Shown here: positions 1-64,000 of the stretch, piece after piece
Layout: each line of letters opens with the position of its first letter
Numbering within the stretch: the stretch's first letter is position 1
DNA from: an uncultured Chloroflexia bacterium
GTDB lineage: Bacteria > Chloroflexota > Limnocylindria > Limnocylindrales > CSP1-4
DNA: 64,000 bases
NCBI GenBank assembly: GCA_963838285.1
Contig: CAWIQP010000011.1
Span: 75,917-139,916, forward strand
Reading direction: 5' to 3'
Notes under the pieces: generated by a model
What the model was told of the DNA's origin: nothing
Seen by the model: only the letters and a program-made list of their open reading frames with translations
Databases searched by the model: none
Position numbers and translations under genes: made by a program

Positions 1-375
1 CAAGAAGCCGGAGACGGAGACCGAGACCGAAAGCCGGGTCCGCCGGGGTTTCCCGCCTCCGGTGGATCAGCCGCCAGCGATGGCCTGATGGCCGGCGCCG
101 GCCAGGGTGCGACGATGGACAGCGCCGGGGCGGCCGGTCTCGGCGTTGCCGCCTGCGGGCGCTGACGGTCTGGCGGCCGAACTGAATACGGGCGTGTCGT
201 CGCCGCTGCGGCGGCGAACCAACTGAATACGCGCGTCGCCGCTGCGGCGAGTTCAAGCCTGGGCGCCGGCGAGTACGCGAGCGAGCGCACATTGAGGTGC
301 GTGAGCGAGCGGCGGAGCCGGCAACGACGGCATGGGCCGCCCCGGCGGCGACCCCTCACCTGCGAGAGGGGCCTC

Positions 376-1551
376 ATGGAGTACAAGGACTACTACAAGA
401 CGCTGGGAGTGCCGAGAGCGGCCACTCCGGCCGAAATCAAGAAGGCCTACCGGCGGCTGGCGCGCGAGCTTCACCCCGACCGCAACCCCGGCGACAAGAC
501 CGCGGAGCGCCGGTTCAAGGATGTCAACGAGGCCAACGAGGTCCTGGCCGACCCAAAGAAGCGCCAGCAATACGACATGCTCGGCTCCAACTGGGATCAA
601 TTCTCCCGCGGCGGCGGGGCCTCGAGCGGAACGGCTTCCGCCGGCAGCCCGTTCGGCGGCGATCCGTTCGGACCGGGCGGGCCCTTCGCCGGCTACGGGG
701 CAGGCGGCCAGGGCGGAAACGTCCGATACGAGTTCCACTCCACCGGCGAAGCGGACGATTTCTCGGACTTCTTCAACATGTTCTTCGGCGGAGCCGGTGC
801 GGCGGCCGGGGCGGCCGGACGATCGCCAGGCTCCGGGTCCGCATCCGGCTCGGCGGCGGGAGCGCGGTCGGCCGGAGCGGCCGGTTCGACGGCCACCCGG
901 CCGAAGGACGGCGGCCGCAGGACGGGCAACACGCTGGACGATCTGCTGTCGCGACTCCGGCCCAATGCCGGGTCCGGGGTGGACTCCACCGGCTCGGCCG
1001 GACCCACCGCCCGGCACAAGGGCGCACGCCACGGCGACGACGTGGAAGTCGAGGTCGACCTCAGCCTTGAAGAAGCTTTTCACGGCTCCGCCCGACTCGT
1101 GCAGGTCGGCGGCCGACGCCTCGAGGTCAAGGTCCCGGCCGGCGTGGAGACCGGGAGCAAGATCCGCCTGAGCGGCAAGGCCGGCTCCGGGGCCGACGCC
1201 GGCGACCTCTACCTGATCACGAAGATCGGGCCGCACCCGGTCTTCACGCGAAACGGCGCGGACCTCACTCGCGAGCTTCCGGTGACCCTGGGAGAGGCGC
1301 TGCTCGGCGGCGAGGTGGACGTGGAAACGCTCCGCGGCCGCGTCCTGCTCAACCTCCCCGCCGGCACGCAGCAGGGCCAGACCTTCAGGCTGGCCGGCCA
1401 GGGCATGCCGCGTCTCAAGGGCGAAGGCGCAGGCGACCTCTACGCTCGGGTCAAGATCGTCATGCCGGGCAAGCTGGAGGGGCGGCAGCGCAAAGCGGCC
1501 GAGGAGTTCCTGCGCCAGATCGTCCAACCGAATCCAAGAGTCAAGCTGTAG
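376..1551 (+). CDS. DnaJ-family co-chaperone (J-domain + G/F-rich + C-terminal substrate-binding domains, no zinc finger; CbpA-like)
   Basis: [12 protein letters not shown]...HPDRNP J-domain with HPD motif, Gly/Phe-rich linker, DnaJ C-terminal domains; GAGAGGGG RBS before ATG 376; longer ORF 292..1551 is an upstream extension. Confidence 0.85.
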
Positions 1552-1615
1552 CTGCCGGGATCGACCTCCCGCGCGACAACCATAGCGGGCCGTGGAGGCC
1601 CACTGAGAGAGACCC

Positions 1616-4370
<2,755 letters not shown>

Positions 4371-4378
<8 letters not shown>

Positions 4379-5642
4379 CCCCGGCGGCCCCCGCCCCGGC
4401 GCCGCTCCCAGCCCCCGACGCGGCGCCGGCGGCGGCCGAGAGCGCCCGAGCCCGCCCGGCGATCTCCAGCATTGCCCGGGTGTTGTGGTAGGGGCACTTC
4501 CAGAAGTCGGCTTTGTCCAGTCCCGGGATCGGCTCGCCCCTGGACGTGACGCGGCAGTACCACTCGCCGCCGACCCGGTCGATCTGGTGGGCGTCGATGA
4601 AATCCCACGTCCCCAGCGCGGCGTCGAGGAACTCGCTCCTGGACGTGAGCCCGTACGCGTTGAGGAACCCCACGACGCCCTCCGCCTGGACCCACCAGTG
4701 CTTGTCCGTGTCGAGCGGGCCGTCCGCCGGCGCCTCGTAGTAGATCCCGCCTTCGGCCCGGTCGTACCCCCGATCCAGCACGCACTCGGCCAGCCGCACG
4801 GCGGCCGCGGCGGCCCGGGCCTCGAGGGCGTCGTCTTCCAGCACCTGGGCAGCCTCGCACAGCAACCAGCCCGCCTCGATCTCGTGGCCGTACGAGACGA
4901 CATCGGACAGCGGCCGCCAGCCTTCGTCCTGAAACAGGATCAGGTGGCCGGTCCGGGCGTCGACGATCCGGTCGAGGAAGACGTCGAGCAAGGCCCGGAG
5001 TCGCTCTCGGGGCCGCGGCCGGCCGGAGACCCGCGCCAGCCCCGTGTATGCCTCCAGCACGTGGAGGTGGGTATTCATCGAGAACGGGGCGTTCAGGTCT
5101 CGGGCCGACAGTCGAATGTCGGCGATCGGCTCCCAGCCGCGCCCGCGCGCCTCCCAGTAGCCGCCGCCGGCCGGGTCGAGCGCGTGCGCCTCGACGTCCT
5201 CGAAGAGGCGCTCCGCACGATCGAGGGCCTCGGCCTCGCCGGTCGCTCGGAAGTACTCGGCCAGGGCGTAGATCCCGAAAGCCTGTCCGTACGTCTGCTT
5301 GCGACCCTGGAGCGTCCGGCCGTCGCCGTCCACCTCCCAGTAGAAACCGGCATGCTCGGCATCCCAGAAGTGTTCGAGCAGGTAGCGATAGGCCCGATCG
5401 GCCAGCTCCCGATAGAGCGGCTCCGGCCAGCGGCCCAGCGCGGCCGAGAAACTCCACAGGATGCGGGCGTTCAGGACGAGGCCCTTGGCGGCGGTCGGAT
5501 CCGGCCGGCCATCCGCCCCCACCCTGCCGAAGAAGCCGCCGCCGTCGCGGTCGACCGCTCGAGTCGCCCAGAACGGAAGTATCCCTTCGCGCAACTCGCG
5601 CTCGGCCGCGGGCTGGAGAGCGGCCAGTCGGTCGATCATCAT
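4371..5642 (-). CDS. N-acylglucosamine 2-epimerase (AGE) family protein
   Basis: 423 aa alpha/alpha-toroid AGE-family signature (ILWSFSAA...HFWD...GGFYWEVD); overlaps clpB stop by 8 nt; Gly/Ala/Ser low-complexity C-terminus. Confidence 0.75.
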
Positions 5643-5758
5643 GGGGCGATCCTAGCGGGCTCGACGCGGGCCCGTGGCGCTCGCGCCGCACGGCATACGA
5701 TCATGCGGCCCGATGGCAGGTCTTCCGGCACGGGACACGCACCTGGAGGTCGCCCGGC

Positions 5759-6454
5759 ATGAGGTTCGAGCTGGTTCGCGACAGGCTGGCCGTGCTGCCG
5801 CGCGAACTGCCCGCCGCACCGGCCGTCCTGACGCCCGTTCGAATCGACTCGCCGGAGGCGCTCTTCCCGGACGCCGGCCGGCGCGGTCGGCCCGCGGCGG
5901 TCCTCGTGCTGCTCTTCCCCGACGCTGCGGGCCAGGCCCGCGTGCTGCTGACGGCCCGCGCGCCGCAGGGCATCGGGCACGCCGGCGAGGTCAGCTTCCC
6001 GGGCGGCTCCGCCGAGGCGGGCGACGCCGACCCGATCGAGACCGCCATCCGCGAGGCGACCGAAGAGGTCGCGCTGAACCCGACCGCATGCGGCCTGCGT
6101 GTCGTCGGCGCACTGGAGGTGTTCGCCCTGACGGTGTCCGGGTTCCGCATCACGCCGGTCGTGGCCACGGCCGAGCGCCGGCCCGAGTGTCGAGCCGCTC
6201 CCGACGAGGTTGCCCGGATCGTGGAGGCTCCGGTCGAGGCGTTCCTGCCCGATGCCCCGGTCGAGCTGGAGGAGCGGGCCATCCGCCAGCGGCTGATTCG
6301 CTACGGCGTCTACCCGGTCGAAGGCGAGCGGGTCTGGGGCGCGACCGCTCGGATGCTCGGCCAGCTGGGTGCGCTGCTGGCCGAGGAACCCGCGGGCCAT
6401 CCGTCGAAAGCGGCCCACGACGCGTCGCGGCGACGCGCCGTGCCGGAGCGTCGC
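5759..6454 (+). CDS. NUDIX hydrolase (CoA pyrophosphatase-like); reading frame continues without stop into the downstream GNAT-like region
   Basis: ATG 5759 MRFELV...; Nudix box GHAGEVSFPGGSAEAGDADPIETAIREATEEVAL; the 5048..7150 ORF has no stop after the Nudix domain. Confidence 0.7.
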
Positions 6455-6965
6455 GTGCCGGCTTCCGGGCCGCCAACGGTTCGACGCGCCGTCGACGGCG
6501 ACCGTCCCGCGATCGACACATTCCTCGAGGACGTAGCGCCGGAGCTCGCTGCACACGCTCCCACCCGCGTCCGAACTGTTCGTGGCCGAGGATTCCGGCC
6601 GGCTTGCGGGCCTGGCCGGGTGGGCGCCGTGGGATCGGCCGCGATCGGCCGCCGACCCGCGCGGCTTCGACGGCCTGGCATTCGACCCCGACCAAGCCGC
6701 CGCCGAGGTCACTCTGCTCGCGGTGGCTCCCCGGCTGCGCGGCCGGGGGATTGGCAGGCTTCTGACGAACACGGTCGCGGACTCCGCCGCCGCGGCCGGC
6801 CGTCGACGGCTGCTCGCCTGGACTCTCGCCGACTCGGACGTTCATCCCTCGTCGATCGCCGCTCGGGCCTTCTTCCGCTCCTGCGGTTTCGAGGACGTGG
6901 CGGTCGATCGCCGCATCCAGGCGCGCGGCGAAGATCGCCTGCTGCTGAGCCGTCCACTCGGCTGA
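6455..6965 (+). CDS. GNAT-family N-acetyltransferase, apparently split over two reading frames (frameshift ~6545-6580) and/or fused to the upstream NUDIX gene
   Basis: GNAT beta1 (VRRAVDGDRPAIDTFLEDVAPEL) is in the Nudix frame; motif A/B part (LFVAEDSGRLAG...RLRGRGIGRLL...FFRSCGF) is in the frame of ORF 6582..6965. Confidence 0.5.
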
Positions 6966-7137
6966 GACTCCAGCTCGAGACCACCGCCGGCAGCGGCCTG
7001 TGGCCCGCGCCGCAATCCACCGTCCTGCCGGCCGAGATCGTGCCTTTCGCTCGCCGTTCGCCGCGCTATCGTTGCGCCGCCGCCATCCCCGCTACCGGGG
7101 GCATGGTCCGGGGGGCGTGCTCAGGAGGAATTGAGCC

Positions 7138-7893
7138 GTGGACTTCTTGATGCGCAAGATGACCGGCATCGAGGCGGTCAAGAACGGCGTCCCGAGCGAC
7201 GCGCTCGTCGAGAGCATCTCCGATACCGGCACCACCATCTCTTCGTCGTCCGTCGGGCCCGAAGCTCCCGTATACCAGTTCAGCCTGCAGGTGACGCCGA
7301 TCGGCGGCGCGGGGGCGCCGTACCCGGTCGTGGTCAAGGCTGCCGTTCCGCGCCTCTACATCCCCATGGTTCTGCCCGGCATCCGTGTCGGCGTGATGAT
7401 CGACCCGACGAACCCGCAGAAGGTCTCGCCGGACTTCACGCGCATCAACGCGGGAGCGCCGGCCGGCATGGCCGGGCCCGGGGGCGTGAACATCAACTTC
7501 GACGCGAACGGGCAGCCTCAGGACGGCCAGGTGAGTGCGCTGGTCGGAGCGGTCCGGAGCGGCGCCATGCCCACGACCAGGGGCAGCGCCGATCAGCTCC
7601 TGGCGACCGGCACCCACGGCACAGCCGTCATCACGTCGGCGCAGCCGCTCGGCAAGACGGTCCGCGACATCAACCCCAACGCCGATCCGTCGCGTCTCGA
7701 CGACCCGATGTGGGTGTTCACGGTCGAAGTCACCGTGCCGGGCATGCCGCCGTTTCCTGCGGTCTTCGGCCACCGCGTTCCCATCGCGAAGCTCGCGTCC
7801 GTGGCTCCCGGAGTGAAGGTGGCGGTCGCCGTCAACATGGCCAACCCGAGCCAGGAAGTCGCCATCGACTGGAACCAGTCGCCGGTCGCGTAG
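7138..7893 (+). CDS. hypothetical protein (no TM, Gly/Pro-rich, no recognisable domain)
   Basis: 251-aa ORF with protein-like composition; alternative start MRKMTG at 7150. Confidence 0.45.
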   Translation: MDFLMRKMTGIEAVKNGVPSDALVESISDTGTTISSSSVGPEAPVYQFSLQVTPIGGAGAPYPVVVKAAVPRLYIPMVLPGIRVGVMIDPTNPQKVSPDFTRINAGAPAGMAGPGGVNINFDANGQPQDGQVSALVGAVRSGAMPTTRGSADQLLATGTHGTAVITSAQPLGKTVRDINPNADPSRLDDPMWVFTVEVTVPGMPPFPAVFGHRVPIAKLASVAPGVKVAVAVNMANPSQEVAIDWNQSPVA

Positions 7894-7980
7894 GCTCGAG
7901 GCAGCGGCTCGGCCGAGACCAGGGCCGGGGCGAGCTGCCAGAGCCGAGCCCGGCGGCTTGCCCGCAGCGGGGCCGGCGGC

Positions 7981-8472
7981 CTACCAGGGCTCTTCTTCGG
8001 TCGAGCGGTGGTCCTCGGGAACGGTCGGCGGCCGCGGGGCGAGAGCTCCATCGGCCCGCAGCGATTCGGCCCGGGGCGTCTCCGCGGGCGGCGCGGTCGG
8101 CGCGAGAGCCGCCGCATCCTCCAGGCGTGACGCTTCGGCCGGTTCCTCCGCCGGAGTGAACTCGACGACGATGGCCCGCATCGGCGTCAGCTCCGTCCAG
8201 GCCGAGTGGACCACGTTCGGCGGCCAGACGACGGCCTCGCCGGGGGCCACGCGCGCCTGCTCGTCGCCCACGCGCACGAACCCGCCGCCCTCGATGACGA
8301 GGAAATAGGCCAGGTTCGGGTTCGAGTGGGGCGCGATCGAAGCTTTCGGTTTGAGGGCCAGCTCGGCGACGACGCCTCGCCCGTCGACGTGCACGGGCGC
8401 GGCCTCCACGCCGTGAGTGCCCGGAGGACCGTCCCCGCGTCGATGACCCGTGCCGAACCGGCGGATTTCCAT
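7981..8472 (-). CDS. cupin-domain protein
   Basis: 163 aa; cupin beta-barrel motifs (HSNPNLAYFLVIEGGGFVRVGDE...PPNVVHSAW); acidic Pro-rich C-terminal tail. Confidence 0.65.
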   Translation of the reverse strand: MEIRRFGTGHRRGDGPPGTHGVEAAPVHVDGRGVVAELALKPKASIAPHSNPNLAYFLVIEGGGFVRVGDEQARVAPGEAVVWPPNVVHSAWTELTPMRAIVVEFTPAEEPAEASRLEDAAALAPTAPPAETPRAESLRADGALAPRPPTVPEDHRSTEEEPW

Positions 8473-8557
8473 GGCGTTCGGATGCGCCTATCGAGCCGCG
8501 GCGGCGAAGGGACCGAGCGCGACCGGGTCGGGAGGCATTTCGATCGCCTCCTCGCGA

Positions 8558-9001
8558 TTACCGGCGGCGGCGCTTGGCCTTGGCCGGCGCCTTGGACCGG
8601 ATCGTGGCCTCTGGGTGCGCCGTCTTCGAGCGCTGGAAGTAGCGCTGCCGGGCCAGACGCTCTTCATAGGCCTGGATCAGCGGCGGGAAGTGCCAGAACC
8701 TGATCCAGATGAAGAGGACCGCGCCGCCGATCATGGTCGGCAGGACGAAGATGAAGTCGAAGCCGAAGATCGAGAACATCAGCAGGAGCGAGAAGACTCC
8801 CACCGAGGTCCACATCAGCCACTCGTTGAGGTCGAGGAAGACCGAATAGGCGTGCAGCCGCCGGCCCTGGAAGTTGTAGAAGATGATCCCGGCGACGAGC
8901 AGGACCAGGGAGATCTGCCAGACCCAGTTGAACAGGGGCGGGAAGTTGCTCTGGTTGAAGCCGATGAGCAGCGTGCTGATCTGGTTCCAAGGGCCGTCCA
9001 C
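8558..9001 (-). CDS. small integral membrane protein (3-4 TMs) with Lys/Arg-rich C-terminal tail
   Basis: GTG start at 9001; Trp/Phe/Ile-rich hydrophobic segments; AT-richer codon usage than neighbours; tail KAPAKAKRRRR. Confidence 0.55.
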   Translation of the reverse strand: MDGPWNQISTLLIGFNQSNFPPLFNWVWQISLVLLVAGIIFYNFQGRRLHAYSVFLDLNEWLMWTSVGVFSLLLMFSIFGFDFIFVLPTMIGGAVLFIWIRFWHFPPLIQAYEERLARQRYFQRSKTAHPEATIRSKAPAKAKRRRR

Positions 9002-9119
9002 GCGGGACCCTCCAAGTGTTCAGTCATTAGCGGTCGATTGACCTGGACGGGCGCCCGCCGGCGATCGGGGCCGAGCGTCGGCGGAGGGGCCGAGACACGG
9101 CCGTCGAAGCTGGCACCGG

Positions 9120-9300
9120 GTGCGCCTTCGATTTCGTGTGCAGGGAGTATGCCATGACCGGGCGCTATACTCGGCCCAATCCGGCAACCCGAGCCAGAAG
9201 CGCACCGCGTGCGGCGGGCCGATAGGTCGAGCGGGCAACGCGCCGACCACTGGACGACGGGGCCGAACCTCAGGCAGCTGGGAGGTACGCCTGGTGCGAG
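9120..9300 (+). ncRNA. candidate ZTP (pfl-motif) riboswitch in the purH leader (speculative)
   Basis: GGGAG...ACCGGGCG near 9140-9165 and ACGCCUGGUGCG at 9286-9297 (resembles the pfl 3' CCGCCUGGGC element) overlapping the purH GGAGG RBS and GTG; pfl motifs classically precede purH. Confidence 0.25.
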
Positions 9301-10842
9301 CCCTGCTCTCGGTGGCGAACCGGGAGGGCATCGTCGCGTTCGCGCGCGAGCTGCTCGCCCTCGGGATCGAGGTCTTCGCCACCGACGGCACGCGCGAGGC
9401 CCTGGCCGCCGACGGCGTCGAAGTAAGGTCCGTCTCCGAGCTGACTGGCTCCGATCCGATCGCGGGCGGCCAGGTCAAGACGCTCCATCCCGCCATCTAC
9501 GCCGGCATCCTGGCCCGCCGAGACCGGCCCGATCAGCTGGCCGAGCTCGAAGCCCAGAAGATCGGGCTGATCGACATCGTCGCCGTCAACGTGAGCCGAT
9601 TCGCCCCTCAGGTGGGCGCCCGCCTGGTGCCCATCGACGAAGCCATCGAGATGATCGACATCGGCGGCGCCGCCCTGCTTGCCGCCGCGGCTCGCAACTA
9701 CGCCGGCGTGGCGGCCGTGGCCAACCCGGCCCGCTACCTTCAGGTGATCGCGGAAGTGCGACAGAGAGGGGCCGTGTCCGCCGAGCTGCGGCAGCGTCTC
9801 GCGGCCGAGGCGTACGGGCTCGTCGCCGCGTACCACGCCGAGATCGCCGCGTACCTGTCCAACGTCGCCGGCGACATGTTCCCCGGACGGCTGGCCATGG
9901 TGCTCGAGAAGGTGGACGACCTGCGTTACGGCGAGAACCCGCCGCAGCACGCCGCCTTCTACCGCGAGACTACTCACCGGGCCGGCACGCTGGCCGACGC
10001 CACTCAGATCCAGGGGTCGCGACCGTCGTTCAACGACCTGCTGGACCTGGACGCCGCCTACGCCATAGCCGCCGATTTCACCGCCCCGACCGTAACGATC
10101 GTCAAGCACACCGACCCGGTCGGGCTGGCTTCGGCGGAGGAGCTGGTCGAGGCCTGCCGCAATGCCCTCGAAACGGACTCCGTGTCGTGCTTCGGCGGCA
10201 TCGTGGGGGTGAATCGCGAGCTCGACGGCGCCACCGCGCGCGAGATCGCCGCCAACTCGTACGAGGCGGTCGTGGCCCCGTCGTTCAGCCAGGCAGCGAT
10301 CGGGATCCTGGCCGGTAAGCCGCAGATCGCCCTGCTGGCGGTCCCGCCCAACCCCATCGAGGGACCGCGCGACTACGGCATCGCCAATCTCGACTTCAAG
10401 CGCATCGCCGGCGGCCTTGCTCGTCGAGACCAAGGACGAGCTGGGGCTCGACAAGACGCAACTCCAGGTCGTGACGAAGCGACGGCCCACGCTCGAGGAG
10501 CTGACGGACCTGCTGTTCGCGTGGCGGGCGGTGCGCCACGTCCGTTCCAACTCGATCGTGCTGGCGCGCGGCGCGGCCACGGTGGGCATCGGAGCGGCCC
10601 AGGCGAGCCGCCAGACGGCGGTGGAGATCGCCCTGCGGCGAGCCGGCGACAGGGCGCGGCTCTCGGTCATGGCGAGCGACGCCTACTTCCCGTTCCCGGA
10701 CGGCATCCAGATCGCCGCCCAGGCCGGCATCACGGCGATCATCCAGCCCGGGGGCTCGATTCGCGACGAGATGGCGATCGAGGTCGCGGATCGGCACCAC
10801 ATGGCGATGGTCTTCACGGGGCGGCGCCACTTCCGCCACTGA
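9294..10842 (+). CDS. purH: bifunctional AICAR transformylase / IMP cyclohydrolase PurH, with a +1 frameshift at ~10417
   Basis: GTG 9294 after GGAGG; MGS-like and AICARFT domains; conserved C-terminus (LVETKDELG...MVFTGRRHFRH) lies in ORF 10417..10842, one frame off from ...FKRIAGGL at 10401-10418. Confidence 0.9.
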
Positions 10843-10942
10843 TGGTCCGCGGCGGGCATGGGCGCGGGCGCGGTCGCGGGACCTGGGGCGCGCGGCCAGC
10901 CGGCTCGTCGGACCCGCGTCCGCCGCCGACGGACCCACCGCC

Positions 10943-11150
10943 GCCACCGGGCAGTTCGCGCCCTCTCCGCCGGCTCATTTGACCTTCGGTGATCCAACCG
11001 GGCTGCGGCGGCGCGGCGTGCCGTCTCAGCCGACCCCGGGTCGCCGCCGGCGAATCACCGTCGCCACGGGGCAGTCCTCTCCGTATCCGCCGGCTCATTT
11101 GACCCGTGGTGATCCAACCGGGCTCCGGGCGCGAATCACTGGGTGACAGC
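10943..11150. repeat. imperfect tandem duplication, period 120 bp (~1.7 copies; second copy carries a ~35-bp deletion)
   Basis: CCGCCGGCTCATTTGACC(T/C)N2GGTGATCCAACCGGGCT at 10965-11005 and again at 11085-11125; GCGAATCAC also repeated. Confidence 0.75.
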
Positions 11151-11743
11151 CGATCGGTAATGACGGACCGATCGGTCGGTCGGAGGAGAGGGATCGCCCG
11201 GCCTCCGGGCGATCGAAAGTGGCGGGCGACAGGTCGGAGCCCAGACAGCCGACGAGGGGCCTGTCGCCGCGCCGCTCCAGCAGCTGTGGAGCCGCGCCGG
11301 AGAGCGCGGCTTCTGTATTTCCCGGGCGGCGGGGCCTCGGCCAGACGCTCCATGCGGCAGACTCGCCAGAACTTGCCGATTTGACATCAGGGCGACGTTG
11401 GGCAAGCCGCCGAACTCCCGATCCTCGACCGAAGCCCGATTCCTGCCGCCGGACCAGCCTCCGGAGCCACGCTCACGTTCGATTCCGGCCGCGCGGCCGC
11501 GTCACCTCGACCGGGCCCGACCACTCGATGCCGGGGCGGTCGCCGAATGTCGGTCTCGTGTGAAATAGGAAATACCGGGATCCGGAGGTCGGCCGGGCCC
11601 GTTGCGGCCGATCCATTCGCGGCCGGGCCCGTCGCGGCTGAGCGGGTCCGCGATCCACCGGCGAGGCGTCGGGGCGCGGCGAGGCGTCGGGGCGCGGCCA
11701 GGCGTACGGGGCGGCGAGGCGCCGCGGGATTGAGCCGGATGCG

Positions 11744-12355
11744 TCAGGGCACCGCCGGCTCCACTACCCACCGTCCCAGGCTCGAATCCCAGCCCGCGAC
11801 GGCGCGGACGGACGAGGCGCCTTCGACCGACTCCCGGCGGGCTCGAGCCTCCGCGACCGACTCGTCCCAGCCGGGCGGCACCAGGTCCGGGGCCAGATCC
11901 GAGAGCGGAGCCAGCACGAAGAGGCGGCGGCTCGCCTCCGGGTGCGGAACCTCGAGCAGGCGCGTGGCCTTTGCCGGATCCGGGGAGCGGCCCTCCTCCG
12001 GCCGTTCCACAGCCATTTGCTCGTCGCCGAAGAGCAGCAGGTCCAGGTCCAGCTCGCGCGGGCCGTAGCGAGCCCGGATCTGCCGGCCGAAGGCCCGCTC
12101 GATCGACTTGAGGGCGAGCAGCAGCGCGATCGGGCCGGTATTGGCGCCGGGGCCGGCGGGCACGTCGAGGACCACGACGGCGTTGTGGAAGTCGGGCTGG
12201 TCCGTCACCTCGACCGGGGTCGTGACGTACAGGCGCGATACGCCGGCAAGGGTCGTCCCCGGGAGCGCGGCGAGGGCGTGAACGGCCGCGGTCAGCGTCG
12301 CCCGGGCGTCGCCGAGGTTGGCCCCCAGCCCGATGTATGCCCGAACCGTGCGCAT
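11744..12355 (-). CDS. folK: 2-amino-4-hydroxy-6-hydroxymethyldihydropteridine pyrophosphokinase (HPPK)
   Basis: MRTVRAYIGLGANLGDARATL...FHNAVVVLD...RELDLDLLLFGD...EVPHPE, classic HPPK motifs. Confidence 0.85.
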   Translation of the reverse strand: MRTVRAYIGLGANLGDARATLTAAVHALAALPGTTLAGVSRLYVTTPVEVTDQPDFHNAVVVLDVPAGPGANTGPIALLLALKSIERAFGRQIRARYGPRELDLDLLLFGDEQMAVERPEEGRSPDPAKATRLLEVPHPEASRRLFVLAPLSDLAPDLVPPGWDESVAEARARRESVEGASSVRAVAGWDSSLGRWVVEPAVP

Positions 12356-12432
12356 CGACTGGCTCCCGAGTTGCCGCTCCGGGCCGGGAGCGCGATCGCC
12401 GCGCGGCCGTGCACCGCGGCTAGACTCCGCTG

Positions 12433-13660
12433 GTGCGCCCGGTATTCGTGCTCATTCTCCACCCGGCGGCTCCCGCCGATGCCGGGCCCCTGGTCCGCGC
12501 GCTCGCGGAAGCTCGCCGAGCGCTCGCGGAGCGGCAGCGTGGCGCGTTCCTGGCCGCCGGCGCCGACGTCGGCCGAGATCGTGGCCGGTCCGCCGGACGG
12601 GCTCTCGTTCGGCGAGCGGCTGGCGGCCGAGGTTCGGGCGCGGGCCGGCGCGGAGGCGAAAGGGTCCGCGCCGAGGGCGGCGGCCGCCGAGCGGGCAGCG
12701 GCGAGGGACGCGGCCGAGCCGGCGGCGGATGGCGGCGGCCTGGTAGTCCTGGGCTCTGGCAGCATCCCCCTGGCCCGGGCAGCGGACCTTCGGCGCTTCG
12801 TGGAGGCGGCCGCGGGGCCCGGCGGGCACGCGCTGGCGAACAACCGCTATTCCGCGGACGTGGTCGCGATCTCGCGAGCGGCGGATCTGGCGGGGCTGCC
12901 GCCACTCCCCGCCGACAACGCCCTTCCCCGGTGGCTGGAGGAGTGGGCCGGAGTGGCCGTCACGGATCTCCGGTCGCGCTGGCGGCTGGGCGTCGACATC
13001 GACACGCCGCTCGATCTGATCGTGCTGCGCGATCCGGCGGCTCGCGAGCTCCACGCGACGGCGCCACTCGTCGGCGAGCGGCTGGCGGCACTCGCCGAGG
13101 TGATCTCGAACCGCCGCGCCGAGTTGCTGGTCGCCGGCCGCGTCTCGGCGAGGACCCTGGCCTGGCTGGAGCGCGGCGTCGCCTGCCGCGTCCGAGCCCT
13201 GGTCGAGGAGCGTGGACTGCGCGCCGCGTCGGCCCTCGCTCAATCCGGCGGCAAACGTGACGCGAGGCACGGCGGCGCCACGGCCGGCGCCACGGGCAAC
13301 GTCCGCCCGCCACGCTCGATCCTCGGCGAGTTGCTCGACCGCGACGGCCCGGAATCGCTGGCCCACACCGTATCGAAGCTGGCCGACGCCGCGGTCGTCG
13401 ACACGCGGGTCCTCCTGGCCCATCGGGCCGGCCCGGCCGACTCTCCGACCTCGCCTTCGCCAGCCTCCTCGCCCGACGCCGAGGAGCGCTTCGCCTCCGA
13501 CCTGCTGCTGCCCGCGTCCATCGCCGATCCGTGGCTCCGGGCTCTCGCCTCCTCGGCCGCGACGGCCCCCTCCGACCACCCGATCCTTCTCGGCGGCCAC
13601 ACGCTGCTCAACGGCGGACTGCGACTGCTCGCGGAGCGAGCTCGTGCGGGGGCCCGATGA
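12433..13660 (+). CDS. DUF2064/TIGR04282-like (nucleotide-diphospho-sugar-transferase-fold) protein with extra C-terminal domain; probable frameshift ~12568
   Basis: N-terminus VFVLILHPAAPADAGPLVRAL in frame of ORF 12433; remainder (GLVVLGSGSIPLARAADL...GVDIDTPLDLIVL, cf. DUF2064 DIDTPEDL) in frame of ORF 11942..13660; true start uncertain. Confidence 0.45.
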
Positions 13661-14858
13661 CGCCCGGTCGCCGTCCGCCTCCGCCGGATTCCCGGCAACC
13701 GTCCGATCGCCGGTCTCAGTCCGAGCCTTCGACGGGCAGTTCTACCGAGCTCGTCTCCTTCATTCGAGCCGAGATCGACGCGAGCCCCGACGCGCCGCAT
13801 CACCTTCGCGAGATACATGGAACGGGCCCTCTACGAGCCCGAACTGGGCTACTACCGCCAGGCCGCCGACCGACCTACCGACGCCGGCGACTTCCTGACC
13901 GCGCCCGAGACTCATCCCATCTTCGGCTGGACCCTCTCCCGCCGGATCGAGGCGATGTGGAACGAGCTGGGTCGCCCCCGGCCGTTCGACCTGGTCGAGT
14001 ACGGCGCAGGGTCCGGCACGCTGGCTCTTTCGATCCTCGACGGGCTGAGCCGACGGATTTCGACCGACCTGCTCGAAGCGATCCGATACCGGCCCATCGA
14101 ATCGAACCCGAACCGGCTGACCGACCTGCGCGACGGCTTCGAAAGGGCCGGCCATCTCGAGCGCCTGGCGCCAACCGGCTCTCCACCCAAGGGGGTCGTG
14201 CCCGTCACCGGCGTCGTCATTGCCAACGAGTTCCTCGACGCCATGCCCGTTCACCGTTTCGCGGTCCGTGGCGGGAGCCTGCTCGAGCTGTACGTCGCGT
14301 GGCTGGGACGGCTTCGTCCAAGTCGCCGCGGAACCGTCGACGCCGGAGCTCGCCGCCCGTCTCGCCGAGGACGGGGTCGAGATCGGCCAGCTCGCCGAAG
14401 GCCAGGTCGGCGAGATCTCCCTGGGCCTCGCCCCGTGGCTCCGGGGAGTGGCCGCCGGCCTCGATCGCGGCTTCGTCCTGGTAGTGGACTACGGCTACGA
14501 CGCGTCCGAGCTGTACGGCCCGCGCCGCCTGGCCGGCACCCTGCTCGGGTATCGCGGACATCGCGTGGAGGAAGACCCGTTCGCGTCCCCGGGCGAGGTG
14601 GACCTGACCGCCCACGTCGACTTCACCGCCGTGGAGCGGCTGGCCGCGAGCCAGGGCTTCCGGACCGTCTCGTCGACCACGCAGTCGGAGTTCCTCGTCT
14701 CCGCCGGCCTCGAGGAGGAGCTGCGCGCCCTGCAAGCCTCGCCCGATCTCACCCTGGCCGACTACACCCGCGCCCGCTCCGGCATCGTCCGCATGCTCGA
14801 CCCGCGCCACATGGGCCGCTTCCGCGTCCTGGTTATGGCCCGCAAGGAGCCCGGATAG
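13657..14858 (+). CDS. SAM-dependent methyltransferase MidA/NDUFAF7 family (DUF185), with two apparent +1 frameshifts (~13795, ~14305)
   Basis: ATG 13657 overlaps upstream stop (ATGA); motif segments lie in three frames: LVSFIRAEIDASPDAP | ITFARYMERALYEPELGYY...DLVEYGAGSGTLA | GFVQVAAEPS...VDYGY...DLTAHVDFTAV. Confidence 0.8.
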
Positions 14859-15286
14859 GCCAGTTCCCGTATTGCCGGGCCGTGGCGTCGACCGGCACGC
14901 TGCACCCGGAGGAGGGACCCAGGGTTCGGAGGCTGGCTTCGTGTCGGCAGATCCGGGCCACGCTGGGACCTCTCCATTCGAATCGCATTCCGTGTGCAAC
15001 CGCCAGTCCTACCCCGCTGGCGGCTCGGCCGGTCAAAGCGGGCGGTACCACGGCCACCGGGCCGCCCGCAGCCGGCTCCCCATTTCCGATCCCAGCCGAC
15101 TCGTGCGCCCGCGGGCGCGAGCCGGCCCATGCCGCCGGCGGCGGCCAGAGAGCGGTACCCCTGGTAGACTCTCCGATGGATCGCGAGGGAGCGGGCATCG
15201 AACCCGGCCCCGCGGCCGCCTGAAGGACAACCTCGCGCCCGACGCCGCAGACGCATCGCCGCGTGCGACGGGCCGGCTGGAGAACG

Positions 15287-15643
15287 ATGACCGGCATCTG
15301 GTACGTAGTCGGCTTGGCGTTCGCGGGGGTTTCTTTCGTCTTCCTCGTGATCGGCCTGGCCTGGCTGATATCGCACCGAAACCGCGGCGATCGCCACAAG
15401 GGACTGCCCTACGAGAGCGGCATCGACACCTACGGCGACACCTGGGGCCGGTCGGCCATCTCGTTCTACGTGTACGCCCTGCTCTTCGTCGCCTTCGACG
15501 TGGAGGTCGTCTTCCTCTACCTGTGGGCGATCGTCTTCCGCGATCTGCTGATCGGCGGCCTGGTGAGCATGGGCACCTTCGTCGTGGTCCTGATGCTCGG
15601 GCTGGCCTACGCGTGGCGGAAGGGAGTCCTGACGTGGCGGTAG
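15287..15643 (+). CDS. nuoA: NADH-quinone oxidoreductase subunit A
   Basis: MTGIWYVVGLAF...DTYGDTWGRSAISFYVYALLFVAFDVEVVFLYLWA; GGAGAACG RBS before ATG 15287 (ORF track starts at GTG 15263). Confidence 0.9.
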   Translation: MTGIWYVVGLAFAGVSFVFLVIGLAWLISHRNRGDRHKGLPYESGIDTYGDTWGRSAISFYVYALLFVAFDVEVVFLYLWAIVFRDLLIGGLVSMGTFVVVLMLGLAYAWRKGVLTWR

Positions 15644-15865
15644 GCGGTCGAGCGCCCAAGGGACGCGAAGCGGCGACCGGCCGCGGGCTCGCGCCCGCAT
15701 CCAGGGGCGAGGTGACCGCCCCGATCGTGGTTCCCAACACTCTGTGGCAGTCGGCCGATCCGCTCGCCTACGACGGCGGCGCGGCCCACGGACATCACCC
15801 ATCTGCGCGAGTTCGGTCTTACGGCCGCGGCCCGTGACGACGCCGCCCGCTGGGGAGCGCTCCAG

Positions 15866-16351
15866 GTGATCCCCACCAACGCGGACTACATCCTCGATCT
15901 CATCCGCGCCAACAGCCTGTGGCCGCTCCTGTCGGGCCTGGCCTGCTGCGCGTTCGAGATGATGTCGGGCGCCACGAGCAAGTTCGACATGGACCGCTGG
16001 GGGATGTTCCCGTTCCGCGCCTCTCCCCGCCAGGCCGACGTGCTCATCGTCGCCGGGACGCTGACGACCAAGATGTCGGGCCCTCTCGTGCGGCTCTGGG
16101 AGCAGATGCCCGAGCCCAAGTGGTGCGTCGCGCTGGGAGACTGCACGGTCTCGGGCGGACGCTACAAGCGCAGCTACTCCGTGGTCCAGGGAATCGACCG
16201 GGTCATGCCGGTGGACGTCTACATCCCGGGCTGCCCGCCGCGCCCCGAAGGCCTGATCTACGGCATGCTCCAGCTCGGTCAGCTCGTCAAGGACCGCCGC
16301 GGTCACTGGGACGAGCGCGAGATCGGCCCGACCGCACCGGACGACATCTGA
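15866..16351 (+). CDS. nuoB: NADH-quinone oxidoreductase subunit B (N2 cluster)
   Basis: NSLWPLLSGLACCAFEMM...RASPRQADVLIVAGT...GDCTVSGG...YIPGCPPRPE; GTG start; N-terminus may extend upstream. Confidence 0.9.
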   Translation: MIPTNADYILDLIRANSLWPLLSGLACCAFEMMSGATSKFDMDRWGMFPFRASPRQADVLIVAGTLTTKMSGPLVRLWEQMPEPKWCVALGDCTVSGGRYKRSYSVVQGIDRVMPVDVYIPGCPPRPEGLIYGMLQLGQLVKDRRGHWDEREIGPTAPDDI

Positions 16352-16354
16352 CCG

Positions 16355-16912
16355 ATGGATCGAACCCTCAAGGCCCGGCTCGAAGAACGCCTCGGCGACC
16401 TGCTGCGCGCCCCGGTCTACCAGCGCCACGACGAGACGGAGATCCGCATCGAGCCGGGCAGCGTTCCCGAGGTGCTGCGGCGGCTCCACGACGCCCGCGA
16501 CCTGCGGTTCGAGATCCTGGCCGACCTCGCCGGCGTGGACACGGGCGAGGTCATGCAGGTCGTATACCACCTGTGGAGCCCGATCTCCTCGGACTGGCTG
16601 CGGGTCATCGCCGACGGCATCTCCCGCGAAGACCCTCGCGCGCCCTCGGCGACCTTCCTCTGGATCGGCGCCGAATGGCTGGAGCGCGAGGCCTACGACA
16701 TGTACGGCATCGTCTTCGAGGGCAACCGCGACCTGCGCCGCATCTTCATGCCGCCCGACTACACGAGCTTCCCGCTCCGCAAGGACTTCCTCCTGCCCGA
16801 CGACGCGGCCCGATCGCCTGGCGCCGGCGTTCGCCACATGGAGCGAGCCCACGGCCCGGCCGTCACGGCCGACGATCCGGCCGCCGGCATCCGCCGCGCG
16901 CCGGCGAGTTGA
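16355..16912 (+). CDS. nuoC: NADH-quinone oxidoreductase subunit C (30 kDa)
   Basis: ATG 4 nt after nuoB stop; EREAYDMYGIVFEGNRDLRRIFMPPDY motif. Confidence 0.9.
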   Translation: MDRTLKARLEERLGDLLRAPVYQRHDETEIRIEPGSVPEVLRRLHDARDLRFEILADLAGVDTGEVMQVVYHLWSPISSDWLRVIADGISREDPRAPSATFLWIGAEWLEREAYDMYGIVFEGNRDLRRIFMPPDYTSFPLRKDFLLPDDAARSPGAGVRHMERAHGPAVTADDPAAGIRRAPAS

Positions 16913-17035
16913 GGACCGCGATGCCAGACCGCCAGCCCGCCCCACGCCCCCAGCCGGCCCGCTCGAAGAAGCGCGGCGCCGCGCCGGAGCCGCAACCGCA
17001 GCCGCAAGCCGCGGCAGTCCGCGGACGACCCGCGC

Positions 17036-18217
17036 GTGATGCTGGACCGGCAGATTGGCGCGCTGTTCGAGCCGATTCCGCCCTACCCGACCCGGACCGA
17101 GCGCGAAGGCGAGTTCTACAGCCTGGGCGACGGCGAGATGTTCCTCAACATCGGGCCTCACCACCCGGCCACTCACGGCGTCCTGCGCCTCGTCATGAAG
17201 CTCTCGGGCGAGCAGATCGTGGACGTGGATCCCGTTCTCGGCTACCTCCACCGCGGCGTGGAGAAGATCTGCGAGAACTCCGACTACTACCACGTCATCG
17301 ACCAGGTGGACCCGCTCGAGTACATCAGCTCGCTGTTCCAGGAGTGGGCCGCGGTCCTCTCCTTCGAGAAGCTCATGGACGTGCAGGTCCCGCGCCGGGC
17401 GGAGTACATCCGCGTCCTGTCGGGCGAGCTGCTCCGCATCGCCAGCCACACCCTCTTCATGGGCTTCCTGGCGCTGGACCTGGGCGGCCTTACGCCGATC
17501 CTGTACAGCTTCATCGAGCGTGACGAGATCGTCGAGATGCTGGCGTCCCTGACCGGGGCCCGGATGCTGTTCAACTACTTCCGCATCGGCGGCGTCAACG
17601 GCGACCTCAACCACGAGTTCATGAGCCGCCTGGGCGACTGGATGACCCGCGCCGCGAAGCAGACCGAGGCCCAGGCCGGGCTGCTCAACGAGAACGAGAT
17701 CTTCGTCCGGCGAATGCGGGGCGTGGGCGTCCTGGACCGCGCCACCGCCATCCGCTACGGGGTCACGGGCGGCAACCTCCGCGCCGCCGGCGTTCCGTTC
17801 GACCTGCGGCGAGCCCACCCCTACAGCGTCTACCCGGAGCTGGACTTCAACATCCCGACCCGCGACGAGGGCGACTCGCTGGCGCGCTACCTGATCCGCG
17901 TCGACGAGATCCGCGAGTCGATCAAGATCGTCGACCAGTGCCTGCACAACATGCCCGACGGCCCGGTGATGGCCAGCCTGCCGCGGCTCATCCGGCCGCG
18001 TCCCGGGCGCGCCTGGGGGGCATGCGAAGGGCCGCGCGGGATGCTCGGCGTGTACACGATCAGCGACGGCTCCAACCACCCGTTCCGCTTCCGCATCCAC
18101 GACCCGAGCTTCCTGAACCTCGAGACCGTGCCGGCGCTGCTGCCGGGCAATCTGCTGGCCGACACGATGGCCATCGTCTCATCGCTTGACCCGGTCATGG
18201 GCGGGATCGACAAGTGA
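17036..18217 (+). CDS. nuoD: NADH-quinone oxidoreductase subunit D (49 kDa)
   Basis: MFLNIGPHHPATHGVLRLVMKLSGE...GYLHRGVEK...; 393 aa. Confidence 0.95.
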   Translation: MMLDRQIGALFEPIPPYPTRTEREGEFYSLGDGEMFLNIGPHHPATHGVLRLVMKLSGEQIVDVDPVLGYLHRGVEKICENSDYYHVIDQVDPLEYISSLFQEWAAVLSFEKLMDVQVPRRAEYIRVLSGELLRIASHTLFMGFLALDLGGLTPILYSFIERDEIVEMLASLTGARMLFNYFRIGGVNGDLNHEFMSRLGDWMTRAAKQTEAQAGLLNENEIFVRRMRGVGVLDRATAIRYGVTGGNLRAAGVPFDLRRAHPYSVYPELDFNIPTRDEGDSLARYLIRVDEIRESIKIVDQCLHNMPDGPVMASLPRLIRPRPGRAWGACEGPRGMLGVYTISDGSNHPFRFRIHDPSFLNLETVPALLPGNLLADTMAIVSSLDPVMGGIDK

Positions 18218-19620
18218 GCAACGCCGCCACGCCCGCCCCGGGCCGCATGCGCTCCGCGATCGGCTTCATGCGGAGCTTCCCGGCCGAGTTCTGGGGCCGC
18301 CTGTCGCTCGTCGAGCGCCTGGCCCTGATCTTCGTCCCGGCCGCCATCGTGGCGGCGGTGGTAACCGTTCTGGCCATCGTCCTGCTCGGTCCGCCGTTCC
18401 TGGACTTCCTGGGAGCCAACCTGCCGCTCGTCCGCTTCGCGGTCGCGGCCACGGCGATCCTGCTGCTGACGGTGCCGACGGCCTTCGTCCTGATCTACCT
18501 CGAGCTCAAGGTCATCGCCCGGATGAACCTGCGCATCGGGCCCAACCGGGTGGGGCCGTGGGGCGCGGCGATGAGCCTGATCCACGGCTTCAAGGTCCTC
18601 TCCAAGGAGGACTTCGCCCCGACCGGCGCCGACATCACCGTCTTCACCCTGGCCCCGGTGGTGACCTACATGGCCAGCGTGATGACCCTCCTGGTCATCC
18701 CGTTCGCGCCGGGCCTGATCGGCCAGGATCTCAACATCGGCCTGCTGTACTTCTTCTCGATGGGCGGCCTGACCGTCGTGGGCCTGCTGATGGCGGGCTG
18801 GTCGAGCTTCAACAAGTACTCGCTCCTCGGCGGCCTGCGCTCGGCGGCGCAGATCGTCAGCTACGAGATCCCACTCACCCTCTCGGTCGTGGGCGTCATC
18901 GTCCTCGCCGGAACGATGAGCATGAACCGCATCGTGCTGGCCCAGTCGGGCTCGTTCCTCGACTGGTTCGTATTCAAGCAGCCCCTGGCGGCGCTCATCT
19001 TCTTCATCGCCGCCACGGCGGAGGCCAACCGCACGCCGTTCGACATGACCGAGGCCGACTCCGAGATCGTGGCCGGTTTCGCCACCGAGTACTCGGGGAT
19101 GCGCTTCGGCTTCTTCTTCTTCGCCGAGTACGTGAACGTCTTCATCATCTCGGCGCTCATCACCACGATCTTCTTCGGCGGCTGGACCGCGCCGTTCCAG
19201 TGGCCGTGGGCATACAACCTGAACTGGTTCAATCCCTGGTCGTTCGGCTTCTTCGGCTGGCTCGCCATCGTCCTGACCGTCGGCTACTTCGGGACAGTCT
19301 TCTTCGCCATCTTCGCCCGCCTCTTGGGCGGCCGCGAGTGGGGCCTGTGGTCCTCGATGGGCCTGGGCTTCCTGTTCCTGCTCGTGGTCGTCGCCGGCCT
19401 CGTCGTCCTGGCCGGCTTTGTCGCCTTCGACTGGGTCCAGGGACTGGTCTGGTTCATGGCCAAGACCTACGTCTTCGTCATCACCTTCGTCTGGATGCGG
19501 GCCACGCTGCCGCGCGTCAGGGTCGACCAGCTGATGGGCTTCGCCTGGAAATGGCTGCTGCCGGCCTCGCTTGTCAACCTCTTCGTGACGGCGACCGCCG
19601 TCGTCCTGCTGAACCGGTGA
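18214..19620 (+). CDS. nuoH: NADH-quinone oxidoreductase subunit H
   Basis: GTGA overlap with nuoD stop; ...LKVIARMNLRIGPNRVGPWG...ANRTPFDMTEADSEIVAGFATEYSGMRFGFFFFAEY; follows nuoD directly (no E/F/G between). Confidence 0.95.
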   Translation: MSNAATPAPGRMRSAIGFMRSFPAEFWGRLSLVERLALIFVPAAIVAAVVTVLAIVLLGPPFLDFLGANLPLVRFAVAATAILLLTVPTAFVLIYLELKVIARMNLRIGPNRVGPWGAAMSLIHGFKVLSKEDFAPTGADITVFTLAPVVTYMASVMTLLVIPFAPGLIGQDLNIGLLYFFSMGGLTVVGLLMAGWSSFNKYSLLGGLRSAAQIVSYEIPLTLSVVGVIVLAGTMSMNRIVLAQSGSFLDWFVFKQPLAALIFFIAATAEANRTPFDMTEADSEIVAGFATEYSGMRFGFFFFAEYVNVFIISALITTIFFGGWTAPFQWPWAYNLNWFNPWSFGFFGWLAIVLTVGYFGTVFFAIFARLLGGREWGLWSSMGLGFLFLLVVVAGLVVLAGFVAFDWVQGLVWFMAKTYVFVITFVWMRATLPRVRVDQLMGFAWKWLLPASLVNLFVTATAVVLLNR

Positions 19621-19627
19621 GCGCGCG

Positions 19628-20443
19628 ATGAGCTACGTTCCGGGCCTGGGCATCGCGAAGGGCATGGCGCTGACCATGCGCCGCTTCTTCGCGCCGAAGG
19701 CCACGATCCAGTATCCCGAGACCGCGCCCGACATCGCCGTCCGCTTCCGCGGCCGTCTGCAGCTGCTGTACGACGAACTGGGCAACATCAAGTGCGAAAC
19801 CTGCTTCCAGTGCGCCCAGGCCTGCCCCGTGGAGTGCATCGACATGGGCGGCTTCGACACTCGGGGCCGCTTCCACGTCCACTGGGGCGCGGCCGAGATG
19901 TACGCCGAGCGGCGCGAGGAGTCGGCCCTGAGACGGTCCGGACGGCCCGTGCCCGACCCCGTCTACAGCCACTTCGACTCGATCGACACGGCCGCGGTGG
20001 ACAGCATCCTGGCCAGGTACGACTTCGACGGGGCCGAGATGCTGCCCATCCTCGAGTCGATCCAGGGCGCCTACGGCTACCTGCCCGTGGCCGCCCTCAA
20101 GCGAGTGAGCGAGGTCTCCGGGGCTCCGTACGCGCTCATCTACGGCACCGCCACGTACTACGGCCACCTGCGCTTCGACAAGCCCGGACGCAGCGTGGGC
20201 GTCTGCCGCTGCACGTCCTGCATCCTGGCCGGCTCCAGCCGGATCCACCGCGTGCTCGCCAGGGAGCTTGGGACGGAGATTGGCCGGCGGCCGGCCCCGG
20301 GCGGAGTGGCGCTGGAGCAGATCCCCGCCCACGTCCCCGGCGCGTCCTCGCCGCTCGTCACGCTCGATGGCTCGCCACAGCAGGTGACCGCCGCCGGCGC
20401 CGCGGCCTGGGCCCGCGCCCTGGTCGGGAGGAACGTGGCATGA
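19628..20443 (+). CDS. nuoI/nuoE: chimeric NuoI N-terminal half (single 4Fe-4S motif) fused in frame to a NuoE-like thioredoxin-fold domain
   Basis: aa 1-70 KATIQYPE...RFRGRLQLL...CETCFQCAQACPVECI = NuoI first CxxCxxCxxxCP only (no second motif in any frame 19860-19990); aa ~110-230 ILARYDFDGAEMLPILESIQGAYGYLPVAALKRVSEVSG...VGVCRCTSCILAGS = NuoE, but second Cys pair is replaced (EQIPAHVPGASSP). Confidence 0.7.
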   Translation: MSYVPGLGIAKGMALTMRRFFAPKATIQYPETAPDIAVRFRGRLQLLYDELGNIKCETCFQCAQACPVECIDMGGFDTRGRFHVHWGAAEMYAERREESALRRSGRPVPDPVYSHFDSIDTAAVDSILARYDFDGAEMLPILESIQGAYGYLPVAALKRVSEVSGAPYALIYGTATYYGHLRFDKPGRSVGVCRCTSCILAGSSRIHRVLARELGTEIGRRPAPGGVALEQIPAHVPGASSPLVTLDGSPQQVTAAGAAAWARALVGRNVA

Positions 20444-21777
20444 CGTCCGCCGCCATTCTCGCGACCCCGGCCCGCTTCCCGCGCCTTCTCCTCCCGGCGA
20501 CCCCGGGGCGGGACCCGCTGGATCTCGACGCCGCGGTTGCGGCCGGCGCCTTCACCGCACTGAAGGCCGCGGTGAACGATCTCAAGGCGGAGGGCGTGAT
20601 AGCCGCGCTGGTCGAGTCCGGGATGCGCGGCCGTGGCGGCGGCGGCTTCCCGATCGGCGAGAAGTGGCGAGCCTGCGCCGCTGCCGAATCCGATCGCCGC
20701 TACGTCGTGGTGAACGCCTATCAATCCGACCCGGCGGTGATGACCGACCGCGTTCTGCTGGAGGTCAACCCCTACGCGGTCGTCGAGGGCGCCGCGATCG
20801 CGGCTTTCGCCGTCGGCGCGAGCGAGGTGATCGTCGCGGTCCGGGCCGAAGCCACGGACGCGATCCGGGCCATGGAGTCGGCCGTGGCGGAGGCCGAGTC
20901 GGCCGGCTTCATCGGGGCTGACGTCCTCGGCACCGGGACGGAGATCCGCTTCTCGGTCAGGCCGCTGCAGGGCTCCTACATGCTCGGCGAGGAGACGGTC
21001 CTGCTGAAGGGCCTGGAGGGCAAGCGCGGCCAGCCGGAGCAGCAGCCGCCGTACGTCACCACTCGCGGCCTCTTCGGAGCGCCGACCCTGATCCACGGAC
21101 CGCAGACCTTCGCCGCCGTCCCGACCATCCTGTCCGGCGGCATCGCCGGCTTCCCGGAGACCGGGGCGCGGGCTTTCGCGGGCACCGTCCTGGTCCAGAT
21201 CTCCGGTACGGTCGCCCAGCCCGGAGTCGCCGAGGTTCCGTTCGGCGTCACACTTCGGGAGGTCCTCGACGTCGCTGGCGGCGTTCCCGCCCCGCATCGG
21301 CTCAAGGCCGTGCTGGTAGGCGGCCCGTCGGGTGGCATCCTGCCGCCGGAGGGTCTGAGCGTCGGCTTCGACCACGACTCCCTGGCGAAGGCGGGCGCGT
21401 ACGTCGGTTCCGGGTCGATCGTCGTCGTGGATCAGCACGGCTGCGTCGTGGACCTGGCCGCGGTCCTGACCCGCTTCTGCGCCGATCAGGCCTGCGGAAA
21501 GACGATCCCCTGCCGGATCGGCCTGCGGCGGCTGGCCGAGATCGGCGCCCGGATCTGCGAAGGACAGCCGCGCGGCGACGAGATAACCCGCCTGACCGAC
21601 CTCTCCGCCGACATAGTCGGCAGCGCCCTGTGCGACCACGAGCGTCGCGCCACGCTCGCCATGCTGAGCGTCGTCCGGTACTTCCGCGACGAGCTCGACG
21701 CCCACATCGTCCGTAACACCTGTCCCGCCGGGATCTGCCAGCCCAAGGCAGATGCCCGTGCCGGGACCGTTTCCTGA
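20440..21777 (+). CDS. nuoF: NADH-quinone oxidoreductase subunit F (51 kDa, FMN/NADH, N3)
   Basis: ATGA overlap with upstream stop; ESGMRGRGGGGFPIGEKW, GEETVLLKGLEGKRG, CGKTIPCRIG...C cluster motifs. Confidence 0.95.
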   Translation: MTSAAILATPARFPRLLLPATPGRDPLDLDAAVAAGAFTALKAAVNDLKAEGVIAALVESGMRGRGGGGFPIGEKWRACAAAESDRRYVVVNAYQSDPAVMTDRVLLEVNPYAVVEGAAIAAFAVGASEVIVAVRAEATDAIRAMESAVAEAESAGFIGADVLGTGTEIRFSVRPLQGSYMLGEETVLLKGLEGKRGQPEQQPPYVTTRGLFGAPTLIHGPQTFAAVPTILSGGIAGFPETGARAFAGTVLVQISGTVAQPGVAEVPFGVTLREVLDVAGGVPAPHRLKAVLVGGPSGGILPPEGLSVGFDHDSLAKAGAYVGSGSIVVVDQHGCVVDLAAVLTRFCADQACGKTIPCRIGLRRLAEIGARICEGQPRGDEITRLTDLSADIVGSALCDHERRATLAMLSVVRYFRDELDAHIVRNTCPAGICQPKADARAGTVS

Positions 21778-21785
21778 GGCGTCCC

Positions 21786-24596
21786 ATGCGAGAACCGACC
21801 CCCCGCCCCAGCCCCAGCGCATCGCCCTCGACCGCGAAGTCCCGGAAACCCGGCAAGGCGGCGAAATCGGCCCCGCTGGACTCGGCTCCGGTGGAGGCAA
21901 CCACGATCGCCCCAATCAATGCCGTCGCCCCGGCGTCGGCGGCCCTTGAGGCCTACGAGGAGCGTCCCGTCGAGTCGTTGCGCGGGCTGCGGCCGCAGGC
22001 CAACCAGAAGGCCGTTTGGAACAAGCGCGCCGGCCGGCCGGACAGCCGGCCGGACTCCAGGACGCCCTACGACACCGTGGTGCCGTTCGACGACTCGCTG
22101 GCGGAGCGACTGATCACGACCCAGGCTCCCCAGCGCCCGCTCTCGACGCCCACCTTCCGCCTCTCGGTCGACGGCCGCGTGGTCGAGGGCACCGAGGGCC
22201 AGACGATCCTGGAGGTCTGCCGCGCCAACGGCATCGAGATCCCGACGCTCTGCTACGAGCCAAAGCTGCCGGGCTTCGGGGCCTGCCGTATGTGCGTCGT
22301 CGAGGTCGACGGCGAGGAGCACCCGCCCATCTCCTGCTCCCGCGCCGCAGAGGCCGGGATGGTCGTTCGAACCCAGACCGAGCAGCTCCGCCGCCTGCGC
22401 CGCACGAATCTCGAGCTGATCTTCAGCGACCACAACGCCTACTGCCTGCCGCCCTGCCAGAACAAGTGCCCCAGCCACATCGACATCCCGGGCTTCCTCA
22501 AGGCCAACGCCGAGGGGCAGTTCCGGGAGTCGGCCCGCATCTTCAAGCGGACCATCCCCTTCCCGTCGATCCTGGGTCGCGTCTGCCCCGCCCCGTGCGA
22601 GGACCACTGCCGCCGCGACGAGGTGGACGAGGCCATCGCCATCCGGGACAGCCACCGCTACGCCGGCGACACGGTTCTCGCGGCGCAGAAGAACGGCATC
22701 GAGCCGCCGCTGCCGTTCGAGACGTCGCCGAAGACGGGCAGGCGGGTGGCGATCGTCGGGTCCGGGCCGGCCGGAATGGCCGCGGCTTACTACCTGCTCC
22801 TGTCCGGCCACGACGTCACCGTCTTCGAACGCGACCCGGAGCCCGGCGGAATGCTCCGCTACGGCATCCCCGAGTACCGCCTCCCGAAGGCCGACGTCCT
22901 CGAGCCCGAGTACGAGGCCGTCTGGCGCCTCGGCGCGCGGCTGGAGTGCAACAAGGCGCTCGGTCGGGACTTCAGCCTGGACGACCTGCGGGACCAGGGC
23001 TTCGACTCGACCATCGTCGCCACCGGCTGCTACGACACGAACAAGCTCAACATCCCCAACGAGAACGCCGACGGAGTCATCGACGGCCTGGAGTACCTGC
23101 GGATCGCCACGCTCGGGCTCCCGTACCCGGGCCACAAGGGCAGCCGGGTGGTGGTCGTGGGCGGCGGCTTCACGGCCATGGACTGCTGGCGGACCTCGAT
23201 CCGGCAGGGCGCAAAGCAGGTTACGCTCGTCTACCGCCGCGACATGAAGGACATGCCGGCCTCGAGCGAGGTCCACGAGGCCCTCGAGGAGGGCGGCACC
23301 GCCGTCTTCCAGGCCGGCCCCACCCGGGTCCTCGTCGACGCGAACAACAAGGTCACCGGCGTCGAGTTCATCCGCATGCGGCCCGGCGCGCCCGACGCGA
23401 GCGGCCGGCGCCGCCCCGAGCCCGCCCCCGGAACCGAGTTCGTGGTCGAGTGCGACCGCGTCCTGCTGGCCATCGGCCAGGGGCCGGACCTGTCGTGGAT
23501 CGGACCCGGCAACGAGGGCGTGGCCGCGGTCAAGTACAAGCTCGCCGCCGACGCGGTCACGTTCGAGACCGGCAGGCCGGGCGTCTTCGGCGCCGGGGAC
23601 GTCCGGATCGGGGCCGCGACCGTCGTCCAGGCCATCGCCGAGGGCCGCCGCTGCGCCTATGCCGTCGACGCCTACCTCAAGGGCAACGACCTGACCGAGC
23701 TGCGGACGCGCCAGACGCTGGCCGAAGTGGAGCCGACCTTCCTCTCGATCGTGCCCTACACCGACGAGCCCAAGGAGGCTCGCCACCGTCTCAAGGCGAT
23801 GCCGGCGAAGGAGCGGTCCAGGAGCTACGTCGAGTACGAGATCCCGTACACGCCGGCGGAGGTCATGGCCGAGTCCACCCGCTGCCTGCAGTGCACCTGC
23901 GAGGCGCTGGGCAACTGCGACCTGCGCCGCCTCGGCATCGAGTACGGGACGACTCTACCGACGCTCGAGCCGGGCCACGATCAGGGCGCCGGCTTCCGGA
24001 GCGTCACCGAGAACCGCTTCACCGGCGCCAACCACGACTACATCCGCGACGACAGCCACGCCTTCATCCTGCGCGAGCCATCTCGCTGCATCGACTGCGG
24101 GCGCTGCGCCGCCGTCTGCGCGGACGTCGTGGGTGCGGCCTGCTACGACTTCATGCGGACCGGCTTCGACACGCTCGTGACGACGCCGCTGGACATGAGC
24201 CTCAACGACACGCCGTGCGTCTCCTGCGGCCGCTGCGCCGAGACGTGCCCCACGGGCGCGCTGATGCCCAAGCCGCGCGTCCTCGAGAAGTACGACGTCG
24301 ACGAAAGCCGCTGCATCCTGTGCGGCATCTGCGTCGACGCCTGCCCCTACGACGCCCTGCGCGGCGGTCAGGACAACGAGCTCGCCCACACCAGCCGGGC
24401 CAACCCGGAGGTCGATCTGATCGGGCTGGCCGCCGTCGAGCGCGAGACCGAGGTGACCTACGTCCGGCGCGAGCGCGACTGGCTGGCCCACGCCCTCGCC
24501 GAAGGACGCGTCGAGGACCCGGCGAGGATGCTGCCGGCCCTGCCGCAGTCCCTCGCCCCCGCCCGGAGCAATCGCAGGGGGGCAGATCGCCAATGA
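21786..24596 (+). CDS. chimeric Fe-S flavoprotein: NuoG-N-terminal-like 2Fe-2S/His-Cys3 domain + GltD-like FAD/NAD(P)H oxidoreductase + C-terminal 2x[4Fe-4S] ferredoxin, in the position of nuoG
   Basis: Pro/Ala-rich N-terminus; FRLSVDGRVVEGTEGQTILEVCRANGIEIPTLCYEPKLPGFGACRMCVVEV (NuoG/Nqo3 N1b-like); HNAYCLPPCQNKCPSHIDIPGFL...RVCPAPCEDHC (GltD-type); RVAIVGSGPAGMAAAYYL...GGMLRYGIPEYRLPK; CIDCGRCAAVC...CVSCGRCAETCP...CILCGICVDACP; no Mo-bisPGD-like NuoG C-terminal domain. Confidence 0.8.
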   Translation: MREPTPRPSPSASPSTAKSRKPGKAAKSAPLDSAPVEATTIAPINAVAPASAALEAYEERPVESLRGLRPQANQKAVWNKRAGRPDSRPDSRTPYDTVVPFDDSLAERLITTQAPQRPLSTPTFRLSVDGRVVEGTEGQTILEVCRANGIEIPTLCYEPKLPGFGACRMCVVEVDGEEHPPISCSRAAEAGMVVRTQTEQLRRLRRTNLELIFSDHNAYCLPPCQNKCPSHIDIPGFLKANAEGQFRESARIFKRTIPFPSILGRVCPAPCEDHCRRDEVDEAIAIRDSHRYAGDTVLAAQKNGIEPPLPFETSPKTGRRVAIVGSGPAGMAAAYYLLLSGHDVTVFERDPEPGGMLRYGIPEYRLPKADVLEPEYEAVWRLGARLECNKALGRDFSLDDLRDQGFDSTIVATGCYDTNKLNIPNENADGVIDGLEYLRIATLGLPYPGHKGSRVVVVGGGFTAMDCWRTSIRQGAKQVTLVYRRDMKDMPASSEVHEALEEGGTAVFQAGPTRVLVDANNKVTGVEFIRMRPGAPDASGRRRPEPAPGTEFVVECDRVLLAIGQGPDLSWIGPGNEGVAAVKYKLAADAVTFETGRPGVFGAGDVRIGAATVVQAIAEGRRCAYAVDAYLKGNDLTELRTRQTLAEVEPTFLSIVPYTDEPKEARHRLKAMPAKERSRSYVEYEIPYTPAEVMAESTRCLQCTCEALGNCDLRRLGIEYGTTLPTLEPGHDQGAGFRSVTENRFTGANHDYIRDDSHAFILREPSRCIDCGRCAAVCADVVGAACYDFMRTGFDTLVTTPLDMSLNDTPCVSCGRCAETCPTGALMPKPRVLEKYDVDESRCILCGICVDACPYDALRGGQDNELAHTSRANPEVDLIGLAAVERETEVTYVRRERDWLAHALAEGRVEDPARMLPALPQSLAPARSNRRGADRQ

Positions 24597-24645
24597 CCGT
24601 CATCGCGTACCGGGCCGCCGAACCGGTCCTGGAGGGAGGCGAGGC

Positions 24646-25194
24646 ATGCCGATAGGCGACTCGATCCCGCTGCTCGGGATCCGCTGGGACGACATCCTGT
24701 TCGTCGTTCTGTCCGCCACGCTTCTCGTGTCGGCCCTGATGGTGGTCACGCTGCGCGACATCATCCGCTGCGGCCTGGCCCTGATCGTCTCGTTCGCGTC
24801 CCTGGCGGGCATCTACGCCCTGCTCGGCGACCCGCTCATCGCCGCCACGCAGGTGCTCGTCTACATCGGCGCCATCAGCATCCTGATCCTGTTCGCGATC
24901 ATGATGACCCAGACGAAGGACGCGCCGGCGAGGCTGGTCTTCCAGACTCAGGCCTGGCTCGCCGCCGGCGCCGCGGCGGTCATCGCGGTGGTGATCGCCG
25001 CGACGGTTCTGGCCACGACGTGGCCCGCCGGCGGGCAGCGCCTCTGGACCGCCACCGCGGACGTCGCACATCTGCTCTTCCACGACTACGTTCTGCCGTT
25101 CGAGGTGGTCAGCGTCCTGCTGACGGCGGCGGTCGTCGGGGCGGTCTACCTGGCCCGCCGCGAGCCCAGCCGGCACGAGGAGGATCGGTCGTGA
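24646..25194 (+). CDS. nuoJ: NADH-quinone oxidoreductase subunit J
   Basis: GGAGGGAGG RBS; 5 TM ...ATQVLVYIGAISILILFAIMMTQ. Confidence 0.9.
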   Translation: MPIGDSIPLLGIRWDDILFVVLSATLLVSALMVVTLRDIIRCGLALIVSFASLAGIYALLGDPLIAATQVLVYIGAISILILFAIMMTQTKDAPARLVFQTQAWLAAGAAAVIAVVIAATVLATTWPAGGQRLWTATADVAHLLFHDYVLPFEVVSVLLTAAVVGAVYLARREPSRHEEDRS

Positions 25195-25502
25195 GCAACT
25201 CGCTCGACTCGTACCTGGTGCTGTCCGGCCTCCTCTTCGCCATCGGCACGTTCGGCTTCCTGGCCCGGCGCAACGCGATCAGCATGCTCATGTCGATCGA
25301 GCTGATGATCAACGCCGTCAATCTGACCATCCTGGCCTTCGGGGCGTTCGTGCCGCCGCTGAACGGGCACGCGGCGGTCATCGCCCTGATCGTGATCGCG
25401 GTCGCGGCGGCCGAGGCGACGGTGGGCCTGGCGATCGTCGTGGCCATCTACCGGAACCGCAAGACGCCGCTGGTCGACGAGTACGACTCGATGAAGGACT
25501 AG
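25191..25502 (+). CDS. nuoK: NADH-quinone oxidoreductase subunit K
   Basis: GTGA overlap with nuoJ stop; LFAIGTFGFLARRNAISMLMSIELMINAVNL. Confidence 0.9.
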   Translation: MSNSLDSYLVLSGLLFAIGTFGFLARRNAISMLMSIELMINAVNLTILAFGAFVPPLNGHAAVIALIVIAVAAAEATVGLAIVVAIYRNRKTPLVDEYDSMKD

Positions 25503-25506
25503 GGCG

Positions 25507-27463
25507 ATGAATCTTCCTCATCCCGCTGATCCCGCTGCTGCCCCTGGCCGGCTTCGCCGTCACCGGCCTGTTCGGCCGCGCGATGGGCCGGGAGTCGCAC
25601 CGGATCGCCATCTGGGCGGTCGTGGCCTCGTGGATCGTGGCGATGGTCGTCGCCTTCGGCGCCCTGGCCCACGTCGGCATCGCCGCGGCAGGCATCGACG
25701 TCAAGCTCTGGGACTGGATCCCGGCCACCGGCTTCCACGCCGACTTCGGCTTCTTCGTCGATCCGCTGACGGCCTGCCTGCTGATCGTGGTCACGACCAT
25801 CGGCATGCTCGTCCACATCTACTCGATCGGCTACATGGCCCACGACGCCGGCAAGTGGCGCTTCTTCGCCTACCTGAACCTGTTCATGTTCTCGATGCTC
25901 GTGCTGGTCCTGGCCGACAACTTCCTGCTCGTCTTCGCCGGCTGGGAGCTGGTGGGCCTGTGCAGCTACCTGCTGATCGGGTTCTGGTACCCGCGCCGGT
26001 CCGCGGCCGAGGCCGCCAAGAAGGCTTTCCTGGTCAACCGCGTCGGCGACATGGGCTTCGCCCTCGGGATCATGGCCATCTGGACCCAGCTCGGCACTCT
26101 CAACATGCAGCAGGTCTTCGCCGCGTTCGGAAGCGTCCCGCACGAGTGGCAGATCGCCATCGCCGCGCTTCTGCTCTGCGGCGCGGTCGGCAAGAGCGCC
26201 CAGTTCCCGCTCCACGTCTGGCTGCCGGACGCGATGGAGGGCCCCACGCCGGTCTCCGCCCTGATCCATGCCGCGACCATGGTCAACGCCGGCGTGTACC
26301 TCGTGGCCCGCTGCAACCCGATCTTCGGCGCCGCGCCCGAGGTGATGGTCGTCGTGGCCGCGATCGGCATCTTCACCGCCATCCTGGCCGCTTCGATCGC
26401 GTTCACCCAGACCGACATCAAGCGCGTCCTGGCCTACTCGACGCTCTCCCAGCTGGGCTACATGTTCGCCTCGCTGGGCGTCGGGGCGTGGACGGCGGCG
26501 ATCTTCCACCTGATGAGCCACGGCTTCTTCAAAGGCCTGCTCTTCCTCGACTCCGGCTCGGTCATCCACGCCGTCGACGGCGAGCAGGACATGCGCAAGA
26601 TGGGCGGCCTGGCGAAGAAGATTCCCGTCACCTACGCGACGATGCTCATCGGCTCGGTGGCCATCTCCGGCGTCCCGCCGCTGGCCGGGTTCTTCTCCAA
26701 GGACGAGATCCTGGGCGGCGCCTTCAAGAACGGCTTCCTGTGGGTCTGGGCGATCGGCTTCGCCGTCGCCGGCATGACCGCCTTCTACATGTTCCGGCTC
26801 ATGGGCCTGACCTTCTGGGGCGAGAGCCGCGTCGACCCGGAGAAGGAATCTCACATCCACGAGTCGCCGCCGTCGATGACCCGGCCGCTCATCCTGCTGG
26901 CCATCCCGGCGGTCTTCCTGGGCATGCTGATCGGCTTTCCGCCTGAATCGGGGCTGCTCCACCAGTGGCTCCAGCCGGTCTTCGAGGCCACCGTCGCGGC
27001 GAGCGGCCGGACAGAGGCCGCCTACAACTTCTTCGGCATCGACGGCGCGCTGGCAATCGGGACGACGGGCCTCGTGGCAATCGCCATAGTCGTGGCCTGG
27101 CGACTCTTCGGCGTGGACATGCCGGCCCTGGGTCTGCGGGCTCAGCCGCGCCCCGAGCGCGTTCGTGAGATCAGCGCCAGGCCGGGACTCGCCTTCCTGT
27201 ACCGCGGCTCCTCGAACAAGTGGTGGTTCGACGACCTGTACAACCTGCTCTTCGTGGTCTGGGGCGGCAGGCTCGCGGCCGCGGTCTTCTGGTTCGACCG
27301 CACGATAGTCGACGGCACCGTCAACGGCGTCGGCGCCGTGACCACCGGCGCGGGCGTCAGGCTCCGCCGCGTCCAGACGGGCCACGTCCAGAACTACGCC
27401 CTCGGCATCGCTCTCGGCCTGATCGTCATGGCCGTCGGCTACATCCTGATCGCGGTTCGGTAG
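25507..27463 (+). CDS. nuoL: NADH-quinone oxidoreductase subunit L, with apparent 1-bp insertion near 25516
   Basis: ATG 25507 MNL then frame shifts to FLIPLIPLLPLAGFAVTGLFGRAMGRE (ORF 25583..27463); removing one C from CTTCCTC restores MNLLIPLIPLL; antiporter-like body with long C-terminal horizontal helix. Confidence 0.9.
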
Positions 27464-27475
27464 GAGGAAGAGACG

Positions 27476-28999
27476 ATGAGCCTGCCGATCCTGAGCCTGA
27501 TCACGTTCACGCCGCTCGTCGGGGCGCTCGTGGTCGCCGTCCTGCCGTCGCGCCGCCCCGACCTCATCCGGCGCACCACCCTGGGCTTCACGCTGCTGGC
27601 ATGGGTCATGTCGCTGCTGCTGCTCGCGGCCTACGCCTTCGGCCAGACCGGCTTCCAGTTCAAGGAGGCGGCCGACTGGATCCCGTCCTTCGGCATCCAG
27701 TACAAGGTGGGCGTCGACGGCCTGAGCGTCCTGATGGTCGTGCTGACGACGACCCTGACGTGGATCAGCGTGCTGGCCAGCTTCGGCCCGATCAAGGACC
27801 GAGTGAAGGGCTACATGATCTCCTTCCTCGTCCTCGAGGTCGGCATGATCGGCGTCTTCGTCGCCCTGGACCTCTTCCTGTTCTACATCTTCTGGGAGAT
27901 CGTCCTGGTCCCGATGTACCTGATCATCGGCATCTGGGGCGGCGCCAACCGCGTCTACGCGACGATGAAGTTCGTGCTGTACACGCTCGTCGGGTCGCTG
28001 CTGATGCTGGTCGCGATCCTCGCCACGGCCTACGCCTACCAGGTGGCGCACGCCGGTTCCTGGGTCGGAGCCTTCGACTACGTGCAGCTCCAGCAGTTCG
28101 CGGCCTCCGGCGGCTTCGGTGACAACTTCCAGATCCTTGCCTTCCTGGCGCTCTTCCTGGCCTTCGCCATCAAGGTGCCGATGTTCCCGTTCCACACCTG
28201 GCTGCCCGACGCCCACACCGAGGCGCCCACGGCCGGCTCGGTGATCCTCGCCGGCGTCCTGCTCAAGCTCGGCGCCTACGGCCTGATCCGGTTCGCGGTG
28301 CCGCTCTACCCCTACGGGGCTCACACGTTCGCCTGGCCGATCATCGTCCTGAGCGTCATCGCCATCGTCTACGGCGCGATCGTGTCGATCGTCCAGCCCG
28401 ATCTCAAGCGCCTGATCGCCTACAGCTCGGTCAGCCACATGGGCTTCGTGACGCTCGGAATCTTCGTGTTCAGCGCCACCGCCCTCCAGGGCGCGATCCT
28501 GCAGATGATCAACCACGGCCTGATCACGGGCGGCCTCTTCCTCCTCGTCGGCGTCGTCTACGAGCGGACCCACGACCGAACCATCGCCAAGATGGGCGGT
28601 CTGGCGGCGGCGATGCCGATCTGGGCGACGGTCTTCGGCTTCTTCATCCTGGCCTCCGCCGGCCTGCCCGGCCTCTCCGGCTTCGTCGGCGAGTTCCTGG
28701 TCTTCGTCGGGTCGTTCGGGATCGCGCCGGTTATCGCGGTGGCCTCGATCATCGTCATGGTCCTGGCCGCCACCTACCTGCTGTGGATGTTCCAGCGCGT
28801 CGCCTTCGGCGTGCTGTCCGACTTCCTGCGAGGCCTCGGCGGTCACCTGACCGACATGACCGGGACCGAGCTGGCGACGCTCCTTCCGCTCGCCGCGCTG
28901 ATCGTCGTGCTCGGGCTGTTCCCGAGCCTCGTGCTCGATCTCCTCCGCGCTCCCGCCCAGGCGTTCCTGGCGGCGGCCGGAGTCGCGGTCGGCGGCTGA
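27476..28999 (+). CDS. nuoM: NADH-quinone oxidoreductase subunit M
   Basis: 507 aa antiporter-like subunit; ...FPFHTWLPDAHTEAPTAGSVILAGVLLKLGAYGLIRF. Confidence 0.95.
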   Translation: MSLPILSLITFTPLVGALVVAVLPSRRPDLIRRTTLGFTLLAWVMSLLLLAAYAFGQTGFQFKEAADWIPSFGIQYKVGVDGLSVLMVVLTTTLTWISVLASFGPIKDRVKGYMISFLVLEVGMIGVFVALDLFLFYIFWEIVLVPMYLIIGIWGGANRVYATMKFVLYTLVGSLLMLVAILATAYAYQVAHAGSWVGAFDYVQLQQFAASGGFGDNFQILAFLALFLAFAIKVPMFPFHTWLPDAHTEAPTAGSVILAGVLLKLGAYGLIRFAVPLYPYGAHTFAWPIIVLSVIAIVYGAIVSIVQPDLKRLIAYSSVSHMGFVTLGIFVFSATALQGAILQMINHGLITGGLFLLVGVVYERTHDRTIAKMGGLAAAMPIWATVFGFFILASAGLPGLSGFVGEFLVFVGSFGIAPVIAVASIIVMVLAATYLLWMFQRVAFGVLSDFLRGLGGHLTDMTGTELATLLPLAALIVVLGLFPSLVLDLLRAPAQAFLAAAGVAVGG

Positions 29000-29010
29000 G
29001 AGGAGATGGC

Positions 29011-30471
29011 ATGAGCTGGTCCGACGTCGGAACGATCTCGCCGGTCGTCATCGCCGTCCTGGTCGCGGCGGCGATCCTGGTCGTCGACATGGCCGTGCCC
29101 GGCCGGCGTACCCCGATTCTCGTCACCGCCCTGGGCGGCCTGGGCATCGTGGCCGTGGCGATCCTGATCCAGGCGGGCCACGGCGGCAGCGCCTTCGACG
29201 GCGCCTACTCCCTCGACAACCTGACCGTCTTCCTCGACATGCTGTTCGTGGCCATCGCGGCCCTGACCATCATGTTCGCGGTCGACTACCTGGAGCCGCG
29301 CGGCCTGCCCCTCGCCGAGTTCGCGGCGGTCCTGGTCTTCGCCATCACCGGCGCGATGCTCGTCGCCGGCTCGACGGACCTGCTGCTTCTCTTCGTCGCC
29401 CTGGAGCTGATGGTCCTGCCCGGCTATATGCTGGCCGGCTTCGCTCGGCGCGACCCGTACTCGACCGAGGGCGCGATCAAGTACTTCCTGCTCGGCTCGT
29501 TCTCGAGCGCGATCCTGCTCTTCGGCCTGGCCTACGACTGGGGGATGACCGGCACCACGAGCGTTGCCGGCGTGTCCGCGGCCCTCGCCACGGCCATCGC
29601 CCACGGCTCGATCCAGCCTGGCCTGGCCCTGGGTCTGGCCTTCATGACCGCCGGCGTCGCGTTCAAGATGGCGGCCGTGCCGTTCCACTACTGGACTCCG
29701 GACGCGTACCAGGGCTCGCCGACACCCGTCACGGCGTACCTGTCCGTGGGCCCCAAGATCGGCGCCTTCGCCATCGCCCTGCGCCTCTTCGTCGGCGCGC
29801 TCGGCCCGCTCAAGGCCGACTGGCTGCCCGTCGTCATCGTCCTGGCCGCTCTCACGATGACCCTCGGCAATCTGGTGGCGATCAGCCAGGACAACGTCAA
29901 GCGAATGCTGGCCTACTCCTCCATCGCCCACACCGGCTACATCCTGGTCGGCCTGGCGGCCTACGCCGGCGGCCAGCAGAGCGGCCTATCGGCGATCCTG
30001 TTCTACGGGGCCGCCTACACGTTCATGAACATGGGCGCCTTCGCGATCATCGCCGCTCTGCAGCGGCGGCCGGGAGTGAGCAGCCAGATCGCAACGTTCG
30101 CCGGGCTGGGCCGGCGCGATCCCTGGCTCGGCGCGCTGATGGCGCTCTTCCTGCTGTCGCTGACCGGCATCCCGCCGCTCGCCGGCTTCTGGGCCAAGGC
30201 CTACGTGATCCTGGCCGCTATCCAGGCCGGCGGATGGCTCACCGCCCTGGCGGTCCTGGCGATGATCAACGCGGCGGCGGCGGCCTTCTACTACCTGCGG
30301 GTCGTGGTCTACATGTACATGCGCGAGCCCGCCGAGGAGACCGCGCCGAGTTCCCCCGGACGGCTGTTCCGGACCGGCCTGGCGGTCACGGGCGTGGCGA
30401 CGCTCGTCTTCGGGCTCTTCCCGGCCCTCGTGACGGCAGCCAGCAACGCCGCGAACGTCTTCCGCGGCTAG
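29011..30471 (+). CDS. nuoN: NADH-quinone oxidoreductase subunit N
   Basis: GAGAGGAG RBS; ...AAVPFHYWTPDAYQGSPTPVTAYLSVGPKIGAFAI. Confidence 0.9.
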   Translation: MSWSDVGTISPVVIAVLVAAAILVVDMAVPGRRTPILVTALGGLGIVAVAILIQAGHGGSAFDGAYSLDNLTVFLDMLFVAIAALTIMFAVDYLEPRGLPLAEFAAVLVFAITGAMLVAGSTDLLLLFVALELMVLPGYMLAGFARRDPYSTEGAIKYFLLGSFSSAILLFGLAYDWGMTGTTSVAGVSAALATAIAHGSIQPGLALGLAFMTAGVAFKMAAVPFHYWTPDAYQGSPTPVTAYLSVGPKIGAFAIALRLFVGALGPLKADWLPVVIVLAALTMTLGNLVAISQDNVKRMLAYSSIAHTGYILVGLAAYAGGQQSGLSAILFYGAAYTFMNMGAFAIIAALQRRPGVSSQIATFAGLGRRDPWLGALMALFLLSLTGIPPLAGFWAKAYVILAAIQAGGWLTALAVLAMINAAAAAFYYLRVVVYMYMREPAEETAPSSPGRLFRTGLAVTGVATLVFGLFPALVTAASNAANVFRG

Positions 30472-30472
30472 A

Positions 30473-30538
30473 GGCCAGGGCGAGGGCCAGGGCCAGGGCG
30501 AGGGCGAGGGCGAGGGCGAGGGCGAGGGCGAGGGCGCA
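30473..30538. repeat. hexanucleotide microsatellite (GGCSAG)x11 immediately after the nuoN stop
   Basis: GGCCAGGGCGAGGGCCAGGGCCAGGGCGAGGGCGAG... ; ORF 30234..30632 reading through it (ARARAR...) looks spurious. Confidence 0.9.
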
Positions 30539-30628
30539 GGCTAAAGGCTGCGGCGACAGGGGCGCGCGGCTACTCCGACCGGGCAGGCAGTCTCGGCGCG
30601 GTTGGAGCCCGAAGTGGCGTCGGGCGGT

Positions 30629-30859
30629 CTAGCCGTCCCCGAACGGGGCGATCGTGTGCGACGGCGCGGCCGTAATGAGCGGCGTCGGGCTGACGATCGG
30701 CAGAGGCGTGGGCGAGTCCGTGGGCAGAACCACGGCCGTCGGCGGCGGCGGCACCGTTGGAGTCACGCCCGGCCAGGCCACGACGACCGCGACGGCGATC
30801 AGAAGCGCTGACAGGGCGCCCAGCAGCGCCCCGAAAATGATGCTCTTGCGACCAATCAT
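30629..30859 (-). CDS. small membrane-anchored Pro/Thr-rich protein
   Basis: 76 aa: N-terminal TM ([23 protein letters not shown]) then [21 protein letters not shown]; lower-GC codons; divergent from the sortase-like gene. Confidence 0.4.
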
Positions 30860-31070
30860 GGCGTGAGGTTACCAAGGATCGGGCCGTTGCGTCACGGACG
30901 CCTCGCGCAAACCCGCTCGAGAGGCACCCGCAGAGCCGCCGCGACGCCTCGCCGGGGTTCCGGCGCCACGAGGCCGAGCCAGCCGCGGGGCCCGCCTTTC
31001 GCGCGACTCGGCCCCGTTCCAGGGTCGACGCGGAGGCGGATCGGTCGAGCGCCTGCTAGGATGCCGGACC

Positions 31071-31871
31071 ATGCGACGCGTTCGCTCGATCCTCCGGGGC
31101 ACCTACCGCTCGGCCGTGCGGCCGATCGCGAGCGTCGCGGGCGATCTGCTCGGCCTGGTTCCCGCGCTCGTCGCCGGCGCCGGCGTCTTTCTGATCGTGG
31201 CCGGGCTGTTCAACTACCTCCAGCCGGCCGCGGCCGAGCCTACGGACACGCCCACGCCCGCCCCGGCTCAGTCCATCGCCATATACAGCCTGCCGCCGCG
31301 GGCGTCGATCGGGCCCTCAGGCAGCGCCGCCGTCACGGCCGCGATCGCGACACGCGTCACGATCCCCGCTCTGAACATCGACCTCCCGATCGTGTACGAC
31401 CCGAACGAGGAGTTCCCGCTCTGCAACGCGGCCGAATACATGGTCCTCGACAAGGCCCTCGCCTACCCCGGCCTGCCGCAGGCCACCTACCTGTACGCCC
31501 ATGCCCGCGCAGACATGTTCCTGCCGCTCCTGACCCAATCCAAGATCAACAACGGCGCGGCCATGGTCGGCATGTGGGTCGAGGTCTATACGGACGACGA
31601 CCAGCGCCACGTCTACCAGATCAGCGAGGTCATCCGCCACGTCCCCAACGCCCCGTCGGCATTCGACCGCGCGGAGGCGGCCACGACGGACCAGCTATGG
31701 CTGCAAACGTCGGAAGGACCGATCGGGTACCCGTACAAGCTGCAGGTCCTGGCTCAGCCCGTCGGCGTGCTGGCCGCCAGCGCGGCCGACGCGCATCCCG
31801 CCGGCAAGGGCAACGTCTGCCCGGATGCCCCCAAGTGCAAGACGGCGAACGGGGGCGGCTGCCGGCGCTAG
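31071..31871 (+). CDS. sortase-like (class E/F-like) domain protein with Ser at the catalytic-Cys position
   Basis: N-terminal TM, PT-rich linker (AAEPTDTPTPAPA), RVTIPALNIDLPIV, YLYAHAR (His site), MVGMWVEVYTDDDQRHVYQISEV, LWLQTSEGP where sortases have LxTC; C-terminal CPDAPKCK...GGGC. Confidence 0.4.
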   Translation: MRRVRSILRGTYRSAVRPIASVAGDLLGLVPALVAGAGVFLIVAGLFNYLQPAAAEPTDTPTPAPAQSIAIYSLPPRASIGPSGSAAVTAAIATRVTIPALNIDLPIVYDPNEEFPLCNAAEYMVLDKALAYPGLPQATYLYAHARADMFLPLLTQSKINNGAAMVGMWVEVYTDDDQRHVYQISEVIRHVPNAPSAFDRAEAATTDQLWLQTSEGPIGYPYKLQVLAQPVGVLAASAADAHPAGKGNVCPDAPKCKTANGGGCRR

Positions 31872-31940
31872 CGCGGAGCCGATCGGCACCCGCGGTCGAG
31901 GGTCGTACAGGATCCCGTAGATCCAACGCGGGCCGGCCCG

Positions 31941-33581
31941 TCAGAAGGCGATCTCGCCGGACTCCTCCCCGTCTCCCGTGCCACCTGCCGGCCCGCCCCT
32001 CGGCCCGTCGCGCAGCATGAGCGCCGGCACCACGGCGATCAGCGTAACCGCAGCGGCCACCAGGAATATGTCGACCAGGATCGCGGCGCCCTTCGTTGCT
32101 GCCCACTGCTCGAGCGCCTGGGCGACCAGGCCGTCGTCGATCGGCCGATCGCGCAGGTAGGCCGGTATGTACTGCTTGTAGGCGTCTCCGGAGCCGTAGA
32201 TTTCATTCGAGATGCGGGTGATCGTCGTGGACCCATAGGCCGTGAGGGCCGCCATGCCGACGGCCATGCCGATCATTCGGGCCACGGTCACGGTCGCCGA
32301 GGCCGCGCCGAAGGCGGCCCGCCCCGCAGATTCGATCGCGGCGGCGGAACGGGGCGTGACCGTAAGCCCGAAACCGATGCCGAAGACGGCGCCCGACGCG
32401 GCGAAGGCATTCGTCGAGGCGTCCGGACTCCAGGTCGACATCCACGCCAGGCCGCCGGCGCTGGCCACCAGACCGACGAGCGTCAGCAGCCGCAGCGAGA
32501 TGCGCCGGGCCAGGAAGCCCGAAGCGAGGGCGCCGAGGGCCATCGCCCCGGCAATCGCCCCCAGGACGACGCGCTGCTCCTCGGGGCCGCCGTACAGGAC
32601 GCGATCGACGAACACCGCTCCACCGACGATCGCGGTGGCCATCCCATACCCGGTAAGAAGCGAGATCAGCGCCGCGGACGAGAAGACACGATCCGCGAAG
32701 AGGCGCGGGTCCAGGAAGGGAAACGGCCGGCGGAGGCCGTGCCAGATCGCCAGCAACCCGGAGGCGATGCCGCCGAGGATCAGACCGCTCACGGCGACGT
32801 CCGTGGGCACGCCGAAGACCTGGTCCGAGTTGCCGATGAGCGTGGTCCCGAACAGGATCCCGGCGAGGGCGGCCGTGAAGAGGGCCGCGCCGACCCAGTC
32901 GATCTGGGCGGCCTGCCGGCGGGTGTCCCAGCCCGAACTCGCCGCCCAGGCGATGACCAGGGCGCATATCCCGATCGGGACGTTCACGTAGAAGACCCAG
33001 CGCCACGCGGGAGCGACGGTCGACACCAGCGGCCCGCCGGCCACGCCCATGTTCGCCAGGGCCGTCTCCGGATGAACCGTCTCGAGGACGGCCGCGCCGA
33101 CGAACGGACCGGCGGCCATGCCGAGGAAAGTCAGGGCGCCGATGACGCCGAGGGCCCGCGGCCGGGCGGCGCCCTCGAAAAGGTGCGAGGCGGCGGCCGT
33201 GGCGACGGGAATGATGGCGCCGCCGCCGACGGCCTGGACGAGACGGGCCGCGATGAGCTGGTCCAGGCTCTGGGAGAGCCCCGCCAGCAGCGAACCGATC
33301 GTGAAGACGGTGAGGGCCACCAGGAACAGACGGCGCGAGCCCCACAGATCGGTCAGGCGGCCGGCGAGCGGCATCGTCACGACGTACACCAGCAGGTAGC
33401 CGTTGATGATCCAGGACGCCTCGCGCAGGTCCGTCCAGTTGGCCATCGTCGCCAGGATCTGGGGCAGCGCGACGGCCGTGACCATCAGCTCGAGGCCGGC
33501 CAGGAAGACCCCGACGCCGAGGACGCCCAGGAGCATGTACGAGTCGCGGCGGCGCATGTCGGCCAGTTTACGGGCGGGCAT
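31941..33581 (-). CDS. MFS transporter (14-TMS DHA2-like)
   Basis: MFS motif GRLTDLWGSRR after TM2, ~14 hydrophobic segments; start set at internal ATG 33581 (ORF extends to 33746 with Arg-rich junk). Confidence 0.8.
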   Translation of the reverse strand: MPARKLADMRRRDSYMLLGVLGVGVFLAGLELMVTAVALPQILATMANWTDLREASWIINGYLLVYVVTMPLAGRLTDLWGSRRLFLVALTVFTIGSLLAGLSQSLDQLIAARLVQAVGGGAIIPVATAAASHLFEGAARPRALGVIGALTFLGMAAGPFVGAAVLETVHPETALANMGVAGGPLVSTVAPAWRWVFYVNVPIGICALVIAWAASSGWDTRRQAAQIDWVGAALFTAALAGILFGTTLIGNSDQVFGVPTDVAVSGLILGGIASGLLAIWHGLRRPFPFLDPRLFADRVFSSAALISLLTGYGMATAIVGGAVFVDRVLYGGPEEQRVVLGAIAGAMALGALASGFLARRISLRLLTLVGLVASAGGLAWMSTWSPDASTNAFAASGAVFGIGFGLTVTPRSAAAIESAGRAAFGAASATVTVARMIGMAVGMAALTAYGSTTITRISNEIYGSGDAYKQYIPAYLRDRPIDDGLVAQALEQWAATKGAAILVDIFLVAAAVTLIAVVPALMLRDGPRGGPAGGTGDGEESGEIAF

Positions 33582-33806
33582 CGGCGGGCGCGCAGATCGC
33601 TCGCTGTGTGGCGGCGACCGGACCGCGCCCCCGGCCGCGGCGGATGTGGCGCCGTGCCGGCGACCGCACCGCGCCCCCGGCCGCGCCGGGGCTGCCTGGC
33701 GTCGCTCTCCGGGCCGCGCGAGCGTGCCACCGCCACGCCCGGCCACACCGGCCTACTATTTCCGGCACCGCCCCCGGCACCGACCGAGGGCCCTCGGAGG
33801 AGATCG

Positions 33807-34311
33807 ATGCCAGGAGTCCGGACCCGCCGCGCGCCGCTCGCGATCGCGGCCCTGCTGGCGCTCGCCGCGCTTGCCGCGGGCTGCGCATCCGGCTCCTCGC
33901 CGACCGGGGGAAACGGCGGCAGCGCCGGCTGCGACCACTGGTGCGGCAACGGCTCGGCCACGGTGACGATCGGCGCCGCCACGACGACGATCTCCGGCGG
34001 CGGCTGCTACGACGGCGGCTCGGCCGGAGTGGACGCCCGCTTCGGCGACTGGGGGCCCAACGGAACCGGCGACTACCTGGAAGCGACCGCCTACCGCGCG
34101 GGCGGCCCGACGCCGACGCCCGCGGCGACCCTCTCGAATCCGAGTGCCTCGGAATACCCTTCGCCGAACGTCAGCGGCAACGTGGGCGGAAACCCGTTCA
34201 TTCTCGGCCCCGACACGATCGTCACGCTGACGGCCGAACGGCACGGGCTCCTTCTCCGGCACCGACCTGAACGGCGCCGGGCTCGTCAAGGGCACGTTCA
34301 GCTGCAGCTGA
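33807..34311 (+). CDS. lipoprotein (Gly/Thr-rich secreted domain); C-terminus in shifted frame
   Basis: MPGVRTRRAPLAIAALLALAALAAGC lipobox; after ~34240 another frame continues NGTGSFSGTDLNGAGLVKGTFSCS* (stop 34311) while the original frame decays into Arg-rich sequence. Confidence 0.5.
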
Positions 34312-34417
34312 CGGGCAACGGCGCCCACGGCGAGAGGGTCGCGGGCCGCCCACGAGCATCCGATCGGTCTGCACTCGGCGGCGTGGCGCGGCGTTCACAC
34401 ACGGCGGCGCGGCGAGC

Positions 34418-34446
34418 TTGACAGCCCCGGCCGGCCGACCTAGCAT
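34418..34446 (+). promoter_or_regulatory. sigma70-type promoter (TTGACA-17 bp-TAGCAT) for the arsR-pgsA1 operon
   Basis: TTGACA 34418-34423, 17-bp spacer, TAGCAT 34441-34446; divergent from the MFS gene. Confidence 0.55.
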
Positions 34447-34451
34447 CAACC

Positions 34452-34470
34452 GGCCTTTATATGAAAGGCC
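34452..34470. promoter_or_regulatory. perfect 7-5-7 palindrome GGCCTTT-ATATG-AAAGGCC just downstream of the -10 (candidate ArsR-family operator)
   Basis: seen directly in sequence; position typical of an autoregulatory repressor site. Confidence 0.5.
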
Positions 34471-34552
34471 CGTTTGTGCGGGGCGCGACCGCCTCGACAG
34501 CAAGCGCGGGTCCCGTCCATCCGCAGCCCGCATCATCGATACGAGGCCTCGC

Positions 34553-34987
34553 AACTTGCCCTCCCCCGCGCATTTCAGAGGCACAGTCGCGACGATCGTC
34601 GATCAACCCGACGACCTGCGCGAACTGCGCACCTTCCACAAGGCCCTGGCCGACGTCAACCGCCTTCGCATCGTGAAGAGGCTGGCCGAGGGGCCGGCCA
34701 CCGTCGGCGAGCTGATCGACACCGTCGGCCTGAGCCAGCCGCTCGTCTCGTGGCACATCGGCCGGCTCAAGGCCGCGGGGGTGATCGAGACCAAACGGAC
34801 CGGCCGCGAAGTGTTCTGCCAGCTCCGACCGAACGTGTTCGACGAGGTCGAGGAGCGCGAGCGCTTCCTGCTCGGAATGACCGGGGCGGCTCATGTCGCC
34901 GCCGTGGGGCGGGCACCCGAAGCCGCTCAGGTCGGTGGGCCGGTGCCAACGCAGCCGCCCGCACCGAACGCCGTCGAGGCGCGTTGA
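34553..34987 (+). CDS. ArsR/SmtB-family transcriptional regulator
   Basis: HTH LADVNRLRIVKRLAEGPATVGELIDTVGLSQPLVSWHIGRLKAAGVIETKRTGREVFCQL; start uncertain (ORF ATG 34418 lies inside the promoter; TTG 34553 proposed). Confidence 0.65.
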   Translation, partial: NLPSPAHFRGTVATIVDQPDDLRELRTFHKALADVNRLRIVKRLAEGPATVGELIDTVGLSQPLVSWHIGRLKAAGVIETKRTGREVFCQLRPNVFDEVEERERFLLGMTGAAHVAAVGRAPEAAQVGGPVPTQPPAPNAVEAR

Positions 34988-34989
34988 CC

Positions 34990-35631
34990 GTGGGCGACCA
35001 GTCCTTCGTGTCCCAGGCGACTCGGGCGCGTGTACGTGGCGCCGTCACTCCCATCGCCGTCGCGGCGGGCAAGCTCGGTCTGACACCGAACGCGTTGACG
35101 GTGATCGGCTTCATGATCTCCGGCGTCGCCGCCGCTACGGCCGCGGCCCAACTCTGGCTGGCCGCCGCCGCCCTGGTCATTTTCGGGGGCTCGTTCGACA
35201 TGCTCGACGGCGGGCTCGCCCGAGCCCAGAACCGCGTGACCCGGTTCGGGGCCTTCCTCGACTCGACCCTCGATCGCTGGGGTGAGGGCGTCGTCTACAT
35301 CGGGATCGTCGCCGGGGCTTCGGCCGCCGGCTATGTCGCGGGAGCGGTCCTGGCCGCGGCCGCGGCCGTATCCAGCTTCCAGGTCAGCTACACGCGGGCC
35401 AAGGCCGAGAGCCTGAGCCTGCACGGCGAGGTGGGCATCGCCCCCAGGGCCGAGCGTCTCGTCGTCCTGACCGTCGGCCTTGCCGCCGCCGGCCTGGACG
35501 GCGGCGTCGCGCCGGGCGCCCGCGGCCAGGTCTGGCTGGCGCTTGCCCTCGGCATCATCTTCCTGACCGCCAGCATCACGGCGGTTCAGCGAACCGCGCA
35601 CGTGCGTACGCAGCTTCGCAAAGAGGAGTAA
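34990..35631 (+). CDS. pgsA: CDP-alcohol phosphatidyltransferase (phosphatidylinositol-phosphate synthase PgsA1-like)
   Basis: DMLDGGLARAQNRVTRFGAFLDSTLDR = D-G-x2-A-R-x8-G-x3-D-x3-D motif; 6 TMs; GTG start right after arsR stop. Confidence 0.85.
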   Translation: MGDQSFVSQATRARVRGAVTPIAVAAGKLGLTPNALTVIGFMISGVAAATAAAQLWLAAAALVIFGGSFDMLDGGLARAQNRVTRFGAFLDSTLDRWGEGVVYIGIVAGASAAGYVAGAVLAAAAAVSSFQVSYTRAKAESLSLHGEVGIAPRAERLVVLTVGLAAAGLDGGVAPGARGQVWLALALGIIFLTASITAVQRTAHVRTQLRKEE

Positions 35632-35751
35632 CGATCGAGTGAGCGACAGGACCGGCAGCGACGCCGCGAACGCGGCCCACGCACGCGCGGCCGAGGCGCC
35701 GGCCAGCACCCCCGCGAAGAGCCGTGGCGCCGCACCGGCGGGCGAGACAAA

Positions 35752-36993
35752 GTGAGCGAGGAAACCTACGGCATCGGTCCGCAGGCGGCGAGCGACGGCG
35801 TCGAAGCGATACCCTCGGGCGCTTCGCCCGGCCGCGCGCCGGCACTCGCCGCGGCATCCGCGAGCGACGAGGCGGCGACCACCGGACGCCGCCTCGGCCT
35901 GCCCCGGAAGTCGGGCGCACCGAACGCCGAGCCGGCCAGGAAGCCCGAGCCGACCAAGACGTTCGTGGCGCCGCACCGGATGGAGAAGGAGACCTTCTTC
36001 ACCCACCTTGCCGGCCTCACGGCGCTGAGCTTCTGGCGCACGTCGTCCTGGATCGTGGGCCACCTCCCGGCCGGGCTCACGTATCGGGTCGGCGGCTGGA
36101 TCTCGATGATCGGCTACGCCGCCAGCCCAACCCGTCGCCGCTGGCTGCGGGCTAACTTCGGCCACGTCCTGGGCGTTTCGCCCGACGACAAGGCCGCCCA
36201 CCGCATGGCCCGCGCGGCGTACCGCAACTACTCGCGCTACATCCTGGAGCTGATGCGGCTGCCGTGGCTCAAGCCGGAGCAGGTCGAGCGGCTGCTCGAG
36301 GTCCACAGCCTCGATCGCTTCCTCGAGATCTACCGCGCGTCCAAAGGCGTGGTCCTGGTCGCGGCCCATCTCGGCAACAACGAGGCGGCCGCGGCGGGCT
36401 TCGCCGAGCACGGCCTGGAGATCAACGTCGTCGGCGACGACAGCTCCTACCGCGAGCTGTACGAGCTGTTCGCGCGCCAGCGCGAAAGCTGGGGTGTGAA
36501 GATGATCTCCTGGCGCAACCTGCGCGGCGTGTACGGCGCGCTCCGACGCCACGAGGGCCTGGTCCTGCTGGTCGACTGGGGCTACCGAGCGGACGGCATC
36601 CCCGTCAAGATGTTCGGCTCGTGGACGACGCTCCCGGCCGGTCCGGCCCTGCTGGCGGCCAAGCACGGCTCCACCATCGTCCCGTTCTCGATCAACAGGC
36701 TGCCCAGCGGAGCCTTCCGGGCGGCGGCCGACGATCCGATCCTGGTTCCCTCCGACTCCCCGGCGGACCTGGCGATCGCGACTCAGAAGATCGCGACCGC
36801 GCTCGAGGGCCACATCGCGCCGGCGCCGGAGCAGTGGTACAACTTCAAGCCGATCTGGCCGGCCACGGCCGAGGAGGCTGCCCGGCTCGAAGCGCGGAAC
36901 CGCGCGGCGATGGCGAACGACGCCAAGGGTGCGGCCCCGAACGGCGGGTCGACTCCCGGCGGCGGCGAGAAGCCGAAGCGCCCGGAGAAATGA
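35752..36993 (+). CDS. LpxL/HtrB-family lipid acyltransferase (PatA-like PIM acyltransferase)
   Basis: 413 aa; low-complexity N-terminus then lauroyl/myristoyl acyltransferase fold (GVVLVAAHLGNNE...LVDWGYRADG). Confidence 0.8.
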   Translation: MSEETYGIGPQAASDGVEAIPSGASPGRAPALAAASASDEAATTGRRLGLPRKSGAPNAEPARKPEPTKTFVAPHRMEKETFFTHLAGLTALSFWRTSSWIVGHLPAGLTYRVGGWISMIGYAASPTRRRWLRANFGHVLGVSPDDKAAHRMARAAYRNYSRYILELMRLPWLKPEQVERLLEVHSLDRFLEIYRASKGVVLVAAHLGNNEAAAAGFAEHGLEINVVGDDSSYRELYELFARQRESWGVKMISWRNLRGVYGALRRHEGLVLLVDWGYRADGIPVKMFGSWTTLPAGPALLAAKHGSTIVPFSINRLPSGAFRAAADDPILVPSDSPADLAIATQKIATALEGHIAPAPEQWYNFKPIWPATAEEAARLEARNRAAMANDAKGAAPNGGSTPGGGEKPKRPEK

Positions 36994-38006
36994 CCCGACA
37001 GGCGTCCCCCGCGGCCGGCGAGCCGCCCGTCCGGCGGCGTGGGCTTCGGCGCCGCCTGACCGACGAAGTGTCCGCGTTCTTCACCATCGGCGGGCTCAAG
37101 CTGATCCTGCACCTGCCCGAGCGGCCGATATGGGCTCTGGCCGACTTCGCCGGCGACATCTCGTACCGCTTGTCGCGTGCTCGCCGGGACCGCGTCCGCA
37201 GGAATTTGCGTCGCGTCCTGGAGTGGATGGCGGCAAACGGCCGCGGGGAAGAGTCGTACCGAGCCGCCGCCGCCGACCCGAATAGGCTCGAGGCGCTCGT
37301 CCGATCGGCCTTCAGGAACCAGGCTCGCTACAACGTGGAGCTGGCCCGAGCGCCAAAGTTCGACGCCGCCTGGGTGAGCGAGCGGCTGGAAGTCGAGAAT
37401 CCCGCGGAAGTGGACGCCTGGCTGACTCCCGGCCGAGCCCTGATCCTCATCGGCCTCCATTTCGGGGCGATCGAGGTGCCCGGGATCTATGCGATCCACC
37501 GCATGCGCCGGATCGTGAGCCCCATGGAGACGGTCGCCAACCCCCGTGTCCAGCGCTACGTGTTCTCGACGCGGGACACCATCGGCATCAAGATCGTGAC
37601 TCTGGAGGCGGCGGGCGTCGAGCTGCTGGCGGCGCTGCGGCGGGGCGAGGCGGTCGGGCTCGTGGCCGACCGCAACCTCACCGGCGGCGGCATCGAGGTC
37701 GAGCTGTTCGGCGCCGCGACCAGGATCCCCGCCGGTCCGGTACTGCTCGCGGCCGAAACCGGCGCGCCGGCATACATGTCGGCCGTGCGACGGGTCGGCC
37801 GGGGCCGCTATCGTGGCAGGGTGCGAGAGCTTCCACCGCCGGCGGGGGCGAGCAGGCGGGAGCGCAGTCGGGCTATGGCCCGCGAGGAGGCTCGACTCTT
37901 CGAGGAGTTCATCGTGGATGCACCGGAGCAGTGGCTGGCCCTGTTCCATCCGATCTGGCCCGACCTGGAGCAGCCACCAATGCCACCTACCGGAGACGAA
38001 GCGTGA
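36990..38006 (+). CDS. second LpxL/HtrB-family acyltransferase paralogue
   Basis: ATGA overlap with upstream stop; ALILIGLHFGAIE...GLVADRNLTGGGIEVELFG. Confidence 0.75.
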   Translation: MTRQASPAAGEPPVRRRGLRRRLTDEVSAFFTIGGLKLILHLPERPIWALADFAGDISYRLSRARRDRVRRNLRRVLEWMAANGRGEESYRAAAADPNRLEALVRSAFRNQARYNVELARAPKFDAAWVSERLEVENPAEVDAWLTPGRALILIGLHFGAIEVPGIYAIHRMRRIVSPMETVANPRVQRYVFSTRDTIGIKIVTLEAAGVELLAALRRGEAVGLVADRNLTGGGIEVELFGAATRIPAGPVLLAAETGAPAYMSAVRRVGRGRYRGRVRELPPPAGASRRERSRAMAREEARLFEEFIVDAPEQWLALFHPIWPDLEQPPMPPTGDEA

Positions 38007-38887
38007 CGACTGAGAAACCGCCGCGATTGGGCCAGGCGGACATGCACATCCATTCGATAGCTTCGGATGGCACGGGATCGGCCGCCCAGATCCTCGACTA
38101 CGCGGAGAACCGCACCGACCTGGATCTGATAGCAGTCGCCGACCACGAGCGCATCGAGGCCGCAGTGGAGTGTCAGCGGCTGGCCCGCGAGCGCGGCAGC
38201 CGGTTGGAGGTCGTCGTCGGCGAGGAGGTAACCACGCGCAGCGGCCACCTGCTCGGCCTATTCCTGCAGGCGCGCCTCAAGCGAAACCAGCGCCTCGAGA
38301 CGACCGTCGCCGAGATCCACGAGCAGGGCGGTCTGGCAATCGTGCCGCACCCGTTCTCCGCCTTCACCAAGGGCATGCGCAAGCACGCCATCATGCGGGT
38401 CCACCTCTCGTCCGATCCCCTGGTCTACTGGGATGCGCTGGAGGGCTACAACCCCTCTACGGCAGGCCGTTACGGCCGGGCCGCTACCATCAGGCTCGCC
38501 GCCGAGCTCGGCCTGGCGCTGGTCGGAAACAGCGACGCCCACACTCTCGACACCATCGGCGACGGCCGAACCACCTTCCCCGGTTCGACCTCGGAGGACT
38601 ACCGGCGGGCCATCGGCGAGCGAACCACCAGCGGCGTCTGCGCGGACTGGGGCCTCGTCCGCGAGGCGCTCATCTACGGCCGCCAGGTCCGCAAGCAGGC
38701 CCGAGACGTGGCCCGCTGGAGCCGGCGCAACCTGCTTCGAGACGACGCGCCGCGCGACCTGGGGGTGCCGCAGGATCAGCTGGCCCTCCAGCGGCAGCTC
38801 GAGTCCGAGTACCTCTCCGGACGAGGCAGGGCCCGCCACATGGCCGAGTCCGCGGAGCGCCAAGAGGCGGAGGAGCCGTCGGCGTGA
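38003..38887 (+). CDS. PHP-domain (polymerase/histidinol-phosphatase-like) metal-dependent phosphoesterase
   Basis: GTGA overlap; DMHIHSIASDGTGS...IAVADHERIE...IVPHPFS...GNSDAHTLDTIG. Confidence 0.7.
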   Translation: MTTEKPPRLGQADMHIHSIASDGTGSAAQILDYAENRTDLDLIAVADHERIEAAVECQRLARERGSRLEVVVGEEVTTRSGHLLGLFLQARLKRNQRLETTVAEIHEQGGLAIVPHPFSAFTKGMRKHAIMRVHLSSDPLVYWDALEGYNPSTAGRYGRAATIRLAAELGLALVGNSDAHTLDTIGDGRTTFPGSTSEDYRRAIGERTTSGVCADWGLVREALIYGRQVRKQARDVARWSRRNLLRDDAPRDLGVPQDQLALQRQLESEYLSGRGRARHMAESAERQEAEEPSA

Positions 38888-40071
38888 AGATCGGCCTGGT
38901 CACGCCGTACGTATACCCGCTCCCGGGTGGCGTGAACGCGCACGTCCGCTTCCTGTACGAGAACCTCCGGCTGCGCGGCCACGACGTCCGCATCCTGACC
39001 AGCAGCCACGGCCTGCAACGCTCGTCCGAGGGCGACGTCATTCGCATCGGCAAGGGCTTCAGCGTCCCGAGCAACGGCTCCGTGGGAACGATCACGCTCT
39101 CGCCGCGCTACGTGTCGCAGGTCCAGCGAGTTCTCGACCGCGAGCAGTTCGACCTGCTCCACTTCCACGAGCCGTTCGTGCCCTTCCTGTCTCTGGTGGT
39201 GCTGCGCCAGTCCACGAGCGTGAACATCGCCACGTTCCACGCCTACGCCGGTTTCTCGCCGGCGATGGAGCTCGGGAGCAAGACGCTCCAGGGCTACGCG
39301 CGCCGCCTCCACGGCCGGGTCGCGGTCAGCGCCGCGGCGCGGCACTTCGTCGATCGCTTCTTCCCCGGCGACTACAAGGTCATCTCCAACGGTGTCGACG
39401 TCGGCCGCTTCCAGCGCGCGGTGCCGATCGCCCGCTGGCAGGACGGCTGCCCCAACATCCTGTTCGTCGGCCGCCTGGAGGATCGAAAGGGCCTGCCGCA
39501 CCTGCTCAAGGCCTTCCGGCTGCTCCGCAAGAGCGGCCTCGAATGCCGGCTGCTCATCGTCGGCTCCGGCCCGCAGGAGCGCGAGGCGCGGCGATACGTG
39601 ATGACCCGCCGCCTCCAGAACGTCGAGTTCCTGGGCCGGGTCAGCGACGCCGAGAAGGCCCAGCTCTTCCGCACGGCCGACGTCTTCGTGTCTCCGGCCA
39701 CCGGCCGCGAGTCGTTCGGCATCGTCCTTCTCGAGGCGATGGCCGCCGGCGCACCGATCGTCTGCAGCGACATCCACGGCTACAAGGGCGTGGTCCAGCG
39801 CGGCCGTCAGGGCATCCTCGTGCCGCCGCGCGACGCCAAGAGCCTGGCGGCCGGCATCTCCGAGCTGCTGGCGAATCCGGAGCTGCGGGCCCGCATGGGG
39901 GCCGCCGGACAGGAGCGGGCCGAGCAGTTCAGCTGGGAGCGCGTCACGGCCAAGGTCGAGGAATACTACGGCTTCGTCATCCGCCGCCTCGCCGCCCAGG
40001 GCCAGCTCCCGCCGGGGTTCACGGCCGACGTTCCGCCCGCGTTGCACCCGCCGCTCGAGCACGGCGGCTGA
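38884..40071 (+). CDS. pimA: GT4 glycosyltransferase (phosphatidylinositol alpha-mannosyltransferase PimA-like)
   Basis: GTGA overlap; VKIGLVTPYVYPLPGGVNAHV...; GT-B/GT4 EX7E region ...SFGIVLLEAMAAGAPIVCSD. Confidence 0.8.
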   Translation: MKIGLVTPYVYPLPGGVNAHVRFLYENLRLRGHDVRILTSSHGLQRSSEGDVIRIGKGFSVPSNGSVGTITLSPRYVSQVQRVLDREQFDLLHFHEPFVPFLSLVVLRQSTSVNIATFHAYAGFSPAMELGSKTLQGYARRLHGRVAVSAAARHFVDRFFPGDYKVISNGVDVGRFQRAVPIARWQDGCPNILFVGRLEDRKGLPHLLKAFRLLRKSGLECRLLIVGSGPQEREARRYVMTRRLQNVEFLGRVSDAEKAQLFRTADVFVSPATGRESFGIVLLEAMAAGAPIVCSDIHGYKGVVQRGRQGILVPPRDAKSLAAGISELLANPELRARMGAAGQERAEQFSWERVTAKVEEYYGFVIRRLAAQGQLPPGFTADVPPALHPPLEHGG

Positions 40072-40183
40072 GCGCCGGCCGCTGAGGGGCTGAGCGCGGC
40101 ACCGCCCAATCGCCCGATTGCCCGGGGCGGCGGCGAGCCACTCCCCGGCCGCCTCCCGGCGGTCATTTCCGAACGAGGCCCAA

Positions 40184-43100
40184 TCAGGCGGGCGGCTCGT
40201 CCTTCCGGGACCGCTTGGGGGCCTCGGCTTCGCCACTCCCCGGGGAGGCGGGCGCGGGCGAGGCCGGTTCCGGCGAGACCGGCTCGGCGGACGCGACTTC
40301 GGCATCGGCAGTCTCGGTCGCCTCGACCCCATCGGTCGACTCTTCGGTGCCGGCGGATAGCAGCTTGGACCTGCGGTAGCCGACCACCACCCGGTGCTCC
40401 CAGGCGGCCCAGGCGGCCAGCCCGGCCACGAGAAGCGTGAACATCGTCAGCAGGATCGACCACGTCCCGATCAGCTTGACCGGAGCGGACTCCTGCAGGT
40501 TGACCGAGAACTGGAAGCCGTAGAACCAGGTCGGGAGCAGGGCGTTGTAGACGCTGATGATCGTGTTGGGCATCGGCAGGGCCGAGAGGTTCGGGTACAG
40601 GACGACGAACGCCACGACGGCGAAGGCGCAGACGCCGAGCACGAGGCGGCGCGGGTTGACGGCGGTCAGGGCCACGAACGCCAGGATCGCCAGGATCGGC
40701 AGCAGCACGAGCACGATCCCGTCGGACGGGAGCGCCGCCTGGAAGATGATGTCGCGCGGCCCGTTCTGACCGAGCCACCACAGCAGCACGCCGGCCACCG
40801 CGACCGGTACGAGCAGCTGGAGGATCCACAGATTGTCGTCGTGGCCGGCGTTCTGCCGGCGCTCGATCCGCCACAGGAGATAGACGAGGGAGGCCAGGGC
40901 GGCGACCAGGACGATGGCGATCAGCAGCACCCGCGTCTCGACGCGGACGTCGCCCGTCCCCGTTCCGCAGATGGTGTTGCCGAAGTAGTCGGCCGTGTTC
41001 ACCCGGGCCAGGCCGCACAGCGGGTACTTGAGCAGCCATACGGCGGCCGGGAAGAGCAGGGCCGCGGCCGCCGCGACCCTGGCCAGCAGCCATGTTCGTC
41101 GCGATGGGCCGTGCCACAGCTCGGCCAGGAAGTAGGCGAGCGCTAACAGGAAGAAGGGCAAGGCCGTGTAGAAGTGGTACTGGAACGCGGCTCTATCGAT
41201 CCGCGCCCACGACAGCCATTGCCAGAAGAAGGCCACGGCTATCAAGGTCAGGGCAAGGCTCCGCCTCTTGAAGGCCTGCCAGCAGACGAAGGCCATTGCG
41301 ACGATCGCCATCCACCACAGCGCCGGATTGCCGCCGTCGTAGATCATCGAGCCGGCGTCGTTGGCGTAGCCGATGCTCTCGAACCAGACGGGCTTGAGGT
41401 CCATCGGCCATGCCCACCACGGCGAGCTCGCCGCGTGCGAGGCGCGCAGGTCGTTGTGGTAGTTGTACATCTGGATGGTCAGATCCCAGAGCGTCTGCCC
41501 GGTGTGCCCGGCGGGCCAGGCGTTGTCGCAGACACCGGTGACCGGCTCGACGTGCCAGCAGGCGATGGCCGGCAGCGGACCGGTGGCGGCGGTCTCCGTC
41601 TGCCACGGCATGGCCCAGGGGAAGTACACGACCACGTAGACGACGATCGGCAGGACCAGCAAGCACGCGCTCATCCAGGCTGCCGGCAGGCCGAAGCCCG
41701 AGCCCAGGCGCAGCCACCCGGTGGGGGCGGGCGCCGCCGGCTCGGCAAACCGCGACGGGTCGTCGGGACCAGGCGGCACGGCCAGCGGTCCGAACCCGAG
41801 CCCGCCGGCGAAGCGGAAGGCGACGGCGGCGGCGGCTCCGGCGGCGATCCCGGCGGCCCCCACCTCGAGGAGAAGCCCGCTCTGGCGCACGACGCCCGCG
41901 GCGCCGGCCAGGACTCCGATGACGATCGGGGCCCCGATCGCGAACCACAGCTCTTCCCGCGTCCAGGCGATCGGGTGGTACGCGTTCGCGGCCGCCGCGA
42001 CGGCGGTGATCGTCAGCATGAGGATGAAGAAGGTGTAGTTCGGGGCGCCGTTCTGGATCGTGCCCGGCGACAACAGCAACGCGGCCCCAAACAGCCCGGC
42101 CGCGACGACGGCGGTCACCACCCAGACGAAGACCTTGTCGGGCGTCGTTCGCACCGAGAACGCCCAGACGAACCCGCCGACGACCACGGCCAGCGCCAGC
42201 CCGATCAGCAGGATCACGCCCACGGGGCTGCCCGTGTTGGGCTCGGTGGTCATTTCCGCGATCGCCATCCAGCCCAGGACGCCGGTCCCGGCCGCGAGGC
42301 CGAGGATCGTGATCAGCCGGCCCAGCGCCGACCGGATCAGGATCAGGATCCCGATGCTGGCGATCGCGTACAGGGCCACCCACTTGGAGGCCAGCCCCAG
42401 GCCGAGGATCACCCCCAGGATCGGCATCGTGACCCAGAAGGCGATCCGGCTCTTCCAGACGTTCAACCACAAGATGGCGAAGAGCAGGTAGGCCAATAAC
42501 AGGAAGCCGCCCACGTACGTGTCGTTCATCGCGATGCGCGATTGGACGAAGAGCATCCCGTCGGTCAAGGAGAAGAGGGCGACGAGCAGCCCGATTGACC
42601 GCCGGCGGAACAGGACGCGGGCCAGCAGATACAGGCACGCCGCCATCAGGGCGCCGAAGAGGACCCCGATGATGCGCCACGAGAAGGCGAATTGACCGAC
42701 GTCCACGGTCGCCATTGAGCCGTCCGACGAGAACGCCAGGACCTGCTCGCGGTCCGTGTCCGGCAGCGTGGGAGTCGAATCGAGGCCGATCGCAGCCGGC
42801 TGGAAGGGCAGCGGCGCGTCCGAGAAGACGGCGTCGCCGTTGGTCTCGATCGCGTAGACGGTCCAGCCCTTGCCGTCGGGCGTTCGTCCGAGAGCCTGGG
42901 CGACCCTGGTGGCGCCGTCGAAGACGACCTGCGTGACCGGCCCCGGCATCTGGATCTCGCTCGAGTCCTTGGTCAACGTTCCGGGGCCGCCCGAAGTGTC
43001 GGGATGGATCAGCACGATCGAGTCGCCGGCGGCGACGTAGGACGCCTGGTTGGTGTTGATGCTGGTGCCCTGGAGGTCCGAGTAGTTGAGTGCGATCGAG

Positions 43101-45445
43101 GTCGCCGGGGCGTCGGTCGCGATGGTGGAGGTCACGATGAGGCGGCGCACGTCCAGCAGCCCGACGCCGCTCTTGTACGCCACGATCGCCTGCGGGTCGG
43201 AGGGCACGACCTGAATGTCGGGCAGCTGGCCCTTGGTGATCAGGTCCTGGACCGCCGTCACCTGGGCGGAGCTGAGCGGCCCGACGTTCAACGCCTCGTT
43301 GACGCCCGGCGGCGTGGTCGCGTTGAGGGCATCCTCGACGTACGTCTGATCCAGGGCGAGGGCGGTAGCCAGTGCCTGCTGCTCGGACGGCGGCGGCGCG
43401 GTGGCCGTCGGGCTCTTGACCAGGACCGTCGGCGTGACGCCCAGGTTGGCGAAATCGGCGGCTCCGGGAACCACGCCGTGCGCCACGACCGTGCCGCCGT
43501 TCTGGCTGAGGTCGATCGAGACCATGTCGCCGGCGTCGTCGGAAGCCAGCAGGTAGGGGGGCGTCCCGGAGTAGAGGTGCGTGATGGACAGGCCCGCGGA
43601 GACGGCCAGCTCTGTCGGGGCCTTGGGCGTGGTCGCCACGCCGTTCTGGACGTCGTCCAGGGACGTGGTGTCGATGCGGTAGATCGCCCCGCTCGAAGTC
43701 CCGACGTAGACCAGACCGGTGGGCCCTACCGCCGAGAACGACGACGCGCCCGGAATCGGGAACGTCTGCACGAGCGCCCGGGTCTGGAGGTCGTAGACGC
43801 GCACGTCCGAGCCGGTGGCCACGAAGACCCGGTCGCCGAAGCGCTGGCCCGTGTCGGCCGCGTCCGGGTTGTTCGGGTCGGCCGTTGGAGACGTCGCGGT
43901 ACGAGGCTGGACGAGCGTGGCCTTGACCGTGACGTCGAGATCGCCGGTGGCCGTGACCTTGTCGTCGGAGAAGAGGGTGATGCCGGCCGCGATGGCGTAC
44001 TTGGCCAGCATCGGGTGGGTCCACTCGTAGATGTAGACGCCGTCCACGTTGTGGGGGATGTTGTAGCGCCAGTCCTGCAGGAACTCGGTGGCGCTTCGCG
44101 CGTGGTACACCTCGTCGAAGTGCATCTGCATCGGCTCGTCGAGGCGGTAGATCCGCATCGATAGCACGGCCACCACCAGGGCCACCACGACCCAGATGTC
44201 CAGCTTGTCCAGGCGACCGCGCGGCTCCGAGTCGAGCGAGGCGGTCCTGTCGGGGCTCGTCGACCGGCGCGCCAGGCGCCGCCACACGCGCATGACCTGG
44301 TGGGGGACGTATTGCGGGCGGCCGGGTCCGTCGAGGTAGTCGACGTCCTCTTCCCAATCCTCGTACTCGTCGTACTGCTCGTCGTCCACGTACTCTTCGG
44401 CCTCTTCGGCCTCCTCGGACGGTTCGAAGCCTTGCGAGCGGCCGGGTCTCGTATCCTCGGCTCGCAGGGCGAGGCTCGAGGCCGCGCCCACATTCGACGG
44501 CAGTTCGACGGCGGCGGTTGCGTCGCCGGACGGAATGGCTGCCGCGGTAGTCTCGGGGAGATCCGGCTCGCCGAAGGGTTCGACCGGACCGATGGTGCTC
44601 CACCATCCGCCTGACTCGGGCTCCAGCGCGGCCCGGGCAATCTCCCGCTCCAGCCCTGCGACGGCGCGGCGGCGGAGTTGAAGCAGCGCCCAGACCATCG
44701 CCAGGCCGGTCACGACGCTGCAGACGGCGATGGGCCAGATGAGCCCGTCGAACCACGTGGCCGTCAGGATCCCGTTTCCCCAGTCGTTCAGCGTGCCGGC
44801 GATCGTCCCGTCCGTAGTGGGGATGCCCTGGTACTGGACCAGCACGGCGAGCAGGTTCGCCGCGTTGACCACAGTCAGGGCCAGGTAGGCCACGCTCCAT
44901 CGCCACGAGACGGCCAGCAGGACGGCGCCCAGGCCGAAGAACGGGAAGAGGTATCGCTCGTGAGCCCTCGTCGGCACGACGAAGAAGGCGATGGCAAGGA
45001 CGGCCAGCGCCACCAGCAGCGACTGGGCATCGTCACGCCAGGCCGCCCAGAGGCTCACGCCGACGAGGGTCGCGACCAGCAGGCCGTCGCCCAGTACGGC
45101 GGCGTAGAGGAGGCCGGTCATGCCGAGAAACGCGACCGACGCGATGACGGCGGCCGCTACGAAGAACGCTCCCGACAGGCCGACGAACTCGGCCCGCAAC
45201 CACCCGACGAGGCCCTGCCCGATACCCTCGCGCCTGTGCCCGCTCCCCCACCGAGCGGTCGCCGTGCGTCGACCGAGCCTACCAGGGTCCGGCTCGACCG
45301 CCTGGCGACGATGCCGCGACCACGAGCAGCGCGGCCACGGCCAGGGCGATTGCGAGGACGGTCGCCGGGAAAGGCCCGACGACGAACCCCGGGCCACTCG
45401 TTCCCGAGCTGGCATCGGTCCACGGCGCGTCGTGGATCCAGGCAT
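40184..45445 (-). CDS. giant (1753 aa) GT-C-fold membrane glycosyltransferase: N-terminal TM block, acidic linker, PMT/GT39-like DE-motif domain, large beta-propeller-like periplasmic insert, C-terminal multi-TM region
   Basis: EEAEEAEEYVDDEQYDEYEDWEEDVDYLDG linker; RIYRLDEPMQMHFDEVYHARSATEF (PMT DE motif); ~450-aa soluble region with repeated VYVGTSSGAIYRID-type strands; >15 TMs; start uncertain and may be two genes joined by a frameshift. Confidence 0.55.
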   Translation of the reverse strand: MPGSTTRRGPMPARERVARGSSSGLSRRPSSQSPWPWPRCSWSRHRRQAVEPDPGRLGRRTATARWGSGHRREGIGQGLVGWLRAEFVGLSGAFFVAAAVIASVAFLGMTGLLYAAVLGDGLLVATLVGVSLWAAWRDDAQSLLVALAVLAIAFFVVPTRAHERYLFPFFGLGAVLLAVSWRWSVAYLALTVVNAANLLAVLVQYQGIPTTDGTIAGTLNDWGNGILTATWFDGLIWPIAVCSVVTGLAMVWALLQLRRRAVAGLEREIARAALEPESGGWWSTIGPVEPFGEPDLPETTAAAIPSGDATAAVELPSNVGAASSLALRAEDTRPGRSQGFEPSEEAEEAEEYVDDEQYDEYEDWEEDVDYLDGPGRPQYVPHQVMRVWRRLARRSTSPDRTASLDSEPRGRLDKLDIWVVVALVVAVLSMRIYRLDEPMQMHFDEVYHARSATEFLQDWRYNIPHNVDGVYIYEWTHPMLAKYAIAAGITLFSDDKVTATGDLDVTVKATLVQPRTATSPTADPNNPDAADTGQRFGDRVFVATGSDVRVYDLQTRALVQTFPIPGASSFSAVGPTGLVYVGTSSGAIYRIDTTSLDDVQNGVATTPKAPTELAVSAGLSITHLYSGTPPYLLASDDAGDMVSIDLSQNGGTVVAHGVVPGAADFANLGVTPTVLVKSPTATAPPPSEQQALATALALDQTYVEDALNATTPPGVNEALNVGPLSSAQVTAVQDLITKGQLPDIQVVPSDPQAIVAYKSGVGLLDVRRLIVTSTIATDAPATSIALNYSDLQGTSINTNQASYVAAGDSIVLIHPDTSGGPGTLTKDSSEIQMPGPVTQVVFDGATRVAQALGRTPDGKGWTVYAIETNGDAVFSDAPLPFQPAAIGLDSTPTLPDTDREQVLAFSSDGSMATVDVGQFAFSWRIIGVLFGALMAACLYLLARVLFRRRSIGLLVALFSLTDGMLFVQSRIAMNDTYVGGFLLLAYLLFAILWLNVWKSRIAFWVTMPILGVILGLGLASKWVALYAIASIGILILIRSALGRLITILGLAAGTGVLGWMAIAEMTTEPNTGSPVGVILLIGLALAVVVGGFVWAFSVRTTPDKVFVWVVTAVVAAGLFGAALLLSPGTIQNGAPNYTFFILMLTITAVAAAANAYHPIAWTREELWFAIGAPIVIGVLAGAAGVVRQSGLLLEVGAAGIAAGAAAAVAFRFAGGLGFGPLAVPPGPDDPSRFAEPAAPAPTGWLRLGSGFGLPAAWMSACLLVLPIVVYVVVYFPWAMPWQTETAATGPLPAIACWHVEPVTGVCDNAWPAGHTGQTLWDLTIQMYNYHNDLRASHAASSPWWAWPMDLKPVWFESIGYANDAGSMIYDGGNPALWWMAIVAMAFVCWQAFKRRSLALTLIAVAFFWQWLSWARIDRAAFQYHFYTALPFFLLALAYFLAELWHGPSRRTWLLARVAAAAALLFPAAVWLLKYPLCGLARVNTADYFGNTICGTGTGDVRVETRVLLIAIVLVAALASLVYLLWRIERRQNAGHDDNLWILQLLVPVAVAGVLLWWLGQNGPRDIIFQAALPSDGIVLVLLPILAILAFVALTAVNPRRLVLGVCAFAVVAFVVLYPNLSALPMPNTIISVYNALLPTWFYGFQFSVNLQESAPVKLIGTWSILLTMFTLLVAGLAAWAAWEHRVVVGYRRSKLLSAGTEESTDGVEATETADAEVASAEPVSPEPASPAPASPGSGEAEAPKRSRKDEPPA

Positions 45446-46460
45446 GATCGCGGGCCATCGCGTCGCCCGCGTTCCCTACCAGCGCCCACGGGTTGTAGGC
45501 GTTGAGCGTCAGGTACGGGTACTCACCGAAGGTGTTGACCAGGTGGCTGACGATCGCGTCGAAGACCATGCCCGCGAACGCGAGGACGGTGCCGGCGCCG
45601 AGCAGCGCGGAGACCCGGGTCCGCCGCACCGAGTCCACGATCGGCAGGTATCGCCGGGCCAGGAAGAAGACGCCGGCGCCGGCAACCAGCCCGACGGCCA
45701 GCGTGACCAGCCCGGACAGGGACGCCAGGCGCCCGACGGCCCCGACGAAGTCGAGCCCGGTGAAGGGCAGGCAGACCAGGGCGGCCGCGGCGAGGCCGGC
45801 TCCGAGCGAACTGAGGATCCGCTCCGGCTCAGGCTCGCCCGTCTTCGGCGCGATCGAACGGCGCAGGACGACGAAGCCGACCACGAAACCGAGGATGCCG
45901 AGCTGCATCTTCGTCAGCGCGGCCAGGACCGCCAGCGCCGAGGCCGACTCGCGGTGGTCGCGCTGCAGCTCGCGCAGGCCCAGCAGCAGCAGGATCGACC
46001 CGACCGAGTCCGCCTGGCCCCAGATGGCGCTGTTGAACCAGGTGATCGGGTTGACGAGGACGATGAACGCGACGATGAGGGCCCGACGGTTGTTGACCCC
46101 AAGGTCCCTCGCCATCAGCCAGACCATCGCGGCGAGCCCAAGGTCGGCGAACATCGGCACGACCTTCACGCCCTCGCCGATGTTGCCGCCGGTCAGGAAG
46201 CTGACCGCTCCGAGCAGCAGAAGATAGACGGGTGGATAGTCGAGGAAGCCGGGCCGGCTGTAGAACCCGATCGGCCCGTTGCGGGCGATGTCGTTGCCCC
46301 ACGCCTGGAACGCCCCGAGGTCGTTTGGAAAGCCCGACCCCGGCAACAGGACGTATGCGATGATGAAGCGGAGGATCAGACCCAGTGCGAGGAGAACGAC
46401 GATTGCGGGAATCCCAGTGACGGCACCACTCGTTCCCGAAAAGCGCCCCCGCGGGCTGTC
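45279..46460 (-). CDS. GT-C-fold integral membrane glycosyltransferase (family unresolved)
   Basis: C-terminal part of minus ORF 45279..48497 (remainder is antisense to the + gene); ~11 TMs; FPNDLGAFQAWGNDIARNGPIGFYSRPGFLDYPPVY loop; start approximate. Confidence 0.45.
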   Translation of the reverse strand, partial: DSPRGRFSGTSGAVTGIPAIVVLLALGLILRFIIAYVLLPGSGFPNDLGAFQAWGNDIARNGPIGFYSRPGFLDYPPVYLLLLGAVSFLTGGNIGEGVKVVPMFADLGLAAMVWLMARDLGVNNRRALIVAFIVLVNPITWFNSAIWGQADSVGSILLLLGLRELQRDHRESASALAVLAALTKMQLGILGFVVGFVVLRRSIAPKTGEPEPERILSSLGAGLAAAALVCLPFTGLDFVGAVGRLASLSGLVTLAVGLVAGAGVFFLARRYLPIVDSVRRTRVSALLGAGTVLAFAGMVFDAIVSHLVNTFGEYPYLTLNAYNPWALVGNAGDAMARDHAWIHDAPWTDASSGTSGPGFVVGPFPATVLAIALAVAALLVVAASSPGGRAGPW

Positions 46461-46586
46461 CTCTCGCGAGCTCGGGCCTGACAAGCGATTCGGCCTCCTG
46501 GGCGAGCGCTGAGGTGGAGCGGAGTATAACCCAGGCCACGCCTGGACACGGCGGCCCGGCCGAGGCGGCAGAGCCGGCGGCCGATC

Positions 46587-48350
46587 GTGACGGACGGTGC
46601 CGAACCCGCCCGGGACGGCGGCGCGCGAGCGATCACGTACATCTGGGGCATCGGCCTGGTCGTCCTGTGCCTGGTCGTCTACATCTTCATCAACCCCGAC
46701 CGCGGCAACCCCTACATACACTTCGTCTGGCAGGCGCAGGCGTGGCTCGACGGGCAGATCTCGATCCCGACCCACGTCCAGACGCCTCCCGGCAACTCCT
46801 GGTACCAGGATTACCAGCCGATCCTCGACGCCCTGGGCAACGACACCAACCGGGGCACGCTCCCCTTCCCGCCCCTGCCGGCCCTCGTGCTGCTGCCGTT
46901 CGTGAGCGTCTGGCACCTCTTCACCAACGAGGGACTTCTGGCCACGATCTTCGCCGCGCTGGACGTGGGGCTGGCCTACTGGATGCTCGGCTACCTGCCG
47001 ATCCGCCACGAGATACGCGTCCTGAGCGCACTCTTCCTGGGCCTCGGCACGGTGCTCTGGTACGCCGCCGCGATCGGCAGCACCTGGTTCTGGGCCCACA
47101 TCGTGGCCGTCGGCTGCCTGCTGGGGGCGCTCGGCCTGGCACTCTCCGCGGACCGTGAGGCCGCCGGGCCGCGGCCCCTCGCCGATGAGTTCGCCGCGGC
47201 CCGGCGGCCGGAGTGGTCCGGCGGGTGGCTTGCGGCGGGGACGATCGTCGTCCTGGGCGTGCTCGGCGCGCTTCTGTACGTGCTGGCCAGGGCCGGGACC
47301 CCGGCCGCGGCGATCGCCGGCCTGGGCGTCCTGATCGCCGTCGCCGCGGCCGTGCTCGCGCTGGCGGTTTCGGGCGGCCGCGGCGTCCTCGTGCCGCTCC
47401 TGCTGGTACTCGCTCTCGTGGGCGGCGTGCCCGCCGCGCTCGTCGCCGGAGCCCAGTGGCCGATGGCGCTGGCAGTCGTGGACGCGATCGGCGTGGTCCT
47501 CGTAGTGGGCCTGATCGGCCTGGCGAGAGCGAGACCGGAAACGGTGGATCGGTTCCTCATCGCCTTCCGGGCGGCCCTGGCGCGCCCCGAGTCGCTGCAG
47601 CTGGCCGCGGGCCTGCTCTTCGGACTGGCCTGCACGGCGCGCCTGACGATCGTCTTCGGCTTCCCCTTCCTGATCCTCGTGGGCGGAGGCGGAAGCTGGC
47701 TGCGCCGCGCCCTGCTGGCCGGCGCCGGCGCCGCGGTTCCGCTGGTGGCGCTGCTCGTCTACACCTACGCGGGCACCGGCGACCTCTTCAACCCCGTCTA
47801 CAACTACCTCTATCACCAGGAGCTGGCCTACACCTTCCTCAACTACCACGCCGACTGGTCGGTCGAGGACATCCGCTACGTCCCCCAGAACCTGATGATC
47901 ATGCTGTTCAACACGCCGTTGATCGCGCCGGCCAACTACCCCTGGTCCTCGGACCTGCTCTGCCAGGGCGGGGCGGCCCGCGGCCTGTTCGACAAGTCCT
48001 GCCCGCTCGCGGTCCCGAACTGGGTCGGCAACAGCATCTTCCTGACGAGCCCCGCCTATCTCCTCGCGCCGCTGGCGTGGCTGCCGATTCGGCGCCTGAA
48101 GATAGATCGGGTCACGGCCGGAGCCACGATCGCCGTGATGGCCATCGCCTTCGTGAACCTCATGCACTTCAGCCAGGGCTGGGTCCAGTTCGGCTACCGC
48201 TTCAGCAACGACTTCGCCCCGTTCGCGCTGATCCTCGTGGCCCTGGGCGCCAGCCGCCTCGGTCGCCTGTGGCCTCTCGTCCTGCTCGTGGCGGCGTCGA
48301 TCGTCATCAACTTCTGGGGGACGACCTGGGGAGTGATCCTTGGCTGGTGA
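46587..48350 (+). CDS. ArnT/PMT-like (GT83/GT39-type) GT-C glycosyltransferase
   Basis: 587 aa, ~13 TMs; first periplasmic loop with conserved acidic/aromatic residues (FINPDRGNPYIHFVWQAQAWLDG). Confidence 0.65.
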   Translation: MTDGAEPARDGGARAITYIWGIGLVVLCLVVYIFINPDRGNPYIHFVWQAQAWLDGQISIPTHVQTPPGNSWYQDYQPILDALGNDTNRGTLPFPPLPALVLLPFVSVWHLFTNEGLLATIFAALDVGLAYWMLGYLPIRHEIRVLSALFLGLGTVLWYAAAIGSTWFWAHIVAVGCLLGALGLALSADREAAGPRPLADEFAAARRPEWSGGWLAAGTIVVLGVLGALLYVLARAGTPAAAIAGLGVLIAVAAAVLALAVSGGRGVLVPLLLVLALVGGVPAALVAGAQWPMALAVVDAIGVVLVVGLIGLARARPETVDRFLIAFRAALARPESLQLAAGLLFGLACTARLTIVFGFPFLILVGGGGSWLRRALLAGAGAAVPLVALLVYTYAGTGDLFNPVYNYLYHQELAYTFLNYHADWSVEDIRYVPQNLMIMLFNTPLIAPANYPWSSDLLCQGGAARGLFDKSCPLAVPNWVGNSIFLTSPAYLLAPLAWLPIRRLKIDRVTAGATIAVMAIAFVNLMHFSQGWVQFGYRFSNDFAPFALILVALGASRLGRLWPLVLLVAASIVINFWGTTWGVILGW

Positions 48351-50118
48351 GCGCCCAGCGGGAAGATTGCGACCCGCCTTCGATAGTCTGACCCGTCCCG
48401 AGTTCCTGGCGGCCGCGGTCGCTCCCGCCGCGGCGGCCGCGCTGACGCTCCTCCTCATCGTCCCCACCGTCGCCCCCGGCGTCCTCAACTGGGACACGGC
48501 CGAATTCCAGACGGTGGGCCCGGTACTCGGAACCGCCCATCCGACCGGCTACCCGAGCTACGTGATCCTTGGCTGGCTGGCCTCGATCGTCCTGCAGCCC
48601 CTTGGCGATCCGGCCTACCGGATGAACCTGCTCCAGGCGATCCTGGCGGCAGCGGCCGTGGCTGGGACGGTGGCCGTAGTCCAGGTCCTGACCGGGCGGC
48701 GTCTGATCGCGCTGGCCACCGGGCTGATGCTGGCCTGCAGCCAGCTCTTCTGGCGCCTCTCCACCCACGCCGACCCGCACATGTTCCACGTCGCCCTCAC
48801 GGCGATCCTGTTCGTGGCCCTGCTGATGTGGGACCTGCGGCTTCGCAGCGAAGACCCGGATACGGTCCGCCGCGCCGACCGCTGGCTGGTGTTCGCGGCC
48901 TTCGTCTACGGCGTGGCAGTGGCCAACCACTCCCTGGCGCTGCTGCTGCCGCCCGCCATCGGCCTGTTCGTTCTGGTCGCGGACTGGCGGGTCATCTTCC
49001 GCCCGAGGACGATCGTCGCCTGCGTCGCCGTCCTCGTCGGCACGATGGCGGTTCTGTTCAGCGAGCTGCCGATCCGGGCGGCGATGAACGCGCCGCTCGT
49101 GTACGGCCACCCGGACACGTGGAGCGGCTTTCAGTACGTGGTCCTGGCCGAGCAATTCCGGGGCAGCCTGTCGGATCCGTTCGGCGACCTCCCGGCAAAG
49201 GCCGGACAGGTGCTGGACCTCTTCACGGGCTGGCTGGGCCCGCTGGCCATGGTGGCGGCCCTGGGAGTGGTCACGAGCCTCATCCGGCGCCCCCGCTACC
49301 TGATCCTGAGCGGGCTCTCGGCGGTGGTCACGTGCGGCTTCGCGGCCTCCTACGCCAACGCCGACATCCAGCGCTACTACCTGTTGCCGTTGCTCATCGT
49401 CTTCACCTGGATCGGCCTCGCGGCCGCCGACGTGGTCGCGCTGATCGGCTGGGTCGCTGCGGAGGTGCGGCAGCGCGCAACCCCGGAGGCGTCGCGGGGC
49501 CTGGATTCGGCCGCCGAACCGGGCGATGACCCGCGGCCGGGCGACGCGCCGGAGGCAGGGACGGCGCCGTCCGGGCTCGCCATCGACGGGACTCCCGCTC
49601 TCTCGCCCCGCCTCGGAACCGGACTGGCCGGCTGGGCCGTCATCGCCGGCGAGATCGTCGTCGCCGCGGCGATCGTCTTCTCGGCCGTGAACGTCGTGCC
49701 CGCGCGGCAGCTCCCACAGAGCGGCACGAACCCGGGCGGCGTGAGCCAGGCGAACGACACCTCCGACGCGGCCTGGCTGAAGGCGGTCCTCGCTCCCGCA
49801 AGCGCGGGCGGGCTGCCGGCCAACTCGGTGATCATGAGCTGGTGGAGCGCGTCCACCACGCTCTGGTACGGCCAGCGAGTCCTGGGCATGCGGCCCGACA
49901 TAACCATCATCGACGACAGCACCCGCGTGGACGACAACCTGGGCACGGTTCAGGATGTGTTCAACTCCTACCTGGGTAATAGGCCGGTGTTCACGATCCG
50001 GATCGAAGGCGGCGTCGACGGGATGGACGCGCTGAACCAGGAGTACGAGATCGGGACCTACGACCTGGGGAACGGCTACACGATCGCCCAGGTGCTAGCT
50101 CGAAAGGGAAGCCAGTGA
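48340..50118 (+). CDS. DUF2723/TMEM260-like GT-C membrane protein
   Basis: NWDTAEFQTVGPVLGTAHPTGYPSYVILGW signature; TTG start overlapping upstream stop by 11 nt; C-terminal soluble domain. Confidence 0.7.
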   Translation: MAGERPAGRLRPAFDSLTRPEFLAAAVAPAAAAALTLLLIVPTVAPGVLNWDTAEFQTVGPVLGTAHPTGYPSYVILGWLASIVLQPLGDPAYRMNLLQAILAAAAVAGTVAVVQVLTGRRLIALATGLMLACSQLFWRLSTHADPHMFHVALTAILFVALLMWDLRLRSEDPDTVRRADRWLVFAAFVYGVAVANHSLALLLPPAIGLFVLVADWRVIFRPRTIVACVAVLVGTMAVLFSELPIRAAMNAPLVYGHPDTWSGFQYVVLAEQFRGSLSDPFGDLPAKAGQVLDLFTGWLGPLAMVAALGVVTSLIRRPRYLILSGLSAVVTCGFAASYANADIQRYYLLPLLIVFTWIGLAAADVVALIGWVAAEVRQRATPEASRGLDSAAEPGDDPRPGDAPEAGTAPSGLAIDGTPALSPRLGTGLAGWAVIAGEIVVAAAIVFSAVNVVPARQLPQSGTNPGGVSQANDTSDAAWLKAVLAPASAGGLPANSVIMSWWSASTTLWYGQRVLGMRPDITIIDDSTRVDDNLGTVQDVFNSYLGNRPVFTIRIEGGVDGMDALNQEYEIGTYDLGNGYTIAQVLARKGSQ

Positions 50119-50915
50119 CAGCAGGGGCGAGCGCCGGAGCAGGCGCGGTTGCGGGATCGACCGCCAAGCGCGTCGAGGAGCTCTCGTTCTTCTTCCCCGC
50201 GCACAACGAAGAGGCCAACCTCGAGGCCCTGGTCGACGAGGCGCTGGGCGCCCTACCCGAGCTTGCGGAGAAGTTCGAGATCATCGCGGTGGACGACGGC
50301 TCGCGCGACCGCACGCCCGCAATCGCCGACGAGCTCGCCGCCAAGCATCCGGGCGTCTTCCGGGTCGTTCATCACCCCACCAACCTCGGCTACGGCGCGG
50401 CCCTTCGGTCCGGGTTCGGGGCCACCCGCTTCGGGCTGATCGCGTTCATCGACGGCGACCGCCAGTTCAGGGTCGCGGACGTCGGCCGGCTTACCGAGCG
50501 GCTCGCCGCGGCCGACGCCCCGGACGTCGTGGTCGGATACCGCATCGGGCGGGCCGACCCGCTCATCCGGCGCTGGTACGCTCGCATCTACCACTTCTCG
50601 AACCGGATCTTCTTCGGTGTCCGGGTCCGCGACATCGACTGCGCCTGCAAGCTCTTCAAGCGCGAGGCACTGGTCCCGGTCCGGATATCGTCGGGCGGCG
50701 CCTTCTTCACGGCCGAGCTGCTGATCAAGCTTCGCTACGAGGGTCGCAAGCTGGCGGAGGTCGGCGTTCCGCACTACCCGCGGATTGCCGGCTCCCAGAC
50801 CGGGGCCAGACCGAAGGTCGTCCTGCGCGCGGTGCGCGACTTCTGGGGGCTGCGGTTCCGACTGTGGTTCCGCCGCGGCGGGGCGATGCGGCGCGGAGAG
50901 CCGATCCTCGGCTAG
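50115..50915 (+). CDS. GT2 polyprenyl-phosphate sugar synthase (Ppm1/DPM1-like)
   Basis: GTGA overlap; FFFPAHNEEANL...IIAVDDGSRDRT...GYGAALRSG...DGDRQF...DCACKLFKRE. Confidence 0.85.
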   Translation: MTAGASAGAGAVAGSTAKRVEELSFFFPAHNEEANLEALVDEALGALPELAEKFEIIAVDDGSRDRTPAIADELAAKHPGVFRVVHHPTNLGYGAALRSGFGATRFGLIAFIDGDRQFRVADVGRLTERLAAADAPDVVVGYRIGRADPLIRRWYARIYHFSNRIFFGVRVRDIDCACKLFKREALVPVRISSGGAFFTAELLIKLRYEGRKLAEVGVPHYPRIAGSQTGARPKVVLRAVRDFWGLRFRLWFRRGGAMRRGEPILG

Positions 50916-50925
50916 TCTCGCCGGT

Positions 50926-51188
50926 CGGGCGGCCGATCCCTTCGTTGGCTTCTCCGCTCCTCGCTCACGCACGTCCAGGTGCGCTCGCTGCGGTGCTCGC
51001 GCGGCGCCTCGGCCTCGGCTCGCCGGACCGGCGAGAGTCTCCTGGCGGGCGGCCGATCCCTTCGTTGCCTTCTCCGCTCCTCGCTCACGCACGTCCAGGT
51101 GCGCTCGCTGCGGTGCTCGCGCGGCGCCTCGGCCTCGGCTCGCCGGACCGGCGAGAGTCTCCTGGCGGCCTGGCGGGCGGCCGATCCC
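50926..51188. repeat. tandem repeat, period 120 bp, ~2.2 near-identical copies with internal palindromes
   Basis: 50941-51060 and 51061-51180 differ by one substitution plus an 8-bp duplication (CCTGGCGG); contains CTCGCCGG-A-CCGGCGAG perfect palindrome and CGCAC-N6-GTGCG hairpin; lies between convergent genes. Confidence 0.9.
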
Positions 51189-51213
51189 TGCCGCGCGGCG
51201 CCTCGGCATCGCG

Positions 51214-51738
51214 TCACTCGGGAGGCGGCCCCTCCGAACCCGGCCCCTCGCGATGCTCTTCTTCAAGGTCGACGTCCAGGGAGTTGACGAATTCGCGGAA
51301 GACCTCGAGCTTCTCGTCGACCTGCGACTCGGGCTCGACGCCCGCTCGATCGATGACATCCGTGGCGGCGAAGATTCGGACGCCCGTCCGGACGGCCAGG
51401 GCCAGCGCGTCCGACGGCCGGGCGTCGATCGCGTAGGTGCGGCCGCCCAGTTCCAGCTCGAGCGTGGCGTGGAACGTCTCGTCCGAGAGACTCGAAACGA
51501 TGACGCGCTGCAGCTTCACGCCGAGTTCGGCCAGGGCGGTGGCGAACAGGTCGTGGGTGAATGGCCGCTCGGGGGTGACCCCCTGCAGGCGTGTCGCGAT
51601 GGCATTGGCCTCCCAGGGGCCGATCCAGATCGGGAGGTAGCGTTCGCGTCCCGTTTCCTTGAGCAGGACGACGTGCTGGCTGGAGAGCATGTGCACCCGG
51701 ACGCTCTCGACGACGACTTCGACGAGCGACTCTGCCAT
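51214..51738 (-). CDS. bifunctional nuclease (BFN/DUF151) family protein
   Basis: MLSSQHVVLLKETGRERYLPIWIGPWEANAIA...RPFTHDL...IDARPSDALALAVRTGVRIF; acidic C-terminus. Confidence 0.8.
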   Translation of the reverse strand: MAESLVEVVVESVRVHMLSSQHVVLLKETGRERYLPIWIGPWEANAIATRLQGVTPERPFTHDLFATALAELGVKLQRVIVSSLSDETFHATLELELGGRTYAIDARPSDALALAVRTGVRIFAATDVIDRAGVEPESQVDEKLEVFREFVNSLDVDLEEEHREGPGSEGPPPE

Positions 51739-51781
51739 CGGTCGATTATCCCACTCCGGGCGCGGCGCGGCCCCCGACCGG

Positions 51782-54040
51782 CTAGTGCTTCTTGGTCGGC
51801 GAGGGCGTCGGCAGCGGGATGAGGCTGGGCCCCGGCGAGGCCGAGGCCGAGGGTGCGGCGGACGGATTGAGGTAGGCGCTCATCAGGTTGCCGCCTTCGG
51901 TCCAGTACAGGGTCGGGCTCGAACCGCCGGTGCCGGGGATCACGAACATTCCGGTGAGGGCCGAGAACCAGGGCGTGTTGGCTGGAACCATGTACTGGCC
52001 GACGATGCTGCCGTCGCTCTTCGTGAACGCGACGATGCGCCGGTTCAGCCCGTCGTAGGCGTAGAAGGTGCCCGCGTCCTGGGCCGGGTTGTCGGCAGTG
52101 AGGCGCGTGTAGAAGGGACCGTTCGGCCGGAGCAGCTGGTCGCCCGTCGAGGCGGGCTTCCAGGTATGGACCACCTGGCCGAGCTCGTACTGGGTGATCT
52201 GGCCCTTGTCGACGAGGTAGACCTTGCCGTCTACGTACATGTCGTCGACCGTCGAGACGTCCTGGGAGACGCTCAGGTAGTTGATCCGGCCGAGCTGGGG
52301 ATAGCCGCTGCCGTCGGGCGACGGCGGGTACTTGAGGACCTGGTGCTGGCTCGGGGCCACGATGTAGAAGTTGTACTGATCCTGGTTGGCGTTGGTGATG
52401 AACGTCCCCATGGCGCGCGGCCCGACGCCCCAGTTGGCGTTGTCGGGGATGCTGACCTTGATCAAGGACCCACGACCCGTGGTGTCGCCTTGCGCCGGGT
52501 GCCACCGCCACAGCGAGTTGAACGAGTCGAGGATCAGGACGTCCTGACCGCCGGTTGCAAGCAGGCGCGGAGTCCCGACGATACCGCCACCGATGGGCGG
52601 CGGCTGATTGACGATCAGCACCGGGATCTTGGCCCCCGTCTGCAGGTTCACCCGATAGACGGTGCCGACCGTGCTGTCGAGGACGTAGGCCGCTCCGTCG
52701 GGACCGAGCACGAGACCTTCCAGATCGTCCGTCAGGAACGACAGGACGACCTTCGGCTGGACGGTGGTCACGTGGTAGTAGTCGTTCAGACCGGCCACGA
52801 CCTGGGCTCGCAGACCGGCCAGATCGGCCGAATCGTAGCCGTTCTGCTGTGCCACCTGGAGTTCGCTGTAGGCATCCTCCAGATACCCGGCCGCCGTGGC
52901 CGGGTCGCTCGAGAGGAGGTCCTTGCCGTTGCCGTAGACGTCGAAGAGGTCCGTCACGACCTGGTTGTGGGCCACCTGGGCCTTCTGCTGGCGGTCGACG
53001 TTGTCGGTGCGGCCGGTCCCGGACAGCAGCCACATGCTGGTGCCGACGATGGCGATCACCGCCAGCAGGCCGATGACCGCGATGGCGGCACGCTGCTGCC
53101 GCTCCCGTCGAACGGTCATGGGCGTCACTCGACCGCGGGACATGGCCCGCTGGGGCATGCGGTCGAAGAAGCCGTAGACGCCGCGACGCAGCCAGCCGTC
53201 GGCGACGATCTGGGCCTGCCGGGCCGATGCCTGGACGGCGGTCACGCCGCCGGACACGGCGTCGGCCAGGGGGATCGGCGAGCGTTCCGGGGCTCCGGCC
53301 ATCGAGTCGCCCGGCCAGACCGGCTTGAGAGGCGACGCCTTGTGAGTGGACGCGACCTCCGAGGCCTCGATGACCACGACGCCGTCGCCGCCGGTGCTGC
53401 CGAGGCTGCCCGACCCGAACTGGCGGTGGATCTGCTCGACGGCGGCCTGAGGATGCAGCTGCATGACCGCGTCCTGGATCGGGCCCAGGCCGATGCGCCG
53501 GGAGACGTTCGGGGACATGAGGATGAGGCAGTCGCCCGCGGTTATCTCGCCGTGCCAGACCTCGGGGCCATCCACGTCGTCGACGGGCAGGCCGCTGTCC
53601 GGGCTCGAGTCCGGGAGGGTCAGGAGCCGCGCCTGCCGGACGAGGTAAGCCTCGGCCGGGCCGAGCGTGGCCACGTAGAGCTCGTTGCCCCTGACTACGG
53701 CGAGGGCGAGACCGATCGGACCGGATTCGCCGGCGGCGACGACCGGCCTGTCCGGCGAGTGGAAGAGGACCTTGTTGGCCGCGCCGATCGACTTCCGAAG
53801 GCAGACGGCAATACCGGCCGACAGGTCGTAGTAGTAGTCATCCCGTATACGCTCGGCAACGAGCTTGGTCGCCTCGCGCAGCTTGCGCCCACCGGCCCCC
53901 GTGACGAGCAGGTACAGGCTCCCCTTGGTGCGCGACGTCGAGCCGATGAGGGGCTCGACAACGACGACGGTGTCGGCTGAGTCGGGTAGTCGTTGTGACT
54001 CGGCGAGGACGCCGAGGTTCATGTGCAGACGGACTGCCAT
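51782..54040 (-). CDS. membrane protein with N-terminal cytoplasmic domain, single TM and C-terminal extracytoplasmic beta-propeller-like domain
   Basis: 752 aa; TM AAIAVIGLLAVIAIVGTSMWLL near aa 300; repeated strand motifs in C-terminal 400 aa; Pro/Ser-rich tail LIPLPTPSPTKKH. Confidence 0.45.
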   Translation of the reverse strand: MAVRLHMNLGVLAESQRLPDSADTVVVVEPLIGSTSRTKGSLYLLVTGAGGRKLREATKLVAERIRDDYYYDLSAGIAVCLRKSIGAANKVLFHSPDRPVVAAGESGPIGLALAVVRGNELYVATLGPAEAYLVRQARLLTLPDSSPDSGLPVDDVDGPEVWHGEITAGDCLILMSPNVSRRIGLGPIQDAVMQLHPQAAVEQIHRQFGSGSLGSTGGDGVVVIEASEVASTHKASPLKPVWPGDSMAGAPERSPIPLADAVSGGVTAVQASARQAQIVADGWLRRGVYGFFDRMPQRAMSRGRVTPMTVRRERQQRAAIAVIGLLAVIAIVGTSMWLLSGTGRTDNVDRQQKAQVAHNQVVTDLFDVYGNGKDLLSSDPATAAGYLEDAYSELQVAQQNGYDSADLAGLRAQVVAGLNDYYHVTTVQPKVVLSFLTDDLEGLVLGPDGAAYVLDSTVGTVYRVNLQTGAKIPVLIVNQPPPIGGGIVGTPRLLATGGQDVLILDSFNSLWRWHPAQGDTTGRGSLIKVSIPDNANWGVGPRAMGTFITNANQDQYNFYIVAPSQHQVLKYPPSPDGSGYPQLGRINYLSVSQDVSTVDDMYVDGKVYLVDKGQITQYELGQVVHTWKPASTGDQLLRPNGPFYTRLTADNPAQDAGTFYAYDGLNRRIVAFTKSDGSIVGQYMVPANTPWFSALTGMFVIPGTGGSSPTLYWTEGGNLMSAYLNPSAAPSASASPGPSLIPLPTPSPTKKH

Positions 54041-54124
54041 TGGCGGCTACTAGCGGCGGGACTGATTGCGCCCGTGGTATCCAGCCGCATCCCAGGCGGC
54101 CGGACTGGCGTTCGCAGGTGGGGA

Positions 54125-54571
54125 TTATACGTGGCGCGTCGTTATGCGGAGCTGACGGACGGGCGCCCGAGTTGTGGCTCGGAGCGCGGCGAGGAGCTCG
54201 GGCGAGCGCAGGCGCACCTCCTGGGCGACGATCGGCTCGTCCGTTTCGACGGTCGCCACGCCCTGTCGCAGGTCGACGAGACGGCACGATCCGGCCGCCG
54301 CGGGGATGCGCTCGGCCACGATTTCCAGCCAGGCGGCCGCCGCTCGAGCCTGTTCGAGCTGGTCCTCCAGGCCGAACTGCCGAGCCGTCCGCGGCAGCAG
54401 ATCGGCCAGCCGCTCCATGCCCCTGGGCTTGTCCTGCGGGTCGCGGTCGAGATCGCCGGAACCGGCGCGACGGTAGCCGCCTTCGGCGCCGCCGCGCTCG
54501 CCGACCTCTCGCTCGACCCGGCCCCTGTCGCCGGGGCCGCCTTCGCCCGGCCGGCGAGTGGAACCCGTCAT
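54125..54571 (-). CDS. DUF721-family protein (conserved recF-downstream gene)
   Basis: internal ATG 54571 forms ATGA overlap with recF stop; ...GMERLADLLPRTARQFGLEDQLEQARAAAAWLEIV...LRSPELLAAL. Confidence 0.65.
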   Translation of the reverse strand: MTGSTRRPGEGGPGDRGRVEREVGERGGAEGGYRRAGSGDLDRDPQDKPRGMERLADLLPRTARQFGLEDQLEQARAAAAWLEIVAERIPAAAGSCRLVDLRQGVATVETDEPIVAQEVRLRSPELLAALRATTRAPVRQLRITTRHV

Positions 54572-55908
54572 GAGCCGCCCTCCACAATCCGCGCGCCACC
54601 CTCGCCATCCGGCACCACTTGCCACGGCCGCGCCCGGCGGCGCAGGTCGACGTCGATGTCCTCCGGGTCCGTCGTCGTGACGAGTGCCTGGGGCAGCTCG
54701 GCGATGCGGCGCACCAGGTGCCCCCGGCGGACGTGGTCCAGCTCGCTGAATACGTCGTCGAGGAGCAGCAGCGGCGGCCGGCCGTCCAGCGACGTCAGCA
54801 GGTCGAGCTCCGCCAGCTTGAGCGCCAGGATTGCCGTCCGCTGCTGGCCGCGGGACGAGAAAGTGGCCAGGTCGCGTCCCCCGAGGCCGAACATCAGGTC
54901 GTCGCGGTGAGGACCGACGAGGGTGGAGCCGTTCCAGACCTCCTTCTCGGCCGTCTCGGCCAGCCGCCTCGCCAGGGCGTCCCGCGCCGCCTCGCCGGGG
55001 AGCGGCGCGGCATTCGATACATACGCGACCGTGAGCCGCTCCTCGTCCGGCGCGATCTCACGGTGGGCGGCGGCCAGAGGCTCCGCCAGCAACTCCAGCA
55101 GGCGAAGCCGCGCCTCCACGACCGCGGCCCCGGAAGCGAGAAGCGGCTCGTCCCAGAGCCGGAGCTGGTCGCGGTCCGCCTCGCCCTCGCGAATGGCCCG
55201 CAGCAGGCTGTTGCGCTGCTGCAGGGCCCGGCCGTAGGTGACCATGTTGGCGGAGTAGCTCGGGTCGTGGGGGGCGGTCAGTCCATCCAGGGCGGCTCGC
55301 CTCAGCGCCGGCGACCCGATGACCAGCAGCATCTCCTCGGGCGCGAAGAGGACGGTCCGCAAGTGCTCCGCCAGCGCCCCCGGCCGTCTCGGAACGCCGT
55401 TCACCTGGATTCTCTTTCGGCCGCCCGCCTGGAGCGTCAGTTCCAGGGACGCGACCGGCGGCGTGGGGGCCGGCACACCGAAGGCCGCCATCTCCTCTGT
55501 GCTGGGCCGCGCGCCGCCCCCGCCCGCGTCGGTTGCTCCCGCGTCGGTTGCTCCCGCGTTGCGGTCACCAGCCGCCGGCTCCTCGAAGCGCCCCAGAAGG
55601 CCTTCTATCCGGAGGAAGTCCGCGCCCCAGCGGATCAGCTCGGCGTCGGTCGCGGTCCGGTGGCTTCGTCCCAGCGCCAGCAGCACCACGGCCTCGAGCA
55701 GAGTCGTCTTGCCCGCGGCGTTCGGTCCCCATATGAGCTGCGGCCCGGGCCCGAGCTCGATGTCGAGCGCGGCGTAGCCCCGGAGATTCCGGATGGTCAG
55801 AGATCGAAGGAGCGTCGCGGGTCTCCGGTGAGACGCGCCGGCGCGAGGATCGGAGATGTGCGGCTCCTGACGGTCGTTGATCTCGTGCCCTTGATCCGCC
55901 GGTCGCAA
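54568..55908 (-). CDS. recF: DNA replication and repair protein RecF
   Basis: LRSLTIRNLRGYAALDIELGPGPQLIWGPNAAGKTTLLEA (Walker A)...; contains a low-complexity insert (AGATDAGATDAGGGG); N-terminal 33 aa of ORF may not be translated. Confidence 0.9.
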   Translation of the reverse strand: MRPADQGHEINDRQEPHISDPRAGASHRRPATLLRSLTIRNLRGYAALDIELGPGPQLIWGPNAAGKTTLLEAVVLLALGRSHRTATDAELIRWGADFLRIEGLLGRFEEPAAGDRNAGATDAGATDAGGGGARPSTEEMAAFGVPAPTPPVASLELTLQAGGRKRIQVNGVPRRPGALAEHLRTVLFAPEEMLLVIGSPALRRAALDGLTAPHDPSYSANMVTYGRALQQRNSLLRAIREGEADRDQLRLWDEPLLASGAAVVEARLRLLELLAEPLAAAHREIAPDEERLTVAYVSNAAPLPGEAARDALARRLAETAEKEVWNGSTLVGPHRDDLMFGLGGRDLATFSSRGQQRTAILALKLAELDLLTSLDGRPPLLLLDDVFSELDHVRRGHLVRRIAELPQALVTTTDPEDIDVDLRRRARPWQVVPDGEGGARIVEGGS

Positions 55909-55927
55909 GACCCGCGTGCTCGCGGAC

Positions 55928-57046
55928 CTACGAGGTCGTCTTGACGGGCATGACTACGTGGACGTACTGCTCGTCGGGGACCGGCCGGAAGACGCCGGGC
56001 GAAAGTGGCCCATTCAGCTCGATCGAGAACTGGTCCGCGTCGACGTTCGTCAGGACATCCAGCAGGTAGCGGGCGTTGAAGGCGATGGTGGTTCCGTCGC
56101 CCTCGACCTTGGCCTCGACGTCGCTCTTGTTGTCGCCGACGTCGGCTGCCGCGCTGACCGTCACTCCGATCTCGGCGTCCTTGCCGACCTGGAGCTTGAC
56201 GATGTTGGCCGACGAGCTGGCGATCAGGCTGGCCAGCCTGACGGCCGCCAGAAGCTGGTCGCGGTCGACTGTGGCCTTCGTAGTGAAGCCCTTGGGCAGC
56301 ACCTGCTGGTAGTTGGGAAACTGGCCGTCAATCAGGCGGCTGACCAGATCGAAGCCCTCGAGGTGGAACAGGATCTGGTTGCGGCTCGGCGACAGGACGA
56401 TGTCGACCGGGTCGTTCGTATCGGACAGGACCCGCGAAAGCTCGTGGAGCGAGCGGGCCGGCACGACGACGCTCGTCTCCTCGACCGGGTCGAGCACGGT
56501 CAGTGTCTTGACCGCGATCCGGTAGTTGTCGGCCGCCGCCAGAGTCAGCTTGTCGCCCTCGAACCTGGCGAGTACGCCGGTCAGGATGGGCCGCGCCTCG
56601 TCCGTTGCTGCGGCGAAAGTCACCTCACCGAGAGCCGACCGCAGGACGTTCTGTGGGACCCGCGTGGTCGGCCGCTCGCCTGCCGTCGGGATCGCCGGGA
56701 ACTCCTCGGCGTCTATGCCCTTGACTCGCGTCTCGAACCGGCCGGCCTGTATGTGAAGAGTTTCCTGGGCCTGGAGTTCGAGATCGACGCGCTCGTTGGC
56801 AGGCAGGCCGGCCACGATATCGGCCAGCAGGCGCGCCGGCACGGTCATCGAGCCGCCGGTGTCTATCTTGCCCGGCACCCAGTACGTCATCCCTATCTCG
56901 AGGTTGGTCGCGGTCAGCTTGAGACCGCCGTCCTCCGTTCGAAGAAGGACGTTGTTCAGGACCGGCAGCGTGCTTCGGGTCGAGACGGCACGGCTGACAA
57001 CCTGGAGACCACGAGCCAGGTTCTCCTGCATGACCGAGAGTTTCAC
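55928..57046 (-). CDS. dnaN: DNA polymerase III beta sliding clamp
   Basis: VKLSVMQENLARGLQVVSRAV... three-domain clamp; start placed at GTG 57046 (ORF extends to ATG 57076). Confidence 0.9.
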   Translation of the reverse strand: MKLSVMQENLARGLQVVSRAVSTRSTLPVLNNVLLRTEDGGLKLTATNLEIGMTYWVPGKIDTGGSMTVPARLLADIVAGLPANERVDLELQAQETLHIQAGRFETRVKGIDAEEFPAIPTAGERPTTRVPQNVLRSALGEVTFAAATDEARPILTGVLARFEGDKLTLAAADNYRIAVKTLTVLDPVEETSVVVPARSLHELSRVLSDTNDPVDIVLSPSRNQILFHLEGFDLVSRLIDGQFPNYQQVLPKGFTTKATVDRDQLLAAVRLASLIASSSANIVKLQVGKDAEIGVTVSAAADVGDNKSDVEAKVEGDGTTIAFNARYLLDVLTNVDADQFSIELNGPLSPGVFRPVPDEQYVHVVMPVKTTS

Positions 57047-57076
57047 GTTTGTCTCACTCCCCTGAAGACCGGGCAT

Positions 57077-57599
57077 GGCGGACTGCGATCGGGAATCTGG
57101 TGACGGGCGACGATCCTACTCCAGGTGGATTGTCTATCTATCTTCTCTTCCCGTCATCACCGTAATCATGGTGTGGAGACTGTGGGTTCGCTGCACGGCC
57201 ACGCTCGGGCCGGCGGTGGATGAAGCCGCTCTTCAGGTGGAGCGTTCGCGACAAATCGGGGATTAGCGGCGCGATCGACGGTGGACTTGTCGAGGCGGCG
57301 TCGCCGCAAGCCTCGGCTACCGGTCTATCGGTCCACCTGGGGCGACGGTCGGACGTCCGAGTTCCCCACAACGGAGGCGGTTTCTCCACCGAATTCCGGC
57401 GGCTTTTCCACAGGAGCGCGCTCGTTCGAGGCGTCGATGCGCGGAGCCGGATGGATCCGGCGCCGGGCTGCGGCGGTCCGTTTATTGGAGCGAACGGAGT
57501 TGGGTGAAGGAGTCCAGTCGACGCCGGCCGGGAACGCAGGGCTCGACAAACAGCCGGCGCCCGGACTGCTAACGCGGCTTCCGGCGATGCAGCCCGCCT
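57077..57599. other. probable oriC: dnaA-dnaN spacer with DnaA-box cluster and AT-rich unwinding-element candidate
   Basis: same-orientation boxes TTCCCCACA (57362-57370), TTCTCCACC (57382-57390), TTTTCCACA (57404-57412; 8/9 to TTATCCACA), TGTGGAGAC at ~57170; AT-rich ATTGTCTATCTATCTTCTCTT at 57128-57150. Confidence 0.6.
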
Positions 57600-58976
57600 C
57601 TACTCCGAGTAGATCAGCTCCCGGACTGCCGCCAGCTCGCGGCGGAGCTCGTCGTTGATGCCCATCTCGCGATTGATCTTGTCGCAGGCGTGGAGGACGG
57701 TGGAGTGATCCCGGCCGCCCAACTCGGCGCCGATGCGGAGCAGCGAGACGTCCGTCTCCTCGCGCATGAGGAACATCGCGATCTGGCGCGGAACGACGAT
57801 CGCCTTGTCGCGCTTCTGGCCCTTGAGGGCCTCGATCTGGACGCCGTAGTAGTCGGATACGGCGCGGGTTATCCGCTCCGGCGTGACCTGGCGCTTCTTC
57901 GGGTTGTAGAGGACGTTCGAGAGCACCGCCTGGGCCAGCTCGATCGTGATCGGCACCGCGCCCATGCTGGCGTACGCCACGATCCGATTGAGGGCGCCTT
58001 CGAGCTCCCGGATGTTGCTCACGACCTTGCGGGCGATGAATTCCAGGACGTCCGAGCTGACCGGCACGGCCTGCTCCTCCGCCTTGGCCCGAAGGATGGC
58101 GATGCGGGTCTCGAGGTCCGGCGCGGTCAGGTCCGCGATCAGGCCCCATTCGAAGCGGCTGCGAAGCCGCTCTTCCAGGGTGAGGATCGCCTTGGGCGGC
58201 CGATCGGACGACAGGACGATCTGCTTGCCGTCCTCGTGGATCGCGTTGAACGTATGGAAGAACTCTTCCTGAGTCCGCTCCTTGTCCGCGATGAACTGGA
58301 TGTCGTCGATCAGGAGCAGGTCGATACGGCGATAGCGGGCCCGGAAGTCGTCGATCTTGCCCTGCTGGATGCTGGTGATGAACTCGTTGGTGAACTTCTC
58401 GCTGGTGGCGTATACGACGCGCTTGCGAGGGAAGCGGGCCATCACCGCGTTGCCCACCGCGTGCATCAGGTGGGTCTTGCCCAGGCCCACGCCTCCGTAC
58501 AGGAAGAGCGGGTTGTAGGCGTGGCCCGGCCGCTCGGCCACGGACAGGCTGGCGGCATGGGCTAGACGGTTGGCCGACCCCACGATGAAGTTGGCGAACG
58601 TGTAGCGGGGGTTGAGGTTGGTCGAGGCGCCCTCGGGAGCGCCCACCCGCGTGGCCTCGAGGCGGACCGGCTGAGATACGGCCGGGGCCGCGGCTCCGCC
58701 GGAGGCGCCGTTGCCGTTGCCGGTATCGCCGGCGGGCCGGACCATGAATTCAACCTGAACGCTGTACCCGACTATGCGGGCCAGCGTCTGCGAAATCAGG
58801 GAGCGGTAGCGGGTCTCGAGCCAATCCTTGGCGAAACCGTTCGGCACGGCGATCTTGAACCGATTGTCGTCGACGTCGACGAGCACGGTGTCGCGCAGCC
58901 AGGTTTCGAAATTGGCGGGAGACAGGGAAACCTGGAGTTCTCCCAGTGCTGCGCGCCAGACTTGTTTCGCGTCCAT
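57600..58976 (-). CDS. dnaA: chromosomal replication initiator DnaA
   Basis: MDAKQVWRAAL...; AAA+ GGVGLGKTHLMHA; C-terminal DnaA-box-binding domain ...HSTVLHACDKI. Confidence 0.95.
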   Translation of the reverse strand: MDAKQVWRAALGELQVSLSPANFETWLRDTVLVDVDDNRFKIAVPNGFAKDWLETRYRSLISQTLARIVGYSVQVEFMVRPAGDTGNGNGASGGAAAPAVSQPVRLEATRVGAPEGASTNLNPRYTFANFIVGSANRLAHAASLSVAERPGHAYNPLFLYGGVGLGKTHLMHAVGNAVMARFPRKRVVYATSEKFTNEFITSIQQGKIDDFRARYRRIDLLLIDDIQFIADKERTQEEFFHTFNAIHEDGKQIVLSSDRPPKAILTLEERLRSRFEWGLIADLTAPDLETRIAILRAKAEEQAVPVSSDVLEFIARKVVSNIRELEGALNRIVAYASMGAVPITIELAQAVLSNVLYNPKKRQVTPERITRAVSDYYGVQIEALKGQKRDKAIVVPRQIAMFLMREETDVSLLRIGAELGGRDHSTVLHACDKINREMGINDELRRELAAVRELIYSE

Positions 58977-59417
58977 CGAGGCAGGCTTAGTCCTGTACGA
59001 GACTGAGATGGATAGCCAGAATCGTGACGGACACCCGGTCCACTACTACCCTCGTGGCGCCGTGAGCCTCCAACCTCCAGCCTCTCCCTCGGAGCAGTCC
59101 GGCGGTCCTCACGGTTCCTCTGGGCCTATGCCCAAGGTTGTCTGGCGCCGCGGGCCGCCGAAGAATAGCACCGCTTCAGCGGCGCGGGCAAGGACCTGTA
59201 CCGTATCGAATCGCATACTCCCCAGGAGTATCCGTCCTCATCCGCCAGAATCGGCTCGAACGCTCCCCGGGGGCCTGCGCTCGTTTGACACTCCGCGTCG
59301 CTCGTACATATAATCCGCCGGCAGACGCGCCAAAGCGCTTTCGTGCGCCCGGCGCGTTCGCGTGCCTTTTCGGGGTATCCTGACCCCGAGGCCCAATGGA
59401 GAGAACCACACCATCCG

Positions 59418-59552
59418 ATGAAACAGACCTACCAGCCCAAGAAGCGGCATCGCAGCAAGGAACACGGCTTCCGCGCCCGGATGAAGACCACCGGGGGACG
59501 CCGGGTGTTGGCCGCCCGCCGCGCTCACGGCCGCAAGAAGCTCACGGTCTGA
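59418..59552 (+). CDS. rpmH: 50S ribosomal protein L34
   Basis: [44 protein letters not shown]. Confidence 0.95.
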
Positions 59553-59584
59553 AGACGGACCGCGGCCACAATCCGCCGCGGCTG

Positions 59585-59923
59585 GTGATGCTCTCCAAGC
59601 CGGAGGACTTCGCGGCGCTGCAGGGAGAAGGAATCGTCAGGTCCCACTCACTGCTGCTGGTTCGAATCCGACGGACGGGCCTCGAGGAGACGCGCTTCGG
59701 ACTATCGACCGGACGCAAGCTCGGCGGAGCGGTGGTTCGGAATCGGGTGCGCAGGCGACTCCGGGAGGCGCTCAGGGTGATGGCGCCCTCGTTCCAGCCA
59801 GGCTGGGACGTCCTGATCATCGCCCGATCGCCTGTCATCGGCGCGGACTTCCAGACGCTGACGGGCGCACTGCACAACCTCCTCCGCCGGGGAGGCGTTC
59901 TCGGAGGGCGGACCGTCACGTGA
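59585..59923 (+). CDS. rnpA: ribonuclease P protein component
   Basis: starts 30 nt after rpmH; [16 protein letters not shown]...[15 protein letters not shown] motif. Confidence 0.85.
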
Positions 59924-60126
59924 AAACGGTCGGCATCGGGCTCATAAGGCTCTACCGCCGCCTCTTCGCCTGGCGCCCGTCGGTCTGTCGCTACGAGCCA
60001 ACCTGCTCGGTCTACACCGAACAGGCCATCGCCAAGTACGGTCTGCTTCGAGGGAGCTGGATGGGAATGCGTCGAATCGCTCGCTGCCACCCGTGGAGTC
60101 GTGGTGGCTACGACCCTGTTCGCTAG
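59920..60126 (+). CDS. yidD: membrane protein insertion efficiency factor YidD
   Basis: GTGA overlap with rnpA stop; [34 protein letters not shown]. Confidence 0.85.
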
Positions 60127-61390
60127 CGTGACCTCTCTCGGGCGGAAGCCCTCCTCCAGGTCCCGGGCCCTCACCCGCTGGGCCGCATTCGGGCTGTTCG
60201 TCGCGCTCCTGGCCCTCGCGGTCGTGGCCTGCGGAACGGCCGCCGCAGCCGATCCGACGCCGACGGCTCAGGTCGGTGCGGTGGCTTCGGCTCCCGCCCA
60301 GGCCGCGGCAGGCGTCTCGGCGTCGCCCCTTCCCAGCCCAACCGCCAGTCCGGCCCCGCTGCTTGCGGCTACCCCCGGCGCGGATCCGGCCTCGCTGTTC
60401 GGCTGGCTCTTCACGCCGATCTTCCAGGGGCTTTTCCTCCTCCTGGCCGGGCTCTACGCGCTGACGGGCAATATCGTCGTCTCGATCGTGCTGATGACGC
60501 TGCTGATACGGCTCGTCACGGTCCGCCTCTCGGCTCGGCAGATCGTGTCGCAGAAGCGGATGCAGATGCTGTCGAAGGAACTGAGGGTCCTGAACCAGGA
60601 ACTGCAACGCCGCTACAAGGGCGACCGCCTGGCCATACAGCAGGCCACACAGGCGTTCTACAAAGAACGGGGCGTCAGCCCAACCGCGGGCTGCCTGCCG
60701 TCGCTGCTGCAGATGGGCCTGCTCTTTCCGATGTACTGGGTCATCCGAGACGGCCTGACGAACTTCGATCCGAGCGCCATGCTGCGCGTCTTCGGAGTCG
60801 ACCTGGTTCCGTCGATCGTATGCCCCAACCCGGCCCACATCGTCAACGGAGTCGTCGACAAGGCTCTTCCGTGCATCAACACGGTCGTCTTCGACATCAA
60901 CGTCGGGCAGCCGCAGGTCCTCTTCAATCTGCCGCTGGGCTTCTTCACCCTCGGCGTGAGCGCGCTGGCCCTGACGGCCGGCCTGCTGCAATTCGTCCAA
61001 AGCCGAATGCTGATGCCGCCGGCCTCGGAGAGCGATCCGTCGGCCAGCACTCAGCGCACGATGATGGTCATCTTCCCGTTCTTCTCGATAATCTACGGCG
61101 GCTTCCTCCCCGCCGGGCTTTTCGTCTACTGGATCTCGACCTCAGTCTTCTCGATCACTCAGCAATTCATGATCGTCGGGTGGGGCTCGATGTTCCCGCT
61201 CTTCGGCTGGAGCCCGTCCTTCGCCCGAAACCACACCCCAAGGTTCCCGGTCACCATGCCCGAGCCAGTCGACGCAGGCAAGTCGCTGGCGGCCACCCGG
61301 CACAAGCCGGAGGAGCGGTGGGCATCCGCGGCCTCAACGTTACGGCCCAACACGCACAGGCGCGCAGGCCGACGAGGGAGACGACGCTGA
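60101..61390 (+). CDS. yidC: membrane protein insertase YidC (with signal peptide/lipobox-like VVACG)
   Basis: Ala/Pro-rich periplasmic linker then 60-kDa insertase core ([19 protein letters not shown]...[34 protein letters not shown]). Confidence 0.9.
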
Positions 61391-61391
61391 C

Positions 61392-62465
61392 ATGACTGCT
61401 TATCGCGACGCTTACCGAGAATTCACCGGCAAGACGGTGGAGGAGGCCCTGCGCGGGGCCCGGGAAGAGTTCGGTGTGGGCCTCGACGAGCTCGACTTCG
61501 AGATCCTGACGCCGGGCAGCCGCGGCGTCCTGGGTATGGGCGCGGAGCCCGCCCGGGTCCTGGCGGCACCCCGCTCGGCGCTGGGCGGCGCCGCTCCAAA
61601 GCGAGAGGCGGCTGCGCAGGTTCCGATCGCGGCGCCCAGCCACGACCGTGAGGATCGCCCGCGCCACGACCGCGACTTCGGACACGACCGCGACCGAGGC
61701 CCGCGCCCCGCCTGGCGTGAAGACCGGGCCCCCTCGGCGGATCGAGGCCCCCGCCCCGCCGGCGACCGCGACCGTGCTCCCCGCCCCGCCGGCGACCGTG
61801 GACCCCGCCCGAGTGGCGGCCACTTCGACCGAGACCGTGGCCCCCGCCCCGCCGGCGACCGCGGACCCCGCCCCGACCGCGGCCCGCGTTTCGACGCAGG
61901 CCACCGTCCCCCCGCCGGCCTGACGCCAAAGGATCTCGCCGAGATCGCGGCCGCGCGCGGGACTCCGCATCCCGAACGGTCGGAGTCGGCCGAGGTCACG
62001 CCCGAGGCCATGGCCGCGGCCAAGGAGATCCTCGAGCAGGTGATGACCCGGCTCGAGTTCAACGTCCGCGTCGAGATCAAGGCGGGCGAGACGAACCGAC
62101 TCAACGTCGTCGGAGAGGGCGACGAGAAGGAAGCGCTCGGCGCCTTGATCGGGCGCAAGGGCGAGCGCCTCTCGGCGCTGCAGCACCTCGTCAACCTGCT
62201 GCTGTCGAAGCGCGTCGGCGAGTGGACGAGGATCCTGGTCGACGTCGAGGACTACCGCGGCCGGCGCGAACGCCAGCTGCGCGACATCGCCAACCGCGCC
62301 GCGGAACGCGTCGTCGAGACCGGGAAGATGCTCCAGCTGGAACCGATGCCCGCGCTCGAGCGGCGCTGGATCCATCTCGCCCTGCGCGACCACGAGCGCG
62401 TCGGCACGCAGTCCATCGGCGAGGAGCCGAATCGGCGCGTGGTCGTCTTGCCGCGCGACATCTGA
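61392..62465 (+). CDS. khpB: Jag/KhpB R3H-domain RNA-binding protein
   Basis: Jag_N (EALRGAREEFG...EILTPGSRGVLG), tandem DRGPRPAGDR-type linker repeats, KH (NVVGEGDEKEALGALIGRKGERLSALQHL) and R3H (RRWIHLALRDHERVGTQSIGEEPNRRV) domains. Confidence 0.85.
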   Translation: MTAYRDAYREFTGKTVEEALRGAREEFGVGLDELDFEILTPGSRGVLGMGAEPARVLAAPRSALGGAAPKREAAAQVPIAAPSHDREDRPRHDRDFGHDRDRGPRPAWREDRAPSADRGPRPAGDRDRAPRPAGDRGPRPSGGHFDRDRGPRPAGDRGPRPDRGPRFDAGHRPPAGLTPKDLAEIAAARGTPHPERSESAEVTPEAMAAAKEILEQVMTRLEFNVRVEIKAGETNRLNVVGEGDEKEALGALIGRKGERLSALQHLVNLLLSKRVGEWTRILVDVEDYRGRRERQLRDIANRAAERVVETGKMLQLEPMPALERRWIHLALRDHERVGTQSIGEEPNRRVVVLPRDI

Positions 62466-62708
62466 ACCGAGTGTATTGTCGGCGGGCCTCCCGCGGGTGA
62501 AAGAAGTCAGTTCCTCGTAGCCACCACTTCGAGGGGTTACAAAGTTACCCGTCTTGCTCAACGATTCGGGCGGACGGCGTAACGGGTAGTTGCGGTCGCG
62601 CGTCTATCGCCCGGCCGGCGTCAACGCCCGGTCCATTCACCCACGCCACTAGTTGCCGTCAGCGCCGGTTCCCGACCGGTGCGGTAGAAGCGGTAGAAAA
62701 GGATTGAG

Positions 62709-64000
62709 ATGACCACGGACTCGCTCGGGCCAGACTCGCTCGGGTCGAAGGAGCAGAACAAGGGCTCGGTTCGCGACGTGCAGTTCGCGTCGGTCCCGGC
62801 CAAAGCCTCGGGTGGCGAAGCGGCCGAACGGACGGACGTCGGCGCTATCGCCCCGCAGCCTCCGCGACAGTCGACTCCGACTCCGGCGCCCGCGCCGGCC
62901 CGTGCAGCCTCGGCAACTCCTCGCGATCTTCGCGCGGTCGGTTTCGTGGTTGCGTTCGTCGTCGGCGCCGTCGCGGCCCTCTTCCTGCTCTCGGCGGTCG
63001 CCTTCGGCTTCGCCGGGACCTACGACAACCGCGTCCTGCCGGGCGTGCACGTCGGGTCGGTCGACCTGTCGGGACTCACTCGCGACCAGGCCATCGCCAA
63101 GCTGCAGTCCGGGCTGTCGTATCTGAGCCAGGGCCAGGTCACGGTGACGACCCCGGCCGGGACGGCCACCATCACGTACCAGCAGGCCGGCCGCGGGCCC
63201 GACGTGGAGGCCATGGCCGACGCGGCAATGGCCGTCGGCCACTCCGGTAATGCAATCTCAGACGCCGCGAGCGTCGTCCATACCGCGGCCTTCGGCCAGG
63301 ACATTCCCGTGGTCGTCCAGGTGGACCCGAACGTGCTGGCCCAACGCCTCCACGAGCTCGTCGGCACGGACACGGTCGAGCCGCAGAACGCTCAGGCCAT
63401 GTCGAAGGACGGCGCCTTCAGCTTCACTCCTTCGTCGACGGGTAAGGGCATCGACGAGATGGCCGTGGGCACGGCGATCATCAATCAACTGACCCAGCCC
63501 AGCTCACCGCCGGATCTCCAGTCGAGCGCCTCGTTCGTGTCGTTGAAGCCGCAGATCACGGATTCCGACGCCCAGAACGCGATCTCGATGGCACAGAAGA
63601 TGACCGTGGACGTCCACGTGACCTGGAGCGTGCCGCCCGCCTCGGCGCCGGCCAACTGGAAGAGCTCGAAGTGGACGATCAGTGCTGCTCAGATCGGCGG
63701 CTGGATCGTCTTCGGCACGCGGCAGGACGGGACGTATGCGCCGGCAGTCGATCCGGCCAAGGTGCAGGCGTATCTCGCGACCGTCACCGCCAAGACCACC
63801 ATTCCCGCGCAGGAGCCCACCGTCAAATGGGACTCCACCGGCAAGCCGATCGGCCTAGCGTCGGGCGTGGACGGTGTTGGCATCGACCTCGCCGCCACGA
63901 GCTCGGCCGTCTCCGCTTACCTTGATACGCTCGCGAGCGGCGGCAGCGTCGGGCCGAGCGTCGAGGTCGTCACGACGCCGATCTCGCCTCAGATCACGAA
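62709..64000 (+). CDS. membrane-anchored VanW/YoaR-like protein with repeated putative peptidoglycan-binding domains (3' end outside window)
   Basis: open frame from ATG 62709 to the window edge, absent from the ORF track (no in-window stop); TM AVGFVVAFVVGAVAALFLL; motif LPGVHVGSVDLSGLTRDQAIAKLQ; replaces the canonical rsmG-parA-parB position after jag. Confidence 0.5.
   Translation, partial: MTTDSLGPDSLGSKEQNKGSVRDVQFASVPAKASGGEAAERTDVGAIAPQPPRQSTPTPAPAPARAASATPRDLRAVGFVVAFVVGAVAALFLLSAVAFGFAGTYDNRVLPGVHVGSVDLSGLTRDQAIAKLQSGLSYLSQGQVTVTTPAGTATITYQQAGRGPDVEAMADAAMAVGHSGNAISDAASVVHTAAFGQDIPVVVQVDPNVLAQRLHELVGTDTVEPQNAQAMSKDGAFSFTPSSTGKGIDEMAVGTAIINQLTQPSSPPDLQSSASFVSLKPQITDSDAQNAISMAQKMTVDVHVTWSVPPASAPANWKSSKWTISAAQIGGWIVFGTRQDGTYAPAVDPAKVQAYLATVTAKTTIPAQEPTVKWDSTGKPIGLASGVDGVGIDLAATSSAVSAYLDTLASGGSVGPSVEVVTTPISPQIT

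What the first reader, a model, noticed from the sequence alone, without database searches (positions are those of the whole stretch)
40184..45445. 1753-aa PMT-like GT-C protein with acidic linker and large beta-propeller-like periplasmic insert
Bacterial Pmt/ArnT-family enzymes are usually 500-600 aa. This ORF runs as follows.
- A ~280-aa multi-TM N-terminal block (AHERYLFPFFGLGAVLLAV).
- An extremely acidic segment (EEAEEAEEYVDDEQYDEYEDWEEDVDYLDG).
- A GT39-type first loop with the catalytic DE motif (HFDEVYHARSATEF).
- A ~450-aa soluble domain with repeated strand motifs (VRVYDLQTRALVQTFPIPG / LVYVGTSSGAIYRID / VVAHGVVPG).
- ~15 further TMs and an Ala/Pro/Glu-rich tail.
The N-terminal TM block may belong to the upstream GT-C gene (45279-46460), joined by an indel. 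Either way it is an unusually elaborate glycosyltransferase, with a possible carrier- or substrate-binding propeller.
Basis: partly seen in the sequence, partly recalled or inferred. Interest (0 to 1): 0.6.

Follow-up and report, generated by a model that had tools for sequence, protein, structure and literature searches.

The report
Giant two-module mannosyltransferase with built-in propeller
This is a frame-broken copy of a roughly 2,070-residue membrane enzyme of uncultured Limnocylindria (Chloroflexota) that joins a PMT-type sugar transferase, a second GT87-like transferase module and a beta-propeller in one chain. These are the same three components recently reported as separate subunits of the mycobacterial protein-mannosylation complex.

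Summary
The ORF 40184..45445(-) is real, but it is not a 1753-aa protein. Its first 82 codons are out-of-frame read-through. Its N-terminal TM block is the C-terminal third of the upstream GT-C ORF (45279..46484).

In relatives both ORFs form one gene of about 2,000-2,200 aa: 44 of about 50 syntenic loci have a single ORF. In the window the gene is broken by a 1-nt gap at 45311 plus a net -31 nt in a hypervariable loop (45200-45311). Whether this is an assembly artefact or a real break cannot be decided without reads.

Anatomy:
- a divergent GT-C module, weakly GT87-like;
- a disordered acidic linker;
- a GT39/PMT module that passes both Pfam thresholds and has the DE motif;
- a clean ~420-aa insertion in extracytoplasmic loop 1, which AlphaFold2 models (pLDDT 92.7) as a 7-8-bladed beta-propeller;
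- extra TM helices.

The family was found only in Chloroflexota (Limnocylindria-type) MAGs, and no paper on it was found.

Best reading: a single-chain version of the mycobacterial Pmt + GT87-like + beta-propeller complex (bioRxiv 2026), doing lipid-linked O-mannosylation outside the membrane. The acceptor (protein or PI-anchored glycolipid) is inferred, not shown. This is a new variant of a known kind.

The parts
46494..46499 (-). Shine-Dalgarno AGGAGG, 9 nt upstream of the true start codon TTG (46482-46484)
   Evidence: Read directly from the sequence. The start aligns with Met1 of P0002.
45279..46484 (-). N-terminal GT-C module, part a: 401 codons plus a TAG stop. In relatives this is residues 1 to ~390 of the giant protein. 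Homology ends near 45312.
   Evidence: tblastn of P0002 aa 1-375 gives 88.5% identity in frame -3. It equals the database protein P0127. The window-L001 dN/dS is 0.21.
45200..45311 (-). Frame-break zone in a hypervariable loop. There is a 1-nt gap at 45311 relative to L001 and L002. The loop at 45225-45276 is shorter. The net change is -32 nt relative to L001, moving the frame from -3 to -1.
   Evidence: blastn alignments and three-frame translation.
44678..45199 (-). N-terminal GT-C module, part b (ORF aa 83-256): the last TM helices, with the near-invariant R-x-HERYLFPFF motif
   Evidence: 89% identical to P0002 aa 440-625. Near-invariant columns are listed. dN/dS is 0.14.
44228..44677 (-). 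Variable inter-module linker (aa 257-406), inferred cytoplasmic, with the acidic patch at 44327-44425
   Evidence: The corresponding stretch of P0121 has pLDDT below 50. D/E-rich patches occur in all 32 relatives measured, with a median of 13 per 30 residues. dN/dS is 0.54.
43985..44227 (-). PMT module start: TM1, catalytic-type DE motif (HFDEVYH, 44102-44122) and the helix THPMLAKYAIAAGITLF
   Evidence: Aligns to YFDEIYH...THPTLGKLIISLGIRIF of the propeller-less GT87-GT39 fusion P0155. The columns are nearly invariant.
42680..43984 (-). Beta-propeller insert (aa 488-922) in extracytoplasmic loop 1, with 7-8 blades and a helical sub-insert at model residues ~199-250
   Evidence: AlphaFold2 pLDDT 92.7, pTM 0.89. 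Foldseek PDB gave 1396 matches at E<=1e-3, and the 50 listed are all propellers. PDB sequence matches to PQQ-type and designed propellers. P0155 has only 4 residues at this position.
42329..42679 (-). PMT core TM helices after the insert, including SRIAMND (42515-42541)
   Evidence: Pfam PF02366 match at aa 920-1038, E 2.6e-9, 37.4 bits against a cut-off of 22.7.
41621..42328 (-). Extra block of about 6 hydrophobic helices (aa 1040-1275), longer than in compact PMTs
   Evidence: Hydropathy profile. P0155 has ~63 residues where the window has ~279.
41033..41620 (-). PMT loop-4-type segment plus PMT_4TMC region, with conserved Cys pairs and the R-x2-F motif (RIDRAAFQYHFY, 41153-41203)
   Evidence: Pfam PF16192 at aa 1318-1469, E 4.2e-9, 36.6 bits against a cut-off of 32.4. 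NCBIfam Pmt model E 2.3e-11. Alignment to P0155.
40376..41032 (-). C-terminal extension: a Cys-containing loop and about 5 more TM helices. Absent from compact PMTs.
   Evidence: Hydropathy profile. P0155 ends near the equivalent of ORF aa ~1466. The extension is conserved in relatives (segment 'Cext').
40184..40375 (-). Low-complexity Ala/Pro/Glu/Ser tail and stop codon
   Evidence: Translation.
46587..50915 (+). Context: a divergently transcribed operon. It holds a 587-aa unannotated polytopic protein (46587-48350), a TMEM260-like/PMT_2 GT-C (48340-50118) and a GT2 that resembles polyprenyl-phosphate-sugar synthases (50115-50915).
   Evidence: Pfam and NCBIfam scans. Conserved next to the giant gene in 44-48 of 66 loci.
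35002..40071 (+). Context: a convergent gene set. It holds a CDP-alcohol phosphatidyltransferase, two Lip_A_acyltrans genes (best NCBIfam match PIM acyltransferase, below cut-off), a PHP phosphoesterase and a GT4.
   Evidence: Relatives add inositol-1-phosphate synthase. Conserved in 35-52 of 66 loci.

Best explanation
**What the gene is.** The window holds one gene, not two. It is a member of a Limnocylindria-specific family of ~2,000-2,200-aa, ~35-TM proteins. The coding region runs from TTG 46484 to the stop at 40184 on the minus strand, and it is frame-broken here at 45200-45311.

**What the protein is built from (shown):**
- an N-terminal GT-C-fold module, weakly GT87-like. It has a near-invariant Asp (FPNDL) at the start of its first juxtamembrane helix. 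This is the position of the catalytic base in PimE, ALG6 and ArnT;
- a disordered acidic linker;
- a GT39/PMT-type module with DE, SRxxxxD and R-x2-F motifs;
- a 7-8-bladed beta-propeller inserted in loop 1, about 30 residues after the DE motif.

**How it most likely works (inferred).**
- The adjacent GT2 loads a sugar, probably mannose, onto polyprenyl phosphate. The lipid-linked sugar is flipped to the outer face of the membrane.
- The PMT module transfers the sugar to Ser/Thr of exported proteins on the outer face of the membrane.
- The propeller sits over the active site as an acceptor-selecting cap.
- The GT87-like module acts as the partner 'second protomer' of a pseudo-heterodimer and/or elongates the glycan, as PimE does in mycobacteria.

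The protein would therefore be a single-chain equivalent of the mycobacterial complex of Pmt, the GT87-like Rv0051 and the beta-propeller Rv3212.
For: **Architecture**
- One ORF in 44 of ~50 syntenic loci.
- P0002 covers both window ORFs.
- A Shine-Dalgarno sequence lies before TTG 46484; no comparable Shine-Dalgarno match precedes TTG 45199.
- dN/dS is 0.14-0.21 on both sides of the break.

**PMT module**
- Both Pfam models score above threshold.
- The NCBIfam Pmt model matches at E 2.3e-11.
- The motifs align to P0155 and are near-invariant in the family.

**Propeller**
- Structure model and fold and sequence matches.
- The insertion point is defined against P0155 and P0153.
- One variant carries a LysM domain inside the insert, which argues for an extracytoplasmic location.

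**N module**
- AlphaFold2 pLDDT 85.9.
- Some family members pass the GT87 Pfam threshold.

**Functional frame from the literature**
- Pull-down and AlphaFold3 evidence for a complex of Pmt, a GT87-like protein, an 8-bladed propeller placed over the active site and a DivIVA-like protein. GT87-GT39 fusions are also reported in Paenibacillus (bioRxiv 10.64898/2026.07.15.738315).
- PimE (GT87) elongates protein O-mannose (PMC12757957).
- A GT2 resembling polyprenyl-phosphate-sugar synthases lies in the divergent operon.
Against: - No biochemical data exist for any member of the family, and all members come from MAGs.
- The GT87 assignment is weak. P0002 scores 15.8 bits against a cut-off of 25. 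An N-module profile finds no PimE chain in the PDB at E<=10. PimE is not among the 50 best Foldseek matches.
- The NCBIfam Pmt equivalog scores 43 bits against a cut-off of 800, so this is not an ortholog of actinobacterial Pmt.
- The position of the propeller over the active site was not modelled. Homology of the propeller to Rv3212 was not tested.
- The GT2's best NCBIfam matches are to several different polyprenyl-phosphate-sugar synthases, all below cut-off. Mannose is therefore inferred from family membership only.
- The conserved neighbours include phosphatidylinositol/PIM-type genes, which point to a glycolipid acceptor instead.
- In this window the gene is interrupted and may not be functional.
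Confidence: 0.55

Rival explanations
1. Lipoglycan synthase. Both GT-C modules extend a phosphatidylinositol-anchored glycolipid (PIM- or lipomannan-like) on the outer face of the membrane. The propeller would bind or measure the growing glycan rather than a protein.
For: - The gene is flanked in ~50 species by a CDP-alcohol phosphatidyltransferase, two acyltransferases whose best NCBIfam match is PIM acyltransferase, a PHP phosphatase and a GT4. In many relatives inositol-1-phosphate synthase is there too.
- The founding GT87 enzyme, PimE, acts on PIMs (PMC12041525).
- Four polytopic or GT-C-like modules cluster here with one GT2.
Against: - No GT39 enzyme described in the papers read here acts on a lipid acceptor; all are protein O-mannosyltransferases.
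- The PI genes are on the opposite strand, convergent with the giant gene. Gene order is conserved for everything within +/-10 kb, including dciA, recF and dnaN. Adjacency is therefore weak evidence of shared function.
- The acyltransferase and GT4 matches fall below the equivalog cut-offs.
Confidence: 0.3
2. The interruption is real. In this organism the gene is a recent pseudogene, or it is expressed as two polypeptides. These would be a 401-aa N fragment and a 1671-aa protein that carries only the tail of the N module.
For: - Two separate frame-changing differences are needed to restore the frame.
- The 8 neighbouring genes compared by tblastn and the 10 other window ORFs scanned against Pfam (nuo, recF, dciA) show no frame breaks, so the assembly is not generally noisy.
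- The public record calls two genes (P0127 and P0001).
- Paralogs with the PMT module and propeller but no N module exist, so the C-terminal part could work alone.
Against: - Both differences lie within ~110 nt of a G+C-rich loop that varies in length even between genomes 97.6% identical. This is the kind of place where a consensus of mixed strains fails.
- dN/dS of the orphaned N fragment (0.21) is no higher than that of the propeller.
- No comparable Shine-Dalgarno match precedes the second ORF.
- 44 of ~50 orthologs are intact. Of the six loci where the modules are in separate frames, at least four come from 'contig_NNNN'-style long-read assemblies with other indels.
Confidence: 0.4
3. The N-terminal module is a non-catalytic scaffold, like the mycobacterial GT87-like partner Rv0051/ML2687c. 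It would only dimerise with, or present substrate to, the PMT module.
For: - The mycobacterial partner is reported to lack catalytic residues yet to matter for activity.
- The yeast Pmt1-Pmt2 precedent, as described in the same source.
Against: - The module keeps many invariant polar residues in its loops: D115, Q158, D160, E180, K193, Q195, R210, N329, N332 and D353.
- It also keeps a near-invariant Asp at the start of the first juxtamembrane helix.
- This pattern resembles the functional residues of PimE (D58, D160, Q163, K195). The equivalence was not established by alignment.
Confidence: 0.35

Closest known systems
Mycobacterial protein O-mannosylation complex: Pmt/Rv1002c (GT39), Rv0051 (GT87-like), Rv3212 (8-bladed periplasmic beta-propeller) and Rv1209 (DivIVA-like). 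Source: bioRxiv 10.64898/2026.07.15.738315.
   Same: It has the same three kinds of component: a GT39 catalytic unit with a DE motif, a GT87-like GT-C partner, and a beta-propeller on the extracytoplasmic side next to the catalytic loop.
   Different: - Here all three are in one polypeptide, and the propeller is an insertion within loop 1 of the PMT module rather than a separate membrane-anchored subunit.
- The GT87-like part keeps an active-site-like set of conserved residues.
- No DivIVA-like partner was looked for.
- Homology of the two propellers is untested.
- The host is Chloroflexota, not Actinobacteria.
   Same: The module order is the same, with the GT87-like module N-terminal and the PMT module C-terminal. 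DE, SRxxxxD and R-x2-F motifs align.
   Different: They lack three additions present in the window protein: the ~420-aa propeller (only GMNP at that site), the extra ~215-aa TM block, and the C-terminal 5-TM extension.
Eukaryotic PMT1/PMT2/POMT (GT39) with MIR domains
   Same: The catalytic family and DE motif are the same. A soluble lumenal or extracytoplasmic domain caps the active site.
   Different: - The MIR domain is a different fold, not a propeller, and sits in loop 4. Here the soluble domain is a propeller in loop 1.
- Eukaryotic enzymes pair two GT39 protomers. Here a GT39 module is fused to a different GT-C module.
PimE (GT87; PDB 9DM7/9DM5)
   Same: - It shares the GT-C fold.
- The solved-structure neighbours overlap (ALG6, PIG-U, ArnT, PglB).
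- An Asp lies at the first juxtamembrane helix.
   Different: - No sequence-profile match to PimE chains.
- PimE is not among the top 50 fold matches.
- The N module is ~620 aa and has an extra variable loop.
Actinobacterial Pmt (MtPMT, about 520 aa, 11 TMH)
   Same: It has the PF02366 and PF16192 architecture and the same catalytic motifs.
   Different: - The window's PMT module has about twice as many hydrophobic segments.
- It carries a propeller.
- It scores far below the NCBIfam equivalog cut-off (43 bits against 800).

Membership tests
GT39 / PMT family | Matches to Pfam PMT (PF02366) and PMT_4TMC (PF16192) above their gathering scores | tested here: met
   37.4 bits against 22.7 and 36.6 bits against 32.4. 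The precomputed domains of the listed homologs agree.
GT39 / PMT family | Asp-Glu catalytic motif in the first extracytoplasmic loop, just after TM1 | tested here: met
   HFDEVYH at aa 442-448, 12 residues after the TM1 stretch that ends at aa 430. F-D-E-V-Y-H columns are at least 90% conserved in 88 sequences. The motif aligns to YFDEIYH of P0155.
GT39 / PMT family | Second essential Asp (MtPMT D176) and the R-x2-Y/F motif (MtPMT R441/Y444), as defined in PMC12331936 | tested here: inconclusive
   Candidate equivalents are SRIAMND (aa 969-975) and DRAAF (within aa 1415-1431). Both are conserved, lie inside the Pfam matches and align to P0155. No direct alignment to MtPMT or yeast Pmt1 could be made.
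GT39 / PMT family | Core of 11 transmembrane helices | tested here: inconclusive
   Hydropathy gives about 22 hydrophobic segments in this module. The extra ones lie in two blocks absent from P0155. No 3D model of the module was made.
GT39 / PMT family | Orthology to actinobacterial Pmt (NCBIfam NF058602 equivalog) | tested here: not met
   43.2 bits against a cut-off of 800.
GT39 / PMT family | Transfer of mannose from polyprenyl-phosphate-mannose to Ser/Thr | not testable with these tools
   Needs biochemistry.
GT87 (PimE family), for the N-terminal module | Pfam GT87 (PF09594) match above the gathering score | tested here: inconclusive
   The closest intact ortholog, P0002, scores 15.8 bits against 25. 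Family members P0137 (29.5), P0148 (29.0) and P0069 (27.2) pass.
GT87 (PimE family), for the N-terminal module | GT-C fold with a conserved Asp at the first juxtamembrane helix | tested here: met
   The Foldseek matches with high probability are almost all GT-C proteins. D56 of FPNDL is at least 90% conserved and lies at the start of helix 54-70, after TM1 at 20-47.
GT87 (PimE family), for the N-terminal module | Detectable similarity to the solved PimE | tested here: not met
   No PimE chain at E<=10 with the N-module profile. PimE is absent from the 50 best Foldseek matches.
Beta-propeller fold, for the insert | Ring of four-stranded antiparallel blades | tested here: met
   The confident model has 30 DSSP strands. 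It gave 1396 PDB matches at E<=1e-3. The best by E-value are the Rsa4/NLE1 propellers, and TMt reaches 0.73 on WD40 domains.
PQQ-like / WD40 sequence families, for the insert | Significant match to a curated repeat family | tested here: not met
   No Pfam family at E<=0.01. Only single-blade similarity to a PQQ-type propeller (E 1.6e-4) and to designed 'Cake' propellers. The domain's own family has only 226 clusters among 1.84 billion representatives.
Mycobacterial-type PMT holo-complex | Propeller positioned over the GT39 active site, and GT87-like partner packed against the GT39 unit | not tested
Only the sequence position, with the insert ~30 residues after the DE motif, is known.

The most novel reading that the evidence does not exclude
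The Limnocylindria protein is a natural single-chain 'holo-PMT'. It would give independent gene-fusion (Rosetta-stone) evidence that GT39, a GT87-like GT-C and a beta-propeller form an ancient functional unit of bacterial O-mannosylation. It would also be the first indication of such machinery in Chloroflexota. Here the GT87-like module would still be catalytically active, so that one polypeptide both initiates and elongates the glycan.
Probability: 0.4. Interest if true: 0.7.

Novelty: new variant of a known kind. Interest (0 to 1): 0.6.

Why it matters
- **Support for a new proposal.** A bacterial PMT complex with a GT87-like partner and a propeller 'gatekeeper' was proposed only in a 2026 preprint. 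That proposal rests on AlphaFold3 models and one pull-down. A lineage that fuses the same three parts into one gene supports the association independently, from an unrelated phylum.
- **A structural target.** The fusion offers a single-chain target for cryo-EM or AlphaFold3 to see how a soluble cap selects acceptors for a GT-C enzyme.
- **Biology of an uncultured class.** Limnocylindria are uncultured. The gene points to protein or lipoglycan mannosylation as a conserved envelope feature of this class.
- **Annotation.** Public records name these genes 'phospholipid carrier-dependent glycosyltransferase' or leave them unnamed, and often call them in fragments. That hides the two-module architecture.

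Tried and rejected
- **A true 1753-aa gene.** Rejected. Residues 1-82 have no homolog support, and relatives continue upstream in another frame.
- **A single indel.** Rejected. Restoring one base at 45311 still runs into a stop. A second shift inside 45200-45290 is needed.
- **A generally error-prone assembly.** Rejected for this window. The 8 neighbouring genes and the nuo, recF and dciA genes are intact. The near-identical contig L002 and also L004 are noisy.
- **Stand-alone N-module or stand-alone propeller proteins as separate families.** Most short hits turned out to be fragments of the same giant proteins.
- **Single-sequence PDB search with the PMT_4TMC region.** It gave only chance hits.
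- **N-module profile against the PDB.** It gave only a chance transporter hit and no GT-C.
- **Literature.** Searches for Limnocylindria or Chloroflexota with O-mannosyltransferase or PIM found nothing relevant.
- **Synteny as proof of a PIM pathway.** Downgraded, because the whole region, including replication genes, keeps its order across the class.
Full report
**Observation.** The ORF 40184..45445 on the minus strand is present and 1753 codons long. It has coding-type composition for a 70% G+C genome: GC3 is 0.92 and GC2 is 0.51. Pfam places PMT (PF02366) at aa 920-1038 and PMT_4TMC (PF16192) at aa 1318-1469, both above their gathering scores. The NCBIfam Pmt model matches at E 2.3e-11 but far below its equivalog cut-off.

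**The ORF is not the gene.**
- A search of 5.8 billion proteins returned mainly 2,000-2,200-aa proteins. The named ones come from 'Candidatus Limnocylindrales' MAGs.
- P0002 is 84% identical and 2104 aa long. It begins MSGPSSRED..., which matches the upstream window ORF (45279..46484, frame -3), and it runs on into the 1753-aa ORF (frame -1).
- The public record of this contig calls two genes, P0127 (401 aa) and P0001 (1671 aa, starting at TTG 45199).
- DNA alignment shows the window lacks one base at 45311 relative to both L001 and L002. It is also shorter in the following loop. The net difference from L001 is -32 nt. Three-frame translation shows that two shifts are needed to restore the frame.
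- The first 82 codons of the ORF are therefore read-through in the wrong frame. The 'N-terminal TM block' is the end of the upstream module.
- A good Shine-Dalgarno sequence (AGGAGG) precedes TTG 46484. No comparable Shine-Dalgarno match precedes TTG 45199.

**Artefact or real break?**
- The 8 neighbouring genes compared by tblastn and the 10 other window ORFs scanned against Pfam (nuo, recF, dciA) show no frame breaks. The assembly is therefore not generally noisy.
- Both changes fall within ~110 nt of a G+C-rich loop that differs in length even between genomes 97.6% identical.
- dN/dS between the window and L001 is 0.21 for the orphaned N fragment. The other coding parts give 0.14-0.21, and the linker gives 0.54. 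There is thus no sign of decay.
- I cannot decide this without reads, and I put a real disruption at about 0.4.

**Distribution and architecture.**
- A scan of 185,579 species genomes found 62 loci, all in Chloroflexota MAGs (Limnocylindrales/Limnocylindria, 'Chloroflexi bacterium', 'uncultured Chloroflexia' or 'uncultured Anaerolineaceae') from peat, fen, soil and lake samples.
- In about 50 of them the N module is present. In 44 it is in the same ORF as the PMT module. Of the six loci where it is not, at least four are 'contig_NNNN'-style long-read contigs that carry other indels.
- Several genomes have a second paralog elsewhere, with the PMT module and propeller but no N module.
- An exhaustive HMMER search with the insert alone found only 226 clusters at E<=1e-3 among 1.84 billion representatives. 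The short hits that were checked are fragments of the same giant proteins.
- Searches of the paper library for Limnocylindria or Chloroflexota together with O-mannosyltransferase or PIM terms found nothing on this family.

**The insert.**
- Residues 488-922 were modelled with an 88-sequence alignment, giving pLDDT 92.7 and pTM 0.89. The model has 30 strands and a helical sub-insert at residues ~199-250.
- Foldseek against the PDB gave 1396 matches at E<=1e-3, and all 50 listed are beta-propellers. The best E-values are for the Rsa4/NLE1 propellers. The best target coverage (TMt up to 0.73) is on WD40 domains. I read this as 7-8 blades.
- Sequence searches agree at the level of one blade. The matches are a PQQ-type propeller (7dxn, E 1.6e-4) and designed 'Cake' propellers (E 6e-9 with the family profile).
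- No curated Pfam repeat family matches.
- Comparison with P0155 fixes the insertion point. P0155 is a 1025-aa GT87-GT39 fusion without a propeller. It reads ...THPTLGKLIISLGIRIF-GMNP-FGWRFMGALFG..., while the window reads ...THPMLAKYAIAAGITLF-[~420 aa]-FAFSWRIIGVLFG....
- The propeller therefore lies in extracytoplasmic loop 1, about 30 residues after the DE motif. The topology is inferred from the known PMT topology (PMC12331936).
- One variant (P0017) carries a LysM domain inside the insert. Conserved Cys pairs occur in the neighbouring loops. Both fit an extracytoplasmic location.
- The same comparison shows two further additions in the window protein: ~215 aa of TM helices after ASKW, and a C-terminal extension with ~5 TM helices.

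**The N module.**
- The stand-alone-looking homolog P0121 (77% identical to the module of P0002) was modelled, giving pLDDT 85.9 and pTM 0.86. The model is all-helical and its tail is disordered.
- Pfam GT87 is borderline. P0002 scores 15.8 bits, while P0069, P0148 and P0137 score 27-29.5 bits against a cut-off of 25.
- A profile of the module finds no PimE chain in the PDB.
- I therefore call the module a divergent GT-C, weakly GT87-like.
- It keeps many invariant polar residues and a near-invariant Asp (FPNDL) at the start of the first juxtamembrane helix. This is where PimE, ALG6 and ArnT have their catalytic base. That suggests the module is active, but does not prove it.

**The linker.** Residues 257-406 are variable (dN/dS 0.54). 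The corresponding stretch is disordered in the P0121 model. Every relative measured has a strongly acidic patch here; the window has 18 D/E in 30 residues.

**Context.**
- The giant gene diverges from an operon on the plus strand. That operon holds a 587-aa unannotated polytopic protein, a TMEM260-like/PMT_2 GT-C and a GT2. The GT2's best matches are polyprenyl-phosphate-sugar synthases, all below their cut-offs.
- It converges with a second gene set. This holds a CDP-alcohol phosphatidyltransferase, two acyltransferases closest to PIM acyltransferase, a PHP phosphoesterase and a GT4. Many relatives add inositol-1-phosphate synthase.
- This order is kept in about 50 species. The order of dciA, recF and dnaN next door is kept as well, so adjacency alone is weak evidence of a shared pathway.

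**Mechanism.**
- A 2026 preprint reports that mycobacterial Pmt (GT39) co-purifies with three proteins: a GT87-like protein (Rv0051), an eight-bladed periplasmic beta-propeller (Rv3212) and a DivIVA-like protein.
- In their AlphaFold3 model the propeller sits directly over the Pmt active site as a possible gatekeeper. The preprint also notes that Paenibacillus GT39 enzymes are fused to GT87 enzymes.
- A 2025 review states that the GT87 enzyme PimE elongates O-mannose on mycobacterial proteins (PMC12757957).
- The window protein contains the same three kinds of part in one chain. The propeller is wired into the catalytic loop itself.
- My best reading (confidence 0.55) is a single-chain O-mannosylation machine. 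The GT2 makes the lipid-linked sugar. The PMT module transfers it to exported proteins. The propeller selects or holds the acceptor. The GT87-like module serves as partner protomer and probably as elongating transferase.
- What is shown: the domain identities, their order, the insertion point, and conservation across the family.
- What is inferred: the sugar, the acceptor, the spatial arrangement of the domains, and activity of the N module.
- The main rival (0.3) is extension of a PI-anchored glycolipid, suggested by the neighbouring genes.

**Verdict.** This is a new variant of a known kind: a GT39 enzyme with a propeller inserted in loop 1, fused to a second GT-C module. I found it only in uncultured Chloroflexota (Limnocylindria-type) MAGs, and it is unstudied. 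Its main interest is as independent fusion evidence for the newly proposed bacterial PMT holo-complex, and as a tractable single-chain structural target. Interest: 0.6.

Noticed in passing
window 51782-54040 (-): A 752-aa protein with no family match (only a weak PP2C hit, E 0.26). It has one TM helix at aa 318-336. Its C-terminal half has repeat-like strand motifs that could be another extracytoplasmic propeller. It is a conserved neighbour in about 42 loci.
   Followed up: partly
window 46587-48350 (+): A 587-aa polytopic membrane protein with about 13 hydrophobic segments and no Pfam or NCBIfam match. It is transcribed divergently from the giant gene and is conserved in 48 of 66 loci. It may be a further GT-C-like enzyme or a flippase.
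   Followed up: partly
window 48340-50915 (+): A TMEM260-like/PMT_2 GT-C gene (592 codons as listed; homology to relatives begins near 48457) is followed by a 266-aa GT2 with a 4-nt overlap. The locus therefore holds four polytopic or GT-C-like modules and one synthase resembling those that make polyprenyl-phosphate sugars.
   Followed up: partly
window 35002-40071 (+); L003 20464-21705: A phosphatidylinositol/PIM-type early-step gene set: CDP-alcohol phosphatidyltransferase, two PatA-like acyltransferases, a PHP phosphoesterase and a GT4. L003 carries inositol-1-phosphate synthase between the acyltransferase and the phosphatidyltransferase. Many other relatives have a gap of matching size there. 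The window and its closest relative L002 have neither.
   Followed up: partly
P0017 aa 1049-1095: One family member has a LysM domain inserted inside the propeller insert, roughly where the window protein has its helical sub-insert.
   Followed up: partly
L010, L025, L026, L045, L051, L055, L058, L060, L061: Several of the same genomes carry a second paralog at an unrelated locus. It has the PMT module and propeller, lacks the N module, and is about 1,100-1,700 aa.
   Followed up: partly
L002 and L004 (ENA contig_41818, contig_32462): These near relatives come from assemblies with many single-base indels, which fragment the giant gene and its neighbours. Database proteins such as P0003 and P0121 are pieces produced by this.
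   Followed up: yes
window 17036-30471 (+) and 54125-55908 (-): A complex I (nuo) gene run, and DciA and RecF-like genes. Relatives have dnaN next to these, so the locus may lie near the replication origin.
   Followed up: no

What the first reader, a model, noticed from the sequence alone, without database searches (positions are those of the whole stretch)
50926..51188. Near-perfect 120-bp tandem repeat (2.2 copies) between convergent ppm1-like and BFN-nuclease genes
Copies 50941-51060 and 51061-51180 differ by one substitution and an 8-bp internal duplication. Such near-identity implies recent duplication or active maintenance. Each unit carries a perfect palindrome CTCGCCGG-A-CCGGCGAG and a CGCAC-N6-GTGCG hairpin. 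The array sits in a 3'-3' intergenic gap. The purH-folK spacer independently holds another, unrelated tandem duplication with the same 120-bp period. Candidate roles are a bidirectional terminator/attenuator array, a REP/MITE-like element or a protein-binding array; it is not a CRISPR (no spacers).
Basis: seen in the sequence. Interest (0 to 1): 0.55.

Follow-up and report, generated by a model that had tools for sequence, protein, structure and literature searches.

The report
Tandemly duplicated dispersed intergenic repeat element
The 120-bp tandem repeat is real, but it is two adjacent copies of a roughly 125-nt hairpin-forming repeat element found in several intergenic gaps of this uncultured soil Chloroflexota lineage; this is an ordinary kind of bacterial repeat (MITE/REP-like), newly seen in this group.

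Summary
Window 50926-51168 holds two 120-bp copies that differ by one base. A third, internally deleted copy and an 8-bp slippage duplication follow, filling the 298-bp gap between convergent GT2 and BFN genes.

It is not a locus-specific oddity. The unit belongs to a dispersed family seen at four unrelated intergenic loci:
- the GT2/BFN gap;
- window 227-356 (minus strand), between lon and dnaJ, and at the same site in relatives;
- ahcY-metK in metagenome contigs;
- a CpaE-like/MscS-like gap in metagenome contigs.

Each element has imperfect terminal inverted repeats of about 21 nt that covary, a nearly invariant core with a 5-bp hairpin, and a bracketing direct repeat of about 21 nt.

Copy number and indels differ between near-identical strains: one copy in L006, two in the window, L001 and L002. 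The natural period is 128-129 nt. Relatives with 85-93% identical BFN have only 31-127 nt in this gap and no element.

Best reading: a MITE/REPIN/BIME-like non-autonomous repeat whose local array expanded by slippage or unequal recombination between the bracketing direct repeats. No target-site duplication, transposase or transcript evidence is available. It is a new member of a known kind, of modest interest.

The parts
50115..50915 (+). Upstream flanking gene: GT2 glycosyltransferase (ppm1-like). Its stop codon TAG at 50913-50915 abuts the element.
   Evidence: Pfam PF00535, E 2.6e-26; ORF list.
50916..51036 (+). Full element copy 1, from terminal inverted repeat to terminal inverted repeat (121 nt).
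   Evidence: Covariance-model hit 50913-51043, 138 bits. nhmmer E 8.6e-33. Folds as a rod-like hairpin, -68.5 kcal/mol, z -2.6 (+) and -3.4 (-).
50916..50936 (+). Left terminal inverted repeat (TCTCGCCGGTC perfect, about 21 nt imperfect).
   Evidence: Inverted repeat I2: 50916-50931 with 51021-51036, 16 nt, 94% complementary. The helix is kept with compensatory changes across the family.
50940..50993 (+). Conserved core, including the hairpin CGCAC-GTCCAG-GTGCG at 50968-50983.
   Evidence: Invariant columns in alignment A4. Hairpin 97-98% paired with one compensatory CG to GC change.
51015..51036 (+). Right terminal inverted repeat, containing the local palindrome CTCGCCGG-A-CCGGCGAG (51019-51035).
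   Evidence: The local palindrome is kept in only 75% of cells across the family.
51037..51156 (+). Full element copy 2. Its left inverted repeat is degenerate (GTCTCCTGGC). Core at 51060-51113, hairpin at 51088-51103, palindrome at 51139-51155.
   Evidence: 99% match. nhmmer hit 51040-51158, E 8.9e-31. One substitution relative to copy 1.
50921..50941 (+). Bracketing direct repeat, first of three (CCGGTCGGGCGGCCGATCCCT).
   Evidence: family D2.
51041..51061 (+). Bracketing direct repeat, second of three.
   Evidence: family D2.
51169..51189 (+). Bracketing direct repeat, third of three. It is also the start of the short-form copy.
   Evidence: family D2.
51161..51176 (+). 8-bp slippage duplication CCTGGCGG x2. 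It is present at both junctions in strain L002 and at one junction here.
51169..51211 (+). Third, 'short-form' copy: the left end joined to the right part, with about 53 nt of core deleted.
   Evidence: D3: 51192-51211, 95%. Alignment to the full element. The same architecture follows the full copy in L064 at 8562-8633.
51214..51738 (-). Convergent flanking gene: bifunctional nuclease (BFN) domain protein.
   Evidence: Pfam PF02577, E 3.7e-38.
227..356 (-). Second locus of the same family in this window: a diverged full copy in the gap between lon and dnaJ.
   Evidence: nhmmer E 8e-14 then 7e-25. Covariance model 102 bits. Orthologous copies in relatives L064-L071.
170..250 (-). Short sub-repeats (right-end hairpin TCGCCGC-N-GCGGCGA plus the GTATTCAGTT linker, twice) that follow the lon-dnaJ copy.
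   Evidence: Sequence. Hairpin pattern hits at 200-217 and 236-250.

Best explanation
The array is a copy-number variant of a dispersed, non-coding intergenic repeat element specific to a Limnocylindrales (Chloroflexota) lineage. The element is about 121-130 nt long and forms a hairpin. It resembles a MITE, REPIN or BIME. Each element has imperfect terminal inverted repeats of about 21 nt that close a rod-like hairpin. It also has a nearly invariant, non-palindromic core with a 5-bp hairpin, and a direct repeat of about 21 nt that recurs after the element.

Shown:
- The element occupies at least four unrelated intergenic loci.
- It is absent from the GT2/BFN gap in relatives.
- Its copy number and small indels differ between near-identical strains.

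Inferred:
- It reached new loci by non-autonomous transposition, or a similar trans-acting mechanism that recognises its ends.
- The window's 2.2-copy array arose recently from a one-copy allele like L006. The likely route is replication slippage or unequal recombination between the bracketing direct repeats.
- The 8-bp CCTGGCGG indel and the internally deleted short form are further slippage products.
- Any effect on the neighbouring genes, such as a 3'-end hairpin on the GT2 or BFN transcripts, is a by-product. The array does not exist for that purpose.
For: Dispersal:
- A 24-mer from the core hit five metagenome contigs at two other loci: ahcY-metK (L059, L063) and a CpaE-like/MscS-like gap (L060-L062).
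- A profile of the copies found a diverged copy in this window at 227-356.
- The same copy sits at the orthologous lon-dnaJ gap in relatives L064-L071.

Lineage-specific presence:
- The GT2/BFN gap is 31-127 nt with no element in L009-L015, whose BFN is 85-93% identical.
- The MetK P0180 lineage has no copy in 150 kb.

Structure:
- 91.7-92.7% of cells are paired, against at most 38% in slid controls.
- The terminal helix has three compensatory pairs and the core hairpin has one.
- Single elements fold at -64 to -78 kcal/mol, mostly with z between -2.6 and -4.9.

Instability:
- L006 has one copy. The window, L001 and L002 have two, with periods of 120 or 128.
- L059 has two copies and L061 has 1.3.
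- Between the window and L002 (99.4% identical over 6.5 kb), the differences are concentrated in the array.
- One scaffold has an N-gap exactly at an element.

Non-coding:
- Copies differ by indels of 1, 2, 6 and 8 nt, and the period is 128-129.
- ORFs spanning the gap have no Pfam hit.
- The definitions of MITE, REP/BIME and REPIN fit (PMC3184786, PMC3337134).
Against: - No target-site duplication could be defined, because the right boundary blurs into the linker and direct repeat, and no closely alignable empty site was found.
- No transposase or RAYT gene was linked to the element.
- Only four loci and 11 full copies were seen. Genome-wide copy number is unknown.
- The orthologous lon-dnaJ copies are 74% identical, while 4-fold degenerate sites in the neighbouring clpB are 58% identical. 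The core is nearly invariant in all copies. This points to constraint or gene conversion rather than neutral decay of dead insertions.
- A long, conserved, non-palindromic core is atypical for REPINs.
- No match in plasmid, phage or viral collections.
Confidence: 0.6

Rival explanations
1. The element is a host-functional, multi-copy structured element that acts at the RNA or DNA level. It could be a U-tract-independent terminator, a 3'-UTR stabiliser, or a protein-binding site. Under this view the tandem copies add dosage. This is not exclusive of a mobile origin.
For: - At three of four loci the element starts 0-8 nt after the stop codon of the upstream same-strand gene.
- Relatives carry a simple GC-rich hairpin in the same GT2/BFN gap, so the element could have replaced a terminator.
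- The closing stem and the hairpin covary.
- Orthologous copies are more conserved than 4-fold sites, and the core is nearly invariant.
- REP/BIME elements are known to stabilise mRNA and to bind proteins (PMC3184786).
Against: - No hairpin with a T-run was found and there is no Rfam match even at E up to 10.
- Orientation relative to transcription is not constant: the copy between the co-directional lon and dnaJ genes is antisense.
- The flanking genes at the four loci are functionally unrelated.
- The element is absent from the same gaps in relatives, which do without it.
- The folded two-copy gap is no more stable than shuffles.
Confidence: 0.25
2. The array is a purely local, one-off tandem duplication of unique intergenic DNA, with no family and no element.
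For: The two copies are 99% identical and bracketed by short direct repeats, as in simple slippage duplications.
Against: The same unit occurs at three other loci in this and other genomes.
Confidence: 0.02
3. The array is an assembly artefact: a single copy inflated to two by long-read assembly.
For: The contigs appear to be long-read metagenome assemblies. Homopolymer-type and 8-bp differences exist between assemblies. One related contig (L006) shows a single copy.
Against: - Three assemblies show two copies.
- The copies carry a fixed G/C difference shared by the window and L001.
- Short-read k=31 contigs from three runs break at the array edges, as expected for a real repeat.
- L006 differs by further substitutions and is a different strain.
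- Tandem copies also occur at other loci in independent short-read assemblies (L059, L061).
Confidence: 0.03
4. The array is a coding repeat: a 40-codon unit of a small protein, or a C-terminal extension of a neighbouring gene.
For: 120 is divisible by 3, and several frames are open across the gap.
Against: - The family period is 128-129, and copies differ by indels of 1, 2, 6 and 8 nt.
- No Pfam hit.
- A six-frame translation found no protein relative, although that search was weak.
- Open frames are expected in DNA of about 73% G+C.
Confidence: 0.02

Closest known systems
MITEs (miniature inverted-repeat transposable elements), e.g. the Neisseria Correia elements
   Same: Under 200 bp with no ORF. 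Terminal inverted repeats flank a core. Folds into a long stem-loop. Multiple intergenic copies. Presence or absence varies between related genomes.
   Different: No target-site duplication could be shown. No parent IS or transposase with matching ends was identified. Each element is followed by a direct repeat of about 21 nt that is part of the element, and copies tend to sit in short tandem arrays.
REP / BIME / REPIN elements (with RAYT transposases)
   Same: GC-rich palindromic ends in inverted orientation around a spacer. Mosaic clusters that combine full and short palindromic units. Located between convergent genes and in 3' regions. Long vertical persistence at some loci with sequence conservation.
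   Different: The spacer is long (about 80 nt), non-palindromic and the most conserved part. The conserved GTAG-type foot is not a family feature. Association with a RAYT gene and a copy number in the hundreds could not be tested. The lineage is Chloroflexota, not Proteobacteria.
MIRU-VNTR loci of Mycobacterium
   Same: A dispersed intergenic unit present as direct tandem repeats. Copy number varies between strains. GC-rich with imperfect terminal and internal inverted repeats. Abuts the stop codon of the upstream gene.
   Different: The unit is 120-130 nt, against 40-100 nt for MIRUs. The period is not a multiple of 3 and no ORF overlaps the flanking genes. Arrays hold only 1.2-2.3 copies. 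One locus is antisense to the operon.

Membership tests
MITE | Terminal inverted repeats flanking a core | tested here: met
   A 16-nt inverted repeat, 94% complementary, at 50916-50931 and 51021-51036. The helix is 93-96% paired across 7-11 copies with 2-3 compensatory pairs.
MITE | Small size (usually under 200 bp) with no transposase ORF | tested here: met
   121-131 nt. Frame-breaking indels between copies. No Pfam hit.
MITE | Multiple dispersed copies in a genome | tested here: met
   Two loci within this 64-kb window (50916-51211 and 227-356) and two more loci in related metagenome contigs. Genome-wide number unknown.
MITE | Target-site duplication flanking each copy | tested here: inconclusive
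   The flanks of four loci show no shared-length direct duplication. The right boundary is blurred by the linker and the element-borne direct repeat. The empty sites in relatives cannot be aligned.
MITE | Folds into a long, stable stem-loop | tested here: met
   -64 to -78 kcal/mol. z between -2.6 and -4.9 for six of eight strand folds.
MITE | A cognate autonomous IS or transposase with matching ends | not testable with these tools
REP / REPIN | [quoted passage not shown] | tested here: inconclusive
   Both ends are GC-rich and partly self-palindromic, and they are inverted relative to each other over about 21 nt. However, the left end is only a weak palindrome, and the 80-nt conserved spacer is atypical.
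REP / REPIN | Association with a RAYT (Y1 transposase) gene, and tens to hundreds of copies | not testable with these tools
   Only 64 kb of the genome plus fragments of relatives were available.
BIME-like mosaic cluster | Clusters that combine different palindromic-unit forms with linker motifs | tested here: met
   A full copy is followed by a short form, made of left end plus right end, at the GT2/BFN, lon-dnaJ (window and L064) and ahcY-metK (L063/L084) loci.
MIRU-VNTR | Dispersed intergenic unit in direct tandem arrays whose copy number varies between strains | tested here: met
   One copy against two at GT2/BFN. One against two at ahcY-metK (L063 and L059). 1 against 1.3 at the third locus (L060 and L061).
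MIRU-VNTR | Unit of 40-100 bp carrying small ORFs that overlap the stop and start codons of flanking operon genes | tested here: not met
   The unit is 120-130 nt and the period is 128-129. Indels are not multiples of 3. Two loci lie between convergent genes.
Intrinsic (Rho-independent) terminator | GC-rich hairpin followed by a T/U run | tested here: not met
   No such site in 50916-51213 on either strand. The sequence has no T-run.
CRISPR array | Short repeats of 23-50 bp separated by unique spacers of similar length | tested here: not met
   The 120-bp units lie head to tail with no spacers.
Any Rfam family | Match to a curated covariance model | tested here: not met
   No relevant match at E up to 10 in 50000-52000. 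No gathering-score match in the whole window.

The most novel reading that the evidence does not exclude
The nearly invariant, non-palindromic core (about 50 nt, with its 5-bp hairpin) held inside a covarying closing stem may not be mobile-element debris. It could be a functional module: either a multi-copy structured RNA, or the recognition site of a domesticated, RAYT-like or otherwise unknown end-binding enzyme in Limnocylindria. That would explain why orthologous copies are better conserved than 4-fold sites, and why full and short forms recur in a fixed order.
Probability: 0.15. Interest if true: 0.55.

Novelty: new member of a known kind. Interest (0 to 1): 0.3.

Why it matters
The finding explains a striking near-perfect repeat as an ordinary process: array expansion within a dispersed intergenic repeat family. 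It also documents such a family in Limnocylindria, an abundant but uncultured soil and freshwater class of Chloroflexota. No paper describing such repeats in Limnocylindria turned up in the one literature search I ran.

Practical consequences:
- These elements break short-read assemblies and leave scaffold gaps.
- They are the most variable spots between near-identical strains, so they could serve as strain markers, as VNTR loci do.
- They are places where MAGs are likely to be misassembled.

If the conserved core proves functional, it would be a new structured motif.

Tried and rejected
- **Rfam:** an E-value scan of 50000-52000 and a gathering-score scan of the whole window found nothing relevant.
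- **Promoter and terminator consensus scan:** nothing in the gap.
- **Folding the whole 298-nt gap:** no better than shuffles, z -1.5 and -0.3. Single elements do fold well.
- **Genome-collection scan with the window's exact inverted-repeat pair (TCTCGCCGGTC-N85-115-GACCGGCGAGA):** 43 hits in unrelated taxa, mostly coding and chance-like. Neither this locus nor any family member was among them. In hindsight the 11-mer is a variant particular to this copy, so this was a poor use of the single scan.
- **Viral-contig scan with the core hairpin pattern:** 0 hits.
- **blastn against plasmids and phages:** no match.
- **Six-frame translation of the element searched against the protein collection, to find miscalled ORFs over other copies:** nothing at E up to 10. 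Low-complexity candidates probably swamped the search.
- **Exact look-ups of DnaJ and ClpB from the window:** not on record.
- **L072 as a possible empty site at lon-dnaJ:** it is a scaffold N-gap, not an empty site.
- **MetK P0180 lineage as an empty-site comparison for ahcY-metK:** the gap holds unrelated sequence and cannot be aligned, so no target-site duplication could be inferred.
- **DGR template/variable repeat pair:** rejected. The single difference is G/C rather than at an adenine, and no reverse transcriptase lies nearby.
- **The 15-mer match at 38073-38087:** lies within long ORFs and is probably coding, so it is treated as chance.

Full report
**1.
Tandem Repeats Finder reports 50926-51168 with period 120, 2.0 copies and 99% matches. 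The two 120-nt copies differ only at 50948 (G) versus 51068 (C). A 21-nt block, CCTGGCGGGCGGCCGATCCCT, occurs three times at 50921, 51041 and 51169, with spacings of 120 and 128. The extra 8 nt is the CCTGGCGG duplication at 51161-51176. After the third block, 51192-51211 repeats an internal 20-mer of the unit at 95%. The array therefore ends in a third, internally deleted copy. The array fills the 298-nt gap between a GT2 glycosyltransferase (50115-50915, +) and a BFN-domain gene (51214-51738, -).

**2. Source organism and reality of the duplication.**
The BFN and GT2 proteins are found, exactly, on metagenome contigs. Homologues of BFN, ClpB and MetK are named Candidatus Limnocylindrales, in the phylum Chloroflexota.
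- Two long contigs carry two copies. L001 matches the window apart from one extra G. L002 has the 8-bp duplication at both junctions, giving a period of 128.
- L006, a k141 short-read contig from another sample, has a single copy with three substitutions. It is bracketed by the same direct repeat.
- k=31 contigs from three runs stop at the edges of the array.
- Between the window and L002 (99.4% identical over 6.5 kb), the differences pile up in 51000-51250. That bin holds 5 mismatches and 13 gap columns, against 0-1 differences per 250 nt in most other bins.

The array is therefore a real, polymorphic locus. It cannot be fully proven without reads.

**3. The unit is lineage-specific at this locus.**
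Relatives with 85-93% identical BFN keep the convergent GT2/BFN arrangement. Their gap is only 31-127 nt and contains no element. L012 lacks it at GT2/BFN. L012 comes from the same metagenome as L067, a contig of a lineage that carries the family at lon-dnaJ in other contigs. This fits a gain in the window's lineage, but assigning the two contigs to one organism is an inference.

**4. The unit is not locus-specific.**
A 24-mer from the core found five JGI contigs.
- L059 (two tandem copies, period 128) and L063 (one copy plus a short form) lie between the ahcY stop and the metK start.
- L060/L062 (one copy) and L061 (1.3 copies, period 129) lie between a CpaE/ParA-like gene and a convergent MscS-like gene.
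- A profile of these copies then found a diverged full copy in the window itself, at 227-356 on the minus strand, between lon and dnaJ.
- The same copy, in the same place and orientation, is present in relatives whose ClpB is 90% identical (L064-L071). One scaffold (L072) has an N-gap exactly there.
- No further copies appeared in about 217 kb of Limnocylindrales sequence searched with a covariance model, in 150 kb of the MetK P0180 lineage, or in 21 kb around L063's metK.
- Nothing was found in viral, plasmid or phage collections or in Rfam.

**5. Anatomy of the family (alignments A4 and A6).**
- *Terminal inverted repeats.* These are about 21 nt and imperfect. The consensus is GATCGCCGGTCGGGCGGCCGA paired with TCGGCTCGCCGGACGGCGATC. 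The window's copy 1 has TCTCGCCGGTC paired with GACCGGCGAGA.
- *Core.* A nearly invariant stretch, CCTTCGTTGCCTTCTCCGCTCCTCGCTCACG[C/G]AC-loop-GT[G/C]CGCTCGCT.
- *Linker and direct repeat.* A linker is followed by a second copy of the first 15-21 nt, forming a bracketing direct repeat.

On the named structure, 91.7-92.7% of cells pair, against at most 38% when partners are slid. The terminal helix has three pairs with compensatory changes (GC/UA; AU/GC/CG; CG/AU). The core hairpin has one (CG to GC in L059/L063). Single elements fold as rods of -64 to -78 kcal/mol, mostly with z between -2.6 and -4.9. The two-copy gap as a whole is not exceptional. Copies differ by indels of 1, 2, 6 and 8 nt and the natural period is 128-129, so the element is non-coding.

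At the four loci a full copy is followed by a short form, made of the left end joined to the right end. This gives a BIME-like mosaic.

**6. How the array arose.**
The single-copy allele (L006) already has the direct repeat on both sides of the unit. The two-copy alleles have DR-unit-DR-unit-DR. This is the signature of replication slippage or unequal recombination between the direct repeats. It is an inference from structure and has not been observed directly. The 120-nt period in the window is an 8-bp-shorter derivative of the 128-nt form. The shared 120-bp period with the purH-folK repeat is coincidental.

**7. Selfish element or functional element?**
- *For mobility:* four unrelated loci; gain at GT2/BFN; and copies at different loci in different contigs that resemble each other more closely than the two orthologous lon-dnaJ copies do (visible in alignments A2 and A4; pairwise identities were not computed).
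- *For constraint:* the orthologous lon-dnaJ copies are 74% identical, whereas 4-fold sites in the adjacent clpB are 58% identical, and the core is almost invariant. Persistent REPIN populations behave in a similar way (10.1101/2021.07.10.451892). Gene conversion or a host function would explain it equally well.
- *On orientation:* at three loci the element follows the upstream gene in the sense orientation, but at lon-dnaJ it is antisense. A strand-specific RNA role is therefore not obvious.
- *Not established:* no target-site duplication, transposase or transcript evidence was obtained.

**8. Classification.**
The element works like a MITE/REPIN/BIME-type intergenic repeat with MIRU-like tandem copy-number variation (definitions from PMC3184786, PMC3337134, PMC3116915). 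Membership in any one named family cannot be asserted.
- The MITE features other than target-site duplication and a cognate transposase are met.
- RAYT association for REPINs could not be tested.
- The ORF and size criteria for MIRUs are not met.

It is a new member of a known kind, in a lineage where the one literature search I ran turned up no description of such repeats.

Noticed in passing
window 10843-11743 (repeat at 10913-11135): The purH to folK gap is about 900 nt here, against 346 nt in relatives (L065, L067); folK is on the minus strand at 11744-12355. The 120-bp, 79%-identical tandem repeat duplicates the start of a non-coding block (about 11090-11275) that is conserved in the relatives. 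That block includes a hairpin, GATCGCCCGG-CCT-CCGGGCGATC at 11192-11214, which is replaced in relatives by a different but still complementary hairpin, AGCTCGG-TAT-CCGAGCT. It is a candidate structured leader or RNA with no Rfam match.
   Followed up: partly
window 51782-54040 (-): A 752-aa ORF next to BFN has no Pfam domain. It is hypervariable between otherwise near-identical strains: L001 differs by up to about 16% per 250 nt across 52250-54750 but by about 0.5% to the left of 51750. Relatives carry an ORF of similar size, also without Pfam hits, in the same position.
   Followed up: partly
window 170-250; L064 8540-8640: Upstream of dnaJ, a motif AACTGAATACG (or AATCGAATACAG) occurs twice about 40 nt apart, next to small GC hairpins, both here and in relatives. 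In relatives a MerR-family gene and HSP20 lie upstream of lon-dnaJ-clpB. This may be a heat-shock operator or a linker module of the repeat.
   Followed up: no
L029, L031, L038, L040, L043, L052, L057 (Fimbriimonadaceae MAG CAZHGD01): One Armatimonadota MAG holds seven copies of an unrelated 111-113-nt element. Several of the copies end in TCTCGCCGGTCTG...CAGACCGGCGAGA. This looks like a clear MITE-like family that happens to share the 11-nt ends used as the search pattern.
   Followed up: no
L072 1216-1310: A scaffold N-run sits exactly where the lon-dnaJ element lies in sister contigs. Several short-read contigs also end at the GT2/BFN array. These elements systematically break assemblies of this lineage.
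   Followed up: yes
window 30473-30536 and 11659-11721: A hexanucleotide repeat (GGCGAG) x10.7 at 94% identity, and an 18-nt x3.6 repeat (CGGCGAGGCGTCGGGGCG) inside the purH-folK gap.
   Followed up: no
window 200-217, 236-250, 11041-11053, 13131-13151, 14392-14413, 43023-43035, 51020-51034, 51140-51154, 53727-53739: The small palindrome TCGCCG-N1-10-CGGCGA occurs 9 times, against about 1 expected from shuffles. Four of the nine belong to the element family. The status of the other five, some of which are probably coding, was not examined.
   Followed up: no
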